NCBI GenBank assembly: GCA_963770245.1 | Contig: CAVYOX010000005.1 | Span: forward strand, 169-64,168 | Source of the DNA: an uncultured Acidobacteriaceae bacterium | GTDB lineage: Bacteria; Acidobacteriota; Terriglobia; Terriglobales; Acidobacteriaceae | Direction: 5' to 3' | Length of the DNA: 64,000 nt | Part shown: in pieces, positions 1-64,000 of the stretch | Layout of the letters: every line of letters starts with the position of its first letter | Position numbering within the stretch: position 1 is the stretch's first letter | The notes under the pieces: generated by a model | Databases searched by the model: none | Told to the model about the DNA's origin: nothing | What the model saw: the letters and a program-made list of their open reading frames with translations, nothing else | Translations under genes and position numbers: made by a program

Positions 1-468
1 ACGCCGCCCTTTTCCGCCCTCTGTTGCTCGTAAGCTTCCCAGAGGCAACCATCTTCTGCGCTCCACGCCGATCTGTGACGCCAGCGACCATGGCCGGACT
101 ATCTTCATCGTCGGCTCCTTTTCATTCTTGGATTTCTTCTGCTTGCTTTCTGGCGGCACTTCCCGCCCCGCCCGAACATGAAGACGCCTAGCGAGAAACC
201 AAAATTCGCCGCCATTGTTATGCACTTCATACACATTTACGGTGTCCTGAAAAAGTGAAACGACAAAGCTGATCGGCAGAATGATGCCGTGCCAAAGTCC
301 GAGCCAGAAACCTGCGACCGCACCATCAGGCGCTGGCGAGTCTTTCAGCACGTTCCGGCTTGCGGTGCAGCCACAAAGGAGGCAGCAGACAATCAGGAGC
401 AGCGTGGCAGGAATCACATTGTTGGCGTGACATTTTGTATCACCCTTTCTACGCTTTGGCTGGATCAT
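1..468 (-). CDS. putative small lipoprotein/membrane protein; the frame either leaves the window or is frameshifted near 205-212 (alternative stop at 105-107)
   Basis: ATG at 468-466. N-terminus MIQPKRRKGDTKCHANNVIPATLLLIVCCLLCGC has a lipobox-like LCGC, followed by hydrophobic GFWLGLWHGIILPISFVVSLF. After YEVHNNGG a shifted frame reads a second hydrophobic stretch, NFGFSLGVFMFGRGGK. It is absent from the ORF track because the starting frame has no stop inside the window. Confidence 0.3.
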   Translation of the reverse strand, partial: MIQPKRRKGDTKCHANNVIPATLLLIVCCLLCGCTASRNVLKDSPAPDGAVAGFWLGLWHGIILPISFVVSLFQDTVNVYEVHNNGGEFWFLARRLHVRAGREVPPESKQKKSKNEKEPTMKIVRPWSLASQIGVERRRWLPLGSLRATEGGKGRR

Positions 469-847
469 ACGACCACTTACCCAGAGTTCAAAAAGGGAAT
501 GTCGGGCAGTTCGCTCAGAGACGCCCGTTTTCACCAAAAGCTCCGGTGGGCGGTCCACACATCCAAGGCATGCTTAGGTCCAAAATTTCCCTGTACTACC
601 CACGCCAGTGCGGGCGCACGTAAGCCCGTAGCCGCAAAGAGAAGGCCAGGGGCTCGGCTCGTGGGCGAGAGAAACCTAGAGGGAGGTATCTGCGCGGCTG
701 TGCCCGGTTTTGTGCCCACCATCAAACCCTACCGAGCGCTACCGAGTGTCAGAGCAGGCCTGGAAAGCCTTGCTGGACAAGTCATCTGTGGCACTTGTTC
801 ACAATTCGTAGCACTGCGTCTAAGTCTCTGATTCTTCGTGCGGCAAC

Positions 848-894
848 GGCTACGAACCAGAAGGTCGGGAGTTCGAATCTCTCAGGGCGCACCA
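848..894 (+). tRNA. orphan 3' half of tRNA-Arg(ACG); pseudo-tRNA, possible att scar
   Basis: Anticodon loop CTACGAA (ACG at 852-854), 3' anticodon-stem strand CCAGA, variable loop AGGTC, and T arm GGGAG/TTCGAAT/CTCTC. Then the acceptor 3' strand AGGGCGC, discriminator A and an encoded CCA. The upstream sequence gives no D arm, and AACGG cannot pair with CCAGA, so only the 3' half is present. Confidence 0.55.
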
Positions 895-926
895 TCTTTG
901 ACATCAAGTCCAGTTTTGTAAGGCAG

Positions 927-1644
927 CTACCAACGGCCAGCGTGAGCGCCACCATCCACGTGGAGAACTTCGCCGGTTACTTGACCGGCCTGTGCCAGGT
1001 AGAGAACCGCGTCGACAACGTCTTTTACTTCAACGATTTTTCCCATGGGCTGGAACGTCTTGAGGAAGTCCTTGGGATCATTCCCGTGCAACGGTGAATC
1101 GACCACACCGGGGGCAACGGCGTTGAAGCGAATCCCTTCTTTTGCATACTCAATGGCAAGGCTCCGGGTCACTGTATTCAGGCCCCCCTTCGTCATCATC
1201 GAAACCGACGCTTTTATGCTGGCGACGGGCTGATCCGCGAGCTCCGCGGTGATGCTCACAACGTTCCCCGACTTCTGTTTCAGCATCTGCTTCACGCTAA
1301 GCTGCGTGATGTAAAGAAATCCCAGCAGGTTGGTCAGAGACTAAAGCGTTGAAATCTTCAGTAGTAAAGTCCGTGAAAGGCTTGGTACGGTAGATGCCGG
1401 CGGTATTCACCAGAACATCGATGGTCCCGAAGTGCTGGATCGCAGCGTCGACGACTTTGGCAGCGGTTTCCTGCTTACCGATATCGCCATCGACGAGAAA
1501 CAGGCTGGGTGAGGCGGTGAGCGATTGACTGACGTTGAGGAACGTCGCAACAACGTTATAGCCCTCTACGAGGAAGGCCTCGACCACACCCGCGCCAATC
1601 CCTCCCGACGCTCCCGTGACGATGGCCGTATTATTGTCTGGCAT
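927..1644 (-). pseudogene. short-chain dehydrogenase/reductase (SDR), frameshifted near 1335
   Basis: ORF 1297..1644 begins MPDNNTAIVTGASGGIGAG (TGxxxGxG Rossmann motif). ORF 927..1295 carries the C-terminal half (NAVAPGVV...HVDGG). The two join as ...FNALVS|TNLLGFLYITQLSVKQML if one base around 1335 is removed. Confidence 0.8.
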
Positions 1645-2145
1645 GCAGGCCCATCTGTTGACACCAATGCAGTATTGCGATTAAACCAGAAACACGGAGA
1701 CGAATCTATTGGACGATGGTATTGGGTGATGCCTTCGCGTTAGCCGGAGCCACGAGCGCGTACTCGCTCGAAAGATTTGTCGCTACGCGACACCACGCTG
1801 CGCTGACGTCCGTAACCCGATACCAAGCTCCAATGGCGTTCTCCACTGCAGTGGCGCATCTTTGTGTCATGAAAGTGCCGCCAAAAAAACCGCCATGAAG
1901 AACGCGCTCAGCCGTGTTATCAAAACACTGCCGGATTGATGTTAACGGCGTTTCATCGCGGCTTGGGAACACCGAAACTGCAAGCAGCACAAACGAAAAC
2001 TGGATCGACCGGTAGTCGATCACGGTTACGACTCCACCCACCACAAACTTATCCATCGCGACACAAAGTCGGAGTAGGGATCATGATTGCTCACAACCCC
2101 CTCCACGGATCCGGACAGGCGGATTTCCCGCATCCGGCTCTTGCC

Positions 2146-4483
2146 TTAGGTGATGACGCCCATGCGGCGCAGGGGATAGGGATGACAGACGGTAGGCAGA
2201 GGCAGCCAGCGAGTGATGAGACGCCGCATGCGGTCCCAGAGGACGTGTCCGTTCTGGCTACGCCGCGACAGCGAGCGATGCCAGAGTCGTCCCACTTGGA
2301 AGCGAAAAAGAGCCAGCGCCGGGTTGTTCATGGGCACTCCGTAATACCGGAGGTGCCCACGCACCACCGCTTGCAACCACTTGCCCTGTTCGGGGATGGG
2401 TTCGTGCATGCGCCGCTGAAGTTCGGCTTTCACCTGCATTCAGCTTCGCCTGCAGCCTTTTGCGGATCGTTTGCCGCAGCACCGTGTACATTCCGTTGCT
2501 CCTCTTCTTCACGCAGATATGCGTAAAGCCGAGAAAGTTGAATGTCGCGGGCTTCCCTTCTCCACGCCTTTGCCGGTTGTTGATCGCAAATCGGACCAAA
2601 TTCCAGCAGCCGCGTTTTCTCGGGATGCAATTCCAGGTTGAACTTCCTCATTCTTTCGGTGAGTTCCGCCCGGAACTGTTCGGCATCCGCTTTGCTCTGG
2701 AATCCAACCACGATGTCGTCTGCGAATCGCACGACGATGACATCACCGTGCGCCCGCTTTCTGACGCCACGCTTGGATCCACAGGTCGAACACGTAATGA
2801 AGATAGACGTTCGCCAAAAGCGGCGAAGCACTTCCGCCCTGAGGCGTTCCTTCCTCCACCCGTATTCGCTTCCCATCCTCCAGCACGCCGGCGTTCAGCC
2901 ATTTCTGGATGAGCCGCACGACACGCCGATCTGCAATCCGGTGCTCGACGAACTTGACCAGCCATTCGTGGGAAAGCCCATCGAAAAAACTTTTAATGTC
3001 AAGATCGAGCACCCAGTTCACTTTTCTCGTCAGCAGTCCCGTGTAGAGCGCATCCAGCGCTTGGTGCTGGCTTCGCCCGGGTCGGAACCCGTACGAAAAG
3101 CCGAGAAAATCCGTTTCATAAATGGCGTTCAACACCTCGACCGCCGCACGCTGGACGATCTTATCTTCCAGCGCCGGTACTCCGAGCGGCCTTTGCCGCG
3201 TCGGGATAGAACGCAGGCGCTGTGTCGGTGGGCAGCAGGGAGTTGCCGTTACCGGCTCCTCATCGGATCACGCCGGTGCCTCGTTCCGCGCCTCGATCAG
3301 TTTCCTACGTCCCCCCATTTCATCCCGGATGGCGGGATTTCCCCGATCCGGTTGGGGATAGCAGCTTTCCCCTTGGGCCTTTCCACGATGATCCGCCACG
3401 TTAAGCGATGGCCCGCATCCTTTGGCGACCACCTGGTTTGCTCCAAGGCTCGACGTGCTCGTTTTCACCGACCTTCTCCGGCCACAGTGTGCCGGATGGT
3501 GTGCGTTGCACGCCCGCCACTACCCAGGGCCCCTTTGCTCCGGAGGCATTACTCTCCATCATTGCTACTACGAGCCCATGCGCGTGTCCTGTGGCCTCCG
3601 TGCCCCTTCGACCTTAGTCTCGTAGGCACTGGTCTTCGCCGCTTATGCCATCCACGGCTGGTCCACCGGACCGTCCTAGCTTTGACTGTGTGGCTTCTTC
3701 CGAAAGTGTCGTGCCCAGTACGCCGGGTGCTCGCTCGGTGTATACGGTCGGTTTCTTCCCGTGCGACAACGGCCTTCGCCACCGACGGATGGCTCGGCGC
3801 ACTCCAAGTGTTCCCGCAAGCGACTTCACGCGGGCGCCAACTTTCGACGTTGCAGGCATTTCCTTCGATTACGACCCTCTCGTTCACTTGCCCTCCTGGT
3901 CGCTCCCACGCAGTTTCGCGCGGCGAGGGCTTTGTCGCTCGAGCTTGCTTGGGATTCGTTTCCTCCTCCCAAGTCGAGCCAGTTATCCGGTTGAATCGAC
4001 CAATTTCCGGAGCAGGATTCGCACCTGCTAGTCACAGAGTTTTGCTAGCTGCACCCATCGGCCTTGGCGATGTACACCCTACGCACCGGCTTCGCTCGGT
4101 ACGCTCCCTCGCTTCAGCCTATCGGAGAGGTCCTGGAGATTCTCCTCCAGGTCCTCGCCGTAGTGCCGCCACGTCTCTCCGTCCACACCGGGCGCGGCTT
4201 CCTTCTTCAGACTGAAGTAGGCCGTGCGCAGTGTTTCCAGGTTGTAGATGTGGTGCAGGAGCGCCGTGAACCGCAACTTCTTATCCTTTGCTGCTGCTTG
4301 ACGTACCCGCTCCAGCGCACTGGGCGCGTCTTCCCGGCTCGGTGTCCGGGACGCGTTTTGCTGGGGCAGGTTCCCTTTGGCCAGACCTCTTCCCTCCATC
4401 CCCTCCGCCGCCGGTTGCCCGGCCTTGTTCGGGGACTTCCTCGGTACTTCAGGTCTGTCCGACTTCCCAGGTCCGTTCGTCAT
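2146..4483 (-). pseudogene. group II intron reverse transcriptase/maturase, four frameshifts plus an 855-nt insertion
   Basis: The pieces lie in ORFs 4079..4483, 2743..3135, 2430..2876, 2258..2599 and 2146..2439. Recognisable stretches are LLHHIYNLETLRTAYFSLKKEAAPGVDGETW, YRAKPVRRVYIAKADG, RQRPLGVPALEDKIVQRAAVEVLNAIYETDFLGFSYGFRPGRSQH, VVRFADDIVVGF, FNFLGFTH and RGHLRYYGV. The frame changes near 4102, 2755, 2596 and 2437. Confidence 0.85.
3200..4054 (-). mobile_element. ORF-less group II intron nested inside the RT gene of the outer intron
   Basis: Removing 3200..4054 joins gat gg|g cgg caa, which gives ...YIAKADG-RQRPLGVPALEDK in frame. The insert starts GTGCAGCTAG..CTAGCAGGTG (the same GTGC-hairpin-AGGTG layout as the outer intron). 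It has a DV-like hairpin CCGGATCGGGGAAATCCCGCCATCCGG with a 2-nt bulge. Its DVI-like stem is ACGTAGG/CCTGCGT with a bulged A 8 nt from the end, ...TCTATCCCGAC. No credible ORF is present. Confidence 0.6.
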
Positions 4484-4834
4484 CGGCGTTCGTCCTTAGA
4501 CTTCCCGATGCGTCCCAAGGCTACTGCTGCCCTGGGCGGACCTGGGATCTCCCGGTTCCCGCGCGAGGTGCTTGCGTACGTGCACGGGGTCTCTGACCGC
4601 GCGGGACTCTGGCGCACCTCGCGATATCGGTGCACCCGATCGAGCCTTCCGCTTTCTCCTACAGCGTCGGCGTCCCGAAGTGATTGTCTTACGCGGCTGA
4701 ATACCCGGCCCGCACGCTCCCCTGTCAACGCTTCGACACCGCCCTTGCGAGCGGCTCCGCATGACTCGGGGCCGATGTGGGTCGCTGATCCACTTTCGTA
4801 TGACTTTTTCATTCACTACACCTCGCCGGTTTAG

Positions 4835-5712
<878 letters not shown>

Positions 5713-5972
5713 GCCACCAGCTCGTAAGGCAGCAGTGATTTTCCCCGGATGGTTTTGGATCCCTGCCGGGCCGACCTGATCTTTGCGTGGACTGGGAACG
5801 AACCCAATCCACGCAAAGGCCGGCGCTAAGGATGAAGACCTTACGAGTGCTTCGCGCTTTGACGGGAACCGAATGCGGCTTCGCCGATTCGGTTCGCCCC
5901 CATCGCGGAGGTAGGAATCAGAACACCGGAGACTCGCCCAATGACAGGCCGACGCAAACTCGATCCTCCCAA

Positions 5973-6449
5973 CTAACGGGACGCCTTGTCTGGATAGTTC
6001 TTGGGAGATGCGTCGTATTTTGTGCTCTCCGGCTCGGATTGGACGGAGTGATCGATCGGCTTCACGGCTACGACCTGGTAACGGCGCTTCTTACGATCGC
6101 CGTCGGGGATCTTCATGTCGAGGATGTCCTTGGAAACCGTGAACTCACCCTCCTTGCCCACGGGAAGAAGAACGGGATGCTTACGATCGAGCGGCCGAAC
6201 ATGATACTCCATGTCGTCGCTACGCAGCATGTATTCGGGGCAAAGCTTCTCGTTGGAATTCACCGCCGTAATACCCGCCGAGGCAAAAATGCTGCCCAGG
6301 CCGCTAAGGCCACGCTCTTTGGCTCCGCAAGGGACGGCCTCCATTTGCTCGATCATGACTCGGTCGGGATGCTTTTTCTTGTCCCCGGCGAATGCAGGAA
6401 CTGCGAACATAAAGGCGAGCGCGGTGATCAGTAGCGTTTTGCTGGTCAT
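5973..6449 (-). CDS. secreted hypothetical protein
   Basis: Signal peptide MTSKTLLITALAFMFAVPAFA. No recognisable domain. The antisense ORF 5787..6434 looks spurious. Confidence 0.5.
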   Translation of the reverse strand: MTSKTLLITALAFMFAVPAFAGDKKKHPDRVMIEQMEAVPCGAKERGLSGLGSIFASAGITAVNSNEKLCPEYMLRSDDMEYHVRPLDRKHPVLLPVGKEGEFTVSKDILDMKIPDGDRKKRRYQVVAVKPIDHSVQSEPESTKYDASPKNYPDKASR

Positions 6450-6568
6450 AAGAGCCTCCGGTGAAAACTGCTTGGTCTTGCAAGTTGCTGCCAGGCGCCG
6501 GCGGAATCGAAAAGGGGAGGACCGGCGGACGGCCCTCCCATCCGAATGCAGCCCAGGCGCCTCCCTGT

Positions 6569-7975
6569 TTATTTATTCTGGGTTGCCTTGAGCGTCCTAG
6601 AGACATCGCCGGTCGACGGAGTAGCGGTCGTCGCCGGGTTAAATTGTTGTGCCAACTTGAGGAAAGCCTGCGGGTTCTCGCTCAATTCTTCGTGCGATTG
6701 AGGATGGGCGTTGAGGTAATCCTGCAGCGCGGGATGGTCCCTCAGATAGTACGGGTTCTTGGCCAGCGACGGGTCTCGAGAAAGTTCGCTGGAGATATTG
6801 GCGTGGTCTCCGAGGAACCTGTTAAAGCTCGAGAGTTCTACCCGATCCGGGTCATGATCCCGATGCATTGTGGAACCTTCGTGGTTGTCGGCACGATTCT
6901 CCTGCCGCATGAACGCATTTGGGTTTTCTTTGTATTGCTCGCGAACTTGCGGATGCTCGGCGAGGAATTGCTGCAGAGCAGGGTGGTCCGCGGCAAACTT
7001 TTGGTCATTGACTAGCGATGGGTCGCGCCTGAGCTGCTCGGCGATTTCCGGATGGCCGTCGAGGAAGCGGTCCAGGTTGGCTGATTCGGGCCGAGCGATT
7101 TCGCGGCCCTGGTTGTCTTCGCTGCGGTCGAAGCGATTCTCCGGCCGCATGAACGCATTTGGGTTTTCTTTGTACTGCTCGCGAACTTGCGGATGTTCGG
7201 CCAGGAACTGCTGCAGAGCCGGATGATCGGCGGCAAACTTTTGGTCATTGACTAGCGATGGGTCGCGCCTGAGCTGCTCGCCGATTTCCGGATGGCCGTC
7301 GAGGAAGCGGTCCAGGTTGGCTAGTTGGGGCCGAGCGATTTCGCGGCCCTGGTTGTCTTCGCTGCGGTCGAAGCGGTTCTCCTGCCGCATGAACGCATTT
7401 GGGTTTTCTTTGTACTGCTCACGAACTTCCGGATGATCAGCCAGGAACTGCTGCAGAGCCGGATGATCGGCGGCAAACTTTTGGTCATTGACCAGCGATG
7501 GGTCGCGCCTGAGCTGCTCGGCGATTTCCGGATGGCCGTCGAGGAAGCGGTCCAGGTTGGCTAGTTGAGGCCGAGCGATTTCGCGGCCCTGGTTGTCTTC
7601 GCTGCGGTCGAAGCGATTCTCCTGCCGCATGAACGCATTTGGGTTTTCTTTGTACTGCTCGCGAACTTGCGGATGATCAGCCAGGAACTGCTGCAGAGCC
7701 GGATGATCGGCGGCAAACTTTTGGTCATTGACCAGCGATGGATCGCGCTTGAGCTGCTCGGCGGTTTCCGGATGGGCGTCGAGGAAACGATCGAAATCGG
7801 CAAGCTGGTGCCGGGTGACGTCGTTATCCTTATCCTTGTCCTGCACTTGATCCTTGTCCTGCACTTGCGGCGACGTTGTCTGCGATTGCGCTCCCGCGGG
7901 TGTCGTGGCCCACAAGAGTGCGACCAAGGCTAGCAAAACGAGACAGTATGGAGTAAGTGGAGTTCTGCATTTCAT
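6569..7975 (-). CDS. secreted tandem-repeat protein (five copies of an 80-aa repeat rich in HP and NP motifs)
   Basis: Signal peptide MKCRTPLTPYCLVLLALVALLWATTPAGA. This is followed by repeats of LANLDRFLDGHPEIAEQLRRDPSLVNDQKFAADHPALQQFLADHPEVREQYKENPNAFMRQENRFDRSEDNQGREIARPQ. Confidence 0.8.
   Translation of the reverse strand: MKCRTPLTPYCLVLLALVALLWATTPAGAQSQTTSPQVQDKDQVQDKDKDNDVTRHQLADFDRFLDAHPETAEQLKRDPSLVNDQKFAADHPALQQFLADHPQVREQYKENPNAFMRQENRFDRSEDNQGREIARPQLANLDRFLDGHPEIAEQLRRDPSLVNDQKFAADHPALQQFLADHPEVREQYKENPNAFMRQENRFDRSEDNQGREIARPQLANLDRFLDGHPEIGEQLRRDPSLVNDQKFAADHPALQQFLAEHPQVREQYKENPNAFMRPENRFDRSEDNQGREIARPESANLDRFLDGHPEIAEQLRRDPSLVNDQKFAADHPALQQFLAEHPQVREQYKENPNAFMRQENRADNHEGSTMHRDHDPDRVELSSFNRFLGDHANISSELSRDPSLAKNPYYLRDHPALQDYLNAHPQSHEELSENPQAFLKLAQQFNPATTATPSTGDVSRTLKATQNK
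6880..7800. repeat. 240-bp tandem repeat array, about 3.8 near-identical copies, plus a diverged copy at about 6640-6880
   Basis: Blocks 6901-7140, 7141-7380, 7381-7620 and 7621-7800 align base for base with only scattered substitutions, for example gaacgcatttgggttttctttgtactgctcgcgaacttgcggatg in each. Confidence 0.9.
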
Positions 7976-8549
7976 AAAGATCAGATACCTCCTTGCACAA
8001 AGAGTTAAAGAAACATGGACCAGCTAACCCTGTGCATTACGGGAAATGCAACAACCGTGCCACGACCATAAGGTCGAGTATGTCGCCGAAATTCAGACGG
8101 TTGGAAGGGAACTCAGTGAAATGCTGGAGGACGTCTGAGGAGGGAATTTTCGACACGACAGCGGAAATTCGCTATATCGCAGATCCCCTAGGGTGTTGCG
8201 GGTAGTAGCCAACTTCGAAATGGGACGCCCGCAGAGAGCGCAGCTTTTCGCCCCGCCTCCAACGCTTTCATCGCGCCTTATATTTCTTCATCATCTTCTT
8301 TTTCTGTTCTTTTTCGTTGAAATCGCACTCCAGCTTGGCCTTTGCCAAACAGGGTTCGTGTGCGGGCACCTATCTTGTCCGCAAGGAGCAATGCCCAATC
8401 CACTGCTTCTGCAAGTCCTCAGGTGCCCCTCTTCCGCGTTTACATTCTTCGACCAGTGTCCTACCATATTCGCGGTCGGGTTTTCCACAAGGACCTGCAC
8501 GTTGCTCCCAATGTGGTTGAGACGCGCGAATGCGCCAGGAGGGCAGCCC

Positions 8550-8714
8550 GTGAGGAAGTTCTTAGAACGACTCTGGTCCGATGAAGGCGGCCAGGATATT
8601 GCCGAGTACGCCGTGATGTTGGCCGTCATTCTCGTGATCGTTGTCGGTACGATCCGTCTGATTGGCTCCAACGCCAACAACGTGTTCTCGGAGGTTTCAA
8701 GCGCTATTCAGTAA
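8550..8714 (+). CDS. flp: Flp/Fap family type IVb pilin
   Basis: VRKFLERLWSDEGGQDIAEYAVMLAVILVIVVGTIRLIGSNANNVFSEVSSAIQ. This shows the Flp signature G-x4-EY followed by a hydrophobic helix. GTG at 8550 is preceded by aggaggg. Confidence 0.75.
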   Translation: MRKFLERLWSDEGGQDIAEYAVMLAVILVIVVGTIRLIGSNANNVFSEVSSAIQ

Positions 8715-8746
8715 TGGCCGAGGAGTGCTGATGTGCACCCGTTCGT

Positions 8747-9187
8747 TCAGCCAATCTCTGCCATAACCCCGTTGAGCAACGAGGAACCTCTGCACAGCAG
8801 ATTGGATACAAACTCCGAAAGAGTTTGCGACGCAGGCGCCAGCATGCTTCTACCTAGCTGAAGTGGGGCCAGAGGCCTCGAACGCCGGCCCCTCGCCTCA
8901 CATCCCTGTCCCGGCTCAGACCGCAGATGGGCCATGACGGTGTCTGCCGCTGTTCGCGCCAGGACGGGATCCCCAGAAACGACTGTTACTTCTTTCACGT
9001 CCCCCGAATAAGCGGTGGCAACTTTCAGCACGACCGTTCCCTGAATACCATCTTTGCGAGCCGCCTCCGGGTAGTTGGGCGGCTCCTTCTGCACGATGAG
9101 CGCTGCAGCACTGTCTGCATCAGTACTCGGCGGAGTGTCGAGCCGGCGGACGGTGCGTTCGAGGAGCCGGGGACTGCGCGAATGCAC
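8747..9187 (-). CDS. TonB C-terminal domain protein (short, possibly truncated)
   Basis: PPNYPEAARKDGIQGTVVLKVATAYSGDVKEVTVVSGDPVLARTAADTV matches the TonB_C pattern (YP..A...GI.G.V.L...I...G.V....V..S). No N-terminal TM or Pro-rich region is evident. Confidence 0.45.
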   Translation of the reverse strand: MHSRSPRLLERTVRRLDTPPSTDADSAAALIVQKEPPNYPEAARKDGIQGTVVLKVATAYSGDVKEVTVVSGDPVLARTAADTVMAHLRSEPGQGCEARGRRSRPLAPLQLGRSMLAPASQTLSEFVSNLLCRGSSLLNGVMAEIG

Positions 9188-9750
9188 GCTGAAGACAATT
9201 TGCGTCGCACCGGAAGGAGTCCGTACGACGGCGTCACCTCCTTCAGGATCTGGCGTTGCAAGGTCCCAGGGTGATTGACTTGCATTGCCTCTACCAACTC
9301 TTCCACCTAGGCCTTCGATCGGGCACTAGACCCATTGCGTAAGGTCAGGGAGATTGCAATCGGCGCGTGGAAGTAGCAGACTTCCGTCTTGGGGCAAGCC
9401 CAAAAACCGCCAAAGTTTCCGCATTGAGGAGTTGGATATGGCTGCCTACGATTTCTCTCCGGTCGCAAGTCTTGCATCGCACTTTAGGAAACCAAGCGTC
9501 CATTGGAAAATGCCAACACTCCCACCGATCAGCGTCCCAAACGCCACACTGGCAGCCTACGATCGGGAACCAAAGGTGAACTGGAAAATGCCGACCCTTC
9601 CGCTTCTCAGTCTCGGAGATGTCCAGGCATCGAGATGATTGAAGTCGGACCCATCCAGGAAAAAACGGAAATCCGGCTTTCCATGGTTTCAGGCCCCGGC
9701 TCCCGAATCGCCTGATCAAAAAAAGCTTACACTTTGAGATCGCCGAAAAC

Positions 9751-10320
9751 TTGCACTCGAAATCCACTTTGATCGGAGCAGACATTTTGAGAATCTTCAA
9801 ACTACAGGCCTTCTGGGTCATGGTTGCCATCATGGGTTTCGGCGCGTTCCTGAGCGCGCAACAATCAAAATGGCCAGCGCCGGCTCCGGTGCCAGTACAG
9901 ATCGCTGCCGCACAGAAGGTGTTCATTTCTAACGCGGGTGGAGAAAGCTTCGAGACGGTCATCGCTCAGACGGTGTTCAATGGTGGCCCGGACCGGCCTT
10001 ACAATCAGTTTTACGCGGCGATGAAGGGTTGGGGCCGCTATGAACTTGTGCCTTCCCCCGAGGCTGCCGACTTGGTGCTTGAGATCAGTTGGGTGCTCGC
10101 TGACACAGGACTGAAACTCCCCGTTCTCGGTCAGCTTCGCTTGGTCGTTCTAGATCCTAAAACGCACGTCGCGCTCTGGAGTTTTACCGAGTATGTCCGG
10201 GGGGCGATACTGCTCGGGAACCGTGACAAGAACTTCGATGAAGCAATGAACACCGTCTTAGGCCGTATGAAGCAACTGCTCGATCAACCTGCGGCTACCT
10301 TAAACCAACCCCGGAAATAG
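9751..10320 (+). CDS. hypothetical exported protein (start uncertain; an ATG at 9820 gives MVAIMGFGAFLSA)
   Basis: Hydrophobic N-terminus and no recognisable motifs. Confidence 0.45.
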   Translation: MHSKSTLIGADILRIFKLQAFWVMVAIMGFGAFLSAQQSKWPAPAPVPVQIAAAQKVFISNAGGESFETVIAQTVFNGGPDRPYNQFYAAMKGWGRYELVPSPEAADLVLEISWVLADTGLKLPVLGQLRLVVLDPKTHVALWSFTEYVRGAILLGNRDKNFDEAMNTVLGRMKQLLDQPAATLNQPRK

Positions 10321-10420
10321 GCGCGCTTCTAGGAATGTGCCAAAGTCGCGTTCCCGACCGGTTCTCAGTTGATTTTTCCGGAAGAATATCTCGACCGGGG
10401 CTGTGGCCTTTAGAAAACTC

Positions 10421-11737
10421 CTATAGAGACTGCAAGAACTCGAGGATGGCTTCTTGCTGCTCCGTCTTGAGCTTTTCAAATTGCTGGCTGGCATGGCTGG
10501 CCTCGTGGCCGTGCCGCAGGATGGCGTCGCGCAAGGTCAGAGATTCGCCGTCGTGCATCAACCGCGGACGCAAGCGGACTCCCCATAAGGGCGCGGTGCG
10601 TATTTTATTGCGACTGCCCTCGAAGTCCTGTTTCGAAAGATATCCCGACATGACCTGAAAGACTTTGTTCCCGTAGTGCTCCCGGGTGGCCTGCAGAATT
10701 CCGTCGCCCGTCCCAACGTCATGCATCAAGAAATCCCCATAGGGATGAAATGAGATGGACCCGAGCGCGACCGGAATCGTAAAGGTTCCGCCGTTGATCT
10801 TGGTTCCGGGGGGAGCAGTGGTCAAGGTCTCGACATGGCAAGTCGCACATCCGATCTTTTGAAACAAACCTTCGCCCTTCTGGGCAACCGGGCTGCTCGC
10901 CAGCTGGGCGTCACGCGCAGGCGCTTTCGTGGCGCGAATAAACCGGGCGAAGTGATCGATATCGGACAGGCCATCGGGGCCGGGTGTGTCATTGGGCTCT
11001 GAAGCCGTATTGCAAAGTTTGGTCACCTCATCCGGTTGAAGGCGGTTTGTGATGCCCATCTCGTTCAGGTAAGCGTCGCCGGCGAAGGAAAGCAGGCTCG
11101 CGTGCTGGTCCTTCCAACCGAACCTTCCTACGCTCATCTGTCCGGGGGCTTCTACGATCGGAACCTCGAGCACCTGTCCGCAGATTTTTCGATGTGACGC
11201 TTTGCATTGTTGCTCAGCGAGATCGATGAGGGTCTGATCGGAAAGCGCCTCGACGAAGCCATCCCCCAACAAGTTCAGGGACAGGCGAAATGTGCGGATC
11301 GTCTCGGTCTGGGGAACTCGCTCTTGAATTTCCTTGTCGGGAAAAGCTGCGTTCGGACAAATGGCGCGATCATTCACCAGCGAGCGGCCAGAAATCACTT
11401 CGGTTCCGTGGGCGATCGGGATTTCCGGGTTGCGGAAGTGTCCCTCCGGCCCCTGATGGCCGACCCGCAATTCCGAGACCTGGGAAGCTGCTCCAGAAAC
11501 CGGACTCTGATGGCATTCGCGGCAGGACTGCGCGTTGTAAAGGGGTCCGAGCCCATCGCTCAGCTGCTCGACTTCTTCGAATTTGGTCTGATCCGCTTGA
11601 TGCGTCGCATCATCGGTGACGCCGTTGCTTCGGTTGTCAAAACCGGCAGGCGCTTCGGTGAAACGGGAGGCCGAGGAGACGAGGATAAGACCGCTGAGGA
11701 TAAGACTGAAGACGGCCAAAGGGATCAACAATCGCAT
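10421..11737 (-). CDS. di-haem oxidoreductase, DUF1111 family
   Basis: Two CxxCH motifs (SCRECHQ, GCATCHV). C-terminal APLWGVRLRPRLMHDGESLTLRDAILRHGHEA...ILEFLQSL is typical of DUF1111. Signal peptide is present. Confidence 0.85.
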   Translation of the reverse strand: MRLLIPLAVFSLILSGLILVSSASRFTEAPAGFDNRSNGVTDDATHQADQTKFEEVEQLSDGLGPLYNAQSCRECHQSPVSGAASQVSELRVGHQGPEGHFRNPEIPIAHGTEVISGRSLVNDRAICPNAAFPDKEIQERVPQTETIRTFRLSLNLLGDGFVEALSDQTLIDLAEQQCKASHRKICGQVLEVPIVEAPGQMSVGRFGWKDQHASLLSFAGDAYLNEMGITNRLQPDEVTKLCNTASEPNDTPGPDGLSDIDHFARFIRATKAPARDAQLASSPVAQKGEGLFQKIGCATCHVETLTTAPPGTKINGGTFTIPVALGSISFHPYGDFLMHDVGTGDGILQATREHYGNKVFQVMSGYLSKQDFEGSRNKIRTAPLWGVRLRPRLMHDGESLTLRDAILRHGHEASHASQQFEKLKTEQQEAILEFLQSL

Positions 11738-11913
11738 GGCTCATTCCCCCTTTTCCAGAATGGTCTCGCGACAGGCGCTGGGATCCGGAATATATGTCCG
11801 CTTGGCGGCCGCATCGATGGTGTGTCCGTCAATGGGACCCTTACTCGAATCATCAATACCACCTTTGCCGGCTGCTGTCCAAGAAAGAAACACCGCCATG
11901 ATCGATTAAGTTT

Positions 11914-12139
11914 TTATGACTCATGGAGATCATCTCGGCCAATGCGAATAACACCCCCCCAGTGGAAGCCTTGGTCGAGCAAAGTCGTCGCCTGCTGCTC
12001 GGCTCGTTCGTAGGCTTCTTCTTCCCCCACAAGGATCTCCCGGACGCGCCAGCAGGCCGCTCGTGGAAGTTGGACGCCGAGCAGCAACGATCCTGGCTTT
12101 TTGAATGATTTTTCGATCGAGACTAATCGTCACAAACAC
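11914..12139 (-). pseudogene. ribbon-helix-helix antitoxin-like gene, frameshifted near 12044-12050
   Basis: (GTG)FVTISLDRKIIQKARIVAARRPTSTSGLLA lies in one frame. It continues as VREILVGEEEAYERAEQQATTLLDQGFHWGGVIRIGRDDLHES* in another frame. Confidence 0.4.
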
Positions 12140-12388
12140 GTGCTGCTCGGATGGTCGCCTGAAATATCTGTCTCGGTACTCGCCTGCTTCTAGTTCGACT
12201 TCCCGCAGACCACCAACCAGGGCTCTGGGGCGACTGGCGGTCGCATCGTCCGCGGCCCATCATCCCACTGGTTGGGGATGAGAGCATGGAATGGCTCGCG
12301 GGTCAGGGAGGCATATTTTAGATTGCCGCGAAGTCCCGGAGCTATTCTGGGGACCTGTCGCATCCAATCTCTGGCTCTCCGAGTACGG

Positions 12389-13636
12389 TTAGAGACTGCT
12401 CGGAAAGCTCGCTAGATAGGTGGCGATGAACTCGTCTTCTTTCGCAAACGGCTGGTTGAACCGGATGAAGATGACCCGGTTGTTGCTCAACCAGAATGCG
12501 CCGGAGTACTGTGCACCACGATGGCGCTTGATCTTTTGACCGGGAGCGAACTGTACCTCGCTATCGGTTCCCGGACCTTGGTCCGCGAATACTCCCGGAA
12601 GCGCGGCCAGCCGCTCGCGGGCACGCTCCAGATCGGGAAATTCCTCGATGGACGCGTCCATGTAGGCCGGCGTGTCCCCTTGACGCAAGTAGGTACCCGA
12701 ATAGGCGCGACGCCCCGTGCCTCTTGAGCCGTCGTCATACATCGCTGACGAGATGCGCGGTACGCCCGCGACGACATCTGGAAACAGGTCGTCCGGTCGC
12801 CGTTCGGGCACTCCGGCAGTCAGAAAGTAATCTCCCCGGGACGCGCGGGCGGTCTGGAGCGTCGCAAACTCAGCCAATTTCCCCCGGCACCAGGCGGAGA
12901 AGAATGCATGGTCCACTTCTCCGCAAAGGGTCGCGGCGCGTGCCCGACTTTCCGAGTCTTGGTTTTCCCGCAGCGACAGGGCCGCCGCGTAGGTATTCAA
13001 CTGACGGCAGTCCTCGGACAGCGAGGGATCGTGGATCTGTTTGCAGTCGTTGACATTCTGCAAGATCGGAATGAGCGCAATGCGCTGGCCCAGGGGAAAG
13101 CCCATCGCCCGACGGATCGCGGACCAGTGAAAGGCAGACCGGTCAGGGTCGCCCCGCCAGAGCGCGACAGGAAAATACTTTGGTCTCCCGTTCGCGTCGG
13201 GGCCCAGATAGACTGGCCACTGTTCGGTCTTATCGAGTTCCGACTGTCCGATATCGGCTCCGCACCGCGACCCAATCCCCTCATTGGGGTCGAGCACGCG
13301 GATCCAATACCCCTCCCGTTTTCGCAACAATCCCATGACGTGGACCGAGGACCGGAAGAAGAACTGGCCGGAGTCGTTGGTCCGCGACATCTCGCTCCGC
13401 AGTACGTCGCGCCCTCTCAAGCCCTTGCCATCCACTTCGAGACAAGCGTTGATTCCTGAGATTGGTTTGCCGGTGACTGCATCCACCACCTTGGCGGAGA
13501 CTGGTGATACTACGTAAAGGAAAGCGCTCACGTAGAGTGCGGCCAGCAGGAGGATCAGGACCAGCAGCGCCAGACCGACGTAGCTCAACCAGCGCCGTCT
13601 GCTCCTGGAACCGGTGGCCTGGGCTGGGGGAACCAT
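12389..13636 (-). CDS. membrane-anchored hypothetical protein
   Basis: Start chosen at MVPPAQATGSRSRRRWLSYVGLALLVLILLLAALYV (a TM helix). The upstream part of ORF 12389..14047 is Arg/Pro-rich, looks non-coding, and overlaps the neighbouring gene. Confidence 0.5.
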   Translation of the reverse strand: MVPPAQATGSRSRRRWLSYVGLALLVLILLLAALYVSAFLYVVSPVSAKVVDAVTGKPISGINACLEVDGKGLRGRDVLRSEMSRTNDSGQFFFRSSVHVMGLLRKREGYWIRVLDPNEGIGSRCGADIGQSELDKTEQWPVYLGPDANGRPKYFPVALWRGDPDRSAFHWSAIRRAMGFPLGQRIALIPILQNVNDCKQIHDPSLSEDCRQLNTYAAALSLRENQDSESRARAATLCGEVDHAFFSAWCRGKLAEFATLQTARASRGDYFLTAGVPERRPDDLFPDVVAGVPRISSAMYDDGSRGTGRRAYSGTYLRQGDTPAYMDASIEEFPDLERARERLAALPGVFADQGPGTDSEVQFAPGQKIKRHRGAQYSGAFWLSNNRVIFIRFNQPFAKEDEFIATYLASFPSSL

Positions 13637-13844
13637 GAGTTCACTAGACGCCTTCAGTTTGTGGCGGGTCAAGGTTACCACCGGTTCCGTGTTTGGTCGG
13701 GAACGTAGTTCGCGGGCATGGTTTATCAGACCGTCGCTCGGTCGGCCGGTGGGCGATCGCCGTAAACGAGCGATCGAAAGGACCGCCGGAGCGAGCGCGA
13801 CGGCGCAGTTCTTCCGCGAGGCGGCCAGGGTTTCCAGGCTGCTG

Positions 13845-14588
13845 TTATTGGGAGGGAGCTTGTGACTGGGGAGGTGTTTGCCCGGGATCCTGATGGCCGG
13901 CTTTCCATTGCTCGCGCGGCAACCCGTGCAACATTTGCTGCGGGGTCCTGACGGGGGATTGGTTACCCGGGTCCTCGGCGGGCTGGCTGGCCTGATCGCT
14001 GGTTTGTACCTCAGAATCGTTCTCGTTCGCTTGGTCATTCGCCGCATCCGGAGACTCCGGTGCAGAGAATCCGCTGGACTGGGGCAAATTGACTGGCAGC
14101 GGCGAAGCTGTTTCAGCAGCAGAGGGCGCTTTGGGAGTGAGGATGACCCGGTCCAATGCGGCGGGGTCGGCGGCCGAGCCCAGTAGCACGTAGTTGAAAT
14201 GCGACCCGTTCAATAATTCCGCCAGCACCTCGCGCGCCGGGCCTGGGCCGAAGTGGCTCACCACCCGTTCGGTAGCACTCGAAGGCACATCGACCGACGC
14301 GTGGGTCTGAGCACGCACCGCCCGCAGAATATCGGCCAGCGTGGAATTTTGCGCCACAATCGTCAGTTGCCCTTCCCGATAGGAGACTTCCGGGGGCATG
14401 GCCGGCATCCCTTCGAGCGTCAGTGGAACCAGAGGTTGGGGCGGAGGCTGAGGCACCACGGGCTCCTGCTTTACGGGCTGCTTTTGCGCGGGATGACGTT
14501 CGGTTCCAAAGGCGGGCTTCGCAGCCACCAGGCAGACCGAGGCGGCGGTCAGCAGGGCGAAAACGAATTGCGCACGCGCACCTGACAT
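13845..14588 (-). CDS. secreted hypothetical protein with Pro-rich linker and acidic low-complexity tail
   Basis: Start at MSGARAQFVFALLTAASVCLVAAKPAFG (signal peptide). Contains GQLTIVAQNSTLADILRAVRAQTHASVDVP. Confidence 0.5.
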   Translation of the reverse strand: MSGARAQFVFALLTAASVCLVAAKPAFGTERHPAQKQPVKQEPVVPQPPPQPLVPLTLEGMPAMPPEVSYREGQLTIVAQNSTLADILRAVRAQTHASVDVPSSATERVVSHFGPGPAREVLAELLNGSHFNYVLLGSAADPAALDRVILTPKAPSAAETASPLPVNLPQSSGFSAPESPDAANDQANENDSEVQTSDQASQPAEDPGNQSPVRTPQQMLHGLPREQWKAGHQDPGQTPPQSQAPSQ

Positions 14589-15204
14589 CAGATCGTCCTC
14601 GCCCGCGCCCGGTCTGAGTGAAGAAACGGGCGGGCTCAGCTGCAGCATCAAAATTGTAGCACCAGTATGCCCTGCGGACGCCGCGCGATGCTTTGGGGTT
14701 CCATTTGGTCCATCAGAAACCCGCCATGCCCTCTCGTCGGTAACGGACCCGGAAGGGACGAGGTCGATAGTGTCGGTTTGCTCGATCGCTCCGTACACCC
14801 GACCAACGGTGGATTCTCAATCCGAATGCCCACGATCCCTGGCCGAGGGCCCCGCCTTTACCGGCGGAAGCGCCCTCGTAAGATCGCGGGCTCGCGAAAC
14901 TGCCGCCCAAAAATTAAGAAGCGCCCCAGACTCCGAAGAGTCACGGGACGCCCGAACAGCCCTCCCCCAGAACTGCTCAAGCCGAAGATACGTCTTTCTC
15001 TTGGCCCTGTACATTGCACATTCGTGCCAGCCCATGGCGCGGAATGCCGATCGGCCCAGCCGGGTGCACGGACGCCCCAGGTTGAATGTTTTCATCGCCT
15101 TGTGCACAGTCACCCGTCCCGCAGATTACTCTCGTAATCACCCTCAAGGGATTCGCGTTGACCGAGGCCATCCATGCTCCTTAGATTTTGCAGTGGGGGA
15201 TTCT

Positions 15205-15489
15205 ATGCAAGATGTTGGCCAGGTCTTACGGCGCAAGCGAGCCCAGCAAGCGCAACTCGCGAAAGAAATTGAATTGCTGCAAACGGTCGAGGAAAAGCTG
15301 CGCGAAGTAGCGCCCCTGCTGGCCGATTGCGAGGATGAGAACGCCGTCCTCGCCGAAGTCGACGAGGAAATCGGACAGTCTGCCAGCCCGGCCTCAAAAT
15401 CCGCGGCGGCGTCTGCCGCAGGCCAGTCGACCCAGGCCCAGTCCGAATCCGGCCAAGCAACGCGCCCCCTCGCCCTGCGGTGGCCCTAA
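15205..15489 (+). CDS. small hypothetical coiled-coil protein
   Basis: ATG at 15205 follows a ggggga RBS-like run. It lies 38 nt upstream of the REC-PilZ gene on the same strand. Confidence 0.35.
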   Translation: MQDVGQVLRRKRAQQAQLAKEIELLQTVEEKLREVAPLLADCEDENAVLAEVDEEIGQSASPASKSAAASAAGQSTQAQSESGQATRPLALRWP

Positions 15490-15527
15490 ACCGCAACGTG
15501 CTGCACTTGTGGTGAAGTAAGCAAACC

Positions 15528-16658
15528 ATGACTTTTCAAGCACTCCTGGTTTCCACCGACGACGAAGTAGCGGCCGTTCTTGAACCGGTCCTGTCCGGTT
15601 TTGGCCTAAGCCTGCGCGCGTGCGGACACCTCGAGGCCATCCGGGAACTCACAGACCAGCGATTCGATGCGGTCGTCGTCGACTTCGACGACCTGGCGGG
15701 CGCTATGTCGCTGCTGCAAAATCCCTGCCTAACACCGCGGCGCGACGGCACGGTCACCGTCGCCCTGCTGCGGGACCCGAGCAAAGTGCGCACCGCTTTC
15801 GGTGCGGGCGCGCATTTCATTCTTTATAAGCCGATTTCTGCCGAACAGGCTCAAGCCAGCCTGCGCGCCGCCACCGTTCTGATTAAGCGTGAGCGCCGGC
15901 GCTCCCTGCGCGTCCCTCTGCAAGTTCCGGCACAACTTCGTGTAGAGAACGGCCCGGCCATGGAGGGCTTCTTGCTCGACCTGAGCGAGGACGGCGCCGA
16001 CGTGCTCTCGTCCCAGCCGCTCTCGCTTTCCGCCTCTCTCAATCTGCAATTCAGCTTGCCCGATGGCGCCCCGATCGAGGTCAGCGGCGAAGTGGCATGG
16101 GCGAATCCAAACGGACAGTCCGGCGTGCGCTTCGTTGGCCTCTTGCAAAGTCTGCGCACTTCGTTGCGGGACTGGGTACTGATCAATGCCAGGAAATTTC
16201 ATGCAGCGGAGCCCGAGTCGGCGGCGCCCTCGAAACTCACCGACCTCAGCAATGGCGGATGCTACGTGCAGACGGAATCGCCTTTTCCCGAACGAACCGG
16301 AGTCGTGCTCCGCCTGAAGGCAGCGGGCGTCGAAGTGCAGGCCCAAGGCATGGTGCGGGTCATGCACCCGGGGTTGGGGATGGGCATCGAGTTCGCTTCC
16401 CGCACCGCCCAGGAGCGCGAGGAGGTCACCGACTTCATCAAGTTCCTCATCAGCTTTCCCGGAACCTCACCCGAACTAGAGATCACTCCCTGGGTCCTGG
16501 CGGCTGGCATCGATCCCGCCGCCTCCGCGTCTTCTGCGGCCGAGGAACTCGACGATCCGCTGCTCGATCTGTTACGCAACCACGAGTCGCTCAGCCAAGA
16601 GCAATTTCAGCAAGAACTGCAAAAGCAGCGCGGCCTGGCGGCAGTCTCCGTTTCCTAG
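15528..16658 (+). CDS. response-regulator receiver domain fused to PilZ domains
   Basis: REC features are LLVSTDDE, AVVVDFDD and ILYKP. The canonical PilZ motif is RRRSLR ... DLSEDG. A second, degenerate PilZ-like segment is present (DLSNGGCYV). Confidence 0.7.
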   Translation: MTFQALLVSTDDEVAAVLEPVLSGFGLSLRACGHLEAIRELTDQRFDAVVVDFDDLAGAMSLLQNPCLTPRRDGTVTVALLRDPSKVRTAFGAGAHFILYKPISAEQAQASLRAATVLIKRERRRSLRVPLQVPAQLRVENGPAMEGFLLDLSEDGADVLSSQPLSLSASLNLQFSLPDGAPIEVSGEVAWANPNGQSGVRFVGLLQSLRTSLRDWVLINARKFHAAEPESAAPSKLTDLSNGGCYVQTESPFPERTGVVLRLKAAGVEVQAQGMVRVMHPGLGMGIEFASRTAQEREEVTDFIKFLISFPGTSPELEITPWVLAAGIDPAASASSAAEELDDPLLDLLRNHESLSQEQFQQELQKQRGLAAVSVS

Positions 16659-16854
16659 CAACCCCGCCTCGAAAACCTTCCGCGAAGACCCCTCTAAAGA
16701 GAAGAAAGGAAAGCCCGAGGGCTGGCCTTCGAACGAAGGCGCGGGGTTATTTACCCCGGTAGTCCGAAACCTCGAGCCCCAACCAACGAAGAGATTGCCG
16801 GCGCCTGAGTTCCGCCAAGCTTCGTAGAAGGGTTTCCGCTTGGGCGCGGGCGGG

Positions 16855-17763
16855 TCAGCGATCCTGCTGCCGCCACTTGTGGAGGAATTGCAGCAAGTCG
16901 TCGGGCGCGAGCGCGCGGGCGTTTTCAAATTCACCGGTTCTCTGACTGAACAGCAGCGTCCCCTGGGCATCGAGCACCGCCAGCGCCGGGATGCCCCGCT
17001 TCATGGGCACCTGGTACTGCTGCATGAGATCCTGATTCTTGTCGCCTCGGCCGACATCCACATGCACGACTTGGTAGTCACGCTGCAAAATAGGCGCCAG
17101 GTCGGGGCGATGAAATGCCATATCCAGAACGTGGCAGTCATAGCACCAGTTGGCCCCGAAAACCACCAGCACTCGCTGATGGCCCTTGGCCGCAAGCTTG
17201 AGCGCGTGTTGAATCTCAGCCCGGGCATCGACCCCGGGCTCGTAGATCTCGTTGTCGAGAGATGCGGGCTGCTGCAAACGGGCGGCATCGGTCCGCTTCG
17301 AAGCCACCAGTCGCCACTCGCCGCCTTGCTGCTGCCACATCTGTCCCTCGGTGATATACAGCGTGTGTTTTACCGAGGGGGCTCCCGAATGAATTTCCGC
17401 CTGGAACACGATCTGTTCGACGCCGGGCTTCGATCGATCCGTCTGCAGGATGTTTAGGCCCAGCCGGCTCACCTTGAGCCCAGTCCAAAACGCCACGTCG
17501 TCATCGGCGCTGATCTTTCCGGAAGGAACGACGATTTGAGCCGCGGGATCGTTGCTGTACAGACCGCGCACGGCGGCAGCATCCCCTTCGAGGATGGCAC
17601 TCTTCCATTGCTCTAACGGCCGAAACACGGTCCTGCCCGCGGCAGCCGACTGGGCTTGTGGGGCAAATCCTTGTTGGGCAAAACTAAGAGGAATCGTGTT
17701 CGCCACCACCAACCACGCTAACGCCCAGATTGCCGTCCGGATCGGGTAAACCCTCATATCCAT
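16855..17763 (-). CDS. exported thioredoxin-fold protein
   Basis: Start MDMRVYPIRTAIWALAWLVVANT (gaggag RBS). C-terminal LVVFGANWCYDCHVLD carries a CxxC motif in a thioredoxin-like context. Confidence 0.7.
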   Translation of the reverse strand: MDMRVYPIRTAIWALAWLVVANTIPLSFAQQGFAPQAQSAAAGRTVFRPLEQWKSAILEGDAAAVRGLYSNDPAAQIVVPSGKISADDDVAFWTGLKVSRLGLNILQTDRSKPGVEQIVFQAEIHSGAPSVKHTLYITEGQMWQQQGGEWRLVASKRTDAARLQQPASLDNEIYEPGVDARAEIQHALKLAAKGHQRVLVVFGANWCYDCHVLDMAFHRPDLAPILQRDYQVVHVDVGRGDKNQDLMQQYQVPMKRGIPALAVLDAQGTLLFSQRTGEFENARALAPDDLLQFLHKWRQQDR

Positions 17764-18062
17764 CTCCTCGGTTCGACTGGTCCGACTGCTTGCCTCAAGG
17801 ACCGCCGGGCTCAGCGGAATCAACCTGCTGCCCCCATCGGAATCTGCGTCTCGAAGTATACCGTGCCGGCCGAGGGTGTTCCCGGTACCCGGGTTCTGCG
17901 GTATCCTCGTGTACCAAGCCACCGCCCATCCCGGCGAGTTTCGCCCGATCGGAGACCGGAGACCTGAAAGCCGACCTGACGGAAACTGAAACCGCGACCC
18001 GCCCCGCCGCAATCGTCGACGCCGATACCGCCCCCTGTTCTCTTTTTCCCCTGCCCCTTCTG

Positions 18063-19661
18063 GTGATCCTAGCCACCGCCTGCGCCGTGGTTGTGCCCTT
18101 CCTCGTTTTTGGGATTCCATCCGGCCACGACTTCGAGTTTCACATGAACTCCTGGATGGAAGTGCTGAGCCAGTGGAGGCAAGGGGTCCTCTATCCCCGC
18201 TGGGCGGCTCTGGCGCACTATGGATACGGAGAACCTCGCTTCGTATTTTATCCCCCCGCCTCGTGGATCCTCGGCGCGGCGCTCGGCGCGGTGTTGCCTT
18301 GGCCGGTGGCGCCGGCGATCTATCAATGGCTGGCGCTCTCGCTCTCGGGCTGCTCCATGTTTCTGCTGGCGCGGCGCTGGCTCGGCCGCCACGACGCTAT
18401 CTTTGCCGCGGCACTCTACGCCGCAAATCCTTACTACTTAGTGATCGTGTATTGGCGAAGCGCCTACGCCGAGCTGCTGGCCGGAGCTCTGCTGCCTCTC
18501 GTCTTGCTCCTCGTGCTGCGGTTGGAGGAGGAGGGGCGCAAATGGATTGTTCCGCTCGGCCTGATTGTGGCCCTGGGATGGCTGACCAACGCCCCCTCGT
18601 CCGTGATGATCAACTATTCTTTGGGGTTGTTGCTGATTCTGCTGGCGATTCGACGGCGCTCCCCGCAAGTGCTGTTCGAGGGCGGCCTGGCCATTCTGCT
18701 GGGCGCGGCCTTGGCCGCGTTTTACCTTGTGCCCGCGACCTACGAACAGCGCTGGGTCGACATCTCCCAAGTGGTGGCCGAGGGTGTCCGTCCGCAGGAC
18801 AATTTCCTGTTCACCCGGATCGACGACCCCCGTCACAACCAATTTAATCTGCTGATTTCTGTTTTGGCGCTGGCCGAGATGGCTGGTCTCGCGGTGGCGG
18901 CGATCTCCCACCGCCGCTGGCGCCGCGAGATACCGCAGGCATCCTGGCTCCTGGCCGCATGGGCCGCCGTATCCGCGGTTTTGCTGTTTTCTGTTACTTC
19001 GCCAGTGTGGAATCATTTTCCCAAGCTTCGCTTCGTGCAGCTTCCCTGGCGCTGGCTGTTATGTTTCAACGTGGCTTTCGCTTTGCTGGTCACGACCGCT
19101 TGGCGGCGATGGTTCGCTCGCTTGCTGCTGTACGCCGTCATGCTGGCGGTGCTGGCCTTTGCCGGGCATCGTTTCCAGATGCCGTGGTGGGATCACACCC
19201 CCGAGATCGCTAAGCTCGAGCAAAGCATCTGGGACTCGGGCGGCTATGAAGGCACCGATGAATATATTCCCGTCGACGCCGACGGCTACGAGATCAGCCA
19301 CGAGGCGCGCCGTGTCACCTTCAAGGGCCAGGGTGCGGATCAGATTCATGTGCTCGAGTGGGGTCCTGAGTCGAAATTGTTTACCGCCCAGGTCAGCAGT
19401 TCCGGACAACTGGTGCTGCGTTTGTTTAACTATCCGGCATGGCGGGTCGAAGTGAATGGCCGCGTGGTCACAGCCGCAAGCCTTGACTTGACCGGCCAGA
19501 TGACGATTCCCGTCAAGGCTGGTGAAAACCAGGTGAGAGTCACATTTTCCCGCACTCGGGACCGGACGATCGGGGGGACGGTGTCCGGCGTGAGCGCGCT
19601 TTTGATCGTCGGTCTCGCAGCATTTCGGCGGAAGCAGCGGCCTCTTCCGAAATCGGCTTGA
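18063..19661 (+). CDS. large polytopic membrane protein (COG5617/PTPS-related or glycosyltransferase-39-like)
   Basis: GIPSGHDFEFHMNSWMEVLSQWRQGVLYPRWAALAHYGYGEPRFVFYPP is followed by many TM helices. The GTG at 18063 is a guess. The upstream part of ORF 17730.. looks non-coding. Confidence 0.55.
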   Translation: MILATACAVVVPFLVFGIPSGHDFEFHMNSWMEVLSQWRQGVLYPRWAALAHYGYGEPRFVFYPPASWILGAALGAVLPWPVAPAIYQWLALSLSGCSMFLLARRWLGRHDAIFAAALYAANPYYLVIVYWRSAYAELLAGALLPLVLLLVLRLEEEGRKWIVPLGLIVALGWLTNAPSSVMINYSLGLLLILLAIRRRSPQVLFEGGLAILLGAALAAFYLVPATYEQRWVDISQVVAEGVRPQDNFLFTRIDDPRHNQFNLLISVLALAEMAGLAVAAISHRRWRREIPQASWLLAAWAAVSAVLLFSVTSPVWNHFPKLRFVQLPWRWLLCFNVAFALLVTTAWRRWFARLLLYAVMLAVLAFAGHRFQMPWWDHTPEIAKLEQSIWDSGGYEGTDEYIPVDADGYEISHEARRVTFKGQGADQIHVLEWGPESKLFTAQVSSSGQLVLRLFNYPAWRVEVNGRVVTAASLDLTGQMTIPVKAGENQVRVTFSRTRDRTIGGTVSGVSALLIVGLAAFRRKQRPLPKSA

Positions 19662-19681
19662 GGGAAGGGCGCCGGCCCACC

Positions 19682-20305
19682 ATGAAGCGGATTCTGATCG
19701 CCACATCGAACACCGGGAAGCTGGTTGACTTCGCCGCCGCCGCTGGACCGCATGGCATCGAAGTTATCCCCCTGCCGAACTTCTCTTCCCTGCCCCCGGT
19801 GGTTGAAGACGGGCTGACCTTCGAGGCCAATGCGAGGAAAAAAGCCGAGGCCTACAGCCACTATGCCCCGGGAGAAATCGTTTTAGCCGATGACTCCGGT
19901 CTCGAAGTGGATGCGCTTGGGGGCGCACCCGGCGTGCATTCCGCACGCTATGCCGCGGACGCTCCCCATCTGGTCGAGAACAACACCGACGACCACGCCA
20001 ACAACGCGCGCCTGCTTCGCGAGCTGCGAAATGTTCCCGCGGAAAGGCGCACCGGGCGATTCGTATGTGTGATCGCCGCTGCGCGCGAGGGGCAGATGCT
20101 CGCGGTGTTTGACGGTCAAGCCGAAGGCGTGATTCTCGGAAGTCCCCAGGGCGCCAACGGCTTCGGCTACGACCCGCTGTTCTACTTCCCGCAAATCCAG
20201 AAAACTTTCGCCGAACTGACCGCCGAAGAAAAGGCCGGGTACAGCCACCGCGGCACCGCGTTCCGCAAGTTTCTGGAGTGGTATGAGGGGCCCGCGAATG
20301 GCTAA
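19682..20305 (+). CDS. rdgB: non-canonical purine NTP pyrophosphatase (RdgB/HAM1)
   Basis: MKRILIATSNTGKLVDF ... FGYDPLFYFPQIQKTFAELTAEEKAGYSHRGTAF. Confidence 0.9.
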   Translation: MKRILIATSNTGKLVDFAAAAGPHGIEVIPLPNFSSLPPVVEDGLTFEANARKKAEAYSHYAPGEIVLADDSGLEVDALGGAPGVHSARYAADAPHLVENNTDDHANNARLLRELRNVPAERRTGRFVCVIAAAREGQMLAVFDGQAEGVILGSPQGANGFGYDPLFYFPQIQKTFAELTAEEKAGYSHRGTAFRKFLEWYEGPANG

Positions 20306-20552
20306 GGCAGGCTGCTTTCTCCAAAACCATGGCGGGCATCAGATGGGAGCAAATTCGGGACGATGACCGGCGTTGTCTCGGTTGTATGCCACCGCCGTCA
20401 ACCTGAACCTCCTGCCGACCCGCCTTCAACCCCCGTTGCCGCAGATTAGCAACTGGGCCGATGCATGGAGTCCCGCCGCACGCTCCTGCGATGGGCTTGC
20501 GCTTCTTCCCGCTAGCGGCGAACGCCGTGGCTCAGAACCTGGCGGCAACTGA

Positions 20553-20586
20553 AAAGGGGCGCGACCGCAGTCGCCGCCCCTTTTCC
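20553..20586. terminator. bidirectional rho-independent terminator between rdgB and pnp
   Basis: aaaaGGGGCGCGACcgcaGTCGCCGCCCCtttt is a GC-rich hairpin flanked by an A-run and a T-run between convergent genes. Confidence 0.6.
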
Positions 20587-20660
20587 TGAGCAGATCGGTT
20601 TTATGCCGATCCATTTTCTGGCCACCTGCGTCCGAATCCGAGCCGCCAATGGTCGGTTTC

Positions 20661-23057
20661 TTAGCGCCGCGGACCACCGCGACCGCCGCCATGGCCGCCG
20701 CGTCCCGGGCCGCCCCGGCGTCGTCCGCCACCGCCACCGCCGCCCGGGCGTCCACCCCGGCCGCCGCGGTCGAAGCCGCCACGGTCTCCTGCCGGCGCAG
20801 GCGACGGCGATGGAGCGGTAGAGGAAGGGTCGCGATTGAAGTTCGGTTCCGGTTCGTCGGGATAATCCCCCCCGCCTTCGATGGTCAGAGCGGGTGCCGA
20901 CTCGCCGTGTGGTTCGCTAGCACTCTCGCCCCCACCCTCGGGGGGCAGTTCCCCGCCGCCCATTTTCGCGCGCTGCTCCTTAAGAATGGCTTTGCGCGAA
21001 AGCCGGATCCGGTTGCCTTCAACGGCCAGCACTTTCACCAGGACCTGATCGCCCTCCTTGAGTTCGTCGCGGACGTCCTTGATACGGTGCTCGGCCACTT
21101 CGCTGATGTGCAGCAGCCCGTCGGTGCCGGGAATGATCTCGACGAAAGCGCCAAAGTCGGCCAGCCGGGACACGGTGCCCAGGTAGGTCTTCCCCACTTC
21201 GGCCGTCGCCGTCAGGTCGCGAATAATCTGCAGCGCCTTATTGGCCGAGGCTTCGTCGTTAGACGCCACGTTCACTTTGCCCGTGTCCTCCACATCGATC
21301 TTCACTCCGGTTTGCTCGATGATGCTGCGAATCATCTTGCCACCCGGGCCGATGACATCGCGGATCTTATCGACTGGAATCTGCAGGGTGTAGATGCGCG
21401 GGGCGTAGGCGGAAACCTTCTCCCGCGGCGCCGACAGAACCTCGTTCATCTTGCCCAGGATGTGCAACCGTCCCCGCCGCGCCTGCGCCAGGGCTTCGCG
21501 CATGATCTGCGCCGTGATGCCCCCGACCTTGATATCCATCTGCAGGGCGGTAATGCCGTCCTGGGTGCCGGCGACTTTGAAGTCCATGTCGCCGTAGTGA
21601 TCTTCAGCGCCCGCGATATCGGTCAGGATGGCGTAGTCGTGGTCTTCCTTCACGAGTCCCATGGCCACTCCCGCAACCGGAGCCTTCAGCGGCACGCCCG
21701 CATCCATCAGCGAAAGCGAAGCTCCGCAAACCGTGGCCATGGACGACGATCCATTCGATTCCAAAATGTCGGAGACTACGCGCATGGCATAGGGCCACTT
21801 GTCTTCGCCCGGCAGCACTCCGGAAATAGCCCGCTCCGCCAGGGCGCCGTGTCCGATCTCGCGCCGCCCCGCGCCCCGCAAGAAGGCGACTTCGCCGACC
21901 GAGAAGGGCGGAAAATTGTAGTGCAGCATGAAGCGCTTCTTGGCTTCGCCTTCGAAAGCTTCCAGACGTTGCATGTCGTCGCTCGTGCCGAGAGTCGTCG
22001 TTACCAGAGCCTGCGTTTCGCCGCGCGTGAAGATGGCGGAGCCGTGGGTGCGGGGCAGGACGCTGGCCTCGACCCAGATGGCGCGGACTTGATCGAAGGC
22101 GCGGCCGTCTGGGCGACGCTTCTGATTGAGAACCTGCTCGCGGAAGATGCGCTCCCGCAGAGTCTCGTAATAGGTCTTGAGCTTGGCCCGGCCCTTTTCG
22201 TCTTCTTCGGGGATCTGCGCCTGCAATTCCTTCTTGAGATCGCGGACCAGGTTGTGGCTTTCCGCCTTGGGATGCTTTTCGGTGTCGAGGCGGTCGGTCA
22301 GGTCGACGCCAATTTTCGCCTTCAGCGCGTCATAGTAGGCCTGGTCGAATTCGGGAGGGGTTACGGTGCGCTTGGGTTTGCCAGCTTTTTCCCGCAGTTG
22401 GTTGATGGCGGCGCAGATCTTTTTGATCTCGGAGTGGCCGAATTCGATGGCATCGACCACGGTTTCTTCTTTCACTTCTTTGGCGACCGACTCGATCATC
22501 ACGATGCCATCGGCGGTTCCGACGACCATGATGCTCAGTAGGCCTTCGCGGATTTCGGTGTAGGTGGGATTGATCACGAAGTGACCATCGACCAGGCCGA
22601 CACGCACCGCTCCAATCGGACCGAGGAAGGGAATGTCAGAAAGGGTCAGCGCGCAGGAAGCTGCGTTAATGCCGACCACGTCAGGATCGTTCTCGCTATC
22701 GGCGGAGAGCACGAAGGCGATCACCTGGGTCTCGCACTTGAAGCCCTCGGCAAACAAGGGGCGCACCGGACGGTCGATCATGCGACTGGTAAGAATTTCG
22801 CGTTCGCTCGGACGACCTTCGCGCTTGATGAATCCGCCGGGAAAGCGGCCGCCAGCGTAGGTATATTCCCGGTAGTCCACGGTCAAAGGGAAGAAGTCAA
22901 TTCCTTCCCGGGGCTCGGGGTTGGCCACACCGGTGGCCAGAACGACGTTGTCCCCCATGCGGACCACAGCCGAGCCGTGCGCCTGTTTAGCCAGTTTTCC
23001 GGTTTCAAAGGAGAGGCTTTTGCCGCCGGCGAGTTCTACAGAAACTTCATGCTTCAT
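20661..23057 (-). CDS. pnp: polyribonucleotide nucleotidyltransferase (PNPase) with an extended acidic plus RGG-rich C-terminal tail
   Basis: MKHEVSVELAGGKSLSFETGKLAKQAHGSAVV..., two RNase PH domains, KH, and S1 (GTVSRLADFGAFVEI). Ends ...GGGGGGGRRRGGPGRGGHGGGRGGPRR. Confidence 0.95.
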   Translation of the reverse strand: MKHEVSVELAGGKSLSFETGKLAKQAHGSAVVRMGDNVVLATGVANPEPREGIDFFPLTVDYREYTYAGGRFPGGFIKREGRPSEREILTSRMIDRPVRPLFAEGFKCETQVIAFVLSADSENDPDVVGINAASCALTLSDIPFLGPIGAVRVGLVDGHFVINPTYTEIREGLLSIMVVGTADGIVMIESVAKEVKEETVVDAIEFGHSEIKKICAAINQLREKAGKPKRTVTPPEFDQAYYDALKAKIGVDLTDRLDTEKHPKAESHNLVRDLKKELQAQIPEEDEKGRAKLKTYYETLRERIFREQVLNQKRRPDGRAFDQVRAIWVEASVLPRTHGSAIFTRGETQALVTTTLGTSDDMQRLEAFEGEAKKRFMLHYNFPPFSVGEVAFLRGAGRREIGHGALAERAISGVLPGEDKWPYAMRVVSDILESNGSSSMATVCGASLSLMDAGVPLKAPVAGVAMGLVKEDHDYAILTDIAGAEDHYGDMDFKVAGTQDGITALQMDIKVGGITAQIMREALAQARRGRLHILGKMNEVLSAPREKVSAYAPRIYTLQIPVDKIRDVIGPGGKMIRSIIEQTGVKIDVEDTGKVNVASNDEASANKALQIIRDLTATAEVGKTYLGTVSRLADFGAFVEIIPGTDGLLHISEVAEHRIKDVRDELKEGDQVLVKVLAVEGNRIRLSRKAILKEQRAKMGGGELPPEGGGESASEPHGESAPALTIEGGGDYPDEPEPNFNRDPSSTAPSPSPAPAGDRGGFDRGGRGGRPGGGGGGGRRRGGPGRGGHGGGRGGPRR

Positions 23058-23275
23058 GATTTGATTTCCTTCTGGGCAGGAGAGCACGTAAGTGCCGGTC
23101 TGGTGGGTTGCAGGCTGAATGATCCAGTGCCAGTAGAGTTAGGTATCAATGGCCGGAGACACACCGTCTATGCGCTTCCCTCAGTGAGTGCCCACCGTCC
23201 AGGGGGCGGCGGCACAACGATTCCCGTGGTCTTGCGGAAAAATCCACCATCCGCCAGAAACCGGTCCGCCCGCAA

Positions 23276-23542
23276 TTAATGGCGGAGACCGAGCCTCTGT
23301 ACCACATTCTTGTAGCGGATGGAATCGTAAGTCTTGAGGTAGTCGAGCAAGCGACGCCGCTTGCTGACCAGCATGAGAAGGCCGCGGCGTGAACCGTGGT
23401 CTTTCAGGTGTGTCTTGAAGTGCTCCGTCAATTGGCCAATGCGTTCGCTTAGCAGCGCGATCTGGACTTCTGGACTGCCCGTATCGGTGGGATGCGTCCC
23501 GTGTTGGTCAATGAGGGCTTTCTTTTGCTCTCTGGCTAGCAC
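23276..23542 (-). CDS. rpsO: 30S ribosomal protein S15
   Basis: (GTG)[68 protein letters not shown]. Classic rpsO-pnp arrangement. Confidence 0.9.
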
Positions 23543-23886
23543 TAACCTGCTGCACTCCTGTCTTCTATAGTTTTCGATTGTTTGTAACGCCTTCGAGGTT
23601 AACACGTTGGCGGAGGAGGTGTAAAGGTGAAGGGCGCCGGAGTCGCCACGGGAGGAGCGCTGCAAGCAGCGCCTGGACATTCTTGGACCGGAATGCCGGG
23701 ACTATTCATCCAAAGCCGAACAGAACTTTATCCTTAGATGCTTTTCCTTCTGCTTTTTGTTTTTTGCCGTTTGCAATTGTCGATGGGGCGGCCCACAGTC
23801 GTCGGTCGAGTTTCATCGAGCGTCCTCGATTCCGGCGATGGATTTGAAAAGCCCCCGACGAGCGGAGACCTTGGGGCGCGGAACCG

Positions 23887-25530
23887 ATGGCAGACAAGCC
23901 TGAAACTCGCGAAACCACCGAACCCGCGGCCACCCTCACGGCGAACGCACCAACCGCAGTGCCGGCTGCACCCTGGCGGCCCAGTTTCAACCCCTGGTTG
24001 ATCGCAGTGGTGGTGGCGGTGGCGGCGTTCATGGAGGTGCTCGACACCAGCATCGCCAACGTGGCCCTCCCTTACATGGCGGGCAACCTGGGAGCGAGCA
24101 ACGACCAGAGCACCTGGGTTCTCACCTCCTATCTCGTTTCCAATGCCGTCGTGCTTCCGATCAGTGGATGGTTTGCCAGCGTGCTCGGCCGCAAGTGGTT
24201 CTTCATGACCTGTTTGACGATTTTCACCGTGAGTTCCATGTTGTGCGGGATCGCCCCAAGCCTCGGAGCACTGATTGTGTTTCGTATCCTGCAAGGCGCG
24301 GGCGGAGGCGGACTTCAACCCATGGCTCAGGCAATCCTGGCCGACACCTTTCCTCCCGAGAAGCGCGGCCTGGCCTTCGCTCTGTACGGCGTCACCGTCA
24401 TCGTCGCCCCCACGATCGGGCCCACCTTGGGAGGCTGGATCACCGACAACTACACCTGGCGCTGGATTTTCTTCATCAACATCCCGGTAGGGATTCTGGC
24501 ACTGTTCCTGGTTTCTCGTTTGATCGAAGAGCCGCCTTGGGCGAAGCGCGTCCGAGGCGCACTGGCCAGAATCGACTACGTCGGTGTCTCTCTGCTGGTC
24601 CTCGGAGTGGGAGCCCTGCAAGTGATGCTCGACAAGGGGCAGGAGGATGATTGGTTCGGGTCGAATTTCATCCTGACGCTGGCGGTGCTTGCGGTGGTCG
24701 GCTTTGTGTCACTGGTCATCTGGGAGTGGTTTTATACGCGCCCGGTGATTGAGGTGCGCCTGTTCAAGAATCTGAACTTCTTCGAAGCGAACGGAATGAT
24801 GTTTGTGCTTGGGATCATGCTGTTCTCGAGCCTCGTCATGATGCCGCTGTTCCTGCAGTCTCTGCTGGGCTACACGGCGGAGTCGGCCGGCTTGGTGCTT
24901 TCAGGCGGCGGCCTTCTGCTGCTGTTTCTGATGCCCATCGTGGGGGTGCTCTCCTCGAAGGTCCAGGCGCGCTATCTGGTTGCCTTCGGCTGGCTGGCCC
25001 TCTCGATCGGCATGTTCTTGTCCACTCAGCAGCTCGACCTGCAGATCAGCTTCCGCAGCGCCAGCCTGCTGCGCCTGGTGCAGGTGTTTGGCCTGGGTTT
25101 TCTGTTTGTTCCCATCAATCTGTCCTCCTACATCGGAATGCCGGTCGAAAAGAGCAACAGCGTCGCCGGGCTCACGAACTTTATGCGCAACATCGGCAGC
25201 AGCGTGGGAACATCGATGGTCACTACCTTGATTGCCCGCCGGGCTCAGGTCCACCAAGCGTATCTGGTCGCGAATTTGACCCCCGGACGGCCGCTGTTTA
25301 CGGGCGCGCTTGCGGGTCTCGCGGCCCATCTGGGGGCATCGGGTGCGAATCCGGAGCAGGCGACGAGGCAGGCCTACGCGCTCGTGTATCACGCGGTGGT
25401 CATCCAGGCCAGCACTCTCGCCTACATCGACACCTACTGGGTTCTGGCGATCGGAGCGGCCATCATGTTTGTGCTTTCTTTCACCCTGAAGAAAAACCAA
25501 CCCGGCGGCCGCCGCGTGGCGATCGACTAG
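23887..25530 (+). CDS. MFS transporter, DHA2 (EmrB/QacA) family
   Basis: LDTSIANVALPYMAGNLGASNDQSTWVLTSYLVSNAVVLPISGWFASVLGRK; 14-TM-type layout. Confidence 0.85.
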   Translation: MADKPETRETTEPAATLTANAPTAVPAAPWRPSFNPWLIAVVVAVAAFMEVLDTSIANVALPYMAGNLGASNDQSTWVLTSYLVSNAVVLPISGWFASVLGRKWFFMTCLTIFTVSSMLCGIAPSLGALIVFRILQGAGGGGLQPMAQAILADTFPPEKRGLAFALYGVTVIVAPTIGPTLGGWITDNYTWRWIFFINIPVGILALFLVSRLIEEPPWAKRVRGALARIDYVGVSLLVLGVGALQVMLDKGQEDDWFGSNFILTLAVLAVVGFVSLVIWEWFYTRPVIEVRLFKNLNFFEANGMMFVLGIMLFSSLVMMPLFLQSLLGYTAESAGLVLSGGGLLLLFLMPIVGVLSSKVQARYLVAFGWLALSIGMFLSTQQLDLQISFRSASLLRLVQVFGLGFLFVPINLSSYIGMPVEKSNSVAGLTNFMRNIGSSVGTSMVTTLIARRAQVHQAYLVANLTPGRPLFTGALAGLAAHLGASGANPEQATRQAYALVYHAVVIQASTLAYIDTYWVLAIGAAIMFVLSFTLKKNQPGGRRVAID

Positions 25531-25672
25531 CAGTAGTATGGTGAGGGGAAAGAACTCGCAGCGCTGTGCCGTCTCCCGGGTATATCGACGCACCCGATTG
25601 TTCGTGCTGATGCTCGGGTGCAGCCGCAAGGCAGTACGTTTGATGCACCCAGTCGAGTCCGGAGCAATCTCC

Positions 25673-26335
25673 ATGATCCGAGTGATCACCATCGAGCGCG
25701 AATACGGCAGCGGCGGCGTAGACATCGCCAAAAGAGTTGCCAGCCGCCTGGGCTGGAAGCTTTGGGACGAGTTGTTGACCAACGAAATTGCCCGCCTGAT
25801 GGAGTGCGATTGCCGAGTCGTCGAAGAACACGAAGAGAAAAGAGACCCCTTGTTCTACCGGCTGCTCAAGGCCTTCATGCGTGGCAGTCACGAAGGCAGT
25901 CTGTACGCCCCTCGGCTGAAGTTGGCCGATACCGATTGCATCCGGGAGGTCGCAGAGCGTGTCGTGAAAGACGCTGCCGAAGGCAGCGAGTGCGTGATCG
26001 TGGGGCGGGGATCCGCCTATTATCTGCAGCACCGCCGCGATGTGTTTCACGTATTTGTCTACGCTCCGTTTGAGGAGAAAGTCCGGCGGCTTGAGGCCGG
26101 TGGGAAAAGCCAGAATGAAGCCCTCCAGGCCGCCGAAACCGTGGACCGGGATCGGGCGGCCTTCATCAAGCAGTATTTCGGGGTCGACTGGCCGGATCGG
26201 TACCGCTTTCACCTGATGATCAACTCCACGATTGGCGAGGAAACGGCGGTTGAGACCATACTCCAGGGTATCGCCTCGTTCGAGAAACAAAGCACCGCAT
26301 CTGTCGCTCCCCCCGAGCCGTCCAACAGGCGGTGA
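25673..26335 (+). CDS. cytidylate kinase-like family protein
   Basis: MIRVITIEREYGSGGVDIAKRVASRLGWKLWDELL. Confidence 0.65.
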   Translation: MIRVITIEREYGSGGVDIAKRVASRLGWKLWDELLTNEIARLMECDCRVVEEHEEKRDPLFYRLLKAFMRGSHEGSLYAPRLKLADTDCIREVAERVVKDAAEGSECVIVGRGSAYYLQHRRDVFHVFVYAPFEEKVRRLEAGGKSQNEALQAAETVDRDRAAFIKQYFGVDWPDRYRFHLMINSTIGEETAVETILQGIASFEKQSTASVAPPEPSNRR

Positions 26336-26558
26336 TCCGGAAACCGCAGACCCAGCGATCGCCATGCCAATTTCGAAGAATTCCCAGGCTCGACCTCCCT
26401 GTCCAGGTGCAACCGCAGAACCGATCCAGGTTCGAGAGTCGTGCGGTTCGAGGTTTCGCAGTCTTGGGCAAACTGCCGCTCTTTTGTCTTTGTCTTTATC
26501 TTTAATCTTTGCCGGCAGTATTCTTGGCGCCAGTCTTTTTTGGGGCGGATGCAACCGC

Positions 26559-26999
26559 ATGGCGAAGGAAACTCGAATGGAAAGCTCCCACCAGCTTGAA
26601 CCCACGATCGCCGCTCTTCGTGGGGCCTATGAGGCCTTCAACCGGGGTGATATCGACGCCGCATTGCAGCCGCTTGATGCTCAGATCGAGTGGACTGAAC
26701 CGGTGGAATTCCCCGGAGGCGGCACCTACCACGGACACGATGGGGTCAAGCGCTATCTGACCCAGTCACGGGCCGCCTGGGCAGAAGGATCGAGCGAACC
26801 AGAGCGATTCATTACGGCCGGCAACCGCATCGTTGTGTTTGTCCATGCGCGAGTTCGACCGAAGGGCAGCAATCAGTGGCAAGATGTGCGCCTGGCGGAC
26901 GTCTACACGGTGCGCGGTGGCAAAGTGCTCGAAATGCGGGCATTCGCCGACCGACACGAAGCGCTGCGGTGGGCCGGCGTGCAATCCCCCAGTCCCTGA
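26559..26999 (+). CDS. SnoaL-like/NTF2-fold protein
   Basis: IAALRGAYEAFNRGDIDAALQPLDAQIEWTEP ... VYTVRGGKVLEMRAF. Confidence 0.6.
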   Translation: MAKETRMESSHQLEPTIAALRGAYEAFNRGDIDAALQPLDAQIEWTEPVEFPGGGTYHGHDGVKRYLTQSRAAWAEGSSEPERFITAGNRIVVFVHARVRPKGSNQWQDVRLADVYTVRGGKVLEMRAFADRHEALRWAGVQSPSP

Positions 27000-27110
27000 T
27001 AAACAGCCCCGAGGTCGCAAGCCCAAGGGTTTCATGCTACTGCGCGGACCTGATGGCCATCGTGGTCAGCCGCAGCGACTCGAGCGACTCGCTTCAGTTC
27101 CACCCAAAGC

Positions 27111-27142
27111 AAAAGCCCACAACCGGAGCCGTGGGCTTTTTT
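27111..27142. terminator. bidirectional rho-independent terminator
   Basis: aaaAGCCCACaaccggagccGTGGGCTttttt lies between convergent genes. Confidence 0.7.
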
Positions 27143-27192
27143 CTTGCGACTGATCTTCGTTAACTGAGCGTTGACTTAGCCTTCGTGAGCCC

Positions 27193-27678
27193 TTAGCGGC
27201 GTCCGCCGCCGTGCCCGCCGCCTCCACCGTGGAAGCCACCTCGTGCTGCACCGCGAAATCCGCCCCCGACGCTACCGTGGAAGCCGCCCACCGGTCCGCG
27301 TGCAAAACCGCGTCCACCGAAAGCCGCGCGTCCGTAGGAGCCGCGACCGTAACCCCAGCCCGGGCGTCCGTAGTAGCCGCGACCGTAGCCGAAGCCGCCG
27401 CGGCCATAGTAGCCTAGAAAGCCGGGCCGGCCGTAGTATCCGTGAAACCACGGCCCCGCACCGATAAACAAACCACCGGAAAACCAGCTGGGCCCGTAGT
27501 AGCCATAAGGCGCACAAGCGTACGGCGCATATCCGTAGTAGCCGTACTCGCATACCGGCGGTCCGGCATAATATCCCGGACCGAATCCTACACCTACGCC
27601 AACCCTGACCTGGGCTTGCGAGTAAGCCAGTGGAATCATCAAAACCGCCAGCAAGGCCACATGCTTGAGATAACGCAT
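27193..27678 (-). CDS. secreted Gly/Tyr/Arg-rich low-complexity protein
   Basis: Signal peptide MRYLKHVALLAVLMIPLAYSQA. This is followed by GYYGYAPYACAPYGYYGP ... GRGGFGYGRGYYGRPGWGYGRGSYGR ... GGGGGHGGGRR. Confidence 0.6.
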   Translation of the reverse strand: MRYLKHVALLAVLMIPLAYSQAQVRVGVGVGFGPGYYAGPPVCEYGYYGYAPYACAPYGYYGPSWFSGGLFIGAGPWFHGYYGRPGFLGYYGRGGFGYGRGYYGRPGWGYGRGSYGRAAFGGRGFARGPVGGFHGSVGGGFRGAARGGFHGGGGGHGGGRR

Positions 27679-27924
27679 TTGTTCTACCCCCCAGCCCCAG
27701 ATTCACCGAGTCCCATCTGAAGCACCTGCTGGCTTAAACCCGGGAGCTGAAAAAAAGTTTCGCAGCTCGAATGGTCAAATTAAGCTATCCAATTTTAAAT
27801 CAGTCAGTTGCAAGGTAACCATCCGCCGTCCGTGACCCTTCCCTAATTGCCGGAGGGCGCGCCTCAGTTCCTGGGGGAAATCTTCTAGCTCAGGCGAGCG
27901 GGACTGCAGTTTTCACAGAACTTC

Positions 27925-29613
27925 CTATGCCAGCTCGACCTCGATCGCGCTCGGCGGCCCCTCCAGCTTGGTGATGCGAAAACTGCGGACCTGCCCCGCC
28001 CGGACTTGTTGCGGCTCCGCGGATTCCGCCACCGCGCCGGCCTTCCAGCGTGCCTCGAGCATCGAACCAAGCGATGCCAGATCAGCTTTCGCTCCCCCGG
28101 ACCGACTCCGAGGATCAGATGCCGGCTTGGTTTCTGCCGAGATCCGGCAGGCTGCCCGGATTCCTTCCCCCAGTTCCACCTTCGCCGAGCTGCCCGAGAC
28201 TTCGATGACGCGGCCCGTGACCACATCCCCTTCCCGGTGCTCGGCCACGTATTCATCAATGCCGGTCGGAACCAGTTGTTTCATTCCGAGTTTCAGTTTG
28301 CGCTTCTCCCGATCCAGCTCGAGCACTTGCGCCTTCACTATTTGCCCCACCCGCAAAATATCCTGCGGATGGTTAATGCGCTTTTCCGCGCTCAGGTCGC
28401 TGACGTGAACCATCCCCTCCACGCCTTCGGCCACCTGCACGAACGCGCCGAACTTCGCAATGCTCGTGACGGGCCCCTCGACCATGGACCCCACCAGGAA
28501 CTTCTGCGCCGCGTCGGCCCACGGATCCCCGAGCGCCTGCTTCAGTCCCAAAGACATGCGCCGCTCGCCCGCGTTCACGCCGAGGATCACGGCTTCGACC
28601 ATCTCCCCGGGCTTCACCAAGTCGGTCGGCCTCCTTACTTTCTTGACCCACGACATCTCAGAGACATGAATCAATCCCTCGACTCCCGGCTCTAGTTCGA
28701 CAAACGCGCCGAAGTCGGTCACGCGAGTCACGGCGCCACGCACGCGCTCCCCGATCCTGTACTTACCGGGAACCGAGTCCCAGGGATGCGGCTGTAGTTG
28801 CTTCATCCCCACCGAAAGACGCCGCTTCTCGAGGTCCACCTTGAGAACCTTCACCTCGATTTGCTGATCGACCGCGAGTACGTCCGCCGGCTTGTTAATG
28901 CGGCTCCAGGAAATATCCCCCACATGCAACAGCGCGTCCACGCTGCCAATATCGACAAACGCTCCGTAGTCGGCGAGCCTTCGCACCGTACCGCTCACCG
29001 TGTCGCCTTCTTTCAATTCGGAGTAGCGGCGGTCTTTCACCGTCTGCTCTTCTCCTTCAGCGACGATGCGGCGATCCACCACGACGTCTTCTTCCGCGGC
29101 GTCGAGCTTGATGATGCGGCATCGGATCTCCTGCTCGACCAACTTCTCCATCTCGGCCACATCGCGAGCACCACTGCGGGATGCCGGCATGAACGCTCGC
29201 ACTCCCACATCCACGCTCAAGCCGCCCTTCACGACCCCCGTCACCGTGCCCACAATGGTCGTCTTCGCTTGAAAAGCCTGCTCGAGCGCCGTCCAGTCAC
29301 TGGGCCGCGCGGCCTTGCTGCGAGTCAACTCGTAGTAGCCTTCGGGATCGCGGCCTTTGATCGTGACCTGCAGCTTGTCGCCTGGTGCGGGGCTCCTGCC
29401 ATCGTTCGGTAACTCGGAAAGCGGCAACAGGCCTTCCGTCTTGAACCCGATGTCGATCACCACCGAGTCCGCCGAAACCGAGACGACAGTGCCTTCGCGG
29501 GTGGCTTCGGCCTTAGGGAGCCTGTGGCTGCGCTCGAATTGCGAAAGCATGCTCCCGAAAGACTCATCGGGCTCGGGAGTGGCGGAAGGGGCTGGGATCT
29601 TTGGATTGGACAT
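27925..29613 (-). CDS. rpsA: 30S ribosomal protein S1
   Basis: Six S1 repeats (for example GTVVSVSADSVVIDIGFKTEG and VTRVTDFGAFVELEPGVEGLIHVSE). Confidence 0.95.
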   Translation of the reverse strand: MSNPKIPAPSATPEPDESFGSMLSQFERSHRLPKAEATREGTVVSVSADSVVIDIGFKTEGLLPLSELPNDGRSPAPGDKLQVTIKGRDPEGYYELTRSKAARPSDWTALEQAFQAKTTIVGTVTGVVKGGLSVDVGVRAFMPASRSGARDVAEMEKLVEQEIRCRIIKLDAAEEDVVVDRRIVAEGEEQTVKDRRYSELKEGDTVSGTVRRLADYGAFVDIGSVDALLHVGDISWSRINKPADVLAVDQQIEVKVLKVDLEKRRLSVGMKQLQPHPWDSVPGKYRIGERVRGAVTRVTDFGAFVELEPGVEGLIHVSEMSWVKKVRRPTDLVKPGEMVEAVILGVNAGERRMSLGLKQALGDPWADAAQKFLVGSMVEGPVTSIAKFGAFVQVAEGVEGMVHVSDLSAEKRINHPQDILRVGQIVKAQVLELDREKRKLKLGMKQLVPTGIDEYVAEHREGDVVTGRVIEVSGSSAKVELGEGIRAACRISAETKPASDPRSRSGGAKADLASLGSMLEARWKAGAVAESAEPQQVRAGQVRSFRITKLEGPPSAIEVELA

Positions 29614-29890
29614 ATCCGGTTACAGCCTGGTGGAGGCGCGACCCTTCCAGGATAACACCGCAACGCGAAAAAGCGACTCAGCCTGGATTGGGACTGGGGA
29701 CTCGGCGATGCCGACTAGACAATGGCGAGCCTGCTTGATCGCCCCAACATAGTTCCGCGTTGGCCCATCCTTGCGGGCACGATCCGCCAGAAATGGTGGT
29801 TGACGAAGAGGGAAGCTGACAAAGCTGGACGAATCATCGAAGGGTGTAACATTCTCGATGCAAGGTCCGGGGGGCATCCCGATCTGCTGG

Positions 29891-30619
29891 ATGCAGGCGG
29901 CATTGAGCAGGAGGAACGTGCGAAAGCAAATCGCTTTCTTGGCATGCACTCTGATTTTTTTGCTTGCCTTTGGTTTGAGCGCAGCCTCCGACTCCTCCCA
30001 GTTGAGGCTCTCCACCGTTTCACGGGCCGATCTTTGCGTCACCGAGGGAGCCATTGCGGAGCGATCCGGCCATGGGCTTGCAGTGACGGTTCCGAAGATG
30101 CGAGCCTATCTCGATGCCAGAACCACACCCTCGATCGAAGCGCGTTTCCAATACCTCGGCCCAACCGGGGATGAAGCGCGGCTGGGTTCGGGCGAATTGC
30201 GCCGCCAGTTTGGCCTGAAGCTGCGAGCGCAGGATGCTTGTAACCTGGTGTACGCCATGTGGCGCATCGAGCCCGAGTCGAAACTTGTAGTCTCAGTGAA
30301 AACGAACCCCGGCCAGCACAGCAGCGCGGAGTGCGGGAATCGCGGCTACCAGAACATCAAGCCCCGCCGCAGCAGTCCGGTTCCAAGCTTGCATGCTGGA
30401 GATGCGCACAGCCTGCGGGCTGCCTTGAACGGAACCGAGATGCAAGTTTTCGTCGACGATCGGCTGGTTTGGGTGGGTTCGGTCGGACCCGAGGTGCTGC
30501 ATTTCGATGGACCGGTCGGAATTCGTTCCGACAACGCCCGATTGGATCTCGAACTCCGAACCGGTCCGCCGCGCCGGGAAGCAGAAGGCTGTCGATCCGG
30601 ACCCGAAAACTCAGAATAG
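29891..30619 (+). CDS. exported hypothetical protein
   Basis: MQAALSRRNVRKQIAFLACTLIFLLAFGLSAA signal-like N-terminus. No recognised motif. Confidence 0.45.
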   Translation: MQAALSRRNVRKQIAFLACTLIFLLAFGLSAASDSSQLRLSTVSRADLCVTEGAIAERSGHGLAVTVPKMRAYLDARTTPSIEARFQYLGPTGDEARLGSGELRRQFGLKLRAQDACNLVYAMWRIEPESKLVVSVKTNPGQHSSAECGNRGYQNIKPRRSSPVPSLHAGDAHSLRAALNGTEMQVFVDDRLVWVGSVGPEVLHFDGPVGIRSDNARLDLELRTGPPRREAEGCRSGPENSE

Positions 30620-30736
30620 GGTAGCGAGCACACATGCAGGCCAGCTCGGTGGCTCCTGAACCCAGGCCCTGCGCTCGACCGTTTCCTCGGCCAGGTTCGA
30701 TGGAGGGCATCGAATGTCAGCGGAAGGGATGGCAAT

Positions 30737-31552
30737 TTGATTTCGCAGAGAGCCGGCATAGCACTGTTGCTGATGCTGGCAGTCCTAGTCGCTCTGATCG
30801 GTCTATTCCTGCCACCGACTCCGCAATCGCCGGCCTACCATCGATTTGCCGATCGCCGCAGCTTTCTGGGCATCCCCAATTTTGGCGACGTGGCCTCGAA
30901 CCTCCCGTTCGCGGTGATCGGATTGTGGGGGCTCGGGTTCCTGTGGCGATCGAACTCCGGCCGGGCGGTTCAACCTTTTCTCGATGCACGAGAACGCTGG
31001 CCTTATCTCCTGGTTTTTGTCGGATTGATCCTGACCGCGTTTGGCTCCTCCTACTATCACCTGAGTCCGAGCAATCAGAGGCTGGTGTGGGACAGACTGC
31101 CCATGACGATCGTGTTCATGTCGATGGTGGCAGCGGTCATCGCCGAGCGTGTCAGTGTAAGCGCTGGTCTCTGGCTGTTGCCGCTACTCATGCTCGTTGG
31201 CATGGGGAGCGTCTTCGCGTGGTACATGAGCGAACTGCGCGGAACCGGCGACTTGCGTCTGTATGCCGCCGTGCAGGTGTATTCGGCCTTGGTCCTGCTG
31301 GTCGCAGTTCTGCTGCCGCCGCGCTACACTCGGGGATCTGATTTGGTGGTCGTGGTGGGTTGCTATATCCTTGCGAAACTCCTCGAACTTCTCGACCAGC
31401 CGATCTTCGACGCTGAACACCTGATCAGCGGTCACACGATGAAGCATTTGGCGGCGGCGGCCGCCGGCTATTGGATCCTGCGCTCGCTACAGAGGCGAAA
31501 GCCCATTTGCCGCCCAGCGTTGGCCTCTGCGATTCCACCTCGCGCTACTTGA
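30737..31552 (+). CDS. ceramidase-like (alkaline ceramidase family-like) 7-TM protein
   Basis: YHRFADRRSFLGIPNFGDVASNLPF, YYHLSPSNQRLVWDRLPMT and ISGHTMKHL resemble conserved His/Asp-containing blocks of the ceramidase family. Recognised from memory only. Confidence 0.45.
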   Translation: MISQRAGIALLLMLAVLVALIGLFLPPTPQSPAYHRFADRRSFLGIPNFGDVASNLPFAVIGLWGLGFLWRSNSGRAVQPFLDARERWPYLLVFVGLILTAFGSSYYHLSPSNQRLVWDRLPMTIVFMSMVAAVIAERVSVSAGLWLLPLLMLVGMGSVFAWYMSELRGTGDLRLYAAVQVYSALVLLVAVLLPPRYTRGSDLVVVVGCYILAKLLELLDQPIFDAEHLISGHTMKHLAAAAAGYWILRSLQRRKPICRPALASAIPPRAT

Positions 31553-32447
31553 CATATTGGCCGTTGTGCACTTCATACTCCACCCGGAACGGCTTCTGCA
31601 TCTGCCGGTCCTGCCAACCCTCTTCGACGATCAGCCGATTGGCCTGCGCCAGGCGTTCCGACGTCAGAGGGTGCGAGCGGAAATAGCCCTCGAGGCTCTG
31701 CCGCGCCAGCTCCGAGAGTTCCTCTTCCGGGCTGTTCGCCTGCACCGCGGGTTCGCGATGCAACTTGGCGAACTCCTCAAACAAACCGACGGCGCCGTAA
31801 GGCGAGTCGCCGTTCAAAACCGCCAGGCGCATGCCTTCTCGATCGGCTTCGAGTTCCTCATCCTTGCTGTAGCCCGCTTCCCAGACTTCGAGTGGGATCT
31901 CGAGGACCGCCCCCACCAGGTCGAGTTTCAGATGGCGCAGCCTGGCCTCGATTTGCACACGTTCGGCGCAGTGGTAATGATCGATGTGTTCGACCTCGTG
32001 CCCAATGACGAACGCGAGTTCATCTTGGCTGGTCATCAAATCGAGCAGCCCCTCGCTCACATAGACAGGACCGCCCGGCAGCGAGAAGGCATTCATCACG
32101 GCGCGGTTCGGCAGAAGATGAAAGGAGTATGGCAAACGGCGATGGGCGTGCAAAACCACGCGATCGCCGACCCGTTGCATGTAACCCTCGAGAGCCTGCT
32201 GTTCCGGGCTGAGTTTCCCCACAGCGACCGAGTATTGCCCGGCCAGCTGTTGGCCGATCCTGATCTCTTCGTCGTCAGCAAGGCGGGTAAAACGCATGGG
32301 GACTCGGCTGAGATCGCGCTGGGCATCGGCCGCCAGGTCAACGACGGCATTGGCGGACACCAAGGCAGGCTGAGGCCGGCGCTGACTGAAGTAAAGCGCA
32401 GTGACACCGACCGCGAGCACAACCAGAAAAGCGATGGCACGTCTCAT
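31545..32447 (-). CDS. M48 family zinc metallopeptidase
   Basis: HEXXH in FVIGHEVEHIDHYH. N-terminal TM MRRAIAFLVVLAVGVTALYF. Its ATG overlaps the upstream stop (ATGA at 32444-32447). Confidence 0.8.
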   Translation of the reverse strand: MRRAIAFLVVLAVGVTALYFSQRRPQPALVSANAVVDLAADAQRDLSRVPMRFTRLADDEEIRIGQQLAGQYSVAVGKLSPEQQALEGYMQRVGDRVVLHAHRRLPYSFHLLPNRAVMNAFSLPGGPVYVSEGLLDLMTSQDELAFVIGHEVEHIDHYHCAERVQIEARLRHLKLDLVGAVLEIPLEVWEAGYSKDEELEADREGMRLAVLNGDSPYGAVGLFEEFAKLHREPAVQANSPEEELSELARQSLEGYFRSHPLTSERLAQANRLIVEEGWQDRQMQKPFRVEYEVHNGQYVK

Positions 32448-35400
32448 AAGAATTGACGAATGGCTTCGCGATACTTGCTGTACAGGAACGACACCAGCAA
32501 TAACGCCATCCCGAGAATAATGAAGGTGATGTAGCGGTCCCGCGGCGCCAGGCCCCAGGCGTCCATCAGCAGCACCTTGCCCACACAAAGCAACAGAAGG
32601 CCGAGGCCGGTCAGCCGAAAGCTGCGTTCCCCGACGGCCAGTGCCAGGAGCACGATCAGTACGCCTTCGATTCCCCACCCGACGGTCACCATGCCGGCGC
32701 GCATTTTCAAGGCCAGCATGAGGGTGAGCAAAAGCACCGGGGCAAAGAACAGGACCTGTTCCGGGTGCCCGACGAATCGATCGATTATGAGGTTCGACCG
32801 AGTCTGGCCGGGGTGGCGATCGCGCAGGCGAAAGGCGAAAGGCAGGCAGGCCAGCAGGATCGCGATGGCCGAGCCCAGAACAAAATATCTTCCGCTCCAG
32901 TCCCCGGCGCTGAAATAACTGGCCCCAAAAAGATTGTGCATCACGCCCCGCACCGCGACGCCCGATGTCAGAAGCAATCCCTGATGCAAAAAGATGGGCC
33001 GGTCGAGCCCAAGAGCCGTTCCGAGCAACCCAAAGACCACGCCGGCCCATGCGCTCGCCAGCCAATCGTTCGGAAACTGGAAATACAAAAGAGCTACCAC
33101 CGTGCCCGTGCCCAGATACCCGACCAGCGTATCGAAATACCAACGGCGGTCATCCCCGGCCCCCTGATCCTCGGGACCGAGCTGGGCATAGACAAAGAAG
33201 AGGATGAGCGTAATCGGCAGCACGGTATAGATCCGCGGCCCCCAGAATTCGCCCGGATTTCCCGCCGTCAGATTCACAAAGAAGATCCGCCCGAATGCCG
33301 CGGCCAGCGCCATGTAAGCCTGGAATCGGAACTGTCTGACATTGCGCCAGAGGCCATATTCAAACAGCACCAGGCCAAACACGGCCCACCCGACGGCCAC
33401 ACTCAGAGGCTGCAACTCATACCACAGGAGGAGCGAAACCAAAGTCGACGCCGCCCAGGAATAGAGATGGTGGAACTCCCGCGCCCGCCACTCGTCCGGC
33501 ATGCGGATCAGCCGCGACAGCGCGTAAAGCACGACCGCGACGATCGAGACTGAGAGCAGGCGAACGCTGATGCCGTGCCAGGTGTCGGTGACATAGAGAT
33601 TCACACTTACGCTGCGCAGCATGGTGAGCGCCGCGAGGGCATGGGCCTGCCATCTCAGATCCTCCAGCTCAAAACGGCGGTCGATGAGCGCGAGCACGAG
33701 GGCAAAAAGCGCCCATACCGCCGCCAGCCAGCCTCCGGGTGCTTCATGCCAGGCCAAAAGGGCAAGCAAAGCCGTCGCCGCCGAGGTATGGAGGTAAGAA
33801 ACCGCACGGCTCGATTCGGAGTCCGAAGCAAGGGCTTGGCGGGAGAGAGAATAGAGTCCCGCGGCCACCAATGAAATCGTAACCAGGCGCAGAGAAACAC
33901 CCGACCAAAGCGGTTGCTCGAGCGCCAGGTTGAAACTGTAGGCTCTTACCAGAGCGCACACCGCCACCGCATTCGCCTGCCATGCCAGCTGCCGGTAGGC
34001 AATCCGGCGCATGACCAGCGCAAGCACGACCGCAAACCCGACCCAGGACACCGCGATCCAGGCCGGGGGCACCGCCTCGTTGAGCACCCAGGTCATCAGC
34101 CCGCTCGCCACCCAGGTATAAGCAACCCGCCCCCAGTCGCGGTGAGTCAGGCTGGGCAGACGGATTCGCCGCGCAATCCAATAGGCCCCCGCGACCACCG
34201 GCAAGGCCCCACAGGCATGGAGCGGGATGTCATGCCAGCGTTCCAGGCCGGATGAATCCGCGGTGACCGCAGCCAGCACCGCCAGGCCGGTTAGCAAGTG
34301 TGCGTGCCAGGTCAGCGCGTGATATTCGATCCACCGCCCCACCTCGACCAGCAGCACGGCGAAAGCGATCGCCGCCAAGGGCTGCCATAGTTCCGGAACC
34401 TCGTAGTAGATGAGCGCGGCAACCAGCCCCGTGCCGGCGGCGGCAAACAGCCCACGGAAGGTTCGTTGATCTAGGTCTTCCCGCACCGCGGCCCAGTGGG
34501 CGGTGAGATAGAAGCCGGCGGCGATCAACGGCAAACTGATTTGCCGCGTCCGCAGGTGGGTGTATGGCGGGAGGTCACTATGCAAATTGACGCCCATCAC
34601 CCGATACAAACTCAGCAGGCCGAGCAGGCCGTACTGCACTTGCAAGTGGAAAGACTTCAGCTTTCGCCCGAGGAATGCCAAGGTCGCCATGATTAGGGCG
34701 AAGGCAACCGCGGTCCAGTCTCCCGAGCACACCGCCCAGGCCGCCGAGGCGGCGGCGAATCCTCCGACGTAAGAGTGTGCATCGAGCAACGGCTGATCGC
34801 GGGAACCCCCAAAGAACCGGCGATAACGCTGGCCCACCGACAGCGCGTTCCCGTAAAAGACCGCGGCACACAAACCGAACATGACTCCGGCGGCGAGCAC
34901 CAGCTCTTCGCCGGTGCGCCGGGCCGAGATCAGTTGCGGAAAATCAATTGCGGCTAGATGCACGCCCACAAGCAGCCCGGCGTAGAGTCCCAACCGTCGG
35001 AACACCACTTCGTCCATCACCAGGCCGGCGGCGAGAAAAGCTTCGGCGCCGATCAACCACAAGATGGCGACGTTGTTGCCGGAATAGCGGAACGGGACGG
35101 CCGCCATCATGAGCGCGCCGCCGAGAACGCTCAGCACAACGAAGGCTTCACGGCGCCGCCGGATGATTGGCAGTTGCCCAATGCTGAACTCGATCGCCCC
35201 CATGACGAGAAGGGCGAGAAACGCCAAGTCCGGACGCACGGACTGGAACTTCATCGCTCCGAGCAGCAGCAATGGATTGAGCAGAGCCGCTGCCGTCGAC
35301 CAATGTTCCTCAACCGGAGTCCTGGTCTTGCGGACCACATACGAAATTCGATAGGTCAGCCAATAGAACAGCAGGAGGGCAGTGCTGGCGTAATACTCGG

Positions 35401-36709
35401 GAAACGCGTGCCCCCGTGCGCCTTCGGCCCCGAGCAGCCGATACAGCCAGTAAACGTGATTGAGATAGCTTGACAATATGCCGAAAACTTCGAGTTCGAA
35501 CCATCCCATTCTTATGACGATGCCGACCAGTCCGACGGCCAGAACTACGCCTGAAGAGAGACTGTAGACGTCGTCATGACTGAGCGCGACGGTGCTATAG
35601 GCCAATAAGAAGGCCAGTCCGGTGACCAGCTGCGAGCGATAACCGAGCGTATGCACGACCATGGCGAGCGCCACTCCCAGCATGAGTATGAGATCGGTGT
35701 TTTCCGAGCTCAGCACTCGCATGGCTCCGACGTGATTCAAGGCATAGGTGGTGAAAAACAGAAGCGCCCATCCACCCCCGATCAGCGTGTGACCCAGCAC
35801 GCGGTAGCGCTCGCGCTTCTCGAGAAAGATTCCCCCGCCAAGCAGCGCCCATGAGACCAGGTAAGAAAGCCCCACCTTGCCGAGCGGGCCAAGCTGACCG
35901 AGTTCGTAAATACCAAAAAGTGCAACTCCCAGCACGAGGATGATGATGCCGAGCTTGTTCAGCCAATTGATTCCGAGCGTTTCTTCGAGCGCGAACACCG
36001 ACTTCATGCGCTGCTCGGCGGTCGGCCGGAGTGCGGAAGAGCGGAGCGTGGCAAACTGCGGCGGCTGGGCGAGGCGAGCGGACGGCGGAAGCTGAACCGC
36101 TGAGGGGGGAGTGTAGGGCGACGGAGGTCGTGCCGGCGGTAGGCCCGAGGCGGGAGGCGGCATTGGTTCTGGTCTCTCGGTTGGAACCGGGGGCAGCGGA
36201 GGCTTAGACGGCGGCAGGGCGGCGGGAGGTGGCACCGGTTTCTGCTCGATCGCGGGAGCGGGCAGAGATGGTTTCCTCGCGACGGATTCATCGGCTTTCG
36301 CCGGGGTCGCGATCCCCCGCTCGCGCGTCTCGGGAGCCGCCACCCCCGGTATCTTGCTCGCGTCCGGTGAAGCAGGTCGGACCGAAGTCGGCTCGGTCGG
36401 CATAGGAGCTGCGGGCGCCACCGCTCGAGCGGGCTTTTCAGCCGGGGCCGGGACGACCGAATGAACGGAGGGCGGCGCCTCAACCGGAAGGGGTGCCGCG
36501 CGATCCGCGGTCGCGAGGGATGCCGCCACTTGCCGCTTCAATTCCAGAAGCTCACGCCGCAACCCGTCATTCAACTCCATGCTCAGCTCAGTGAGGGTTG
36601 TGAGTTGCTGGCGAAGCTTACCCTGCCGCCAGAACAGGAAGATGGTCAACGGCGGGGTGGCGATGGCTAACAATGCGAACAGTACGAGTATGAGCTCCAC
36701 GATTGGCAC
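32444..36709 (-). CDS. giant polytopic membrane protein, DUF2339-like
   Basis: 1421 aa. N-terminal TM, a coiled segment, about 150 aa of Pro/Ala-rich linker, then dozens of TM helices. Confidence 0.65.
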   Translation of the reverse strand: MPIVELILVLFALLAIATPPLTIFLFWRQGKLRQQLTTLTELSMELNDGLRRELLELKRQVAASLATADRAAPLPVEAPPSVHSVVPAPAEKPARAVAPAAPMPTEPTSVRPASPDASKIPGVAAPETRERGIATPAKADESVARKPSLPAPAIEQKPVPPPAALPPSKPPLPPVPTERPEPMPPPASGLPPARPPSPYTPPSAVQLPPSARLAQPPQFATLRSSALRPTAEQRMKSVFALEETLGINWLNKLGIIILVLGVALFGIYELGQLGPLGKVGLSYLVSWALLGGGIFLEKRERYRVLGHTLIGGGWALLFFTTYALNHVGAMRVLSSENTDLILMLGVALAMVVHTLGYRSQLVTGLAFLLAYSTVALSHDDVYSLSSGVVLAVGLVGIVIRMGWFELEVFGILSSYLNHVYWLYRLLGAEGARGHAFPEYYASTALLLFYWLTYRISYVVRKTRTPVEEHWSTAAALLNPLLLLGAMKFQSVRPDLAFLALLVMGAIEFSIGQLPIIRRRREAFVVLSVLGGALMMAAVPFRYSGNNVAILWLIGAEAFLAAGLVMDEVVFRRLGLYAGLLVGVHLAAIDFPQLISARRTGEELVLAAGVMFGLCAAVFYGNALSVGQRYRRFFGGSRDQPLLDAHSYVGGFAAASAAWAVCSGDWTAVAFALIMATLAFLGRKLKSFHLQVQYGLLGLLSLYRVMGVNLHSDLPPYTHLRTRQISLPLIAAGFYLTAHWAAVREDLDQRTFRGLFAAAGTGLVAALIYYEVPELWQPLAAIAFAVLLVEVGRWIEYHALTWHAHLLTGLAVLAAVTADSSGLERWHDIPLHACGALPVVAGAYWIARRIRLPSLTHRDWGRVAYTWVASGLMTWVLNEAVPPAWIAVSWVGFAVVLALVMRRIAYRQLAWQANAVAVCALVRAYSFNLALEQPLWSGVSLRLVTISLVAAGLYSLSRQALASDSESSRAVSYLHTSAATALLALLAWHEAPGGWLAAVWALFALVLALIDRRFELEDLRWQAHALAALTMLRSVSVNLYVTDTWHGISVRLLSVSIVAVVLYALSRLIRMPDEWRAREFHHLYSWAASTLVSLLLWYELQPLSVAVGWAVFGLVLFEYGLWRNVRQFRFQAYMALAAAFGRIFFVNLTAGNPGEFWGPRIYTVLPITLILFFVYAQLGPEDQGAGDDRRWYFDTLVGYLGTGTVVALLYFQFPNDWLASAWAGVVFGLLGTALGLDRPIFLHQGLLLTSGVAVRGVMHNLFGASYFSAGDWSGRYFVLGSAIAILLACLPFAFRLRDRHPGQTRSNLIIDRFVGHPEQVLFFAPVLLLTLMLALKMRAGMVTVGWGIEGVLIVLLALAVGERSFRLTGLGLLLLCVGKVLLMDAWGLAPRDRYITFIILGMALLLVSFLYSKYREAIRQFL

Positions 36710-36909
36710 TCTCCCCCGTATGTACGTGATGCCGCGGCCTTACATAGTAGAACGCGAGTGCAGGTTCGTCTTGCACTTTATTTTCCCTGCAAACCCGGAA
36801 GTAACTACCGTTCTCTCGGTGTAACTGGAAGCGCGACCGGCTTCATGACAAGATGTCGGGAATTCGAAGACCGACAGGCTGCGTGCCTGCACACCCCTAA
36901 TGAGCGAAT

Positions 36910-39900
36910 ATGAGCGAATCTGCGGCCGCGACGGTGGTTGAGATCTCAGAAAAGGAAACGAATCAGCCTCGAGCGGAGAACACCCCGGCCCCGGCCTGGC
37001 GGCGCGGGTTTGGGTCTTTGGTCATCACCCAATTCCAGGGCGCGTTCAACGAAAACGGCCTGAAGAACCTGGTGGTTTTCCTCATCCTCGGGATGGCCAT
37101 GCAAAAGGCCGACCGGGATCGCCTCGTCCTGGTCGTCGGAACTTTATTCTCCGTGCCCTTCATCCTATTCTCGATGACGGGTGGTTTTCTCGCCGATCGT
37201 TACAGCAAACGCACGGTCACGATCGGAACCAAGTTCTTCGAAATGGCGGTGATGCTCCTGGCGATCGCCGCACTGGGCTGGGAGAACCTGCATCTGGAAA
37301 TGGCCGCTGTCTTTCTGGCCAGCACGCAAGCGGCGCTATTCGGTCCCGCGAAGTACGGGCTGCTGCCGGAACTGCTGCCCGAGCCCAAACTCTCCTGGGG
37401 CAACGGGGTTCTCGAACTCGGCACCTTTCTGGCGGTGATTGCCGGAGGCGTCTCTGGCGCCTTTCTGGCCGACATTTTTCACGCTCGCGAACAGTGGTCG
37501 GGTCTGGTCTTTTTGGGTCTGTCTTTGATCGGATTGCTCTTTAGCCTGGGAATCACGAAAGTTCCCGCCGCCGATCCCGCGAAGAAATTCCGCGCCAACC
37601 CAATTGGCGATTTGTGGGTGCAGGGCCGCCTGATCCGGAAGGATCGAGTTCTTTGGCTCGCGGTGCTCGGTAACACCTATTTCTGGCTTCTCGCCGCCTT
37701 GCTGACCGCGAACATTGTGTTCTATGGCAGCGACGTGCTGCACATCAGTTCGACGCGCACCGGCATTCTTCAGGCCGCCGTCGCGATTGGCATCGGGCTC
37801 GGCAGCCTGACTGCGGGTTATCTTTCGGGTGGCAAGGTCGAGTATGGATTAATTCCCCTGGGCTCGGTCGGCATGACCGTGTTCGGGGTTTTGCTCTCCG
37901 CACCGAACCTTTCCTTCGCCGCCGTTTTGTGGCGGCTCGCGGCCCTCGGATTCTCAGCTGGTTTCTTTGCTGTACCGGTGAACGCGCTCATTCAGCACCG
38001 CCCCGATGAAAAGGTCAAAGGCGGGGTCATCGCCGCCGCCAATCTGCTCTCTTTTGTCGGCATCGGGGGCGCGGCCGGCCTCTATTACGTCTTCCAGCAC
38101 TACTACCACTTCAGCCCCCCGAAGATCTTTCTTTCGGTTTCCCTGCTCACCGTCCTGGCCACAGTCTATGTGCTCTACCTGCTGCCCGATGCCCTGCTGC
38201 GGCTCTTGTTGTGGATCGCGACCCATACCTTGTATCGCATCCATCTCGCAGGCCGTGACCATGTTCCTGCCAAGGGCGGCGCTCTGCTGGTCTCGAACCA
38301 TGTTTCGATGGTGGATGCGGTCCTGCTGCTCGCCTCGGTTGACCGTCCGATTCGTTTCCTCATGTTTCAGGGTTCCTATGATCACCCGCTGGTAAAGCCA
38401 TTCGCCAAGATCATGAAGGTGATCCCGATTTCCTCCCAGCTTCGTCCTCGCGAGATGATCCAGTCCTTGCGCACCGCCACCGAAGCCTTGCAGAACGGCG
38501 AGATCGTGTGCATCTTCCCCGAAGGTCAGATGACTCGCATCGGGCAGATGCTTCCGTTCCGCCGCGGCATGGAGAGAATCATGAAAGGCGTGGAGGCGCC
38601 GATCATCCCGGTGAATCTGGGCGGCGTCTGGGGGTCCATCTTCAGCTTCGAGCGCGGGAAGTTTCTGTGGAAGCTCCCCCGAAGAATCCCTTATCCGGTG
38701 ACGGTAACCTTCGGACCAGCGATGCCCCCGACGACCGGAGCGCAAGCAGTGCGGCAAGCAACCCAAGAACTGGGCGCCGAGGCATATCAGTACCGCAAGC
38801 CCTATATGCGGCCGCTCGACCGTTCGTTCGTCGAAACCGCGCGGCGCCATCCGTTCCGCTTCGCCATGGCGGATGGCCACACCCCCAAGCTGAGCTTCGG
38901 AGGAGCCCTCAACCGGACGGTTTTTCTCGCCCGCCGCCTGCGGCGCGTCTGGTGGGACCAGTCGATGGTTGGCATCCTACTGCCGCCGTCCGTAGGGGGC
39001 GCGCTGGTCAACCTCGCTGCCCTGCTGATGGGAAAGATCCCGGTCAATCTGAACTACACCGCGTCGAACGAAATTCTGGCTTCCTGCGCCCGGCAGTGCC
39101 AGCTGAAGACCGTGATTACGTCCCGCGCTTTTCTCGAACGCGTACCCATCCAGCCGCCGGCCCAGGCCACGATGCTCGAGGATCTGGCGGCCGCGCCGGC
39201 GTGGCGGGAAAAGCTGAGCGCGGCGTTGCTCGCGTGGTTTTTGCCGCTGCGTCTGCTCGAGAAATCCGTAGGAGCGAAACGCAAGGTCAAACTCGACGAC
39301 ATCGCGACCGTCATTTTTTCGAGCGGCAGCACCGGTGACCCCAAAGGAGTCGTGTTAACCCACTACAACGTGGCTGCCAACGTTGAGCAGCTGAACCAGG
39401 TCTTCATGCTGGGGCGGCATGACAAGATCCTGGGGATCCTGCCTTTCTTTCATTCTTTCGGCTTCACCGGGACGCTGTGCTTGCCGACCAGCATTGGGAT
39501 GGGCGTCGTCTTTCATCCCAGTCCACTCGAATCACGGGCCATCGGCGCACTGGTCAGCCAATATGGCGTTACCTTCTTGCTGGCCACCCCAACCTTCTTG
39601 CAGTCCTACATCCGGCGCTGCTCTCCCGAAGACTTTGGCAGCCTGCAATACGTCATGGCCGGCGCCGAGAAACTTCCCGAGCGCGTCTCGGTGGCCTTTG
39701 AAGACCGTTTTGGGATACGTCCGCTCGAGGGCTATGGTTGCACCGAGTGCTCTCCCGCGGTCACCGTGAACACACGCGACTTCCGGGCCGCGCAGTTCCA
39801 CCAGGTGGGCGCCAAACGCGCCAGCATCGGACATCCCCTGCCGGGAATCAGTGTCCGGATCGTGAACCCGGAGACCCTCGAACCCGTGCCTCCGGGCGAA

Positions 39901-40377
39901 ACCGGTTTGCTGCTGGTGCGCGGTCCGAACGTGATGCAGGGCTACCTGAACCGTCCGGAAAAAACCGCGGAAGTCTTGCGCGATGGCTGGTACAACACCC
40001 AGGACATCGCCGCCATGGATGAGGATGGGTTCATCCGCATCACCGACCGCATGAGCCGCTTCAGCAAGATTGGCGGTGAAATGGTGCCCCATATCAAGGT
40101 CGAGGACAAGCTGCAGGAGATATGTGGCCGAACCGAACAGGTTTTCGCGGTTACCGCCCTGCCCGATGAAAAAAAGGGCGAACGCCTCATGGTGGTGCAT
40201 ACCTTGGCTCCGGACCAACTGCAGGAATGCCTGGCTCAGCTGGCCAAATCAGACTTACCGGCGCTGTGGAAACCGCGGCCCGATCAGTTTGTACGCGCGG
40301 AAGCCTTGCCCTATCTGGGCACGGGCAAGCTCGACCTGCGCCGGCTCAAAGAAATCGCGGCGGGAGCCTCGATATGA
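36910..40377 (+). CDS. tri-domain fusion: MFS lysophospholipid transporter (LplT-like), PlsC-type acyltransferase and acyl-ACP/CoA synthetase (Aas-like)
   Basis: About 400 aa of MFS N-terminus. Acyltransferase H(X4)D motif NHVSMVD. AMP-binding motif IFSSGSTGDPKGVVLTH. This matches E. coli lplT plus aas fused into one ORF. Confidence 0.85.
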   Translation: MSESAAATVVEISEKETNQPRAENTPAPAWRRGFGSLVITQFQGAFNENGLKNLVVFLILGMAMQKADRDRLVLVVGTLFSVPFILFSMTGGFLADRYSKRTVTIGTKFFEMAVMLLAIAALGWENLHLEMAAVFLASTQAALFGPAKYGLLPELLPEPKLSWGNGVLELGTFLAVIAGGVSGAFLADIFHAREQWSGLVFLGLSLIGLLFSLGITKVPAADPAKKFRANPIGDLWVQGRLIRKDRVLWLAVLGNTYFWLLAALLTANIVFYGSDVLHISSTRTGILQAAVAIGIGLGSLTAGYLSGGKVEYGLIPLGSVGMTVFGVLLSAPNLSFAAVLWRLAALGFSAGFFAVPVNALIQHRPDEKVKGGVIAAANLLSFVGIGGAAGLYYVFQHYYHFSPPKIFLSVSLLTVLATVYVLYLLPDALLRLLLWIATHTLYRIHLAGRDHVPAKGGALLVSNHVSMVDAVLLLASVDRPIRFLMFQGSYDHPLVKPFAKIMKVIPISSQLRPREMIQSLRTATEALQNGEIVCIFPEGQMTRIGQMLPFRRGMERIMKGVEAPIIPVNLGGVWGSIFSFERGKFLWKLPRRIPYPVTVTFGPAMPPTTGAQAVRQATQELGAEAYQYRKPYMRPLDRSFVETARRHPFRFAMADGHTPKLSFGGALNRTVFLARRLRRVWWDQSMVGILLPPSVGGALVNLAALLMGKIPVNLNYTASNEILASCARQCQLKTVITSRAFLERVPIQPPAQATMLEDLAAAPAWREKLSAALLAWFLPLRLLEKSVGAKRKVKLDDIATVIFSSGSTGDPKGVVLTHYNVAANVEQLNQVFMLGRHDKILGILPFFHSFGFTGTLCLPTSIGMGVVFHPSPLESRAIGALVSQYGVTFLLATPTFLQSYIRRCSPEDFGSLQYVMAGAEKLPERVSVAFEDRFGIRPLEGYGCTECSPAVTVNTRDFRAAQFHQVGAKRASIGHPLPGISVRIVNPETLEPVPPGETGLLLVRGPNVMQGYLNRPEKTAEVLRDGWYNTQDIAAMDEDGFIRITDRMSRFSKIGGEMVPHIKVEDKLQEICGRTEQVFAVTALPDEKKGERLMVVHTLAPDQLQECLAQLAKSDLPALWKPRPDQFVRAEALPYLGTGKLDLRRLKEIAAGASI

Positions 40378-41027
40378 CCGAAGCTGCACCGCCCTCGCCT
40401 GCGCGAGCGGGCTCGAAGGGGCGGGATTTCGCGCTGCGCCTGGCGGTAACCGCGGCGGCGCTCGTCGTCTGGTTCTGGACCCAGTCCTTGATCGGTGCGC
40501 GCACCCTCCCGGACGCCGGCATCGGCGATCGCTTGCTCTCAGCCACCGGCCCGGCCAATCTTTACTTGCATGCCCACCCGTCGGCGGCCAATGCGCTCCT
40601 GATGGTGAGTTCTGGAATCATCGATCTGCTGGGCATTTTTCTTTTGTCGAAGTGGATTTTCGGAGGTTCGGTCCGGCCATTCCTGGGATTGGTGTTCGTG
40701 CTTGGCATGCGGCAGGTCATGCAGGGGTTGGTGGCGCTGCCCGCTCCCCCGAATGCCATTTGGCACGATCCCGGCTTCCCCTCTTTGCTCGTCACCTACA
40801 GCGTGGCCAATGATTATTTCTTCTCCGGGCATACGGCGATCGCAGTTTTGGGAGCTACCGAGATGGCCTGCTTCGGGCGGCGGTGGCTGACCGCGCTGGG
40901 GGTTGCGGTGGTGATTTTCGAAGTCCTGACTGTACTGGTCCTTCGGGCGCATTACACCATGGATGTCTTCACCGGCCTGGTGACCGGGCTCTATGCGGCG
41001 CGCCTGGCGGAGCAGATTTCGAGCTGA
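40374..41027 (+). CDS. PAP2_C / sphingomyelin-synthase-like membrane protein
   Basis: Motifs DYFFSGHTAIAV and HYTMDVFTG (SGHT and HYTxDV blocks). ATGA overlap with the upstream fusion gene. Confidence 0.55.
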   Translation: MTEAAPPSPARAGSKGRDFALRLAVTAAALVVWFWTQSLIGARTLPDAGIGDRLLSATGPANLYLHAHPSAANALLMVSSGIIDLLGIFLLSKWIFGGSVRPFLGLVFVLGMRQVMQGLVALPAPPNAIWHDPGFPSLLVTYSVANDYFFSGHTAIAVLGATEMACFGRRWLTALGVAVVIFEVLTVLVLRAHYTMDVFTGLVTGLYAARLAEQISS

Positions 41028-41173
41028 CTCTTTCCGCGCCCGCTGCCCGCCGACCATCTGACCGAGTACCGTATGTGTTTCGATTTTCCGCTCGAGAGTG
41101 TAGGAGGAGAACCACACGTCTCTCGAGCAGCCTGCCCGCCCTATACTGGACCGATCCCGAACCGGAGGATGCG

Positions 41174-41576
41174 ATGACCAAAGCCATCAACAGTCCGTAG
41201 AATTCGCGGTTTCTCCCGACACTCTGTTCGAGATGTCCATGGATTCCGACCGGCACACGCAGGCCACCGCGCAGCCCGCGAAGCTGGGCCGGAAAGCCGG
41301 CTGGGGGTTACCGCATTCGGCGGCATGCTCGTGGGCAAAAACCTTCTCATCGTGCCGAACAAAATAATCGTGCAATCCTGGCGTTCCTCGGCATGGAAGA
41401 AGACAGATTGCGACTCTATCCTGATTCTGAGGTTCCGCACGACCGCCGCCGGCGCACAGCTGGATCTGGTGCAGGTGAAGGTCCCTGTGCACGGCCACAA
41501 GGGGATCACCGAGGGCTGGAAGAAGTATTACTGGGACCCGTGGCAGGCGTATCTGACAAAACCACCGGGGCGATGA
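41174..41576 (+). pseudogene. SRPBCC/AHSA1-family protein, two frameshifts (about 41190 and about 41305)
   Basis: It reads across three frames. These are MTKAINS..., VEFAVSPDTLFEMSMDSDRHTQATAQPAKLGRKAGWG and TAFGGMLVGKNLLIVPNKIIVQSWRSSAWKKTDCDSILILRF...WKKYYWDPWQAYL. RBS ggagga upstream of the ATG at 41174. Confidence 0.6.
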
Positions 41577-41692
41577 TCCGAGGCAGAATCACGGGAGGCG
41601 CAAGGCCTTCCGGGGGACGCAATACGACGGTCAGGCAGTTATGAAATACTACCCGGTTGGCGCCGTCGCCCTAACTTTCGAGGAGGAATCCA

Positions 41693-42187
41693 ATGGCTGA
41701 GCCGAAATCTGTTGACAATGAAAGAGAACTTTCCCGCGATCGTCTGGCGGAACTGTTGAACGAAGACCTTTCCCGCGAATACCAAGCCATCATTGCCTAC
41801 GTCGTGTACTCCCAGGTGCTCAAGGGCGCTCAGTTCATGAACATCGCCGATCAATTGGCGCTTCATGCCAAACAGGAGCTGGACCACGCCTTGATTGTCT
41901 CTCGGCAGATCGACTATCTGGGCAAAATGCCCACGGTGACTCCGCAGCCGGTTCGCACATCGGACGACGCGAAAAAGATGCTTCGCTTCGATCTGGAGAA
42001 CGAAAACGCAACCATCCGCAATTACCGCGAACGGGTCCGGCAGTGTGAGGCTCTGGGAGAATTTGCCATGGCGGAACAGATCCGTCAGATCCTGGTGCAG
42101 GAGCAGGATCATCAGATTGATCTGGCCACCGCCCTCGGGGAAGAGGTCCCGGATCTCGGCCGCAAGGCTCGCAAGGCGAAGCGCTGA
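41693..42187 (+). CDS. ferritin-like di-iron protein (bacterioferritin-like)
   Basis: Ligand pattern E...ExxH...E...ExxH (REYQAI, KQELDHAL, ENENATI, QEQDHQI). Confidence 0.7.
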   Translation: MAEPKSVDNERELSRDRLAELLNEDLSREYQAIIAYVVYSQVLKGAQFMNIADQLALHAKQELDHALIVSRQIDYLGKMPTVTPQPVRTSDDAKKMLRFDLENENATIRNYRERVRQCEALGEFAMAEQIRQILVQEQDHQIDLATALGEEVPDLGRKARKAKR

Positions 42188-42253
42188 GAGTTGGAGCGGC
42201 CGGAGTGGGTGCCGATGACCCGGTAGGTTTTCGGCAGTGGCGTCACGATTGCC

Positions 42254-42269
42254 TGTGATTTCGATCACT
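42254..42269. promoter_or_regulatory. CRP/FNR-family type palindrome TGTGATTTCGATCACT
   Basis: Matches TGTGAT-N4-ATCAC(A) at 11 of 12 positions. Centred about 84 nt upstream of the radical SAM ATG at 42345. Confidence 0.4.
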
Positions 42270-42344
42270 GTGATTCTCAGTTGGAATCCGTAGGCTCAGT
42301 CTGGTTCCAGTTTGAGTACCGCGGTCCTGGAGCAGGAAGATACG

Positions 42345-43463
42345 ATGTCGGTCTCGCAGGCAACCAGCATGGGCCGGGTCGCCCATGATTTCTCCAAGCA
42401 TCCAATGCTCGTGTATTGGGAGATGACCCAGGCTTGCGGCTTAGCCTGCAGGCACTGCCGGGCTGAGGCCATGGCCAAACCTCATCCTTTGGAATTGACC
42501 ACGGCGGAAAGCCGGTTCTTGCTGCAGCAGATTGCGGAGTTCGGCGCCCCGCTGCCTCACTTGATCCTTACCGGGGGCGATCCTCTCAGCCGCCAAGACA
42601 TCTATCCGCTCCTTGACTTTGCTTGCGGGCTTGGCCTGGAGGTTTCCATTACTCCTAGCGCGACTCCCGCACTGACTGACGACGCGATTGCCCGGCTGCA
42701 GCAGCATGGCATTCTAAGCCTGGGTCTCAGCCTGGACGGCTCATCGGCCGAAAAACATGATGCGATTCGCGCGATTCCCGGCACCTTCGACCGCACCGTC
42801 GCGGCCGCCCGACACGCCGGACGCCTGGGCCTTCCCATTCAGGTCAATACGCTGGTTGCAGAAGAAACCGCCGCCGATCTGCCTGCCATCTACGAACTGC
42901 TGCGAGGCGGTTTCCCGGTCATGCGCTGGAGTTTGTTTTTCCTGATCTCGGTGGGCAGAGGCAAAGCTCTGAATGAGGTTTCGCCAGAGGAAGGCGAACG
43001 CATCATGAACTGGGTACTTGAGCTGCTACCGCAGGCGCCCTTTGCCGTCAAAACCACGGAAGCCCCGTCGTATCGCCGGCTCGCCATCAGCCAAATGCGC
43101 GCTGTCGGTACTTCATACGCGGATATGAAACAGACCGCGGTCTACAAAGGCTTCCAGATTCGCGACGGGCACGGCATTGTGTTTGTCTCCAACCAGGGAG
43201 AAATCTATCCTTCCGGTTTCTTGCCCCTGCAGTGCGGCAACGTGCGCACGAGTTCATTAGTGGACGTGTACCGCAATTCCGAAACCTTCCGCGCCCTACA
43301 CTCCCCCGGTCAGTTTCACGGCAAATGCGGCGTGTGCGAGTATAGCCACATCTGTGGTGGGTCGCGCGCCCGCGCTTTCGCTTATAGCGGAGACGTCCTC
43401 GGGACAGACCCCTTCTGCCCTTACGAGCCGTGCACGGGGAGTTCCCCGGGAACTAGGCCGTAG
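42345..43463 (+). CDS. radical SAM/SPASM domain protein
   Basis: CGLACRHC (CxxxCxxC) within YWEMTQACGLACRHCRAEA. C-terminal Cys cluster GKCGVCEYSHICGGSRARAF...DPFCPY. Confidence 0.85.
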   Translation: MSVSQATSMGRVAHDFSKHPMLVYWEMTQACGLACRHCRAEAMAKPHPLELTTAESRFLLQQIAEFGAPLPHLILTGGDPLSRQDIYPLLDFACGLGLEVSITPSATPALTDDAIARLQQHGILSLGLSLDGSSAEKHDAIRAIPGTFDRTVAAARHAGRLGLPIQVNTLVAEETAADLPAIYELLRGGFPVMRWSLFFLISVGRGKALNEVSPEEGERIMNWVLELLPQAPFAVKTTEAPSYRRLAISQMRAVGTSYADMKQTAVYKGFQIRDGHGIVFVSNQGEIYPSGFLPLQCGNVRTSSLVDVYRNSETFRALHSPGQFHGKCGVCEYSHICGGSRARAFAYSGDVLGTDPFCPYEPCTGSSPGTRP

Positions 43464-43581
43464 CCAAAGATTGCGGGAAGTGCCGGGGACCGATTTCCGG
43501 GCGGAGATCACAAGATATTCAGTTGCGGGCACGGGCGCTTAAGGCCCACTTTTCCAGCGATTGGAATCTGCCGCTGCTGAT

Positions 43582-44895
43582 TCAGCGGCCGGAGCCGCCT
43601 TCGGCAATCTGCAAATCGAGGGAGACGCGTTCGCCGTTAATCAGCACGGTTCCTTGGTCAACCAACTGCTGGCCGGTGCATTCGTAGTTTGCATAGCAAC
43701 GCAATGCGGAAAACGGAAAGAAGAACTCGACTGCTTCGGAGTTGGCGCTTGCCGCCGCAGTTTTGCCGGCTACGTGAACCGTCGTGCTGAAACCCACACC
43801 GTCGAAGTTCTGCTCCGCTTTTAAGTATTCGAGCGTCGGACGCACCAGATGGGCGATATGCTCATCGAAGGCCAGCGCCGCCAATTTATAACGCGAACCG
43901 TTGGCGGATTGTGGAAGCGAAGAGTTGATGGAAAGCTCCAAGTAGATCGCTTGACGAAACCCGACGAAACTCGGGGGTGCATAGCCGACGAAGTGGGCTT
44001 GTGGGTCCATGCCCTTCATCATCTGGGCGATGATTTCCTGGTCGGAGGTTTCTAGAGAAGCCAGCGCTTGCGGCGAGGTGTCGCGCGGGGGAGGCAGCGG
44101 AACAGCGGTTCCTTGCTGTCTTGGGGCCACCGAGGGCGCGGGCTGAGGCGCACCACCGGGAACGACCGCAGAATCTGCTTGAGGAACCTCTTCCCCATTC
44201 TCCGCGAAGGTCCTTCCCTTTCTTTGCGAGACCTCGCTTGCTGAGCCATCGACTGCCAACCGCCGCCCTTCGTTGGTCAACCAGATGGAAACGGGCTGGG
44301 CGTTCAAGAAAGCCTTCCCCTCAAGCAACGCGGCTTGCTGCACGGTCTCGTTCTTGGAGCCAATCAGTCTTATGGCGGCCTGCTGCGGCAGGAAGACCAT
44401 CAGGTTCTCCGCCCGCTCCATGTCGACGCCCATCACTTTGCCCATGATGTGGTGGGAGACTTCGATCGCGTAGCCTTGAATCTCGCGGTTCGACTGAAAG
44501 CGCGGGACCGCGCCTTTCAGAATGGGCATAACTACGGCGAGAAATGTGGCGCGGGCGCGCTGCTCCTCGCTCATCTTCTGATTCGAGTACGCGGCGTAGT
44601 AGTTTCCTGTAATCGCCAGTACGGTTTGGTCGTTGTAGCTGTCGAAGCGGATGGAGTGTTGGTCTGCGCGCTGCTGTTCCGCCTGATCCAGGTCGAGTTT
44701 GCGGCTGAGATAGAACGGATAGTCGAAGTGACTGGCGAGAATGTCGCGCCCCGCGGATTGCAACTCGTCCATGTACTGCTGCTGCAGGGATCTGAGCTCT
44801 GGATCTTTGATTTCCCACGGACTTTCAACTTGGGCAAGGCATGTGCCGCAAGCCAACAAAAAGAAAGCGAGCCGGAGCGATTTATTTCTGGACAT
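43582..44895 (-). CDS. periplasmic hypothetical protein, last gene of the Rieske/b operon
   Basis: Signal peptide MSRNKSLRLAFFLLACGTCLAQ. Two globular halves joined by a Pro-rich linker. Its start overlaps the upstream gene by 14 nt. Confidence 0.55.
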   Translation of the reverse strand: MSRNKSLRLAFFLLACGTCLAQVESPWEIKDPELRSLQQQYMDELQSAGRDILASHFDYPFYLSRKLDLDQAEQQRADQHSIRFDSYNDQTVLAITGNYYAAYSNQKMSEEQRARATFLAVVMPILKGAVPRFQSNREIQGYAIEVSHHIMGKVMGVDMERAENLMVFLPQQAAIRLIGSKNETVQQAALLEGKAFLNAQPVSIWLTNEGRRLAVDGSASEVSQRKGRTFAENGEEVPQADSAVVPGGAPQPAPSVAPRQQGTAVPLPPPRDTSPQALASLETSDQEIIAQMMKGMDPQAHFVGYAPPSFVGFRQAIYLELSINSSLPQSANGSRYKLAALAFDEHIAHLVRPTLEYLKAEQNFDGVGFSTTVHVAGKTAAASANSEAVEFFFPFSALRCYANYECTGQQLVDQGTVLINGERVSLDLQIAEGGSGR

Positions 44896-45622
44896 ACGTC
44901 ATTCCGGGACCAGGATACGGTGGATCCGAGATCAGTCGGATGTAGGCAATCAGAGCCTGCGTCTCTGTCTTGCTGAGAGTATATCCGTAGGGTGGCATCA
45001 GTGCGGACTTGTTCAAGGACGCGCCGCCGTGGTTGATGACGGCGGTCAGGTCGTTGTCGGTCATCTTATTGAGCGTGTCCCCGTCTGTGAAAGCGTGCGG
45101 CTTGACCTCCAGATTATCGTAATTGGAAACGCGCTCGGGCGTAGATTCCGGGTTATGGCAGCGGACGCAGTACTTTGCGTCGAGCTGTTCGCCCACTTGT
45201 GCTTGATAGCCGAGCGCAATCTCCTCCAGGGTGAGTTCCACTTTTTTCTGTGCCTTGGTCAGGGAGCCGGCCGTGATCTGGTAGCGCCCCGCCATTCCGC
45301 CTAGCCCCACGTTAGTACTGACCTGTCCGCTGGAGTCGGCGAGGCCGCTCGGTGGGTCAAAGCTAACGCCTGGGGGCCCGCTGAATTCCACCAACGCTCC
45401 CGGGACCGCGTTGCCCTGCTCGTCGTTGACCTGGACGACCACGGGCTGGCTGAGCACCGCCCCGGTGGCGCCGATTTGTTTGTTGCCGCTTGATTCAACC
45501 AGAGCCGTGCCGAAAGCGGTCGGTTTTAGATCTGATGGCGAAGCGGATTTCCTGGCGCACCCGGCACTGCCGATGACAACGGCGAGTCCAAATGCCACCG
45601 GAGCCAGCGAACATCTGGTCAT
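44882..45622 (-). CDS. lipoprotein with an Ig-like (Big_1-type) domain and a monohaem cytochrome c domain
   Basis: Lipobox VIGSAGC. LSQPVVVQVNDEQGNAVPGALVEF is invasin/Big-like. CVRCH with a downstream MPPYG Met ligand. Confidence 0.7.
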   Translation of the reverse strand: MTRCSLAPVAFGLAVVIGSAGCARKSASPSDLKPTAFGTALVESSGNKQIGATGAVLSQPVVVQVNDEQGNAVPGALVEFSGPPGVSFDPPSGLADSSGQVSTNVGLGGMAGRYQITAGSLTKAQKKVELTLEEIALGYQAQVGEQLDAKYCVRCHNPESTPERVSNYDNLEVKPHAFTDGDTLNKMTDNDLTAVINHGGASLNKSALMPPYGYTLSKTETQALIAYIRLISDPPYPGPGMTYVQK

Positions 45623-47679
45623 TTCTTCGCCTCCTGCTGGCCGGAGTTTCGTTGCGCCATCAGGAAAGCGGTCAGCGCGCGGGCATCTTCGTCGCTGATA
45701 TTGAAGTTCGGCTCAATGGTTCCCGGCCGGAGAGCTTGCGGGTTCTTCAGCCAGTTATAGATCCAAGCGGCGTTCAGGCGCGAACCCACTTGTGTGAGTG
45801 TCGGCCCAATATAACCCTTGTCGGCCGTCGAATCGACGATGTGGCAAGACTGGCACGCATACTTGGCGTAGAAGAGCTGTTTGCCCTGTTCGACTTGGGC
45901 CGTTGGATAGCCGCTGGCCGGCATGGAGTCGCGGTCGATGGCAGGGGTTTGATAAACCGTCATGATGTAGTCGGTCAGCTCGGTGATGTCGCTGTCGGAG
46001 AGGTTGAACTTGGGCATGCGGCGAATCAGCGACGGCCGCAGCGTGTTGGGATTCTTCAGGAACGCCTGGAGCCATGGCCGCTGCACCGAGCTGCCTTCCC
46101 AACTGAGATCTGGGGCCATGTCACCGCCGCGACCGTTGATGGTGTGGCAACTGAAGCAGGCCAGATCTGCCATGAGCTTTCCGGCTTTGCCTGCGGGCTG
46201 GTAGTCGGAGGTCCGCGGCGCCGGCACGGCCAAGGCGCGCGGCAGGTTCTGGCTTCGATCCGTCAGCGCGAGCAGCGCCGTCGTTAGAGCGTCGATTTGC
46301 GCAGGCGCGAAGCTGAACTGCGGCATCTTCAGTGCCGTCCCGAACGACCGCGGCTGGCGGATCTTGGCGGAAATGTAGTCCGGCAAGGTGTGCGGCATTC
46401 CCGTCAGGAAGATCAGTTGCGTAATCGGCTTGCTGCCGATTCGGGTAAGCTCCGGGGCGAAATTCTCCGGCTTCTTAATCCCGCTGATTTCGTGGCAGGC
46501 GGCACAGCCATACTCTGTAGCCAGAGTCTTGCCATGCGCAATTTGTTCGGGCGTGGCCGCATCCAAATGCACGTTGGCCAACAGATCGGAATCGGTCTTG
46601 CCTTCGAGGTACCGGCTCAGCGATGACAACTGCTGTTCGCTGAAGCGGTAATGCGGCATCGCGGTTTCGGGGTCATAGGTACGGGGATTGCGCAGCCATG
46701 CCTGCAGCCATTCCGGTTTCACTTTGCTGCCCACACGCGTCAGCTCGGGGCCGACATCTCCGCCTACCACATTGCCCGCCGCATTCTGCACCGCGTGACA
46801 GGAGGCGCAGAACGACTCGCCGTATAAACTGGCGGCCGCAGTGGGATCAGGCGGAGCTTTCGACGCCGACGCCGGCAACGTCGCGGTATCTTCCGGCAGA
46901 GGTGTGCTGTTCGCGATCAAGAAAGCGGAAATGTCGCGGGCATCCGGATCGCTCAGCTTGAAATTCGGCATGATGGCAGAAGCGGCATAGGCCTGAGGGT
47001 CCTTCAGCCAGGCATAAATCCATTCCCGCGTGGTCTTGTCGGCGATGTGAGAAAGCGAAGGCGGGTCGTCAGTCGCTTGCATGGTGCCGCCATCGGGCAG
47101 CTTGACCGTGTGACAGCTGACGCAACCATAACGCGCTAACAGAGTCCGCCCCCAGTTGAGCTGGGGCGTACCAGGAACCGCAGCACGGTGGCATTGTCCA
47201 CAAGAAGCTTCCACGTAGCGTGCGGGCAAAATGGGCTGCTCCCACGCCAAAGTGCTGCGATGGGCTTCGGCAACGGTTGTGGCGGCGCCTTGTCCGCGAT
47301 GGCACACTACACAGCCGAATTCATCCAGCTTGTGGGGGATCACAGGATGTCGGCGGAACGGTTGCATACTCACGTCAGCCAGGCTGGCTTCCTTCAATCC
47401 GACGTGACAGGTGGTGCAGCGGTCTACCACACCGAGATCGGGAAGCCAGATTTGCTGAATTCCGCCCTGCAAATGGCGCTGCAGGGTAAGCGCGTCGCCG
47501 CGCCCCCGGATCAAACTCAGGTATTGATCTTGATAATGGCGCCACTCGCTAAAATAGTTCTTGGCCGGAGCAATGGCCAGCGAAAGGAGCAAGAGCAGAC
47601 TGACCACACCAAAGGCACGGACGGGGTCGCCGAACAATGTCCGCCACCCCACGAAAAGCGGGTTCTTCGACGAGTCCAC
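45619..47679 (-). CDS. membrane-anchored octahaem cytochrome c
   Basis: Eight CxxCH motifs: CTTCH, CVVCH, CGQCH, CVSCH, CASCH, CAACH, CFSCH and CQSCH. The last five sit in repeated class-I-like modules (...WL.NP......MP.F.LS...). N-terminal TM helix. GTG start abuts the upstream stop. Confidence 0.85.
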   Translation of the reverse strand: MDSSKNPLFVGWRTLFGDPVRAFGVVSLLLLLSLAIAPAKNYFSEWRHYQDQYLSLIRGRGDALTLQRHLQGGIQQIWLPDLGVVDRCTTCHVGLKEASLADVSMQPFRRHPVIPHKLDEFGCVVCHRGQGAATTVAEAHRSTLAWEQPILPARYVEASCGQCHRAAVPGTPQLNWGRTLLARYGCVSCHTVKLPDGGTMQATDDPPSLSHIADKTTREWIYAWLKDPQAYAASAIMPNFKLSDPDARDISAFLIANSTPLPEDTATLPASASKAPPDPTAAASLYGESFCASCHAVQNAAGNVVGGDVGPELTRVGSKVKPEWLQAWLRNPRTYDPETAMPHYRFSEQQLSSLSRYLEGKTDSDLLANVHLDAATPEQIAHGKTLATEYGCAACHEISGIKKPENFAPELTRIGSKPITQLIFLTGMPHTLPDYISAKIRQPRSFGTALKMPQFSFAPAQIDALTTALLALTDRSQNLPRALAVPAPRTSDYQPAGKAGKLMADLACFSCHTINGRGGDMAPDLSWEGSSVQRPWLQAFLKNPNTLRPSLIRRMPKFNLSDSDITELTDYIMTVYQTPAIDRDSMPASGYPTAQVEQGKQLFYAKYACQSCHIVDSTADKGYIGPTLTQVGSRLNAAWIYNWLKNPQALRPGTIEPNFNISDEDARALTAFLMAQRNSGQQEAKK

Positions 47680-48384
47680 CTAACTCCCCCAAGGCCAAAC
47701 CCAGGACCAGCCTGGGCCACGAAAGAATGTACCAACCGCGGTGAGTACCACCAGCTCGAACAAGAACCACGTCATCACCCAATAGGAAAGCGGCTTGGCT
47801 GCGACATACCGCTGGAAAGCCGAGGGCGACTGCAGCGAACTCTGGCCGGCCATGAACATGAATCCGGTCATGATCAGAGTCGGAGCGAGAGCCACGTAGA
47901 CGTGAAAAAGCAGTAGGAACAAACCGAGCCCCAGCGCGACCCCGTAGAAGATCCGCAGTCGGAACTTGCGATGCTGCAGGAATAAGCCTTCGGCCTCGAT
48001 GTTGATGTTGAAATAGGGGATGACGACCAAAGCGATGACCACCAGGGTAGGAACCAGCACGCCGGCAACCACCGGCGGGAAGTAGTGCAGCATCTCCTGC
48101 AGCCCCAGAAAATACCAGGGCGCTTTGGCGGGATTGGGAGTGTGGGAGGGATCGGCGATACCTTCGAGCGGCGCATTGAACAAAAGAGCAATCACGGCCA
48201 ACACAATCGCCAGCACCTCAATCGCAACCGCCGCCCGGAACAGAACTTCCGGATAAGTCTGGAGCTGCGTCTCGTCCGCGGTTCTTACTTGGGCGGAGGT
48301 GCGTCGGGTGACAAAAGCCACACGCACGGGCGACTTGCGCGCGTCGGAGTCCATGCCGGCGGAAAAATCCTTGGGGTCGCTCAT
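47680..48384 (-). CDS. cytochrome b C-terminal part (subunit IV/PetD-like)
   Basis: [21 protein letters not shown] (PEWYF-type motif). ATGA overlap with the cytochrome b6 gene. Confidence 0.8.
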
Positions 48385-49178
48385 TGCGGATCCTTGGTCG
48401 AGGCTGCTGGAGCAGGCACCGCCATGGCCCCGATCGTCTTGGGCTCGGTCGGGTGGGAGTAAAGCCCACCATCTTTACGAATTCGCCAGAAATGCACCGC
48501 GATCAACAAGGTCGCTGCCAGCGGCAGGATTACGCAGTGCAGCACGTAAAAACGCAGGAGTGCGTTCGCATTCACCTGGTTGCCGCCCAACATCAGGAAG
48601 TGCACTCTGTTGCCGAAAACCGGCACGGCGGAGGCGATGTTCGAGCCGACGGTGATGGCCCAAAACGCCAGCTGATCCCAGGGCAGCAAATATCCCGTGT
48701 AGCTCAAAAGCAGGGTAATGAGCAGCAGAATAACGCCAATGACCCAATTGAATTCGCGGGGCGGGCGGTAGGCGCCGCGGTAAAACACTTTGAACATATG
48801 CGCGAACACCAGCAAGACCATGGCATGCGCTGACCAGCGATGAAGATTGCGCAGAAACAATCCTGAGGAAACGACGAACTGCAGATCTTTGGTATCCGCG
48901 TAGGCTTGCGGGACTGATGGATGGTAATACAGCATCAGCAGAATGCCGGTGATCAGCAGAATCAAGAAGGTCCCGAAGGTCAGCGTTCCCAAGTACCAGG
49001 TGGTGCTAAAGCTGACCATGCGCCTCCGCACCTTGGTCGAAAACAGGTGTAAGAAGATGTTCTGCTGGATCGCGAGGGCGCGATGCAGAGTGCTCGAACC
49101 CGTCCCGCTGCGAAAAACCGAACGCCACACGCGCGCGTTGCGCAATTCGTCGAAATAGTTGCCGATCGTCTTGGCCAT
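48381..49178 (-). CDS. cytochrome b6-type (split cytochrome b, N-terminal part)
   Basis: [18 protein letters not shown].... Haem-ligand His pairs lie in [18 protein letters not shown] and [22 protein letters not shown]. An alternative TTG start at 49184 overlaps the Rieske stop. Confidence 0.85.
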
Positions 49179-49180
49179 GC

Positions 49181-49672
49181 TCAAACCCTCACAAACTGCA
49201 TGGGACGGATATCGGTCGAGCGGTCTACCATCAGATCGCCGTCCTCACTCACCCAGGTCCGCAGCCAGGGCAACGGTCTGGGTGCTGGGCCGGCGATCTT
49301 CTCTCCGTCGCGGTTGAACTTGCTCCCGTGGCAAGGGCAGGCAATGATGCCCAACTCGGGTTTCCATGCCGTCATGCAGCCGAGGTGGGTACAGATGGCG
49401 CTCAGCGCGAAAAAACCTTCCTTGGTACGGATCAGGTAAATCCCCGAGTTCACATCGAGGGTAACGGAATCCTCGGAATAGCCCTCCGGTTTGCCGGCGT
49501 TGACAATGGGGGAAGGCTCGTACAGCACATTGGGAGAGAGAAACTGATAGGCAAACACCGCCGTGCCGGTGGCGGCAATGCTCAACGACCCCAGTCCCAG
49601 CTTCACAAAGAAAGCACGTCGGTCGAATTCTTTGCCGGGGGCCGCGGGCTTGTCTTGTTTCTCCTCGGACAT
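49181..49672 (-). CDS. Rieske 2Fe-2S protein
   Basis: Tat-like RRAFFVKLG. Cluster boxes CTHLGC and CPCHGS. Confidence 0.9.
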
Positions 49673-49674
49673 GC

Positions 49675-51660
49675 TTACCTCGGGCTCGCGCCTGCCAATG
49701 GCGCTGGGTGCCGAAAAGGTCCATCCAACGTTTCGATCGAGATCAGGCCCGTGGGCTCAGCCGGAACCAAGCGGTAAGACTCCATGGTGATCGTGCTCAC
49801 GGGACAACGCGCGGCGCACAACCCGCAACGAATGCAGCGAGTCTCGTCCTTCAGCATCGCGGAACCACTCACCACTCCAAGGTCGTCAGCCTTCACTTCA
49901 TCCAGTTCCACTGCGAACAACTCCTGGTGCTCCCGTATTTGTTGCACCGCCTCGGGATCGAAGGCAATTCGATCCAACGACACCAGTTGCAAACAATTTT
50001 CCGGGCACACATCGACGCAGCCGCCACACAGGATGCACAGGGTGCCATCTTCAGGAGTGCCCTCGAAGACCGTATTCACCCAGCAGTGCAGACAGCGCTG
50101 CGCCTCTTGCATCGCAGTCTCGGCGTCGTAACCGATTTCCACTTCCGTCACCCCGGTGCGGCGCTCGAGCGGCAACATGGGAATCGGCTCACGGGTTAGA
50201 TCGAGCAAGTTCAGCGGCATGCCATAGCGTTTGAGCACATCCACTTCGACGATCGGTTCGGGATGCTTTTCTCCGCGCAGGAATTCATCGATGCCCACCG
50301 CCGCGCGTTTGCCATCGGCCACGCTGTCGATAATCAGGCGCGGCCCAAACACGCAGTCGCCTCCGGCGAAGATGCCATGGGCTGAGGTCATCAGGGTTTG
50401 GGGATTAACGGCGATCAAGCCCCGCGGCGAGAGCTCCACGCCATCTTCGGGTTTTAGGAAGTCCAGTCTCGGCGCCTGGCCGATGGCCATGATGATGGTG
50501 TCGCATTCCAGCTGGGTTTCACTGCCCTCGTAGAACGCCGGATTGAAGCGCTTGTTCTGATCGAACACCCACTTCGTCCTCAGCGCCTCCAGAGCGACAA
50601 CCTTGCCGTCCTGGCCGATCATCCGCTTGGGGCCCAGGCCGGGATGCATGATGATGCCTTCCATCTCCGCTTCCTCGATTTCTTCCAGGGCAGCCGGCAT
50701 TTCCTCGCGCTTTTCCAGGCAGACAAGGTTCACTTCGCTCGCCCCCAGGCGTAGCGCGGAGAGCGAGATATCCACCATTTCTCGAGTGGCAACCGCAGCC
50801 ACGTTCTCTTGCGATGGTTCCAGATCTTCGACTCCGGCAACATGCTGGCGCACCACCTCGCGAGCCGCAGAACGGGCGACATCCATAGCCACGTTCCCGC
50901 CGCCAATCACAATGACCTTCTTGCCGATGGTGAACTTGTAGCCGAGGTTCACGTTCAAGAGGAAATCAATTCCCTTGTAGACTCCGTCTAGATCGACGCC
51001 GGGAATCGTGAGGTCGCGACTGCGATGGGCTCCCACCGCGATCAGCACAGCATCAAAGCCCTGACCGCGCAGATCGGAAATCGCAAAGTCGCGCCCGGCC
51101 GAGTGATTGAGTTTGAGAGTGATGTCTCCGGTCTCGAGAATTTCCCGCACCTGGGCTTCCACGACATCGCGGGGCAAACGATATTCGGGAATGCCGAGAT
51201 AAAGCATTCCACCGGCGACCGGCGCAGCTTCAAAGATTGTGACCGAGTAGCCCATAAGGGCCAAGTCATGAGCCGCCGACAAACCGACGGGCCCGCCTCC
51301 TACAACCGCGATTTTGAATGGAAGTTTGTTCTGAGCGCGCCCGGCATTTACATCAACCGGATGTTTCGACTCGGGGCCATGGCGCTCAGTCAGAAAACGC
51401 TTCAAGGCTCGGATCGCAATGGGCCGGTCGATTTCTCCGCGACGGCATGCGGTCTCGCAAGGATGCGCGCAAACCCGGCCGCAGATACTCGCCAGCGGAT
51501 TGGGATCGCGAGCAAATTTGTAAGCTTCCTCAAAGCGGCCTTCCGCGATCAGCTCCACGTATCGGCCGGCATTGGTATGGGCCGGACAAGCCATCATGCA
51601 AGGGAAGTTGGTGTTGAGCCAATCCCGGTCCACCTTCTTATCTTTGTAGCGTTTCAACAT
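49675..51660 (-). CDS. GltD-like NAD(P)H/FAD oxidoreductase with a C-terminal 2x[4Fe-4S] ferredoxin domain
   Basis: N-terminal Fe-S Cys pattern (CPAHTN...CGRVCAHPCETAC). Dinucleotide folds KIAVVGGGPVGLSAAHDL and KVIVIGGGNVAMDVARSA. CILCGGCVDVCP and CIRCGLCAARCP. Confidence 0.85.
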   Translation of the reverse strand: MLKRYKDKKVDRDWLNTNFPCMMACPAHTNAGRYVELIAEGRFEEAYKFARDPNPLASICGRVCAHPCETACRRGEIDRPIAIRALKRFLTERHGPESKHPVDVNAGRAQNKLPFKIAVVGGGPVGLSAAHDLALMGYSVTIFEAAPVAGGMLYLGIPEYRLPRDVVEAQVREILETGDITLKLNHSAGRDFAISDLRGQGFDAVLIAVGAHRSRDLTIPGVDLDGVYKGIDFLLNVNLGYKFTIGKKVIVIGGGNVAMDVARSAAREVVRQHVAGVEDLEPSQENVAAVATREMVDISLSALRLGASEVNLVCLEKREEMPAALEEIEEAEMEGIIMHPGLGPKRMIGQDGKVVALEALRTKWVFDQNKRFNPAFYEGSETQLECDTIIMAIGQAPRLDFLKPEDGVELSPRGLIAVNPQTLMTSAHGIFAGGDCVFGPRLIIDSVADGKRAAVGIDEFLRGEKHPEPIVEVDVLKRYGMPLNLLDLTREPIPMLPLERRTGVTEVEIGYDAETAMQEAQRCLHCWVNTVFEGTPEDGTLCILCGGCVDVCPENCLQLVSLDRIAFDPEAVQQIREHQELFAVELDEVKADDLGVVSGSAMLKDETRCIRCGLCAARCPVSTITMESYRLVPAEPTGLISIETLDGPFRHPAPLAGASPR

Positions 51661-51733
51661 GATTGGGAAGGATGCGAATCCTGGGCTGAAAAGAATTAAG
51701 GAGCGGAGATGCGCCTTCCCCGCTCCCGGCCTG

Positions 51734-52315
51734 CTATTTGCTTAGCGTGAAGTCCGCCTTGGTGTCGCCCGCAACCGTCACGGGCTTTGACTGGTTCTTT
51801 GCGCCTTCGTGCCACCCGGCTACGGTGTAGCTGCCATCGGGGACGTTCTCGATTTTGTAGTCTCCCGACTTGTCGGTCAGCGCATAGTACGGAGTCGGCG
51901 CCACGACAATGTAGCCAGACATCTCGGGATGCACATTGCACAGCAGCGGAACGGCGCCCGGGTTATCGAACTTGAACGGACGTTTCTGCCCTTGGGGCCA
52001 GGTGCCCAAGTTGTGGCCCAGTTTCTTGTTACCCCCGACGGAAATCCAAAAAACATTGTGGGCGACGCTGTCGCTGTTCAAAAACTCCACCGTCGTTCCT
52101 TGCTGCACCACGACAATGTGGGGCTGGAACATCAGGCCCTTCTGGTCCATGACCGGCTCCTCGGTGGGAGCGGGAAAGGTCTTGCCGGCTACCGCTTCAA
52201 CGTAAACTACCGACTCGCCCGTGACGCCCGACACTTTTCCAGAAATCGTGCCCGCGCTGGCGGCCGCCCCCATCATTGCGACTACTGCCATCACCATCAG
52301 TATCGTAGGTCTCAT
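51734..52315 (-). CDS. periplasmic type-1 copper (cupredoxin) protein with a CarboxypepD_reg-like C-terminal domain
   Basis: Signal peptide MRPTILMVMAVVAMMGAAASA (GGAGG RBS). Cu ligands AHNVF and the amicyanin-type loop CNVHPEM (C-x2-H-x2-M). DKSGDYKIENVPDGSYTV. Confidence 0.7.
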   Translation of the reverse strand: MRPTILMVMAVVAMMGAAASAGTISGKVSGVTGESVVYVEAVAGKTFPAPTEEPVMDQKGLMFQPHIVVVQQGTTVEFLNSDSVAHNVFWISVGGNKKLGHNLGTWPQGQKRPFKFDNPGAVPLLCNVHPEMSGYIVVAPTPYYALTDKSGDYKIENVPDGSYTVAGWHEGAKNQSKPVTVAGDTKADFTLSK

Positions 52316-52362
52316 TCTTGCCTCCATTGTGTCCGCAATCACTTGCGGTTGAATCCTGGTCG

Positions 52363-53940
52363 TTAGTAGGCGAACTCCAAGCCGCCCGTGGCGGTATTTG
52401 TACGGAATAGGTTCACTGCGTTTCCATTCGTGTCGTAGGTGAGGGCCTGCTGCGGCCGGAACGCATACTCAAACGACGCCTTGATGTTGGCGTGGATCAG
52501 GAATTGTACCCCAGGGGTAATCCGGTCGCGCGTGCTCCCCACAGGCGAGTAAAAGTTCAGGCTACCCGCCTGATTCAGAAAATCCGCTGAGGACTGGACG
52601 CGATCCCAACGCAGGATTCCCATCACCCACGGGAGCATGAGATAGTCGGCCTCGAGGAAGCCGCCACTGAACTTGGCTGGGCTGCCGGGAACGAATCCAG
52701 TGAACAGAGGGTTAAACAACGAATCTTGATCGTGGCCATACATGTACAGGCCAAACAGATTGAAGGTGTGGTAGTTGAAACTGAAATCGCCTCCGACACG
52801 ATAGAACGGCTCATGCGCGGTGATCACCGCGGACGTCACCCCGTCCGACGCGAAACCAGAGAAACGCTGCTCTGAACTGCCGTAGAAGGAATACGCGCCC
52901 ACGCTTAAGTATGTATGGTCACGCGGCCCACTCGCGCCGGCCGCCTGGATCGAATTGCGGCTCGCAGCGTCCTTCTCCAGATTAAATCGGTAGGAGACAT
53001 TGGCGTAGAGATCCTTAAAACTGGAGTCTGAGAAAAAGCCAACCCCCGGGGCGCCGATCTGTCCTCCCGTAGGCGAAGGCACATTGGTCGCAGACGAGGA
53101 ACTGCCGCCGCTGGTGTTTTGATCCACGATGGCCAGCGAATAACGATATCCCTTGTAAAGATGGCCTCCACTGAACTCGATTCCGCGGGCGGCATCGCTC
53201 AACGCAAACAAGTTGTTTACCCCCGCTTGCGGGTTCTGTTGATTGGCCACGGCAATGTTGGCCTCGGTGTAAATATCGTATGGGCTGATATTGATCGACC
53301 GAGCTTGCGTAAAAGGCAAGTCGAGTTCGAACTGGCCCACCCTCATGGTCAACGCGTCCGTCGGCAGCTTGAAGAAGCGTCCAATGTTGACGAAGCGCAG
53401 ATAACCGTCACCAAGCCCGCCATTCGCGTTCTCTCCCGCCACGCTAATATCGTCATCCACCCAGAAGGCGATATCGCTCCCAAAATTTCCTGCCATGAAG
53501 ATGCTGAAAAAACCCGGTTCAAAATCGGTGGTCGGAACATTCGGTATTTGCAGCGTCCCCGGGGTCCCTGTAGGCGTCTGGTTGTAGTTGTTGGCGCTGC
53601 CGTTGGTGTACTGGAAAAACTGGTTGAAGCGCAGGCCAATGGGGGGTAGCCCTGGGATGGTCCCCGGAAATATGGTGTGCGGCCACAGCTCTTTCTGCGC
53701 AGGCGCTCCGAGCATTATGGGCGCGAGCTTGATAAACGCGTCATCATCCTTGGGAAACTTGAACCCCGCATCCTTAAAAGCTTTGCCGAAGTCATTCAGT
53801 TTGGGAAAGTCGACATGGCAGGTGCTGCACGAGGTGCCGTATTGACGGGAAAAGGCCGGAATGGCGTGACTATGAGTCGAAAACAACAAGCATGCAAACA
53901 GCTCCAGGAACACAACCGACATGCGATGATGCACTTGCAT
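52363..53940 (-). CDS. outer-membrane beta-barrel-like protein with an N-terminal c-type haem motif (Cyc2-like architecture)
   Basis: Signal peptide ...FSTHSHA|IPAF. A single CSTCH lies about a dozen residues into the mature chain. About 480 aa follow, rich in alternating Gly, aromatic and polar residues. The C-terminus is ...GGLEFAY (aromatic terminal residue typical of OMPs). ggaggagg RBS. Confidence 0.55.
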   Translation of the reverse strand: MQVHHRMSVVFLELFACLLFSTHSHAIPAFSRQYGTSCSTCHVDFPKLNDFGKAFKDAGFKFPKDDDAFIKLAPIMLGAPAQKELWPHTIFPGTIPGLPPIGLRFNQFFQYTNGSANNYNQTPTGTPGTLQIPNVPTTDFEPGFFSIFMAGNFGSDIAFWVDDDISVAGENANGGLGDGYLRFVNIGRFFKLPTDALTMRVGQFELDLPFTQARSINISPYDIYTEANIAVANQQNPQAGVNNLFALSDAARGIEFSGGHLYKGYRYSLAIVDQNTSGGSSSSATNVPSPTGGQIGAPGVGFFSDSSFKDLYANVSYRFNLEKDAASRNSIQAAGASGPRDHTYLSVGAYSFYGSSEQRFSGFASDGVTSAVITAHEPFYRVGGDFSFNYHTFNLFGLYMYGHDQDSLFNPLFTGFVPGSPAKFSGGFLEADYLMLPWVMGILRWDRVQSSADFLNQAGSLNFYSPVGSTRDRITPGVQFLIHANIKASFEYAFRPQQALTYDTNGNAVNLFRTNTATGGLEFAY

Positions 53941-54047
53941 CTCCCGCCTCCTCCGTGAAGTTACTCGTATTTAGCTGCACCACCTCTGATGGTGCTGATT
54001 CTGAGGCACAACAGCAGAATTGCGCCGCAGCAAGCATCACGTGGCAG

Positions 54048-54063
54048 TGTGATTGAGATCACA
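54048..54063. promoter_or_regulatory. perfect CRP/FNR-family type palindrome TGTGATTGAGATCACA
   Basis: Perfect TGTGA-N6-TCACA (also 6-4-6 TGTGAT/ATCACA). Centred about 115 nt upstream of the ATG at 53940, in the divergent intergenic region. Confidence 0.45.
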
Positions 54064-54453
54064 GGTTGGCGCAAGTTTCCAACTAGGTTCTGTGCGATCT
54101 TCGCTTTGACAAATTGAAATGGGACACAGCCGGTTGAAACGAAACATTTCTAGCTGCCGCCGCATGTGGCCAGCCGAATCGCTTTGAAGTTGACGCCGAA
54201 CAACACCCGCCTTATTTTGCGGTGCGTACCTCCGACCGGACATATTGTGCCCACTACGAAACTCCTGTCCTTGACCAGATCGATGATCTGTTTTTTTGCG
54301 AAGGAGAAAGACCTTAAGATTGTACTGCCTGCGGTCGCCCGAGGCAGGCGGCGTTGCCACCTCCGTCCGAAATACCTCGGAACCACCCCGCGACCTACCG
54401 TACGTACCCGACGGTAATGTTACTCAGGCGCGGCAGGTGGGTATAGTTGATCC

Positions 54454-55578
54454 ATGCAAACCACGGCGGCCGTCCATTGCCCTAGATGTGGCTATGACGG
54501 CAACAATCCCTACTTCCGCTACTGCGGGATGTGCGGGTTCGCATTGCGCAATGAAGCGCGAACGCGGCCTGCGCCGCCGGTGGCACGCCCGGCCTCTGCG
54601 CTGCCCCCTGCGCTGACGATTGACAGCTATTCCATTCTGGGGTTGCAGGATCAGTCATTCGAGCCGGCGATTCACCCCGAAGACGCTCGTCAACCGCCGC
54701 CTGGCCTTAACGATGCACCGCGGCACCGCGCGGATTACCTTCTCGACGACGATGAGCCGAGCTCACCGCGCTGGCGTATCTATCTGTTAGTGGTTTTGCT
54801 CCTGATCGGTGCCGGGGCGCTGGCTTGGCAGTGGCAAGGATCCGGAAATGCCGCGATGGTTTGGTCGGTGTTATCGCCCGCGAGCCCCCGGGCGAGTCAC
54901 GCCGCGCCGGCGGCTGAGGCCCCGCTCACGGCAGAAGATTCCCCGGCAACCCCGGCCCCGACCCCGGCCGCAGCCCCGACCTCTGAGGCAACTTCGGCGC
55001 CTGCGGCAACCGCCGCGCCGGTGACGGCCGACGCGCAACCTGCGCCCGCGGTTTCCGCGGCGGCGCCACCCACGCCAGTTCCGGACGACCACGCGGCAGC
55101 GCAAGCCCCGTCACCCGAAGGGACCGCCACCGAGGCGGCGCCCGCGCCGAATCAAACCGCCCGGGCGGACCTCGATGCCACGGCCGAGGCGGATTCGAAC
55201 TCTACAAGCTCAACCCAGTCCACTGCCGAAGCTGTTCCGGCCGCGCCCAAGCTCGCCACGTTTTCGGCGGCCGATGCCAACCAACTGTTCGCCGAGGGCC
55301 AGAAATATCTCTACGGCAACGGGGTCGAGCGAGACTGTGGACGCGCCCTCGAGGATCTAAGGATGGCCGCGCGCCTCAACGCAGAAGCCGCCAGCCTACT
55401 GGGCACGATGTACGCCAGCGGACACTGCGTGGGCCAGAACCTGGCCCCTGCCTACCACTGGTATGCCCGGGCCCTGCACCGCGATCCCGCGAACGCCCGC
55501 TACAAAAGTGATCTGGAAGTCTTGTGGAACCAGATGACGCCTCAGCAGAGGCAAGCCGCCCTGCGCATCGCGCCCTGA
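54454..55578 (+). CDS. zinc-ribbon, TM, Ala/Pro-rich linker and Sel1-repeat protein
   Basis: CPRCGYDGNNPYFRYCGMCG. TM WRIYLLVVLLLIGAGALAW. Sel1-like AEGQKYLYGNGVERDCGRA...LGTMYASGHCVGQNLAPAYHWY. Confidence 0.7.
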   Translation: MQTTAAVHCPRCGYDGNNPYFRYCGMCGFALRNEARTRPAPPVARPASALPPALTIDSYSILGLQDQSFEPAIHPEDARQPPPGLNDAPRHRADYLLDDDEPSSPRWRIYLLVVLLLIGAGALAWQWQGSGNAAMVWSVLSPASPRASHAAPAAEAPLTAEDSPATPAPTPAAAPTSEATSAPAATAAPVTADAQPAPAVSAAAPPTPVPDDHAAAQAPSPEGTATEAAPAPNQTARADLDATAEADSNSTSSTQSTAEAVPAAPKLATFSAADANQLFAEGQKYLYGNGVERDCGRALEDLRMAARLNAEAASLLGTMYASGHCVGQNLAPAYHWYARALHRDPANARYKSDLEVLWNQMTPQQRQAALRIAP

Positions 55579-55798
55579 GCGGTGGTCGTGAGACGCACCC
55601 AGGGCTGATACACACCCAGCTGACGCATCCCAGCCGTAACCCGCGCTCGGCCACTCCGAGCAGGCTGGTGCTAGAACCGTCGGTGTCGTTCTCATGACGG
55701 CAGATGCCTGCCCGAACCCACCCGGAATGACGAGTCGCGATCGGAAACGCAGCCTGATGGCTCACGAGCAGCTGCCGGACTGCCGGGTCCTCTGACTG

Positions 55799-56122
55799 CT
55801 ACATGGTCTGGCTTTTCATCATGCTGACGCTGGTAATCGTCATGGTGTCGCCGTCCACGGTTCCTTTCACCTTGATGTGATGCCCTTCATGGCCCTTCAG
55901 AACGTCCTGATTGGCCACCTGGAGTACGCTCTTGTCCTTGTCATTGACAAAGACCAGCGGCGATCCTTCCGACTCGCACTTCTTGACGCAGTCGGCGTCG
56001 ATCTTGCTCGATCCGCACTTGGCATCGCTGACCCATCCGGTCCACGACCCTTTCATTCCCGCAGCCATGGCTCCCGAGCTCACCAGAGTCGAGAGGGTAA
56101 TTGCTAACAGTATTCGCTTCAT
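55799..56122 (-). CDS. small secreted hypothetical protein
   Basis: Signal peptide MKRILLAITLSTLVSSGAMA. Four Cys residues in the mature part. Confidence 0.5.
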   Translation of the reverse strand: MKRILLAITLSTLVSSGAMAAGMKGSWTGWVSDAKCGSSKIDADCVKKCESEGSPLVFVNDKDKSVLQVANQDVLKGHEGHHIKVKGTVDGDTMTITSVSMMKSQTM

Positions 56123-56282
56123 TGAGATTCTCCTTGGTTGATGATTCGAAAAATGTTTTAGGTTCCCGGTGGCTTGTCGAAAGCATCACAATGCTGCTAT
56201 GGTTTCGCGTCAGCCGTTCGATTGCAAGCTGTCTTCCACATTTAGTACGTAGACCGGTGGAAAACGGATGGGCACAGCGGTG

Positions 56283-56310
56283 GGAATCCACCCGCGCCGC
56301 GCCGCCGTAC
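56283..56310 (+). promoter_or_regulatory. candidate ECF-type promoter (GGAATC-N17-CGTAC)
   Basis: A GGAAT-type -35 (56283-56288) and a CGTA-type -10 (56306-56310) lie just upstream of the ECF sigma gene. This is pattern only. Confidence 0.25.
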
Positions 56311-56332
56311 TTCCAAGAGAAGAGATAACTGT

Positions 56333-56881
56333 TTGTCCCGCGCTGAGTTCAAAGGGGTTTGGAACGACCCAGACCTGCTGTCGGCGATTCGCTCCGGTAA
56401 TACGGATGCAATGGCCATGCTCTACGACCGTTACTCTTCCATCGTATACGCAGTGGCGCTGCGAGTGCTGTGCGATACCGCAGCGGCCGAGGATGTGATG
56501 CAGGAAGTGTTCATGCGGTTGTGGCGCAGTCCGGAAACCTTTGATTCGAGCCGCGGCAGCCTGGGACCATGGCTGGCGGTGATTGCGCGAAACCGCGCCA
56601 TCGATGTGCTGCGCAAGCGCCATCCCGAGACCGACATTGAGGAAGTGGTGGTTTCGGTCGAGCCCGACATGGCCGGGGAAGCGGAACGGGCTCGCGCCAT
56701 GGAAAAGGTGCGGGGCGCACTCAGCGCCATGCCGCCCGCACAGCGAAGCGCGCTCGAAATGGCCTACTTCGAAGGACTGACTCACACCGAGATTGCGGCC
56801 AAAACAGGCGAGCCTCTTGGAACCATCAAGACTCGCATTCGCGCCGGCCTGGTAGCTTTGCGCAAGGCGGTTCATCCATGA
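56333..56881 (+). CDS. ECF (sigma-70 family) RNA polymerase sigma factor
   Basis: Region 2 AEDVMQEVFMRLW...GPWLAVIARNRAIDVLRKR. Region 4 QRSALEMAYFEGLTHTEIAAKTGEPLGTIKTRIRAGL. TTG start assumed. Confidence 0.85.
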   Translation: MSRAEFKGVWNDPDLLSAIRSGNTDAMAMLYDRYSSIVYAVALRVLCDTAAAEDVMQEVFMRLWRSPETFDSSRGSLGPWLAVIARNRAIDVLRKRHPETDIEEVVVSVEPDMAGEAERARAMEKVRGALSAMPPAQRSALEMAYFEGLTHTEIAAKTGEPLGTIKTRIRAGLVALRKAVHP

Positions 56882-57642
56882 GCGGGCACGAACAATTCGC
56901 GGACGATCTGGCACTCTATGCCCTGGAATTGTTAGAGGCGGAGCCGTTGGCGGTGCTCGAAAAGCACCTCGCCGAGTGCCCCGCCTGCCGCCGCGAACTC
57001 GAGCATCTGCGGGGAGACATGGCCCTGATGGCGCTTTCGACCGCAGGCCCCGCGCCGCCGCGCCGCGCCCGGCAGCGTCTGCTCGCCGCCTTGGCGCGGG
57101 AACCGCGGTTGAAAGTGGTGCTCGAGCGGCGTTCGGCGTGGAGCCTCGTGGGGTGGCTGGCGGCAGCCGCAGTGGCCATCCTCGCGGTCTTGCTGTGGCG
57201 CGAGAATGCCACGTTGGAGCAGCAGGTGCTAGGCCTGCGGGATGAGTCGGCCTCTCAAGTGGCGCAGCTCGAGCGCGCCCGTGAAGTGGTCGAAACCTTG
57301 ACGGCCACGGATGCGATGCGGGTCACACTGGTCGCGGCAAAAACTCCGCCGCAGCCGCAAGGAAAAGCCATCTATGTGCGCGGACGCGGCAGCCTTATTT
57401 TCCTGGCCAGCAATTTGCCGGCGGTGCCGCCCCAAAAAGCCTATGAGTTGTGGCTGATTCCGAAGAGCGGCGCGCCCATTCCCGCCGGCGTCTTTAAGCC
57501 GGATGCTCAGGGCAGCGCGACCGTCGTCAACCCGCCGCTTCCCGCCGGGACCGAGGCCAAGGCCTTCGCCATTACGGTTGAGCCCGAGGCGGGCTCGTCC
57601 ACGCCGACCATGCCGATCGTGATGGTGGGGGCGGGGGAGTAG
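56878..57642 (+). CDS. anti-sigma factor (zf-HC2 plus RskA-type C-terminal domain)
   Basis: HLAECPACRRELEHL, a single TM, then AYELWLIPKSGAPIPAGVF...AFAITVEPEAGS. ATGA overlap with the sigma gene. Confidence 0.8.
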   Translation: MSGHEQFADDLALYALELLEAEPLAVLEKHLAECPACRRELEHLRGDMALMALSTAGPAPPRRARQRLLAALAREPRLKVVLERRSAWSLVGWLAAAAVAILAVLLWRENATLEQQVLGLRDESASQVAQLERAREVVETLTATDAMRVTLVAAKTPPQPQGKAIYVRGRGSLIFLASNLPAVPPQKAYELWLIPKSGAPIPAGVFKPDAQGSATVVNPPLPAGTEAKAFAITVEPEAGSSTPTMPIVMVGAGE

Positions 57643-57719
57643 AGATCAGCGCGCGGCAATCCCGCTGGCCGGGCTGAAGGCCGGCGGCAGAAACCAATCG
57701 AGGGTTCAAGCGCCGCCGA

Positions 57720-58223
57720 CTATTTCTTGGGCGGATATTTCTCCAGCGCCTTCTTGACCATGCTGTCCAATTTTCCCTCGATCTTAGTGGCGTCGCTTTT
57801 CTCTTCGCTCGAGATCCCGCGCCACACCAGAGAATGCACGCTGGTGTCGCGGAGATCAATCACCAGAGTACCCTCGGCATACGGCACCCGCACGAAGCGC
57901 GTTCCCCACCAACCCGCAGGGTAGGCCTCGATCTCTGTCTTGCGAGCCGAGCCGAAGTGATACACGACGTTGAGATCGGAGTGCTCGGAGACGGCCGTCA
58001 GGCCCCGGGCGGTCAGATCATTCACGATGTCGGCCTCGATTTGTTTTTTTACCAGCTCGCTGTTCAGAGCGGGGTTCCGGCTGTTCAGCTGCCCGTTGCG
58101 GATGGCGAAGGTCTTGTACTTGCTGAAATCCGCGGCCTGGTCAAATTGCACGGTAACCTTCTGCGCTAGGGCGGCATGGGCCGCCAGCAAACTCAGGGTG
58201 AAGGTGAGGATGAGCCTGCTCAT
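57720..58223 (-). CDS. DUF4136-like secreted protein
   Basis: Start MSRLILTFTLSLLAAHAALA. ...GTLVIDLRDTSVHSLVWRGISSE is typical of DUF4136. Confidence 0.6.
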   Translation of the reverse strand: MSRLILTFTLSLLAAHAALAQKVTVQFDQAADFSKYKTFAIRNGQLNSRNPALNSELVKKQIEADIVNDLTARGLTAVSEHSDLNVVYHFGSARKTEIEAYPAGWWGTRFVRVPYAEGTLVIDLRDTSVHSLVWRGISSEEKSDATKIEGKLDSMVKKALEKYPPKK

Positions 58224-58504
58224 CCGCGGTGCCCCGACAGGCGAACTGGATTCTCGCTTCCGCCGGGGTGGGACGGTTTTCTGCACCTGGAACCTCCTGG
58301 GGGAATTCCAGGAAATGTATACCACGACCGCGATCCTTCGCCATAGAGGCGTGCCCGGCAGCAGCCGCAGAAAGCAGAAGACAGAAGACACGAGTTTCAC
58401 CCTTCGCCCAAAGCCGGTTCGCACGACAGGTCCGGGGATGGAAGGGAGGTTTCGGAAGGCTCGGATGGCGCGCCGGGGGAATCGAACGGGCCGCGCGATC
58501 TCCC

Positions 58505-58744
58505 TCAGTGCGCCTTCGGCTGCACCAGGCGGCCCGTCCGGGTCATGGTGGCGCAATCGAATTCATACGCCGCCCCGCAGTTGAGGCAGGTCTGATAGTC
58601 CTGGCCATGAGGACCGGTGTGGGGCCAGGTGAACTCATGCCGGCAGCACCATTGCAAGAAGCGCTCTACAAGTCGTTCACCCCTACCTAGCTTTCCCTTT
58701 GGCGCGGCGGATCCGATGGGCACGTAAACACTCCTTGAAGTCAC
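58505..58744 (-). CDS. small Cys-rich (zinc-ribbon-like) hypothetical protein
   Basis: CCRHEF...CLNCG...C pattern. Coding status uncertain. Confidence 0.35.
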   Translation of the reverse strand: MTSRSVYVPIGSAAPKGKLGRGERLVERFLQWCCRHEFTWPHTGPHGQDYQTCLNCGAAYEFDCATMTRTGRLVQPKAH

Positions 58745-59113
58745 GAGAATGGGCAGATCTGATCGGATGCGGTCTCAGGTTAACTCAAACCGCTCTGATG
58801 CGCTTGAAGCATTGGTACATAAGCTCGGGACTCAATGGGTCAGTCTGGTTACCCTTCCGGGGTTACCAGAAAAGCCGCTTCTGGCGCTGCTTTTGGCGCG
58901 TTCCCGACATGTCCATCCGCGCCCGCCGACGCGTCCTGATGCGCACTCTGGCGGTGCCCACTCGAACATCGGGAACGCACACTCCTGTTCAGATGAAAAA
59001 GCCCGGCTTGGCGTTACCCTACAGGTGAACCACAACGCCCATTTAGGGCGCGCACAGACTCCAGCCCATTTCGGGCGTAGCGGCCGAGTTGGGCCGCAAG
59101 AAGGGCAAGCCAA

Positions 59114-60541
59114 ATGAACAGTCCGACTGTACCTGAGACACTACGGCGCAGCTCGAGAGTGCCGTTCGCCCTCCCCATCTTTGTAACCAGTTTGGAGCCG
59201 AGCATTCACTTCTCCGAACTGTGTGAGACGTTGGTGGTCAACGCGCACGGTTGTGCGGTCCGTTCCCCTTCCAAGCTCGATGCCGGCGTCCCCGTGCACA
59301 TTCACCACAAGGAAGGCCGGCAAACCACGGCCTATGTGGTCGACTGCAAGCCGCTCGGGACCGATCACAAGACATGGCTGGTGGCGGCGCAACTGGATCA
59401 GCCGGAAAACTTCTGGGGACTGAAACCCTGTCCCGAGGACTGGATGCGACTCTCGAGTCTGCCCGCGCCCAACGGGCAGCGGTCCCTGAAAGCTGCTTCG
59501 GCCGGCACGAAAACTTCGTTGAAGGTGGTGCCCCACAAAGGCCAGGAGCAACTGGGGGAGGAACGGGTGCGCACGCTGTTTGAGGAAACTCTCGGGCCGC
59601 TGCGTGCCGAAGTCATCGAACTGCGAGAAAAACTGGGCCGGCCGGAGGCCAAGCGCAGCAGCTTTGAAGTCTCGCTGTCGCAAATTCCGCCCGAACTCGA
59701 AGAGCAGCTGTGGATTCGCTTGCGCAAGGAACTGGGAGAGTTGGTCCTCGTGCAATCCCGCCAGCAAGCCGAACAAGTGCTGGCCACCGCCAAAACAACC
59801 ATCGAACAGAACATCCAGTCCGCCCAGGACGAATTTCAGCAGCGGGCGACGCAAGAATTGCAGATGGTTGAGGTACGGGCCAAGCGCTTGTCCGACGAAA
59901 TTGATGACGGCGTGCGCGAGCAGCTCCACTCCGAACTCGAGAACTTCCAGCACCACGCGCTGCAGGCCCGCGTCGAACTCGATCGGCGCAGCGATGAGTT
60001 CTTTCAGGCTCTGCAGCGGCGCCTCGGTCAGGAGAACGATGCGCGTCTGCGGGAAATTGAACAAGTGCAGGCAGCGATCAGCTCCGAGTCCTCGCATCTC
60101 GAGGCCCTGGTCGCCGACCTCGGGGGCCGGGTCGCGACCCTCGATCAATCCACGCGGCAGCTAGAGTCCGGTTTGACGACGCGACTCGGGCAACTGTCGA
60201 GCGAGGTCGTGGCCACCGCGCGTGCCCGACTGGACCAAAACGTGGAAGCGATTCTCACCGAGCTGCAAGAGCGCAGCGCCAAGGAACTCGGCAACCAGCT
60301 CGATGTAGCCTGTGGACGCCTGAAAATGATTCAGAAAGGAATTGAGACCGAGGTTTCCGAATTGCTCAACACGCAAGTGGCCCGAACGCTGCACGCCTTC
60401 GACCACACTGTCGAAGAACGCGCCGGAACCGTGGTGGCCCGTTGGCGCCACTCCCTGGCCAAGGACCTCAGTTCCGTGGCCCGGATTTTGGGCGACGAAG
60501 TCCGCCAGGAGTCAGCCGCCCAGGGCCCGCAGAAGTCGTAA
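59114..60541 (+). CDS. PilZ-like N-terminal domain fused to a long coiled coil
   Basis: LRRSSRVPFALPIFV (RxxxR) and a degenerate VVNAHGCAV. About 330 aa of heptad-like E/Q/L/R-rich sequence follow. Confidence 0.65.
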   Translation: MNSPTVPETLRRSSRVPFALPIFVTSLEPSIHFSELCETLVVNAHGCAVRSPSKLDAGVPVHIHHKEGRQTTAYVVDCKPLGTDHKTWLVAAQLDQPENFWGLKPCPEDWMRLSSLPAPNGQRSLKAASAGTKTSLKVVPHKGQEQLGEERVRTLFEETLGPLRAEVIELREKLGRPEAKRSSFEVSLSQIPPELEEQLWIRLRKELGELVLVQSRQQAEQVLATAKTTIEQNIQSAQDEFQQRATQELQMVEVRAKRLSDEIDDGVREQLHSELENFQHHALQARVELDRRSDEFFQALQRRLGQENDARLREIEQVQAAISSESSHLEALVADLGGRVATLDQSTRQLESGLTTRLGQLSSEVVATARARLDQNVEAILTELQERSAKELGNQLDVACGRLKMIQKGIETEVSELLNTQVARTLHAFDHTVEERAGTVVARWRHSLAKDLSSVARILGDEVRQESAAQGPQKS

Positions 60542-60565
60542 ACAGTTCATCCCCCGAAAGCAGTT

Positions 60566-60609
60566 CCCCTGGTCTCTCGAGCCCCATGGAGAGGCCAGGG
60601 GGATTTTTG
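60566..60609 (+). terminator. rho-independent terminator
   Basis: CCCCTGGTCTCTC...GGAGAGGCCAGGGGG followed by ATTTTTG. Confidence 0.65.
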
Positions 60610-60656
60610 ATCTAGCTCTGCGGTCGGCCTGTGCAAGTGATACGGGTGGTTCGACC

Positions 60657-62630
60657 CTAGGCTTCTTCCTGCTCCTTTAAACTGGCAATCACACTGAAAT
60701 CTTCTAGCGTCGTGGTGTCCCCTTTGACGTCGCCGCTCGTCGCCAGCTCGCGCAGCAGGCGGCGCATGATCTTGCCGCTGCGGGTTTTGGGAAGCGAGTC
60801 GGTGAAGCGGATGTCATCGGGCTTGGCCATGGCGCCAATCTCTTTGGCTACCCACTTGCGCAGTTCTTCTTTCAGCTCCGGCGTGGCCTTGGTTCCCTGC
60901 TCCAGGGTTACAAAGGCGGAGATGGCTTGACCTTTGAGATCGTCGGGGCGGCCGACGACTGCAGCCTCGGCCACGGCCGGATGCGCGACCAGCGCCGACT
61001 CAACCTCCATGGTACTGAGGCGGTGGCCGGAAACGTTGATGACGTCATCCACGCGGCCCATGATCCAGAAGTAACCGTCCTTGTCCTTGCGGGCGCCGTC
61101 GCCGGTGAAATACACCCCGGGAATCTGCGACCAGTATTGCCGCACGTAGCGGTCGGGGTCGCCATAGATGGTGCGCAACATCCCGGGCCAGGGGCGGGTG
61201 AGCACCAGAAACCCGCCCGAGCCATCCGGCACCGGTTTGCCTTCCATGTTCACGATTTCCGCGACCACCCCGGGAATGGGCCGCGTCGCCGAACCGGGCT
61301 TGGTCGCAATCGCGCCGGGAAGCGGCGCAATCATGATGTGCCCGGTCTCGGTCTGCCACCAGGTATCGGTGATGGGACAGCGGTTGTGGCCGATGGCTTC
61401 GCGATACCACATCCAGGCCTCGGGATTGATGGGCTCGCCGACTGTACCGAGCAGACGCAGGCTGTCAAGCTTGTACTTCTTCGGCCACTGGTCGCCCCAC
61501 TTCATGAAAGTACGGATGGCGGTCGGAGCGGTGTAGAAAATATTAACCTGGTGGCGGTCGATCATGCTCCAGAAGCGCCCGAAGTCGGGAAAGTTGGGGG
61601 CGCCTTCGTACATCAGGCTGGTGGCCCCGTTTTGCAGCGGGCCGTAGACGATATAGCTGTGGCCAGTGACCCAGCCGATGTCGGCGGTGCACCAGTAGGT
61701 GTCTTCTTCTTTCAGATCGAAGACCAACTTCGTGGTCAGGTAGGTACCGACTGAATAGCCGCCCGTGGTGTGAACCACGCCTTTCGGCTTGCCGGTCGTG
61801 CCGGAGGTATAGAGGACGTAAAGCGGATGTTCGGCGTCGAGGGGCTCGGCCGGGCATTGCTCGGAGGCCTTGGCCATCAATTCGTGCCACCAATGATCGC
61901 GCCCAGGGTGTAGCTCGATGGGGGAGCCGGTGCGCCGATAGACCACGACCTGCTTGACCGAGGGGCAGGACTTGAGCGCCTCTTCGACAGCCGGATAGAG
62001 CTTGACTTCGGCGCCGCGGCGATAGGAACCGTCCTGCGTGATGACGGCTACGGCTTGCGAGTCGTGGATGCGATCGACCAGGGCGTTCGAAGAGAATCCG
62101 CCAAAGACGACGGTATGCGGAGCGCCAATGCGGGCGCAGGCCAGCATGGCGATCGGCAACTCGGGCGTCATGCCCATGTAGATGGCGACCCGGTCGCCTT
62201 TCGCGACCCCGAGCGACTTCAGGACGTTCGCGAACTTCTTGACTTCCCGATGCAGTTGCTGATAGGTCAGGGTGCGAACTTCTCCAGGCTCGCTCTCCCA
62301 GATCAGCGCGGCTTTGTTCTTGCGCGCGGTCAGCACGTGGCGGTCGAGGCAGTTGTAGGAGAGATTGATCTGGCCGCCCACGAACCACTTGGCCCAGGGA
62401 TTGTCCCATTCGAGGACTTTGTCCCACTTTTTGAACCAATGCAGCTCTTCGGCAATCCGTCCCCAGAATTTCTCCGGCTGCTCGACCGACTCCCGATAGA
62501 TACGTTCGTATTCCTCGAGACTCTTGATGTGAGCGTGCTGGCGGAACTGCTCAGGGCACTCGAACTTGCGGTCTTCGTGCAGGATGGAATCGATGTCGGT
62601 TTCGCGATTGGCCACAGCCTTGTCTGCCAT
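60657..62630 (-). CDS. acs: acetyl-CoA synthetase
   Basis: [10 protein letters not shown]...[19 protein letters not shown]...; 657 aa, collinear with Acs. Confidence 0.95.
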
Positions 62631-62890
62631 GTTCTGGTGTCTCCGAACGAGGGAGGAATCGGCGCAGTGGAGATTTTACCGTGCATACCCGGAATTGTCT
62701 GCCAAGCAGAGTGGCCGGGTGCCTCCGCCGGCCCGCCGGCCAAAGACCGGGCACGGAGCTCTGAAAATGGAGGACATGTCCCAAAGCGAAATCCGACATG
62801 ACCCTTTGCGCGTAACTTCCGCAACCACGGTGGGTTGATTAGATGGAGCCGGAGACATTAAGCTTCGAAAGACGAGGTGATATCACAACC

Positions 62891-63340
62891 ATGAAAGTAT
62901 TCGGCAAGCTTTCCCTCTTATTCCTTTTCCTGGCCGCGATGGCGTCGGTAGCGGCGGCGGACAATCCAGGACGTCATCCCTACTACCTGCACGCGCTCTC
63001 CGATCTGCGGGATGCCCGCGCACACCTGGACAAAATTGGCGCGGATGACCGCATCGACAACGAAGAACAGCATGCCATCGACGAAATTGACCGCGCCATT
63101 GACGAGATCAAGCGCGCCTCAATTGATGACGGCAAGGATATCCATGACCACGTCCGCGTCGATTTGCACATGCCCCGCCGGGGTCGCGTTCGCAAGGCGC
63201 TCGAGCTGTTGGATAAGGCCCATCATGACGTGGCGCAGGAGGAAGATGATCCAAACACCCGTGGCCTGCAAGAGCGCGCGCTTCGTCATATTGACGAGGC
63301 CCATCATACGGTCGAACATATCGTGCATTCCTCGGAATAG
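62891..63340 (+). CDS. secreted His/Asp-rich helical hypothetical protein
   Basis: Signal peptide MKVFGKLSLLFLFLAAMASVAA. Repeated ...HAIDEIDRAIDEIK... and ...RHIDEAHHTVEHIVH. Confidence 0.5.
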   Translation: MKVFGKLSLLFLFLAAMASVAAADNPGRHPYYLHALSDLRDARAHLDKIGADDRIDNEEQHAIDEIDRAIDEIKRASIDDGKDIHDHVRVDLHMPRRGRVRKALELLDKAHHDVAQEEDDPNTRGLQERALRHIDEAHHTVEHIVHSSE

Positions 63341-63375
63341 CCAGCGGTTGAGCTAGGCTCTGACCTGAACCAACC

Positions 63376-63408
63376 AGGGTTCCGCTTCGGCGGAACCCTT
63401 TTGTTGTT
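63376..63408 (+). terminator. rho-independent terminator
   Basis: AGGGTTCCGCttcgGCGGAACCCT followed by TTTGTTGTT. Confidence 0.75.
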
Positions 63409-63410
63409 GG

Positions 63411-63646
63411 CGTGCCCGGAAGGTTGAGGGGCCGATCGCCCTCACGGCCTGCGTCGAGGGCGCCATCGCGCATTGCGACGTGGATTCCTTTGCCCGATGC
63501 GCGGCAATTGGGAGAAGGTCAACCGCGCCATTCGCAAGGCGCTCGAGGAGCTGACCTTGGCCGATATGGCGCTGACGCCCTTCTTCCCGCCGCCGGCAGC
63601 CCTCGTGGGCGCGGGCGAGCCCGTTCTCGCGGACGCGGTCGGCTGA
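63411..63646 (+). pseudogene. 5'-truncated, frameshifted Rrf2-family (IscR/SufR-like) regulator remnant
   Basis: Only the C-terminal part is present, RARKVEGPIALTACVEGAIAHCDVDSF. It then shifts frame at the T-run 63489-63491 to CPMRGNWEKVNRAIRKALEELTLADM...*. The wHTH N-terminal half is absent, and the preceding bases are the terminator of the upstream gene. Confidence 0.5.
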
Positions 63647-63687
63647 GCGCTCGGTCGCGTCGAGACAGTTCCAGGGAGCAAAATGCA

Positions 63688-64000
63688 ATGTCGGTCGCCG
63701 CAAATACGGTCGAGCAGCTCCGCTCGGTCACCGAGGCCAAGTACAAGTACGGCTTCGTCACGGAGATCGAGGAGGACCGGGCACCCAAGGGCCTCTCCGA
63801 GGACACCGTCCGCTTCATCGCCGCCAAGAAGAGCGAGCCCGAGTGGCTCCTCGAATGGCGCCTCAAGGCCTTGCCCGATCGGCTGACCATGACGGAGCCG
63901 AGCTGGGCGCTCGTGCGTTATCCGCCGATCGATTACCAGGAGAGTTATTACTATTCGGCCCCCAAGGCGAAGGCGGGGCCGAAGAGCCTGGGCGAGGTCG
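63688..64000 (+). CDS. sufB: Fe-S cluster assembly protein SufB (N-terminal part, runs off the window)
   Basis: MSVAANTVEQLRSVTEAKYKYGFVTEIEEDRAPKGLSEDTVRFIAAKKSEPEWLLEWRLKAL...YYYSAPK. The frame is open to the window end. Confidence 0.85.
   Translation, partial: MSVAANTVEQLRSVTEAKYKYGFVTEIEEDRAPKGLSEDTVRFIAAKKSEPEWLLEWRLKALPDRLTMTEPSWALVRYPPIDYQESYYYSAPKAKAGPKSLGEV

Follow-up and report, generated by a model that had tools for sequence, protein, structure and literature searches.

A nine-gene acidobacterial cluster that looks like a wire between extracellular iron and the quinone and NAD(P) pools

In a soil/peat acidobacterium, nine tightly packed minus-strand open reading frames (ORFs; g1-g9, numbered from the 5′ end; positions 43582-53940 of the window, i.e., the whole 64,000-nt stretch of DNA analyzed) combine a predicted Cyc2-family cytochrome-porin and a copper protein with a Rieske/cytochrome b6 core, an octahaem cytochrome and an NAD(P)-type flavoprotein. 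This cluster looks like a complete wire between iron outside the cell and the quinone and NAD(P) pools. The reading which is tentatively favored here, at somewhat less than an even chance, is that Fe(II) electrons are taken up into a shared copper/haem pool, with the Rieske/b complex connecting this pool to quinone and NAD(P). Directly supported are the gene content, the motifs, the predicted fold, the topology signals and the synteny.

Results

The original prediction had described nine tightly packed genes on one strand, and all of them were found at the coordinates it gave. Its junctions were also recovered from the coordinates: g3 and g4 are separated by 2 nt (49673-49674), g5 and g6 overlap by 4 nt (48381-48384), the stop codon of g6 abuts the GTG start of g7 (47680/47679), g7 and g8 overlap by 4 nt (45619-45622) and g8 and g9 by 14 nt (44882-44895). 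Spacers had been proposed at the first two junctions, and the 73 nt between g2 and g3 hold without qualification. The 47 nt between g1 and g2, however, apply only if ATG 52315, the start codon supported by orthologues, is used for g2, as the mechanical ORF start of g2 (GTG 52342) leaves a spacer of 20 nt.

About 60 loci of Terriglobia show these nine genes in the same order. As the order recurs in all these loci while their flanks are unrelated, the arrangement is far beyond chance. It is likewise present in a clade in which g1 is 41% identical. In metagenome-assembled genomes (MAGs) of Ignavibacteriae, Zixibacteria and Glassbacteria, with g1 being only about 24% identical, and in two further lineages, g1-g8 are collinear, as they are in locus L087; overall, conservation of the cluster spans at least four bacterial phyla. 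A lack of synteny in relatives, which had been named as an argument against the prediction, was not observed. Because collinearity extends over the Terriglobia loci, the 41% clade and the other phyla, it can be stated that two modules, A (g1 and g2, in Terriglobia also g9) and B (g3-g8), are inherited together. A short form of the cluster consists of g1, g2, a dihaem cytochrome c and g9, and some MAG assemblies, e.g., OY970265 and JBKPCG01, hold both the long and the short form if a common record-name prefix is taken to denote one assembly.

Directly 3′ of the stop codon of g2, the 73-nt spacer contains a GC-rich, terminator-like hairpin with a T-rich tail (51699..51727, minus strand; 11-bp stem with seven G-C pairs), and the folding energy of the spacer is -24 kcal/mol. 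The motif GGGGAGCGG...CCGCTCCCC recurs 3′ of g2 in most long-form loci. This hairpin was missing from the original prediction, whose idea of a single operon has to be qualified, as the conserved hairpin may split transcription. It could thus be argued that two independent units merely adjoin each other, with g1-g2 ending at the hairpin, g3-g9 forming an alternative complex III for ordinary respiration and no electrons passing between them. Such an independence would also fit with the short form and locus L085, which have module A but not module B, and with the presence of module B without an adjacent g1 in locus L088 and, according to the literature, in anammox bacteria and Nitrospina. It nevertheless appears very unlikely, as the genes have stayed adjacent and in order across at least four phyla despite the divergence of g1 to 24% identity, and no consensus promoter was found in the g2-g3 spacer. 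Moreover, g9 accompanies g1-g2 in the short form and lies beyond module B in the long form, which argues for one unit. Attenuating hairpins are, in addition, common within operons.

The protein encoded by g1 (52363..53940; 525 aa) carries a single CSTCH (residues 38-42) downstream of a signal peptide. Past this peptide it reads AIPAFSRQY-GTS-CSTCH-VDF-PKL, which fits the published Cyc2 signature (AXPXFAR[Q/K][T/Y] before the CXXCH and PXL four residues after it). C38, C41 and H42 are invariant in alignments of 52 and 138 sequences, and the CxxCH stays invariant at a mean identity as low as 23%. Profile searches of Pfam and NCBIfam yielded no match for g1. Its AF2 model (pLDDT 69.8, pTM 0.71) comprises 16 main strands, and the top 50 Foldseek matches of this model in the PDB consist entirely of outer-membrane beta-barrel channels, almost all being 16-strand porins, including OmpF, PorB and OprO. 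The C-terminal residue is aromatic. The predicted fold matches the same porin templates which have also been reported for Cyc2 and for Cyc572 of Leptospirillum, beside which acidobacterial homologues had already been noted. Judged by signature, invariant CxxCH and predicted fold, g1 is a putative Cyc2-family fused monohaem cytochrome-porin; neither the absence of a barrel nor a variable CxxCH, both named beforehand as refuting outcomes, was encountered.

The neighboring g2 (51734..52315) encodes a secreted protein which matches the type-1 copper family (PF00127; 28.9 bits, cut-off 21.2), contains the sequence HNVF...CNVHPEM with the loop predicted earlier, and ends in a CarboxypepD_reg (transthyretin-like) domain (PF13620). 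Its ligands H95, C135, H138 and M141 are invariant among 82 distinct orthologues, and the g2 copies of Ignavibacteriae, Glassbacteria and Zixibacteria have an identical CNVHPEM loop. As these ligands are invariant and the pairing of g1 and g2 persists at g1 identities of 24-31%, the pairing is ancient. g9 (43582..44895) encodes a secreted orphan periplasmic protein for which no match was found in Pfam, NCBIfam or the PDB, including searches with a 22-sequence profile. In Terriglobia it is inherited with g1-g2 in long as well as short clusters, and it also occurs in locus L084 (30% identity).

The cytoplasmic product of g3 (49675..51660) is a GltD/NfnB-like FAD/NAD(P) oxidoreductase. Because of its domains (Fer4_20, Pyr_redox_2 and two Fer4) and its 20 Cys residues, it would be expected to hold about four Fe-S clusters. 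A grouping with ordinary stand-alone glutamate synthase small subunits had been named as a refuting outcome. However, g3 does not reach the cut-off of any of the NCBIfam models which it matches, including those for these subunits, and it adjoins Rieske/b genes in every complete locus. Its best PDB match is the NfnABC entry (9bov/9bp5), the template used to model Kuste4570 of Kuenenia.

The remaining genes of module B encode a Rieske/b6 core and two c-type cytochromes. g4 (49181..49672) is a Rieske [2Fe-2S] protein (PF00355) with a twin-arginine signal, whose ligands CTHLGC...CPCHGSKF and S-F signature are invariant and whose two best PDB matches are the Kuenenia Rieske proteins Kuste4569 (9rk4, 6e-23) and Kustd1480 (9rk3). 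g5 (48381..49184) is a four-helix cytochrome b6 (PF00033, 152 bits; best PDB matches cytochromes b6, 2.6e-45) with invariant His115, 129, 216 and 231 and a Tyr instead of Cys at the haem ci position. g6 (47680..48384) is a PetD-like subunit IV (PF00032; 25.4 bits, cut-off 20.7) with extra hydrophobic segments (at least four segments in a hydropathy scan), and its Qo motif APWY is shared by 61 of 63 orthologues and every distant locus. g7 (45619..47679) is an octahaem cytochrome c (eight CxxCH) with an N-terminal hydrophobic anchor, in which a c7/NrfB-like fold precedes class I cytochrome c domains. Domains and motifs bear out the functions proposed earlier for g3-g7. A revision was necessary for g8 (44882..45622), which had been described as a Big-domain monohaem lipoprotein. 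It is indeed a monohaem class I cytochrome c (one CVRCH; PF13442, 32.5 bits, cut-off 27) and probably a lipoprotein. Its Big_1 match, however, stays below the Pfam cut-off (28.9 vs. 34.9 bits), and this Ig-like insert is clade-specific, as the orthologues of 147-163 aa in loci L084, L087, L090 and L091 lack it. In agreement with the original prediction, no cluster product matched the Pfam families of cytochrome c1 or f; g7 takes their place.

Discussion

From these features we infer that electrons pass between g1, g2 and g7/g8, that iron is the substrate, and which way the electrons flow. The two modules would together span the envelope. As a haem-plugged porin, g1 would swap electrons one at a time with a partner outside the cell, most probably iron, and pass them to the periplasmic blue copper protein g2, whose transthyretin-like domain may dock on the g1 barrel. 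Module B would be an APWY-type Rieske/b6/subunit IV complex with g7 and g8 on its periplasmic side and the four-cluster flavoprotein g3 on its cytoplasmic side, as in the Kuenenia complexes. Copper protein and c haems could then form a single high-potential periplasmic pool touched by both modules. Outside Fe(II) would be oxidized by g1, and its electrons would run downhill from this pool to a terminal oxidase whose genes lie elsewhere, with module B tying the pool to quinone and NAD(P) and thereby supplying or balancing reducing power, possibly by bifurcating quinol, whose two electrons would be divided between the pool and NAD(P)+. The complex could reduce NAD(P)+ only during forward quinol oxidation, so that module B alone would not lift Fe(II) electrons to NAD(P)H, a step which would require either quinol from an organic source or a second quinone reductase running in reverse. 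With a copper carrier and a Rieske potential of about +260-300 mV, Fe(II) uptake should be favored in acid as well as at neutral pH.

The main rival to Fe(II) uptake is the opposite direction, i.e., a dissimilatory Fe(III) reductase which bifurcates menaquinol, with energy being conserved in NAD(P)H as well. The low-potential electron would reach NAD(P)+ by way of the b haems, the Fe-S clusters and FAD, and the high-potential electron would pass via octahaem cytochrome, cytochrome c and cupredoxin to the Cyc2-type porin and a high-potential extracellular acceptor, such as Fe(III) that is soluble or complexed under acidic conditions, or possibly Mn(IV). Quinol bifurcation has been proposed for the Kuenenia complexes, whose Rieske potentials (+303 and +335 mV) fit and to whose Rieske proteins g4 is closest. 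Outward flow would directly explain why a quinol oxidase and not a terminal oxidase, which was found neither in nor beside the cluster, is inherited with g1. During anaerobic Fe(III) respiration of Acidithiobacillus ferrooxidans, the route from bc1 via cytochrome c and rusticyanin to Cyc2 is likewise thought to run outward. The cultured Terriglobia named in a review are heterotrophs reported to reduce Fe(III), with no Fe(II)-oxidizing isolate mentioned there; Acidobacterium capsulatum and Acidicapsa species reduce Fe(III), and the relatives are MAGs from acidic peat, bog and fen. Geobacter has a porin-like protein paired with a Rieske/b cluster in a reductive context, and it is one of the known iron reducers with a cluster-3 cyc2. 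The Terriglobia isolates, the missing adjacent oxidase, the cluster-3 cyc2 of iron reducers, the hairpin and the presumed inability of module B alone to bring Fe(II) electrons to NAD(P)H were all counted against Fe(II) uptake, as was the warning by Keffer et al. that the function of Cluster 3-type homologues is the least certain. Outward flow is still considered rather unlikely, as all three Cyc2-family members assayed biochemically are Fe(II) oxidases and the short form lacks the quinol oxidase. Furthermore, a Rieske protein of about +260-300 mV should be unable to reduce low-potential Fe(III) oxides at neutral pH, this step being uphill, and the Ignavibacteriae, Zixibacteria and Glassbacteria carriers stem from aquifer and sediment samples. 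APWY and the S-F Rieske signature have, finally, been linked to a medium-to-high Rieske potential and reverse operation (Kao and Hunte).

The same architecture might also serve an extracellular or periplasmic partner other than iron. Reduced sulfur species, humic quinones, Mn(II)/Mn(IV) or oxyanions (selenite, tellurite) would be candidates. The best NCBIfam names for g5, g6 and g7 are ExtP, ExtQ and ExtS, from a Geobacter cluster which is proposed to act on selenite/tellurite and includes a phosphate-porin-like outer-membrane protein. Keffer et al. allow other functions for Cyc2. In locus L086 the cluster adjoins FCSD- and DsrE-type sulfur genes, and loci L085 and L088 are located next to EB_dh and molybdopterin enzymes. 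This option seems improbable, as the scores for ExtP (260.7 bits for g5, cut-off 290), ExtQ and ExtM stay below cut-off, and only ExtS passes (106.7 vs. 100), with the likeness of g7 confined to its multihaem/cytochrome c part (residues 115-355). Neither a rhodanese nor a selenoprotein nor 10-12-haem cytochromes are part of the nine-gene cluster, ExtI is haemless while g1 bears the Cyc2 haem signature, and no non-iron substrate has been demonstrated for any Cyc2-family member.

The background given in the original prediction is confirmed by the literature, i.e., the NAD(P)-linked Rieske/b complexes of anammox bacteria and the Cyc2-rusticyanin-bc1 route of A. ferrooxidans. Module B is similar to the Kuenenia complexes Kustd1480-85 and Kuste4569-74 in view of the PDB matches of g4 and g3, the eight haems of g7 and the extra segments of g6. 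The short form with its dihaem cytochrome c and the long form with its Rieske/b genes parallel the two branches of A. ferrooxidans, which run downhill via a dihaem c4 and uphill via bc1. As stated originally, this exact combination is not known from one operon; no published description of the nine-gene cluster was found in the literature, and the two precedents, extHIJKLMNOPQS of Geobacter and a Zixibacteria RBG-1 cluster of a porin, cytochromes and PetAB, are partial. The cluster is a new combination of known modules.

Organization of the Gene Cluster

The original prediction described nine consecutive genes on the minus strand, and the ORF coordinates in the window match it exactly. The genes, here called g1 to g9 in the order of their transcription, extend from position 53940 down to position 43582. 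The tight packing which had been claimed was likewise reproduced when the junctions were recomputed from these coordinates: on the minus strand, g3 and g4 are separated by a gap of 2 nt, g5 and g6 as well as g7 and g8 overlap by 4 nt each, the stop codon of g6 abuts the GTG of g7, and g8 and g9 overlap by 14 nt. A spacer of 73 nt is located between g2 and g3 and one of 47 nt between g1 and g2, the latter if g2 starts at the ATG at 52315. This start agrees with the lengths of the orthologs (192–198 aa), and the GTG upstream of it is probably not the start of g2. The neighbors of the cluster are unrelated housekeeping genes, which are located on the opposite strand or at a greater distance; among the products of the flanking genes are a radical SAM/SPASM protein, an acyl-ACP-phospholipid acyltransferase, an anti-sigma factor and an acetate-CoA ligase. 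Genes for PNPase and the ribosomal protein S1, which are found elsewhere in the window, show that the stretch is chromosomal.

The radical SAM/SPASM protein (TIGR04053; window 42312–43463, plus strand), whose gene is convergent with g9, scored 455 bits against a cut-off of 395, with the heme b synthase AhbD as second-best match. Relatives with 68–72% identity are located directly downstream of g9 in two of the related loci (L050 and L079). As the heme of Cyt572 is unusual, a link of this protein to heme modification was considered, and such a link appears possible.

Within the spacer between g2 and g3 a hairpin was found (51699–51727, minus strand), which consists of an 11-bp GC-rich stem followed by a T-rich tail. 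Hairpins with the motif GGGGAGCGG...CCGCTCCCC, a variable loop and often a T-rich tail are located directly 3′ of g2 in most loci of the long form, i.e., those with g1 to g9 (L004, L022, L025, L030, L035, L053 and others). An uninterrupted stem of at least 7 bp is present in 54 of 81 distinct sequences compared with 27% of shuffles, and a few of the stems exhibit compensatory A-U changes. The hairpin may act as a leaky terminator, or as an RNA-stabilizing element that raises the dosage of g1–g2 relative to g3–g9; it does not prove that the two parts are transcribed separately. The proposed “single operon” is qualified by this conserved element. That the genes form one functional unit is nevertheless favored by the distribution of g9, as this gene accompanies g1–g2 in a short form of the cluster and yet stands at the distal end of the long form. 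A scan for the sigma-70 consensus, which is uninformative for an acidobacterium, detected no more sites than occur after shuffling, and the region upstream of g1 contained none.

Heme-Porin and Copper Protein

The g1 product (52363..53940, minus strand) is a protein of 525 aa with a single CSTCH (residues 38–42) behind a hydrophobic leader or signal peptide, and it yielded no match in Pfam or NCBIfam. Proteins of the Cyc2 family have a single N-terminal CXXCH, an AXPXFAR[Q/K][T/Y] upstream of it, a PXL four residues downstream and a 16-strand porin (Keffer et al.); membership was judged by these features and by a length of at least about 365–400 aa (McAllister 2020; Keffer 2021). The heme region of g1, AIPAFSRQY-GTS-CSTCH-VDF-PKL, carries the Cyc2 signature with one change from Ala to Ser, and distant relatives exhibit AIPAFARKY.TSC.TCH...PKL. 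The residues C38, C41 and H42 are invariant in two alignments of g1, one of 52 sequences with a mean column identity of 23% and one of 138 sequences. An exhaustive, profile-free search (E ≤ 0.001) yielded relatives in 2029 representative clusters (50% identity), and nearly all of the full-length ones (420–550 aa, 24–46% identical) contain both the Cyc2 motif and a C-terminal aromatic residue.

A first AF2 model of g1 built from 30 close homologs reached a pLDDT of only 33.7. The modeling was rerun with 138 more diverse sequences, which gave a pLDDT of 69.8 and a pTM of 0.71 with 16 main strands extending from about residue 100 to the C-terminus. The best 50 matches of this model in the PDB (Foldseek) were all outer-membrane β-barrel channels, nearly all of them 16-strand porins, and included BpsOmp38 (1.9e-11), PorB, OmpF and OprO (4RJW). 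OprO/OprP and PorB are also the templates reported for Cyc2 and for Cyc572 from Leptospirillum, and a network study from 2023 found Cyc572 adjoining a dense cluster of acidobacterial and Nitrospira homologs. The earlier description of g1 as a barrel-like protein with one CSTCH agrees with the predicted 16-strand porin fold, and the CxxCH motif is invariant in both alignments; sequence and model together predict g1 to be a Cyc2-type outer-membrane heme-porin.

The g2 product combines a plastocyanin/azurin-type copper domain (PF00127, 28.9 bits against a cut-off of 21.2) with a C-terminal CarboxypepD_reg domain. Its type-1 copper ligands, H95, C135, H138 and M141, are invariant among 82 distinct orthologs. 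An assignment to the amicyanin or plastocyanin equivalogs of NCBIfam was rejected (27.6 vs. 110 and 19.5 vs. 88, respectively).

Other Features of the Window

A group II intron is located at about 2068–4807 (minus strand; Rfam RF02005 at 164 bits, RF02003 and RF00029). The ORF for its reverse transcriptase is distributed over two frames (2743–3135 and 2430–2876), so the maturase is probably decayed or frameshifted, and the long plus-strand “ORFs” in this region are spurious. A 525-aa ORF (2638–4215), which had been suspected to be a paralog of g1 as it has the same length, was rejected as a spurious reading frame inside the intron. In a secreted protein of 468 aa (6569–7975, minus strand), about five nearly identical units of some 80 residues each, which contain DRFLDGHPEIAEQLRRDPSLVNDQKFAADHPALQQFLA, are arranged in tandem and make up the protein; its Pfam matches are only weak and scattered. 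A further periplasmic heme protein from the same genome region as the cluster is a diheme oxidoreductase or putative peroxidase with the motifs CRECH and CATCH (10421–11737, minus strand; PF06537 DHOR, 107 bits).

Rieske/b Complex, Cytochromes and g9

The g3 product contains a Fer4_20 and Pyr_redox_2 core as present in GltD/NfnB/DPD proteins, a C-terminal 2×[4Fe-4S] ferredoxin domain and 20 Cys, and it stays below the cut-off of every NCBIfam model that it matched. As its scores as a glutamate synthase small subunit are far too low (TIGR01317: 199.9 vs. 447.7; TIGR01318: 240.9 vs. 483) and no GltB-like gene is present in the cluster, g3 shares the fold of GltD but is not GltD. Its top match in the PDB is the NfnABC entry 9bov/9bp5, which also served as the template for placing Fe-S clusters in the NAD(P) reductase subunits of Kuenenia, Kuste4570 included (Hauser et al.). 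The gene adjoins the Rieske gene in every complete locus; this adjacency and the sub-threshold GltD scores agree with the predicted association of g3 with Rieske/b genes rather than with ordinary GltD.

The g4 product is a Rieske protein (Pfam) with a twin-arginine leader. Its best PDB matches are Kuste4569 (9rk4, 6e-23) and Kustd1480 (9rk3) from Kuenenia, with all b6f and bc1 Rieske proteins ranking lower, and its orthologs share an invariant CPCHGS[KR]F and the S-F signature. For g5, a four-helix cytochrome b6 (Pfam Cytochrome_B), the top PDB matches are cyanobacterial b6 proteins (2.6e-45), and all four heme-ligand histidines are invariant. At the position of Cys35 in b6, the attachment Cys of heme cN (ci), g5 has Tyr64, with Gly or Phe occurring there in relatives. 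This heme, which is found in b6f and in the Kuenenia models, is probably not a defining trait of NAD(P)-linked Rieske/b complexes. Beyond the four ligands of the b hemes, three further histidines of g5 (48381–49184, minus strand), His46, His88 and His120, are invariant in 64 orthologs; for the Kuenenia complexes, an extra b-type heme has been proposed from AlphaFold3 models. The g6 product is a homolog of subunit IV (Pfam Cytochrom_B_C) with extra hydrophobic segments, for which a simple scan of hydropathy gave a total of at least four, the Kuenenia subunit IV models having five helices, and its Qo motif APWY is present in 61 of 63 orthologs and in all distant loci.

None of the cluster products matched cytochrome c1 or f in Pfam, in agreement with the original prediction, and their place is taken by g7, a protein of 686 aa with an N-terminal membrane anchor and exactly eight CxxCH. 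The g8 product is a monoheme class I cytochrome c and probably a lipoprotein. From its earlier description as a Big-domain monoheme lipoprotein the single heme stands, but the Ig-like insert remains below the Pfam cut-off and is missing in distant orthologs.

The cluster thus encodes together the Rieske protein, four-helix b6 and enlarged subunit IV of an anammox-type complex (Kartal 2013; Hauser 2025), with the octaheme cytochrome c g7 instead of c1/f and with g3 as FAD/NAD(P) subunit, whose domains indicate about four Fe-S clusters; the Cys for a covalent heme cN (ci) in b6 is missing. It also combines the two marks of the APWY clade (Kao and Hunte 2014), i.e., the APWY Qo motif and a Rieske protein of the Mid+ to high-potential type (S-F).

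For the secreted protein g9 no relative was detected in Pfam, NCBIfam or the PDB, neither with the single sequence nor with a profile. An internal duplication into two halves was not supported (BLASTP E = 0.12). In an alignment of g9 (43582–44895, minus strand) with its orthologs, a proline-rich linker is present; His149 is invariant, and His148, Cys400 and Cys406 are nearly so. The gene accompanies g1–g2 in Terriglobia only.

Conservation and Distribution

A pattern scan for relatives of g1, covering one genome per GTDB species, yielded a close relative in at least 429 species-level genomes. The best 80 of these are all Acidobacteriota MAGs, mostly Terriglobia, many of them named for peat, bog, fen or palsa, and several assemblies among these 80 contain two copies of g1. 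According to a tblastn search with all nine products, the full order from g1 to g9 is kept in about 60 of 83 related loci, essentially never together with the window's own flanking genes, and synteny in relatives was thus recovered as predicted.

About 13 loci exhibit the short form, which comprises g1, g2, a diheme cytochrome c of about 300 aa and g9 and in which Rieske/b genes are absent (among them L050 9998–14569; L057; L079; L078 8498–12274; L069 5156–10085). The diheme gene either separates g2 from g9 or is found upstream of g1 or downstream of g9, and the motif of its product is CxGCH...CHxCH. A long and a short form were also found together among contigs whose assembly accessions have the same prefix (e.g., OY970265, JBKPCG01).

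In a second acidobacterial clade, in which g1 is 41% identical, the nine genes have the same order; some of the g1 matches around this identity bear the name Ca. Acidiferrum. The strongest evidence for conservation comes from loci in which g1 is only about 24% identical. There, g1 to g8 are still collinear, with identities of 40–49% for g2, 48–54% for g3, 58–66% for g5 and 37–40% for g7. Named relatives of the cytochrome b from one such locus (L087) belong to Ignavibacteriae, Calditrichaeota, Latescibacteria, Glassbacteria and Zixibacteria, and the eight-gene cluster itself is present on contigs from Ignavibacteriae (GCA_016209795.1), Glassbacteria and Zixibacteria (GCA_001775395.1); the Cyc2 signature is present in each copy, and the copper loop CNVHPEM is identical in all of them. 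In addition, each part occurs without the other: locus L085 contains g1 and two cupredoxin-transthyretin paralogs without Rieske/b genes, and L088, whose cytochrome b is named Calditrichaeota, contains g3–g8 without an adjacent g1/Cyc2 gene. That g1–g2 and g3–g9 are two units which are merely co-located is considered very unlikely.

In the non-acidobacterial lineages a PAS/HAMP histidine kinase and a sigma-54-dependent response regulator adjoin the cluster (L085 3842–7095; L086 5397–9013; L087 3200–7009; L089 14508–18366; L090 1125–4492; L091 1899–4440), which suggests dedicated regulation in these lineages; neither is present in the window. The surroundings in L085 (1–21398) include EB_dh-cytochrome c fusion genes, a NarJ-like chaperone and a cytochrome bd-like oxidase, a layout that recalls the respiratory gene sets of nitrite oxidizers. 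In L088 (1–13962), g3–g8 are located beside a molybdopterin oxidoreductase/Fe-S/NrfD set, a second pair of octaheme and monoheme cytochromes, EB_dh proteins and a reverse-strand cupredoxin-like gene (CDVHEWM).

Possible Direction of Electron Flow

Sequence and comparison show that the products comprise a Cyc2-type heme-porin in the outer membrane (g1), a secreted copper protein (g2), two periplasm-facing c-type cytochromes (one of them anchored and with eight hemes), a Rieske/b6/subunit IV core and, in the cytoplasm, an FAD/NAD(P) protein that contains several Fe-S clusters. We infer that these parts act as one electron path. For inner-membrane complexes of the NAD(P)- or APWY-type two opposite proposals exist in the literature. 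For Kuenenia it was proposed that quinol oxidation bifurcates, with one electron passing to a high-potential sink on the c-side and the other one via the b hemes and Fe-S clusters to NAD(P)+, whereas APWY has been argued to mark complexes running in reverse (Kao and Hunte). The potentials measured for the Kuenenia Rieske proteins (+303 and +335 mV) are consistent with bifurcation; the association of the NAD(P) subunit with the core and a quinol-dependent reduction of NAD(P)+ are hypotheses in that system. According to Kao and Hunte, the S-F signature as present in g4 predicts a medium-to-high Rieske potential. As NAD(P)+ could be reduced only during forward quinol oxidation and g3 would donate electrons in the reverse direction, the complex encoded by g3–g8 could not on its own lift electrons from Fe(II) to NAD(P)H. 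The simplest consistent model would be a periplasmic copper/heme pool that is contacted by both g1 and the Rieske/b complex.

Net Fe(II) uptake via g1 is tentatively favored, with a probability somewhat below even. It is favored because the Cyc2-family proteins assayed so far are all Fe(II) oxidases; an extracellular or periplasmic partner other than iron appears quite unlikely. Moreover, the short form with its diheme cytochrome c resembles the downhill branch of Acidithiobacillus ferrooxidans and the long form its uphill branch, and the carriers include aquifer and sediment lineages and not just those from acid peat. Finally, carriers at about +260–300 mV would suit Fe(II) oxidation at any pH, but the reduction of Fe(III) oxides only at low pH. 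The latter point bears on an outward mode, in which the cluster would act as a bifurcating Fe(III) reductase. Such a mode would better account for the fact that a quinol oxidase and not a terminal oxidase is inherited with g1, and it agrees with the reduction of Fe(III) by cultured Acidobacteriaceae and with the reductive role that the Ext cluster has in Geobacter; overall it is regarded as unlikely, and net Fe(II) uptake remains the preferred reading.

A broader proposal is that in several phyla extracellular iron is the high-potential partner of a Rieske/b quinol bifurcation which makes or consumes NAD(P)H directly, bypassing complex I, with g1 and g2 as obligatory subunits. This appears possible, albeit doubtful. 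If true, hundreds of peat and soil Acidobacteriota species as well as Ignavibacteria, Zixibacteria and Glassbacteria would be unrecognized iron cyclers, and a natural system with an accessible external substrate would be available for testing the long-standing hypothesis of NAD(P)-reducing Rieske/b complexes in anammox bacteria.

Novelty and Relevance

Each module is of a known kind, i.e., the Cyc2 family, type-1 cupredoxins and anammox-type/APWY Rieske/b complexes. No description of a cluster joining a heme-porin, a cupredoxin-transthyretin protein and an NAD(P)-linked Rieske/b6 complex with octaheme and monoheme cytochromes c was found in full-text searches of open-access papers, in line with the original prediction, to which this exact combination in one operon was not known. 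Partial precedents are rus/petI of A. ferrooxidans, extHIJKLMNOPQS of Geobacter and the porin, cytochromes and PetAB of Zixibacteria RBG-1. The cluster is thus not categorically new, but it is widespread and ecologically placed, and the combination is kept in at least four phyla.

As a hypothesis, NAD(P)-linked Rieske/b complexes date back to about 2013, and no activity of theirs has been demonstrated. As synteny ties such a complex to an outer-membrane cytochrome of a family that can be assayed with Fe(II), a tractable mechanistic handle is obtained. Cyc2 is used as a metagenome marker for iron oxidation, and its matches in Acidobacteriota and the FCB group are common and unexplained; the parts of the FeGenie-based surveys considered here flag Cyc2 in Acidobacteriota MAGs and do so without an analysis of gene neighborhoods. 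A concrete pathway is now suggested by the conserved partners of the acidobacterial and FCB Cyc2 proteins. Among the candidate components of extracellular electron transfer, the cupredoxin-transthyretin fusion and g9 are new. The redox cycling of iron in peat-type soils is believed to influence carbon storage and methane. A dedicated iron-linked respiratory module in dominant heterotrophs would alter the attribution of the iron, carbon and methane cycles in soil.

Comparison With Known Systems

A close likeness for g3–g8 is given by the complexes of Kuenenia stuttgartiensis (Kustd1480–1485 and Kuste4569–4574), in which Rieske protein, four-helix b6 and enlarged subunit IV likewise occur together, a multiheme cytochrome c stands in for cytochrome f and the GltD/NfnB-like NAD(P) oxidoreductase contains several Fe-S clusters; g4 shares the S-F pair of Kustd1480 and does not have S-Y. 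Unlike the Kuenenia models, g5 is without the Cys for heme ci/cN, and the cluster does not include an HAO-like octaheme protein. The Kuenenia complex is located in the anammoxosome membrane with nitrite as the proposed sink. Related operons with Rieske, b6, subunit IV and octaheme genes are known from Nitrospina gracilis and Ca. Methylomirabilis oxyfera. In the published descriptions of the anammox, Nitrospina and Methylomirabilis operons neither an outer-membrane heme-porin nor a cupredoxin is mentioned, whereas the window has both. With the APWY clade the cluster shares the invariant APWY and, paired with it, a Rieske protein predicted to have a medium-to-high potential (S-F). In the portion of Kao and Hunte 2014 referred to here, this clade is defined from sequence only and is not linked to an outer-membrane cytochrome or a cupredoxin.

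The extHIJKLMNOPQS cluster of Geobacter sulfurreducens (ExtHIJKL conduit and Cbc6) is similarly a conserved cluster. A Rieske protein, a cytochrome b and a small membrane subunit are encoded there together with an outer-membrane protein resembling phosphate porins, c-type cytochromes and a lipoprotein cytochrome c; experimentally it has been linked to selenite and tellurite reduction. The best-named NCBIfam matches of g5, g6 and g7 are indeed ExtP, ExtQ and ExtS. An assignment to the Ext/Cbc6 equivalogs was rejected, as ExtP (260.7 vs. 290), ExtQ (55.2 vs. 150) and ExtM stay below their thresholds and the composition differs; g7 exceeds the ExtS cut-off (106.7 vs. 100), but only with residues 115–355 of 686 aa. 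Moreover, ExtI is heme-less unlike g1, and the Geobacter cluster contains a rhodanese, a selenocysteine cytochrome and 10- and 12-heme cytochromes, but neither a cupredoxin nor an NAD(P) flavoprotein. The “Mtr-like” cluster with PetAB of Zixibacteria RBG-1 also joins a porin-type outer-membrane protein, mono- and multiheme cytochromes and cytochrome b/Rieske, and was read as probable mixotrophic Fe(II) oxidation in the sections of Castelle et al. 2013 considered here. Those sections describe it via MtrA/MtrB homologs and a decaheme cytochrome and mention no Cyc2 signature, cupredoxin or NAD(P) subunit. As for the Zixibacteria MAG L091, which has the g1–g8 cluster, its cluster may or may not be identical with that of RBG-1.

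In A. ferrooxidans, electrons pass from Cyc2 via rusticyanin either to Cyc1 and an aa3 oxidase (downhill) or to CycA1, bc1, quinone and NDH-1 (uphill), along a chain that is encoded by the rus and petI operons and is thought to be reversible. The two systems share the outer-membrane monoheme cytochrome-porin of the Cyc2 family and, in the periplasm, a type-1 copper carrier; both also have c-type cytochromes, and in both a Rieske/b complex joins the high-potential pool to the quinone and NAD pools. The two branches resemble the long and short forms found here. The copper family of g2 differs from the carrier of A. ferrooxidans by its short, amicyanin-like C-x2-H-x2-M loop and its transthyretin-like domain, an assignment made against the amicyanin and plastocyanin models of NCBIfam only and not against rusticyanin itself. 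Instead of a bc1 complex with c1, the window has a split b6/subunit IV, APWY and an octaheme cytochrome, its cluster is without an oxidase, and an NAD(P) flavoprotein is directly attached. Whereas A. ferrooxidans needs two operons and NDH-1, the parts in the window are all encoded in one cluster.

Follow-up and report, generated by a model that had tools for sequence, protein, structure and literature searches.

The window, by which we mean the whole 64,000-nucleotide stretch of DNA, carries a gene cluster in which a 661-aa flavoprotein (49675..51660) is encoded among respiratory proteins; all features described here are on the minus strand. Upstream of the flavoprotein gene are genes for a 525-aa, outer-membrane-type haem-porin of type A with one CxxCH (residues 38 to 42; 52363..53940) and for a cupredoxin (H...CNVHPEM) fused to a CarboxypepD_reg-like domain (51734..52342). 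An 11-bp hairpin with a T-rich tail lies between the cupredoxin and flavoprotein genes (51699..51727). On the other side follow a Rieske [2Fe-2S] subunit with a twin-arginine (Tat) leader, DRRAFF, and the motifs CTHLGC and CPCHGSKF (49181..49672), a four-helix cytochrome b6 (48381..49184; Pfam Cytochrome_B, 2.2e-44), a PetD-like subunit IV with the Qo motif APWY (47680..48384; Pfam Cytochrom_B_C), a membrane-anchored octahaem cytochrome c with eight CxxCH motifs and four class-I domains (45619..47679) and a monohaem cytochrome c with a Big_1 domain (44882..45622). The last gene of the cluster encodes a 437-aa protein that matches no family (43582..44895). The stop codon of the flavoprotein gene stands 2 nt from the Rieske start codon (TAA-GC-ATG), as the initial annotation had noted.

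The flavoprotein consists of a GltD/NfnB-type core, with FAD and a putative NAD(H) site, and a 2x[4Fe-4S] ferredoxin domain. Neither a transmembrane segment nor a signal peptide is present in its 661-aa sequence, and it is taken to be cytoplasmic. Pfam places a partial Fer4_20 region at residues 18 to 93 (51382..51609; E 1.6e-23) and, as Pyr_redox_2, the FAD and pyridine-nucleotide Rossmann domains at residues 115 to 450 (50311..51318; E 2.2e-30). Both glycine-rich motifs are found in the latter; the first (GGGPVG at 121) is of the GxGxxG type that the initial annotation had assigned to both, but the second (GGGNVA at 253) is really GxGxxA, as in GltD and NfnB. The ferredoxin domain, also recognized there, spans residues 534 to 625 (49786..50061), with Pfam matches at 542 to 622 and two CxxCxxCxxxCP motifs, CILCGGCVDVCP at 542 to 553 and CIRCGLCAARCP at 609 to 620. 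In an alignment of 26 sequences (A1), C21, C25, C64, C68 and C72 are invariant or near-invariant and C556 of the ferredoxin domain is near-invariant. Core and ferredoxin domain together would hold four Fe-S clusters, one of them with only three cysteines. The AlphaFold2 model has a mean pLDDT of 82.8 and a pTM of 0.82; a clade-specific insertion at about residues 268 to 300 falls below a pLDDT of 50.

A GltD-type N-terminal cysteine cluster had been reported for this protein. It is present, but incomplete: the match covers only positions 29 to 107 of the 113-position Fer4_20 model, and the missing RCLxC piece is found at residues 522 to 526, after the flavin domain. HMMER aligned residues 12 to 42 of NfnB (4ylf_B) with flavoprotein residues 496 to 526, and residues 8 to 47 of 5jca_L with the displaced segment at 490 to 528 (50077..50193). 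Thus, the core of the flavoprotein is circularly permuted. R490, R501 and R522-C523-L-H-C526 are invariant columns in alignment A1, and the displaced segment, through C523 and C526, probably contributes the CxxC for the distal [4Fe-4S] cluster.

The top Foldseek matches of the flavoprotein were 9bov_A, 9n5u_A and 8oh5_C. These belong to Bfu-family NfnABC (9bov/9bp5, 9n5u) and StnC (8oh5), which also gave the best sequence matches (E 3.6e-92 to 3.2e-80) and whose GltD-like module has the same permutation, with RCLxC behind the flavin domains. In those proteins, however, the module is fused to large formate-dehydrogenase/NuoG-like domains within soluble bifurcating complexes, whereas the window flavoprotein stands alone, has only a ferredoxin domain after its core and is encoded beside respiratory membrane proteins. 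NfnB/SudA and GltD share with it the FAD/NAD(P)H two-Rossmann core and two [4Fe-4S] clusters (Foldseek TM about 0.78 relative to target); they are unpermuted, about 470 aa long and without a ferredoxin domain, and their partners are NfnA or GltB.

The source names 'glutamate synthase beta subunit-like' and 'formate dehydrogenase beta subunit', together with sub-threshold NCBIfam matches, would fit a glutamate synthase small subunit (GltD) or an NfnB. Yet the scores against TIGR01317, TIGR01318 and TIGR01316 are all below the cut-offs, and the genome encodes both enzymes elsewhere. The window holds no gltB, in line with the initial annotation, and the genome-wide search for a partner that it had suggested yielded only one Glu_synthase match above trivial level in 6.63 Mb, on another contig (C16), where a 487-aa GltD is encoded by a gene overlapping the end of gltB. 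An NfnA-like/NfnB-like pair is encoded on contig C7, and no adjacent NfnA (PyrK-like) partner of the flavoprotein was found in the window. In a maximum likelihood tree (from a rapid search, with SH-aLRT as the sole measure of support and with PDB sequences that are partial and taken from HMMER alignments), E. coli GltD and the gltB-adjacent GltD of this genome form the outgroup on a separate branch (SH-aLRT 99), while NfnB/SudA and the NfnB-like paralogue from contig C7 form a clade of their own without the window flavoprotein. The permuted core, the additional ferredoxin domain and the lack of a YRR motif likewise set it apart, and the design is that of the complex-III-like enzymes known from anammox bacteria rather than that of a glutamate synthase subunit. 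As far as sequence evidence reaches, we therefore reject an identity as GltD or NfnB, which is close to certainly wrong; the earlier proposal that the protein does not act in glutamate synthesis is borne out, and both source names are wrong for the family.

We next consider the gene linkage. A search with eight sequences (alignment A2) gave 80 loci, from Acidobacteriota and one member of the Eremiobacteraceae. The order cupredoxin, flavoprotein, Rieske, b6, subunit IV, octahaem cytochrome c is kept in 78 of the 80 (59 to 91% identity), each time with the cupredoxin gene directly upstream of the flavoprotein gene, and the stop-to-start gap between flavoprotein and Rieske genes is −16 to +41 nt in 74 of those 78. 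The haem-porins are of two divergent types, and one or the other is encoded at 72/80 loci. The 437-aa protein occurs at 36/80, nearly all of which also have the type-A porin. Full-length homologues of the flavoprotein are present in 40 of 301 sampled Acidobacteriota genomes. The named members of 20 cluster representatives came from Nitrospinota, Nitrospirota, Myxococcota and Desulfomonilaceae, with no Brocadiales among them, and the homologues listed, including those from a search with a Solibacteraceae copy, were from metagenome-assembled genomes (MAGs) or unnamed proteins, with no cultured carrier among them. Four of five sampled relatives, from Nitrospinota, Nitrospirota, Desulfomonilaceae and one MAG, adjoin Rieske/cytochrome b genes. 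The fifth (P0144) has none close by, and one genome contains an orphan copy, 75% identical, among unrelated neighbours; the linkage is therefore not obligatory. Dibrova et al. 2017 (PMC5600118) likewise placed such oxidoreductase genes beside cytochrome b genes 'in many other cases'.

Comparison with the Rieske/b-associated subunits of anammox bacteria, proposed in the initial annotation, revealed full-length homologues of the flavoprotein. For this we took anammox loci from metagenomes by means of a 9rk4 fragment (their Rieske proteins are 66 to 84% identical to 9rk4). By tblastn, the Kuste4570-type orthologues at these loci align with flavoprotein residues 10 to 635/644 at 33 to 43% identity, and their b6 proteins are 50 to 53% identical to the window b6. 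The Rieske protein of the window has as its best PDB matches 9rk4 (6.3e-23) and 9rk3 (5.2e-19), the Kuenenia Rieske proteins Kuste4569 and Kustd1480. With this homology and the linkage in Acidobacteriota and other phyla, the flavoprotein is very probably a dedicated partner of the Rieske/b complex, as had been suggested. The orphan copy, the relative without Rieske/cytochrome b neighbours and the soluble Nfn/Stn enzymes as nearest solved structures would also suit a free oxidoreductase (for example, NAD(H):ferredoxin) that is co-transcribed with, and not bound to, cytochrome b. We consider this quite improbable, as the linkage is conserved across phyla with closely spaced genes, none of the Nfn/Stn partner domains (NfnA, NuoF-like, formate-dehydrogenase-like) is fused or adjacent to the flavoprotein, and the homologous Kuenenia subunit is described in two papers as co-migrating with its complex (bioRxiv 10.1101/2025.06.25.661457; PMC5600118).

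The second beta-strand of the pyridine-nucleotide site ends in 'VCLEK', where GltD and NfnB have 'YRR(S/T)'. Of the 104 sequences in the window's clade, 99 have Glu at this CLE(K) site, and Arg-Arg is found in 44 of 49 sequences outside the clade. The replacement of the NADPH-type YRR by CLE(K) predicts, from the general Rossmann-fold rule only, that the flavoprotein uses NADH/NAD+ rather than NADPH. The Bfu-family NfnABC/StnC modules differ here in carrying the NADPH-type YRR.

Both His pairs are present in the window cytochrome b6, a 10-residue stretch of cytochrome b is conserved, and its conserved N-terminal His aligns with a His proposed to hold an extra haem. In the alignment, YLGT of the window cytochrome b stands opposite CMGG of the anammox proteins; the CxGG cysteine is thus absent, which argues against a haem c_n at the usual quinone-reduction site. 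The Rieske protein carries the Ser of CPCHGS, which has been linked to Rieske potentials above +300 mV (bioRxiv 10.1101/2025.06.25.661457). Together with the intact Qo motif, this Ser argues for a complex that still oxidizes quinol.

Taken together, we propose, with a probability of roughly 0.6, that the flavoprotein binds NAD(H) on the N-side as a subunit of a Rieske/cytochrome b complex of the b6 type, and that this complex bifurcates electrons from quinol to NAD+. Its binding to the complex, its cofactor preference and the direction of flow are suggested by sequence and gene context. The pyridine nucleotide would exchange hydride with the FAD, from which electrons would move singly along the four Fe-S clusters, two of GltD/NfnB type (C21/C25/C64/C68/C72 with the displaced C523/C526) and two of ferredoxin type. 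The chain would end at the N-side haem of cytochrome b, possibly via an extra haem on the conserved N-terminal His. In the most likely working mode, menaquinol would be oxidized at the Qo site (APWY); one electron would pass downhill over the high-potential Rieske center to the octahaem cytochrome, the cupredoxin and the outer-membrane haem-porin, and the other would be driven across the b haems to NAD+ instead of to quinone at a Qi site. The direction itself, from quinol to NAD+, is a tentative assignment to which we give somewhat less than even odds.

The genome looks heterotrophic, and no RuBisCO was found in it; there is thus no sign of Calvin-cycle autotrophy, and it is not evident why the cell would need to draw NADH from quinol. 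Outward electron flow from NADH would agree just as well with the outer-membrane haem-porin and cupredoxin. The same complex may run in reverse, with the flavoprotein as an NADH dehydrogenase head that passes electrons into the Fe-S chain and on to the b haems. From there they would either reduce quinone on the N-side or cross to the Rieske protein, octahaem cytochrome, cupredoxin and haem-porin and reach an acceptor outside the cell, for example Fe(III) in acidic peat. A heterotroph without RuBisCO would suit this reading, as would the near-constant presence of haem-porin and cupredoxin at the 80 loci. Among NCBIfam models, b6, subunit IV and octahaem cytochrome score best against Geobacter ExtP, ExtQ and ExtS (260.7, 55.2 and 106.7 bits; the b6 and subunit IV scores lie below the ExtP and ExtQ cut-offs of 290 and 150), which NCBIfam assigns to a selenite/tellurite reduction operon, again suggesting outward flow. 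Dibrova et al. (PMC5600118) also take such cytochrome b proteins as membrane anchors of dehydrogenases. However, if NADH electrons entered at the N-side haem, the complex could not at the same time bifurcate at Qo, and flow from the N-side to the P-side would dissipate membrane potential. The high-potential-type Rieske protein, the intact Qo motif and the lack of a recognizable c_n-type quinone-reduction site in cytochrome b also fit poorly with reversal, which we regard as unlikely.

The operon, in joining a putative Cyc2-like single-haem porin and a cupredoxin to a Rieske/b complex, might alternatively serve the uphill branch of Fe(II) oxidation, as an acidobacterial analogue of the petI bc1 pathway of Acidithiobacillus, in which Cyc2, rusticyanin, cytochrome c4 and a bc1 complex run in reverse are described (PMC10654088). 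Electrons from the haem-porin and cupredoxin would then enter at the Rieske protein and reduce quinone together with NADH electrons (confurcation) or at the expense of proton-motive force. Confurcation would, however, use NADH up rather than make it, the energetics with menaquinone are marginal by a rough estimate, and the genome lacks the sign of Calvin-cycle autotrophy mentioned above, so that Fe(II) oxidation appears improbable.

Quinol-driven NAD+ reduction, if true, would stand beside the Q cycle as a second means of conserving the energy of quinol oxidation, and would matter for the cycling of iron in acidic soils. More speculatively, a large non-anammox clade of Rieske/cytochrome b complexes might return the low-potential electron of Qo bifurcation to NAD+ in an 'extended Q cycle' with recycling via complex I, the high-potential branch in soil Acidobacteria leading via cupredoxin and haem-porin to extracellular iron; we hold this broader proposal to be doubtful.

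The closest known systems are the Rieske/cytochrome b complexes of Kuenenia stuttgartiensis, Kuste4569-4574 and Kustd1480-1485, of which Kuste4570 and Kustd1483 are the NAD(P) oxidoreductase subunits. Complexes of this kind have long been discussed for anammox bacteria, and Kartal et al. proposed that they reduce NAD+ by bifurcation, as recounted in bioRxiv 10.1101/2025.06.25.661457, so that the idea in the initial annotation had a precedent; the activity is not known to have been measured, and the mechanism is undemonstrated even in anammox bacteria. In both organisms the flavoprotein is encoded within a cluster of Rieske, b6, subunit IV and multihaem cytochrome c genes, although its gene lies between Rieske and b6 at the anammox Kuste4569-type loci and before Rieske in the window. 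The proteins are alike in length (about 600 to 660 aa), FAD, pyridine-nucleotide site and four Fe-S clusters, and both have C. saccharolyticus NfnABC as best structural relative (9bov for the window protein, 9bp5 for Kuste4570). Although the maximum likelihood tree places window and anammox flavoproteins in different subclades, the approximately unbiased (AU) test of a single clade gave p = 0.458. It does not reject one clade, and we therefore gave up the reading of the window protein as a paralogue. Some anammox flavoproteins have YRR and others CLES at the site of the window's CLE(K), and three anammox sequences carry both CLES and the clade insertion. The N-terminal His of cytochrome b is conserved in both, whereas the anammox proteins keep the CxGG cysteine for haem c_n that the window protein lacks. 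Unlike Kuenenia, the window encodes its four-domain octahaem cytochrome and no HAO-like octahaem protein, and has the cupredoxin and outer-membrane haem-porin attached to the operon. Thus, Terriglobia of peat and soil have an anammox-like design that had been described before; what is new is the window's variant, with its predicted NADH-type site, a cytochrome b apparently free of haem c_n, and the added cupredoxin and putative outer-membrane haem-porin.

The flavoprotein encoded at 49675..51660 (minus strand; 661 aa) contains, by Pfam, a Fer4_20 domain (residues 18 to 93), a Pyr_redox_2 domain (115 to 450) and 4Fe-4S ferredoxin domains (542 to 622), with no hydrophobic segment or signal peptide in its sequence. 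The initial annotation described this ORF correctly except for two details, which were refined here. The two CxxCxxCxxxCP motifs of the C-terminal ferredoxin domain were found at residues 542 and 609, and only GC separates the stop codon from the ATG of the Rieske ORF, as the claimed 2-nt spacing requires. The first of the two "GxGxxG" folds is indeed GxGxxG (GGGPVG at 121), but the second is GxGxxA (GGGNVA at 253), as across the whole GltD/NfnB family. Likewise, the GltD-type N-terminal Cys cluster is present, but with only part of the usual domain, the Fer4_20 match beginning at profile position 29 of 113. HMMER aligned residues 490 to 528, which end in EAQRCLHC, with the N termini of NfnB (4ylf_B, 12 to 42) and NfnI-L (5jca_L, 8 to 47). 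The alignment indicates that the opening segment is displaced, and that the core is a circular permutation in which the GltD/NfnB opening segment now lies behind the flavin domains. This permutation is common to the Bfu-type modules, that is, the GltD-like parts of NfnABC (9bov/9bp5, 9n5u) and StnC (8oh5), which are also the best sequence matches (E values of 3.6e-92 to 3.2e-80). They ranked first as fold matches to the AlphaFold2 model (mean pLDDT 82.8, pTM 0.82), followed in order by NfnI/NfnB, GltD and DPD. Across 26 full-length relatives (38 to 58% identity), the invariant or nearly invariant Cys residues are C21, C25, C64, C68, C72, C523, C526, the eight ferredoxin Cys and C556. Seven Cys remain for two GltD-type clusters; therefore, one cluster would have three Cys ligands, an arrangement described in NfnB-like proteins and in Kuste4570, the flavoprotein of a Kuenenia stuttgartiensis anammox Rieske/cytochrome b complex (bioRxiv 10.1101/2025.06.25.661457).

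In a superfamily tree of 153 sequences, built by a quick search on the shared core with PDB fragments partly transcribed by hand, GltD formed the outgroup, NfnB, SudA and a paralogue from the same genome (contig C7) formed a clade (SH-aLRT 99), and the Bfu modules came next. The window protein lay outside both the GltD and the SudA/NfnB groups, within a 61-member clade (SH-aLRT 96) consisting almost entirely of 570- to 700-aa proteins with two ferredoxin motifs. Three members of this superfamily, each paired with a partner of its own, are encoded in the genome (6.63 Mb, 98% complete). A search for gltB outside the window located it on contig C16, its end overlapped by its own GltD; the tree and this separate GltD refute a GltD identity for the window protein and bear out the earlier view that it does not act in glutamate synthesis. 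On C7, the NfnB-like gene is overlapped by an NfnA-like gene (FAD_binding_6 plus DHODB_Fe-S_bind; L004:368-2844), and the pair probably forms an NfnAB transhydrogenase, here in a member of the Terriglobales. Cytochrome b is encoded at two more sites (C16:156472-157017 and C4:88230-88808), which makes the window complex one of up to three cytochrome b-containing systems.

Nine tightly spaced minus-strand genes surround and include that of the flavoprotein. They encode, in order, a haem-porin of outer-membrane type whose single CxxCH spans residues 38 to 42 (52363-53940; 525 aa); a cupredoxin (H...CNVHPEM) joined to a CarboxypepD_reg-like domain (51734-52342); the flavoprotein itself; a Rieske protein bearing a twin-arginine motif (DRRAFF), CTHLGC and CPCHGSKF (49181..49672; 163 aa); cytochrome b6 (48381-49184); subunit IV, with the Qo motif APWY; an N-terminally anchored octahaem cytochrome c; a monohaem cytochrome c; and a 437-aa protein without a family match. 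By predicted topology, the flavoprotein is cytoplasmic, and the Rieske centre and haem proteins lie outside. The ligand spacing of the cupredoxin (CNVHPEM) is amicyanin-like, and its fusion to a carboxypeptidase-regulatory-like beta-sandwich gives an architecture that is unusual among blue copper proteins. Between the cupredoxin stop codon and the start of the flavoprotein gene are 73 nt, within which lies a GC-rich 11-bp hairpin with a T-rich tail (51699-51727, minus strand), which could be a terminator or attenuator setting porin and cupredoxin expression apart from that of the Rieske/b genes. A perfect palindrome, TGTGATNNNNATCACA, lies at 54048-54063, ~110 nt ahead of the start codon of the porin gene, and a one-mismatch copy at 42254-42269 precedes a radical SAM gene; these two matches, against 0.02 expected, suggest a common CRP/FNR-family regulator.

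The order cupredoxin, flavoprotein, Rieske, b6 was kept in 78 of 80 loci (59 to 91% identity) from species-representative genomes of Terriglobales, Bryobacterales and one Eremiobacteraceae, the exceptions being a truncated contig and a second, orphan copy. Among the 78, subunit IV was found in 75, the octahaem protein in 72 and the monohaem protein in 68, the loci lacking them being mostly truncated contigs, and the flavoprotein stop lay −16 to +41 nt from the Rieske start in 74. A haem-porin was encoded upstream in 72 of the 80 loci, as one of two divergent, mutually exclusive types, A (42) and B (30). These align only around CxxCH (39% over 62 aa; window 52363-53940 and L010:5813-7276), and nearly all detections of the 437-aa last gene were at type-A loci. 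The MAG MFD01689.bin.1.40 has an operon copy (L067) plus an orphan flavoprotein gene (L078:7896-9944; 75% identical) with pirin, folD-like and Ser/Thr kinase genes as neighbors and no Rieske or cytochrome b gene nearby. The module is accessory in Acidobacteriota, with full-length homologues (E ≤ 1e-150) in 40 of 301 sampled genomes and 30 of 186 genera; no cultured carrier was among the homologue matches listed. Four of five distant relatives (45 to 53% identity) retain the link: a Nitrospinota MAG (L150; flavoprotein, cytochrome b, Rieske, cytochrome c), a Nitrospirota contig (Rieske/b6/subunit IV, 4 kb downstream of the flavoprotein), a Desulfomonilaceae MAG (L152; flavoprotein, Rieske, cytochrome b, cytochrome c) and a further MAG (CcmE, flavoprotein, b6, subunit IV, Rieske); the fifth has no Rieske/cytochrome b neighbors at the locus. 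An EB_dh haem protein gene precedes the L150 cluster and a nos_propeller protein gene follows that of L152; thus, the periplasmic partners of the module vary by lineage.

GltD, NfnB, SudA, the NfnB-like protein of the same genome and the Bfu modules have YRR(S/T) where the second strand of their pyridine-nucleotide Rossmann fold ends. The window protein has CLEK there, preceded by a clade-specific insertion (residues ~268 to 300, low pLDDT). In the tree, Glu occupies this position in 99 of 104 members of the large clade containing the window protein, and Arg-Arg is found in 44 of the 49 sequences outside it. As an acidic residue here generally favors NAD and arginines favor NADP, the motif predicts NADH/NAD+ as the substrate.

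Among all PDB chains, the window Rieske protein best matched 9rk4 (6.3e-23) and 9rk3 (5.2e-19), the Kuenenia proteins Kuste4569 and Kustd1480, which have measured potentials of +303 and +335 mV, attributed partly to the Ser of CPCHGS (bioRxiv 10.1101/2025.06.25.661457). The window Rieske shares this Ser and, like the 9rk3 chain, has Phe at the Tyr position. With the 9rk4 fragment we fetched 62 metagenomic anammox loci (46 to 86% identical to the fragment, most 66 to 84%), the longer of which follow the Kuste4569-4574 layout: Rieske (~174 aa), flavoprotein (588 to 627 aa), b6 (~257 aa), subunit IV, hexahaem c and octahaem. Their flavoproteins, Kuste4570-type orthologues standing in for the exact Kuenenia sequence, are 33 to 43% identical to window residues 10 to 635, and their b6 proteins are 50 to 53% identical. 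The window and anammox flavoproteins clearly belong to the same family. The latter form a different subclade in the maximum-likelihood tree; joining them with the acidobacterial group was not rejected (AU test, p = 0.458). Three anammox flavoproteins (L104, L120, L128) carry CLES with the acidobacterial-type insertion, whereas the rest keep YRR (YRRT without the insertion in L087 and L140), a split that hints at differing NADPH and NADH use among anammox lineages. Both cytochromes b have the four haem His residues, HFWR(I/V)RKDGG and an N-terminal His (FLHLF in the window, WLHLHP in anammox), corresponding to the anammox His43 that binds an extra haem b in AlphaFold3 models (bioRxiv 10.1101/2025.06.25.661457). 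In the window b6 this His sits in a long extension, and it is conserved in flavoprotein-linked cytochromes b of five phyla. However, the anammox proteins keep CMGG, for haem cn, where the window protein has YLGT; lacking the CxGG cysteine, the window b6 cannot bind haem cn covalently.

Thus, the gene for a cytoplasmic flavo-Fe-S protein is firmly linked to those of a b6-type complex that has an intact Qo motif, and the Rieske protein of this complex carries one of the two residues tied to high potential in the Kuenenia paper. We put the probability that the flavoprotein is a subunit joining the N-side haem to NAD+/NADH at roughly 85%. For the anammox complexes, the preprint describes a Kartal-type bifurcation scheme in which quinol oxidation would drive NAD+ reduction (bioRxiv 10.1101/2025.06.25.661457). 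By analogy, quinol would be oxidized at the Qo site, with one electron falling in energy to the Rieske centre and on into the periplasmic chain and the other being driven across the b haems to NAD+. We favor this direction because the window cytochrome b has no haem cn site, because the menaquinone of Terriglobia is of low potential, and because bifurcation at Qo would be blocked if NADH fed its electrons into the N-side haem. That last point bears on outward flow from NADH towards Fe(III), which would also fit the operon make-up and the resemblance to ExtP/Q/S, proteins of the Geobacter ext cluster, but which we consider unlikely. A role in uphill Fe(II) oxidation is possible but energetically awkward. 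RuBisCO was not found in the genome; in such a heterotroph the gain from NAD+ reduction could, speculatively, be electron recycling through complex I.

The anammox complexes, together with the proposal that they bifurcate electrons, are already in print (bioRxiv 10.1101/2025.06.25.661457), and similar oxidoreductase genes were noted near cytochrome b genes "in many other cases" (Dibrova et al. 2017, PMC5600118). In the literature searched, three features appear to be undescribed: how large the window clade is and how uniformly it carries the Glu-type motif; the loss of haem cn; and, in Acidobacteria, the constant pairing with a cupredoxin and a haem-porin.

Follow-up and report, generated by a model that had tools for sequence, protein, structure and literature searches.

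A Cyc2-type haem-porin gene next to cupredoxin and anammox-type Rieske/cytochrome b genes in a soil Acidobacterium

Closest described systems

Cyc2, a fused monohaem cytochrome-porin, is the main genetic marker for iron oxidisers in metagenomes, and its function has been verified only in a few Proteobacteria and Leptospirillum. It is recognised by a signal peptide, one N-terminal CXXCH, the signature AXPXFAR[Q/K][T/Y], a PXL motif four residues downstream and a length of at least 365 aa (Keffer et al. 2021). The three Cyc2 proteins that have been tested biochemically all oxidise Fe(II), and the function of the divergent Cyc2 clusters is regarded as uncertain, extra functions being possible (Keffer et al.). 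In FeGenie-based surveys, Acidobacteriota MAGs have already been predicted to be Cyc2 iron oxidisers. Cyc2 of A. ferrooxidans and Mariprofundus ferrooxydans PV-1 and Cyt572 of Leptospirillum (400-530 aa), the link to Cyt572 being suggested by a published network analysis only, share their layout and motif spacing with the protein described here. MtrCAB, MtoAB and PioAB are likewise conduits in which a beta-barrel brings c-type haem through the outer membrane so that electrons can be exchanged with the exterior, but they place a separate decahaem cytochrome in a 26-strand barrel, whereas the present protein would have one haem fused to a barrel of about 16 strands.

In A. ferrooxidans, the rus and petI operons encode Cyc2, rusticyanin, cytochromes c4 and an aa3 oxidase together with a bc1 complex and SdrA, and the chain is proposed to run in both directions. 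The Rieske/cytochrome b (R/b) complexes of anammox bacteria combine a Rieske protein with a four-helix b6-like cytochrome b and an extended subunit IV; cytochrome f is replaced by a cytochrome c with six or eight haems, and an NAD(P) oxidoreductase containing FeS clusters is present on the cytoplasmic side. We here describe a locus of a soil Acidobacterium, contained in a 64,000-nt stretch of DNA (the window), in which components resembling those of all these systems are encoded side by side. The new part is this genomic context, that is, the presence of a cupredoxin and an NAD(P)-reductase Rieske/cytochrome b complex beside a Cyc2-type gene.

The fused cytochrome-porin and its relation to Cyc2

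A sequence-only reading of the window had described an outer-membrane-type protein at positions 52363-53940 without giving a strand. One ORF was found to fill this span exactly on the minus strand, the plus-strand frame being full of stops. Its features are listed below.

52363..53940, minus strand: Cyc2-type fused monohaem cytochrome c and predicted outer-membrane porin (ORF, 525 aa)
53866..53940, minus strand: signal peptide, residues 1-25, MQVHHRMSVVFLELFACLLFSTHSH (inspection, alignment and an AF2 helix at 2-20)
53839..53865, minus strand: Cyc2 signature A-I-P-A-F-S-R-Q-Y, residues 26-34 (published form AXPXFAR[Q/K][T/Y])
53815..53829, minus strand: predicted haem c attachment site C38-S-T-C41-H42 (single CxxCH, invariant)
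53797..53805, minus strand: P46-K-L48, the PXL motif four residues past the CxxCH (conservation of P46 and L48)
53641..53760, minus strand: subfamily-specific Pro/Lys-rich segment, residues about 61-100 (alignment)
52366..53640, minus strand: beta-barrel porin domain, residues 101-525, with C-terminal L-E-F-A-Y (DSSP strands and Foldseek)

Both strings that the earlier reading had quoted proved exact, with HA followed by IPAFSRQYGTSCSTCHVDFPKLNDFGKAFKDAGF at the start of the mature part and GGLEFAY at the C-terminus. The signal peptide that it proposed was also borne out, by eye and by alignment, with an n-region of H4 H5 R6, an h-region at residues 8-21 and S-H-A before the mature start A/I-P-A-F; the cleavage site is approximate, and Ala26 was assigned to the adjoining signature motif. 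For comparison, we aligned 36 close homologues, 55 diverse relatives (23-62% identity) and a mixed set of 104, and a leader of 25-55 residues was present ahead of A-x-P-x-F in all of the 55 relatives.

The protein has three Cys residues only, namely, C17 in the signal peptide, C38 and C41, and C38-S-T-C41-H42 is its sole CxxCH, in agreement with the claim of a single such motif near the cleavage site. The number of CxxCH motifs expected from the composition of the protein is 4e-4, and the motif was present in 41 of 200,000 shuffles (chance about 2e-4). It was invariant in all three alignments, each of the 55 relatives having exactly one, and this invariance across homologues indicates that it is far more than a chance occurrence. 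The flanking block, which the earlier reading had suggested checking together with CSTCH, was conserved as well: P28, R32, Y34, C38, C41, H42, G52 and G59 were invariant in the 55 relatives, and F30, T36, S37, T40, P46 and L48 were conserved in at least 90% of them.

With respect to the features that define Cyc2, we found the signal peptide (by inspection), the single CxxCH, the PXL motif, a sufficient length and a fused porin. The signature fits the relaxed Cyc2 motif at eight of nine positions, the exception being Ser31 in place of Ala, and its spacing of three residues to the CxxCH is identical to that in Cyc2. The protein did not pass the strict screen PXFAR[Q/K][T/Y], as it reads P-A-F-S-R-Q-Y, with a conservative Ala-to-Ser replacement at residue 31. 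The published tree of 1,593 Cyc2 sequences was built with this screen (Keffer et al. 2021), and both Terriglobia clades have the consensus PAFSR, with Ser in place of Ala, so that they were probably filtered out of the reference phylogeny. Among the 55 relatives, the residues around position 31 read F-A-R in 43, F-S-R in 11 and F-M-R in one, and the strict pattern is a screening heuristic rather than a structural requirement.

To compare the family with Cyc2 directly, we used 89 Cyc2 ORFs obtained by scanning genomes with PxFARQTx3CxxCH, a set hence picked via part of the motif, which came from Acidithiobacillus, Zetaproteobacteria, Sideroxydans, Gallionella and Chlorobiota. The family profile matched all 89. 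In an hhalign comparison with all Cyc2 ORFs, the probability was 99.8% (E 9e-29, 350 columns); it was 99.2% when the Gallionellaceae/Zetaproteobacteria set was used and 98.1% with the Acidithiobacillus set. The porin part alone gave marginal (E 7e-5) or nonsignificant similarity to proteobacterial Cyc2, so that the case for homology comes mostly from the N-terminal 130 residues or so, and BLASTP against Cyc2 of iron-oxidiser lineages likewise gave 27-60% identity mostly over the first 40-150 residues only. As in Cyc2, the cytochrome domain is conserved and the porin poorly conserved. The earlier reading had left open whether the protein belongs to Cyc2 or is an independent fusion, and the hhalign probabilities of 98-99.8% indicate that it is homologous to Cyc2 and not an independent fusion.

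The beta-barrel that had been suggested was also obtained in an AF2 model (pLDDT 68, pTM 0.69), which contains about 16 long antiparallel strands as assigned by DSSP plus short hairpins and resembles 16-strand porins. Foldseek matched it with a probability of 1.0 to Omp38, OprP (2o4v), OmpF, PorB and OprO (4rjw), and OprP and OprO are the templates given for Cyc2 of PV-1 (Keffer et al.). Porins of the OprP/OprO/OmpF type are the closest structural matches of the barrel, with 8-11% identity and moderate TM-scores of 0.51-0.62 (normalised to the target), and they are without a haem domain. No curated family matched the 525-aa protein in Pfam, NCBIfam and PDB sequence searches, and hence no unrelated characterised outer-membrane protein family, which would have argued against the earlier reading, claims it.

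It could be argued that the two Cys and the His form a disulfide or metal site in an otherwise ordinary outer-membrane porin and that the resemblance to Cyc2 is superficial, because haem attachment cannot be shown by sequence, no Pfam or NCBIfam model names the protein and its porin part alone is barely similar to Cyc2. We consider this highly improbable, since the CxxCH and the flanking A-x-P-x-F-A/S-R-K/Q-Y and P-x-L are kept across 55 sequences down to 23% identity, the chance of a CxxCH is as low as given above, the profile homology is to the Cyc2 cytochrome domains and the neighbours described below are all redox proteins. Taken together, the motifs, their invariance, the barrel and the profile homology support the earlier proposal of a Cyc2-like fused monohaem cytochrome-porin, and the protein is very probably a member of the Cyc2 family, in a divergent subfamily, with a presumed Sec signal peptide ahead of a short monohaem cytochrome c domain and the barrel.

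This subfamily, characterised by R-K/Q-Y at the end of the signature (consensus A-I-P-A-F-A-R-K-Y), is large, spans many phyla and has its own 35-aa insert. The insert is the Pro/Lys-rich segment that separates the haem domain from the first strand of the barrel, with the pattern VKxxPVxLGAxAxKxxWPxxxxPGxIPG, in which G78, P87, P92, P96 and P100 are invariant. Its LGA..K..P pattern was found in 39 of the 55 relatives and in none of the 89 proteobacterial Cyc2, from which the insert is absent and from which the protein differs also in Ser31 and R-K/Q-Y; the segment is a gap in the hhalign alignment to Cyc2, and the pLDDT is low there. The subfamily falls into more than 3000 clusters when grouped at 90% identity and into 2029 when grouped at 50%, and its members are all annotated as 'hypothetical protein' from MAGs, none being characterised.

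The downstream gene cluster and its conservation

The haem-porin gene is followed on the same strand by eight genes, as listed below.

51734..52342, minus strand: secreted cupredoxin with a CarboxypepD_reg Ig-like domain, 202 aa (Pfam Copper-bind and CarboxypepD_reg; amicyanin-like)
51699..51727, minus strand: terminator-like hairpin in the 73-bp gap between the cupredoxin and GltD-like genes (11-bp stem with 7 GC, T-rich tail)
49675..51660, minus strand: GltD-like FAD/NAD(P)-binding oxidoreductase, cytoplasmic, 661 aa (Pfam Fer4_20, Pyr_redox_2 and 2x Fer4)
49181..49672, minus strand: Rieske [2Fe-2S] subunit with CTHLGC and CPCHGSKF, 163 aa (Pfam)
48381..49184, minus strand: short b6-type cytochrome b, 267 aa (Pfam Cytochrome_B)
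47680..48384, minus strand: subunit-IV-like C-terminal part of cytochrome b with an APWY Qo motif, 234 aa (Pfam Cytochrom_B_C)
45619..47679, minus strand: membrane-anchored octahaem cytochrome c, 686 aa (Pfam; 8 CxxCH, N-terminal TM segment)
44882..45622, minus strand: lipoprotein-like monohaem cytochrome c with a Big_1 domain, 246 aa (Pfam; one CxxCH, lipobox-like S-A-G-C22)
43582..44895, minus strand: secreted or lipoprotein-like conserved protein, 437 aa, the last gene of the cluster (no Pfam match)

The intergenic gaps from the porin gene onward are 20, 73, 2, -4, -4, 0, -4 and -14 bp, and the Rieske, cytochrome b and subunit IV genes are consecutive with overlapping stop and start codons. 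The cupredoxin, encoded 20 bp downstream of the porin gene, has a type-1 Cu ligand set (H95, C134-N-V-H137-P-E-M140), and this ligand motif was kept in the partner genes of six loci. The GltD-like oxidoreductase has a C-terminal 2x[4Fe-4S] domain and neither a TM segment nor a signal peptide; its score against NF009410 (NAD(P)-binding protein) was 454 bits, under the cutoff of 516. The cytochrome b has four His for two b haems and a single Cys, located in helix D (LHCVILP), and the octahaem cytochrome c has four clustered CxxCH at residues 88-186 plus four class-I-like domains.

When the Rieske protein was compared with the PDB, 9rk4 (Kuste4569, 6e-23) and 9rk3 (Kustd1480, 5e-19) were the top two of 77 matches, ahead of the b6f Rieske proteins. 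In addition, features of the anammox type are present in the large FeS flavoprotein, whose gene ends 2 bp upstream of the Rieske gene, the cytochrome c with eight CxxCH and the split b6-type cytochrome b. The neighbouring genes thus encode a Rieske/cytochrome b complex of the anammox type, NAD(P) oxidoreductase included, and its subunit set matches that described for Kustd1480-1485 and Kuste4569-4574 (cytochrome b subfamily G, Dibrova et al.), the comparison by sequence covering the Rieske subunit only. The Kuenenia complexes are modelled with haem cN, bound at a CxGG in cytochrome b, whereas by sequence inspection this motif is absent from the acidobacterial cytochrome b, where the equivalent position reads Y-L-G-T, so that it has no haem cN site. 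Subunit IV of the anammox complexes has five helices, and the 234-aa protein has at least four hydrophobic segments in a crude hydropathy scan. A further b haem, placed between cytochrome b and the FeS subunit, is also described for the anammox complexes. The anammox complexes also differ in being from planctomycete hosts and in being without an outer-membrane porin-cytochrome and a cupredoxin, both of which are joined to the complex here, in a soil Acidobacterium and with no HAO-like subunit.

The locus follows the same logic as rus and petI of A. ferrooxidans, combining an outer-membrane Cyc2, a blue-copper protein, c cytochromes, a Rieske/cytochrome b complex and an NAD-binding protein. It differs from them in forming one locus with no oxidase in the cluster or the window, in having an amicyanin/plastocyanin-like cupredoxin with an extra Ig-like domain instead of rusticyanin, and in having the split b6-type cytochrome b, the octahaem cytochrome and the large FAD/FeS NAD(P) oxidoreductase instead of cytochrome c1 and SdrA. 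Membership in a rus-operon-type system was rejected because the cupredoxin is not of the rusticyanin type and an oxidase is absent from the cluster and the window; the locus may nevertheless work like rus and petI without being a member.

The same gene order was observed, with different flanks, in the loci of a 78% identical homologue (L001), a 41% identical one (L003) and a 25% identical one (L125), and in a variant (L129), the porin gene and the R/b operon are divergently oriented. The 437-aa protein is at the same position in L001 and L003. The recurrence of this R/b linkage in four or more divergent lineages speaks for a functional unit. Relatives without R/b neighbours were also found (L004, L126, L127 and L128). 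As for the hairpin, it is weaker in L001 and absent in L003, and terminator-like sites overall were no more numerous than in shuffles; it is possibly an attenuator or an RNA stabiliser. It may also uncouple the transcription of the cyc2 and cupredoxin genes from that of the R/b genes, which would speak against one functional wire. On balance, we consider that the porin is probably wired functionally to the neighbouring cupredoxin and Rieske/cytochrome b complex.

Possible direction of electron flow and implications

As the preferred explanation, we propose that the Cyc2-type porin is the outer end of a dedicated high-potential wire, with iron as the presumed substrate and the parts assumed to interact physically. 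Iron outside the cell, dissolved or chelated, would exchange an electron with the one haem of the protein, situated at or within the pore. The next carrier would be the type-1-copper cupredoxin of the periplasm, encoded by the adjacent gene and possibly docked beneath the barrel through its Ig-like CarboxypepD_reg domain. From there, the electron would move through the monohaem lipoprotein cytochrome c to the membrane-anchored octahaem cytochrome c, which would be the c-subunit of the anammox-type complex bearing the FAD/FeS NAD(P) oxidoreductase. The direction we prefer is inward. The protein would then oxidise Fe(II), as characterised Cyc2 proteins do, or some other reduced donor outside the cell, and the Rieske/cytochrome b-NAD(P) module would be the 'uphill' branch by which these electrons are linked with the quinone and NAD(P) pools; in that case, the locus would be a one-locus analogue of the rus and petI operons. 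The proposal as a whole, with the inward direction included, is tentative, and we give it somewhat below even confidence. Against inward flow, no terminal oxidase or carbon-fixation gene was found in the cluster or the 64,000-nt window. It also counts against it that a bifurcating Rieske/cytochrome b-NAD(P) complex running in reverse would consume, not produce, NAD(P)H, and the forward direction, from quinol to a high-potential acceptor, is mechanistically simpler.

With such forward flow, the porin-cytochrome would act in acidic soil or peat as a terminal reductase of Fe(III). Electrons would be passed from menaquinol through the Rieske protein, the octahaem and monohaem cytochromes c and the cupredoxin to the Cyc2-type porin and on to soluble or chelated Fe(III) or humic quinones, and a low-potential electron would be directed via the b haems and the FeS/FAD subunit to NAD(P)+, in a Kartal-type bifurcation as proposed for anammox bacteria. 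Anammox R/b complexes of the same composition are indeed proposed to make NAD(P)H by bifurcation, with Rieske potentials above +300 mV, and the Ser/Phe box of Kustd1480 is common to the Rieske protein of the window. In A. ferrooxidans, quinol has been proposed to feed Fe(III) reduction via bc1, cytochrome c, rusticyanin and finally Cyc2, and the absence of an oxidase from the cluster agrees with outward flow. The organisms point in the same direction: cultured Terriglobia are known Fe(III) reducers and not Fe(II) oxidisers, the lineage of the clade-2 homologues, Ca. Acidoferrum, is proposed as an acidophilic Fe(III) reducer, and Ca. Sulfotelmatobacter, a lineage of MAGs from peat, has one of the homologues. 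This lineage is one of sulfate-reducing anaerobes. However, the three biochemically tested Cyc2 proteins are all Fe(II) oxidases, a lone haem in a narrow porin would reach soluble Fe(III) only, which is scarce above about pH 3 unless chelated, and the benefit of quinol-driven NAD(P)H synthesis to a heterotroph is hard to see. Nothing in the sequence fixes the direction. We regard outward flow as a real possibility, although one well short of even.

It may also be that the porin is a genuine Cyc2-type protein with the cupredoxin as its partner, but that it serves a redox-active solute or surface other than iron. Candidates are humic or quinone compounds, Mn and reduced sulfur species, and electrons might also be exchanged directly with other species or with minerals. 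Alternatively, the adjacency of the R/b genes may reflect a shared periplasmic high-potential pool and no dedicated wire. Keffer et al. allow extra functions of Cyc2 and call for verification of the divergent clusters, and the subfamily occurs in phyla not known for iron oxidation (e.g., Chloroflexota, Bacteroidota, Fidelibacterota and Thermodesulfobacteriota), has a specific 35-aa insert adjoining the haem, and includes several relatives without R/b neighbours. Because the R/b linkage is repeated in at least four divergent lineages, however, we consider this possibility distinctly unlikely.

In its broadest form, the proposed iron wire would be an undescribed self-contained module, widespread in Terriglobia and present also in other lineages, in which the haem-porin and the cupredoxin couple extracellular Fe(II)/Fe(III) to the NAD(P)-reductase Rieske/cytochrome b complex, so that iron drives, or is driven by, NAD(P)(H) turnover through quinol-based bifurcation or confurcation. 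We put this forward as speculation that is rather unlikely to hold in full. The conserved linkage nevertheless provides a testable wiring diagram for electrons of extracellular iron to or from the quinone and NAD(P) pools, in a subfamily whose carriers include Terriglobia, which are dominant in acidic soils and peat. It also bears on the role of Rieske/cytochrome b complexes bearing NAD(P) oxidoreductases, which have so far been discussed almost only for anammox bacteria. If the reading as a module is true, it would give the proposed bifurcation mechanism its first non-anammox physiological context and would represent a new iron-cycling route in bacteria that are among the most abundant in soil. 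Should electrons flow outward, the practice of calling Acidobacteriota iron oxidisers on the basis of Cyc2 in environmental surveys would be wrong in sign.

The porin-cytochrome gene and its relation to Cyc2

The open reading frame at 52363-53940 has exactly the coordinates given in the sequence-only reading but is encoded on the minus strand; read on the plus strand, the frame is full of stops. Its product of 525 aa has the termini quoted there, starting with MQVHHRMSVVFLELFACLLFSTHSHA followed by IPAFSRQYGTSCSTCHVDFPKLNDFGKAFKDAGF and ending in TATGGLEFAY. It contains three cysteines, one in the leader and two in the sole CxxCH (C38-H42), a motif expected 4e-4 times by chance from the composition and found in 41 of 200,000 shuffled sequences. 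The residues around it run in the order A26-I-P-A-F-S-R-Q-Y34, G-T-S, C38-S-T-C-H42, V-D-F and P46-K-L48. Conservation of the haem motif, on which the earlier proposal of a haem-plugged porin depended, was borne out in all 55 full-length relatives (23-62% identity), in every one of which a single CxxCH stands between residues 30 and 59 and has the same flanks; P28, R32, Y34, C38, C41, H42, G52 and G59 are invariant among them. That this is not a haem protein is exceedingly improbable.

Keffer et al define Cyc2 by a signal peptide, a single CXXCH, AXPXFAR[Q/K][T/Y] upstream and PXL four residues downstream, and further by a minimum length of 365 aa and a fused porin of 16 strands that can be modelled on OprP/OprO (PMC8406198). 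All of these features fit the window protein except that Ser31 replaces Ala. The canonical F-A-R is present in 43 of the 55 relatives, and the consensus in both Terriglobia clades is F-S-R; the strict screening pattern used by Keffer et al, PXFAR[Q/K][T/Y] (PMC8406198), requires Ala and would therefore drop the window protein together with both of these clades. As for the porin, an AlphaFold model from a shallow alignment of 36 close homologues was poor (pLDDT 43), and that from an alignment of 104 sequences (26-81% identity) predicted the suspected beta-barrel with a pLDDT of 68 and a pTM of 0.69, most barrel blocks having a pLDDT of 80-90. In the latter model the haem motif is surrounded by short helices, residues 61-96 form a Pro-rich linker of low confidence, and 16 long antiparallel strands, plus short hairpins, extend from residue 101 to 524. 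Foldseek returned 228 matches in the PDB at E ≤ 1e-3, the top ones being the 16-strand porins Omp38, OprP (2o4v), Omp-Pst1, PorB, OmpF and OprO (4rjw), with a probability of 1.0 and a target-normalised TM of 0.51-0.62; OprP and OprO are also the templates reported for Cyc2 PV-1 (PMC8406198). The protein joins a Cyc2 cytochrome domain to a barrel of outer-membrane type, and all structural criteria tested place it in the Cyc2 family, with the exception of one conservative motif substitution.

Sequence searches of Pfam, NCBIfam and the PDB with the window protein gave nothing usable, neither family library yielding a family, and no identical protein was found in the contig index. The window family comprises at least 3029 clusters by word-indexed search, and exhaustive search of 50%-identity representatives found 2029 at E ≤ 1e-3 and 631 at E ≤ 1e-10; the relatives were named 'hypothetical protein' in every case seen. 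Terriglobales MAGs, among them Ca. Sulfotelmatobacter (SPE43965.1 of strain SbA7), are the source of the close relatives (68-96% identity), and a second clade of about 40-46% identity and about 480 aa includes Ca. Acidiferrum (Acidiferrales, also Terriglobia), which is here the acidobacterial NCBI taxon, the name having a later homonym in Ferrovaceae. Relatives of 25-35% identity occur in Chloroflexota, Thermodesulfobacteriota, Bacteroidota/Ignavibacteria, Fidelibacterota and other Acidobacteriota. The ORF at 2638-4215 (+), also of 525 aa, was rejected as a paralogue, being Arg/Ser/Pro-rich and devoid of CxxCH; it starts with TTG, its GC3 equals the bulk GC, it had no family match, and it is probably not a gene.

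The bridge to Cyc2 sequences of iron oxidisers was a scan of species-representative genomes with a degenerate DNA pattern for P-x-F-A-R-Q-T-x3-C-x2-C-H, the other flavour of the published motif, which is unable to match the window's own R-K/Q-Y subfamily. It yielded at least 120 loci with the same spacing of three residues between motif and haem site as in the window protein, from Acidithiobacillus (L011), Zetaproteobacteria/Mariprofundaceae (L014, L022, L026, L035 and L081), Sideroxydans (L040), Gallionella/Gallionellaceae (L045, L064 and L066), Chlorobiota (L080), Ralstonia and many others. For comparison we used the 89 ORFs that were complete, had a length of 365 aa or more and contained a single CxxCH. 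All 89 were matched by the window-family HMM (E 2e-23 to 5e-15 at Z=1e6 for the 31 best-scoring); the significance comes from the cytochrome domain, and the porin segments that align after it are colinear and weak. Profile comparison by hhalign gave a probability of 99.8% (E 8.7e-29, 350 columns, both domains) against all 89, 99.2% (E 9e-20, 127 columns) against 14 Gallionellaceae/Sideroxydans/Zetaproteobacteria ORFs and 98.1% (E 1e-13) against two Acidithiobacillus-type ORFs, scores to which the ten motif residues used to pick the set contribute a part; the alignments reach well past the selected pattern, through P-x-L-N/T-x-F-G-R-x-F-K-x-x-G-Y/F and the first strands. With the porin only, hhalign was marginal against the whole set (62.5%, E 7e-5, 130 columns) and not significant against the Gallionellaceae/Zetaproteobacteria and Acidithiobacillus sets, so that porin homology to these two subsets is not claimed by sequence. 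This weak similarity agrees with the poor conservation of the Cyc2 porin in the literature, accepted members of different clusters sharing 15-30% identity (PMC8406198). Taken together, the HMM and hhalign comparisons uphold the Cyc2-like reading, and the profile homology to Cyc2 of iron-oxidiser lineages settles the choice that the sequence-only reading had left undecided: the window protein is a homologue of Cyc2 and not an independent fusion.

Two short ORFs in Alphaproteobacteria MAGs (93 aa in L018 and 91 aa in L060) have the Cyc2 cytochrome motif TPQFARQTGKSCNFCHAGVPRLNDKGLAFKNSGF, lack a porin part and may be free-standing Cyc2-type cytochrome domains. In a Zetaproteobacteria MAG, a tandem Cyc2 gene pair lies about 3.3 kb apart (L035:13-57 and 3293-3337).

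Judged by its sequence, the window protein belongs to a divergent, uncharacterised Cyc2 subfamily of putative activity, which is marked by R-K/Q-Y-x-T-S-C-x-T-C-H and by a conserved segment of about 35 residues, VKxxPVxLGAxAxKxxWPxxxxPGxIPG, whose LGA..K..P pattern occurs in 39 of 55 subfamily members versus none of the 89 in the proteobacterial set.

Subfamily-specific segment in the window
53641-53760, minus strand: Pro/Lys/Trp-rich segment, residues ~61-100, modelled with low confidence

K71, K83 and W91 are nearly invariant within this segment, which could be the source of the distal haem ligand or a docking site for the cupredoxin. A link of the subfamily to Cyt572, the Leptospirillum counterpart of Cyc2, has been suggested (PMC10654088); Leptospirillum Cyt572 was absent from the best 120 matches of a profile of non-Terriglobia members.

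The gene cluster and its recurrence among relatives

The porin-cytochrome gene heads nine co-directional genes, with successive gaps of 20, 73, 2, -4, -4, 0, -4 and -14 bp.

Genes of the cluster after the porin-cytochrome gene, and a hairpin within it
Gene 2: secreted 202-aa cupredoxin fused to a CarboxypepD_reg Ig-like domain; amicyanin-like ligands H...C-x2-H-x2-M
Gene 3: 661-aa cytoplasmic GltD-like flavoprotein; Fer4_20, FAD/NAD(P) fold, 2x[4Fe-4S]
Genes 4-6: Rieske protein, short b6-type cytochrome b, subunit-IV-like protein
Gene 7: membrane-anchored cytochrome c with eight CxxCH
Gene 8: lipoprotein-like monohaem cytochrome c with a Big_1 domain
Gene 9: 437-aa lipoprotein-like protein of unknown function
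51699-51727, minus strand: terminator-like hairpin in the gap between the cupredoxin and flavoprotein genes; 11-bp stem, 7 GC, T-rich tail

The composition of the complex, with a Rieske protein, b6, an extended subunit IV, a multihaem cytochrome c and an NAD(P) oxidoreductase, is that of the anammox complexes Kustd1480-85 and Kuste4569-74, and Dibrova's cytochrome b subfamily G has the same subunits. The two best PDB relatives of the window Rieske protein are those of Kuenenia, 9rk4 (Kuste4569, 6e-23) and 9rk3 (Kustd1480, 5e-19), all b6f and bc1 Rieske proteins ranking below them. Its box II is C-P-C-H-G-S-K-F, and since it has the Ser/Phe pair of Kustd1480, which titrates at +335 mV, we infer a high-potential centre. 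Unlike the anammox complexes, the window cytochrome b is without the CxGG haem-cN site.

The arrangement recurs in relatives. In L001 and L002 a homologue of 78% identity, and in L003, on a 1.4-Mb contig, one of 41% identity, is followed by the same nine genes between unrelated flanks. In L125 the porin-cytochrome is 25% identical and the same gene order, preceded by a sigma-54 two-component system, continues up to the contig end. In L129 (about 28% identity) the porin gene (9001-10422) is divergent from an adjoining Rieske/cytochrome b operon (1550-8405), which encodes, in order from the porin, a CarboxypepD_reg protein, Rieske protein, ferredoxin, cytochrome b, subunit IV, an 846-aa multihaem cytochrome, a cytochrome c and another CarboxypepD_reg protein; CarboxypepD_reg proteins thus stand at both ends, and a 96-aa 2x[4Fe-4S] ferredoxin replaces the 650-aa NAD(P) flavoprotein. 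In L004, L127 and L128 the cupredoxin/CarboxypepD_reg partner is kept with no Rieske/cytochrome b genes nearby, and L126 has neither nearby. The products of the second gene align throughout, with H-N-V ... L-C-[N/D/R]-[V/L]-H-x-E-M kept in six loci. Because the partner is kept where the Rieske/cytochrome b genes are missing and the Cu ligands are kept in six loci, the conserved core is the Cyc2-cupredoxin pair, and this core is joined to a Rieske/cytochrome b complex in at least four divergent lineages.

The hairpin at 51699-51727, strong in the window, has a weaker counterpart in L001 and none in L003, so that transcriptional coupling of the two halves of the cluster may be modulated in this lineage, the cyc2-cupredoxin pair being expressed differently from the Rieske/cytochrome b genes. 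In three distant relatives, a Cache/HAMP/PAS histidine kinase and a sigma-54 activator lie just upstream of the porin-cytochrome gene (L004:3842-7095, L125:2377-6186 and L128:1054-4304), which suggests that its expression is regulated there; no such pair adjoins the window gene.

Other genes of the window include a divergently oriented one at 54454-55578 (+), whose 374-aa product has a zinc ribbon at its N-terminus, a long low-complexity region rich in Ala and Pro, and a Sel1 repeat at its C-terminus; it is not conserved beside the cluster in L001 or L003. The small secreted protein of 107 aa encoded at 55799-56122 (-) has a stretch rich in Cys, CGSSKIDADCVKKC, and a segment rich in His, HEGHH; it had no credible family match and may be a metal-binding periplasmic protein. 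Unlinked to the cluster is a DHOR-family di-haem oxidoreductase or peroxidase-like periplasmic protein at 10421-11737 (-; PF06537, 1e-30). A 1155-aa MFS/acyltransferase/AMP-binding fusion at 36910-40377 (+), an Aas-like lysophospholipid transporter and acyltransferase, adjoins a 1421-aa DUF2339 membrane protein at 32444-36709 (-).

Direction of electron flow

All components for an electron path from the cell surface to the cytoplasmic NAD(P) side are present in the locus. Electrons would pass from the cell surface through Cu and the c haems to the Rieske/cytochrome b complex, with the NAD(P)-binding FeS flavoprotein as the putative cytoplasmic-side end of the path. We infer that the parts form one wire with iron as its partner, and likewise the direction of its flow. 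A substrate other than iron, or mere shared-pool adjacency to the Rieske/cytochrome b genes, is quite unlikely.

Oxidation of Fe(II), with electrons flowing into the cell, comes close to an even chance. It is favoured because each of the three characterised Cyc2 proteins is an Fe(II) oxidase (PMC8406198), because a soluble ion is a fitting partner for a single haem that is buried, because the locus mirrors the rus plus petI operons of Acidithiobacillus ferrooxidans, in which bc1 runs uphill towards NAD(P), and because Acidobacteriota MAGs are already listed among the Cyc2 iron oxidisers in FeGenie surveys. The reverse, an outward flow to reduce Fe(III) or humics, is a possible but more doubtful reading. 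The mechanism that has been put forward for such complexes is quinol oxidation in the forward sense, with bifurcation between NAD(P)+ and an acceptor of high potential, and its strict reversal would consume NAD(P)H; furthermore, it has been proposed that Fe(III) respiration in A. ferrooxidans uses a path leading from quinol by way of bc1, cytochrome c and rusticyanin to Cyc2. Terriglobia in culture are Fe(III) reducers, Ca. Acidoferrum is named after predicted Fe(III) reduction, and there is no oxidase or CO2-fixation gene within the cluster or the 64-kb window.

Cyc2 homologues in Acidobacteriota have already been reported. Within a literature coverage that was incomplete, so that absence is not proof, we found neither work on Cyc2 with Terriglobales or Sulfotelmatobacter nor a published description of the window gene cluster, and with the same coverage could not find a prior description of the R-K/Q-Y subfamily with its insert, of its near-universal cupredoxin-Ig partner, or of the deep, recurrent linkage to an anammox-type Rieske/cytochrome b complex and NAD(P) oxidoreductase. 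That abundant soil bacteria have an iron-coupled NAD(P) module working by bifurcation or confurcation is a reading that we regard as somewhat unlikely; if true, it would be of high interest.
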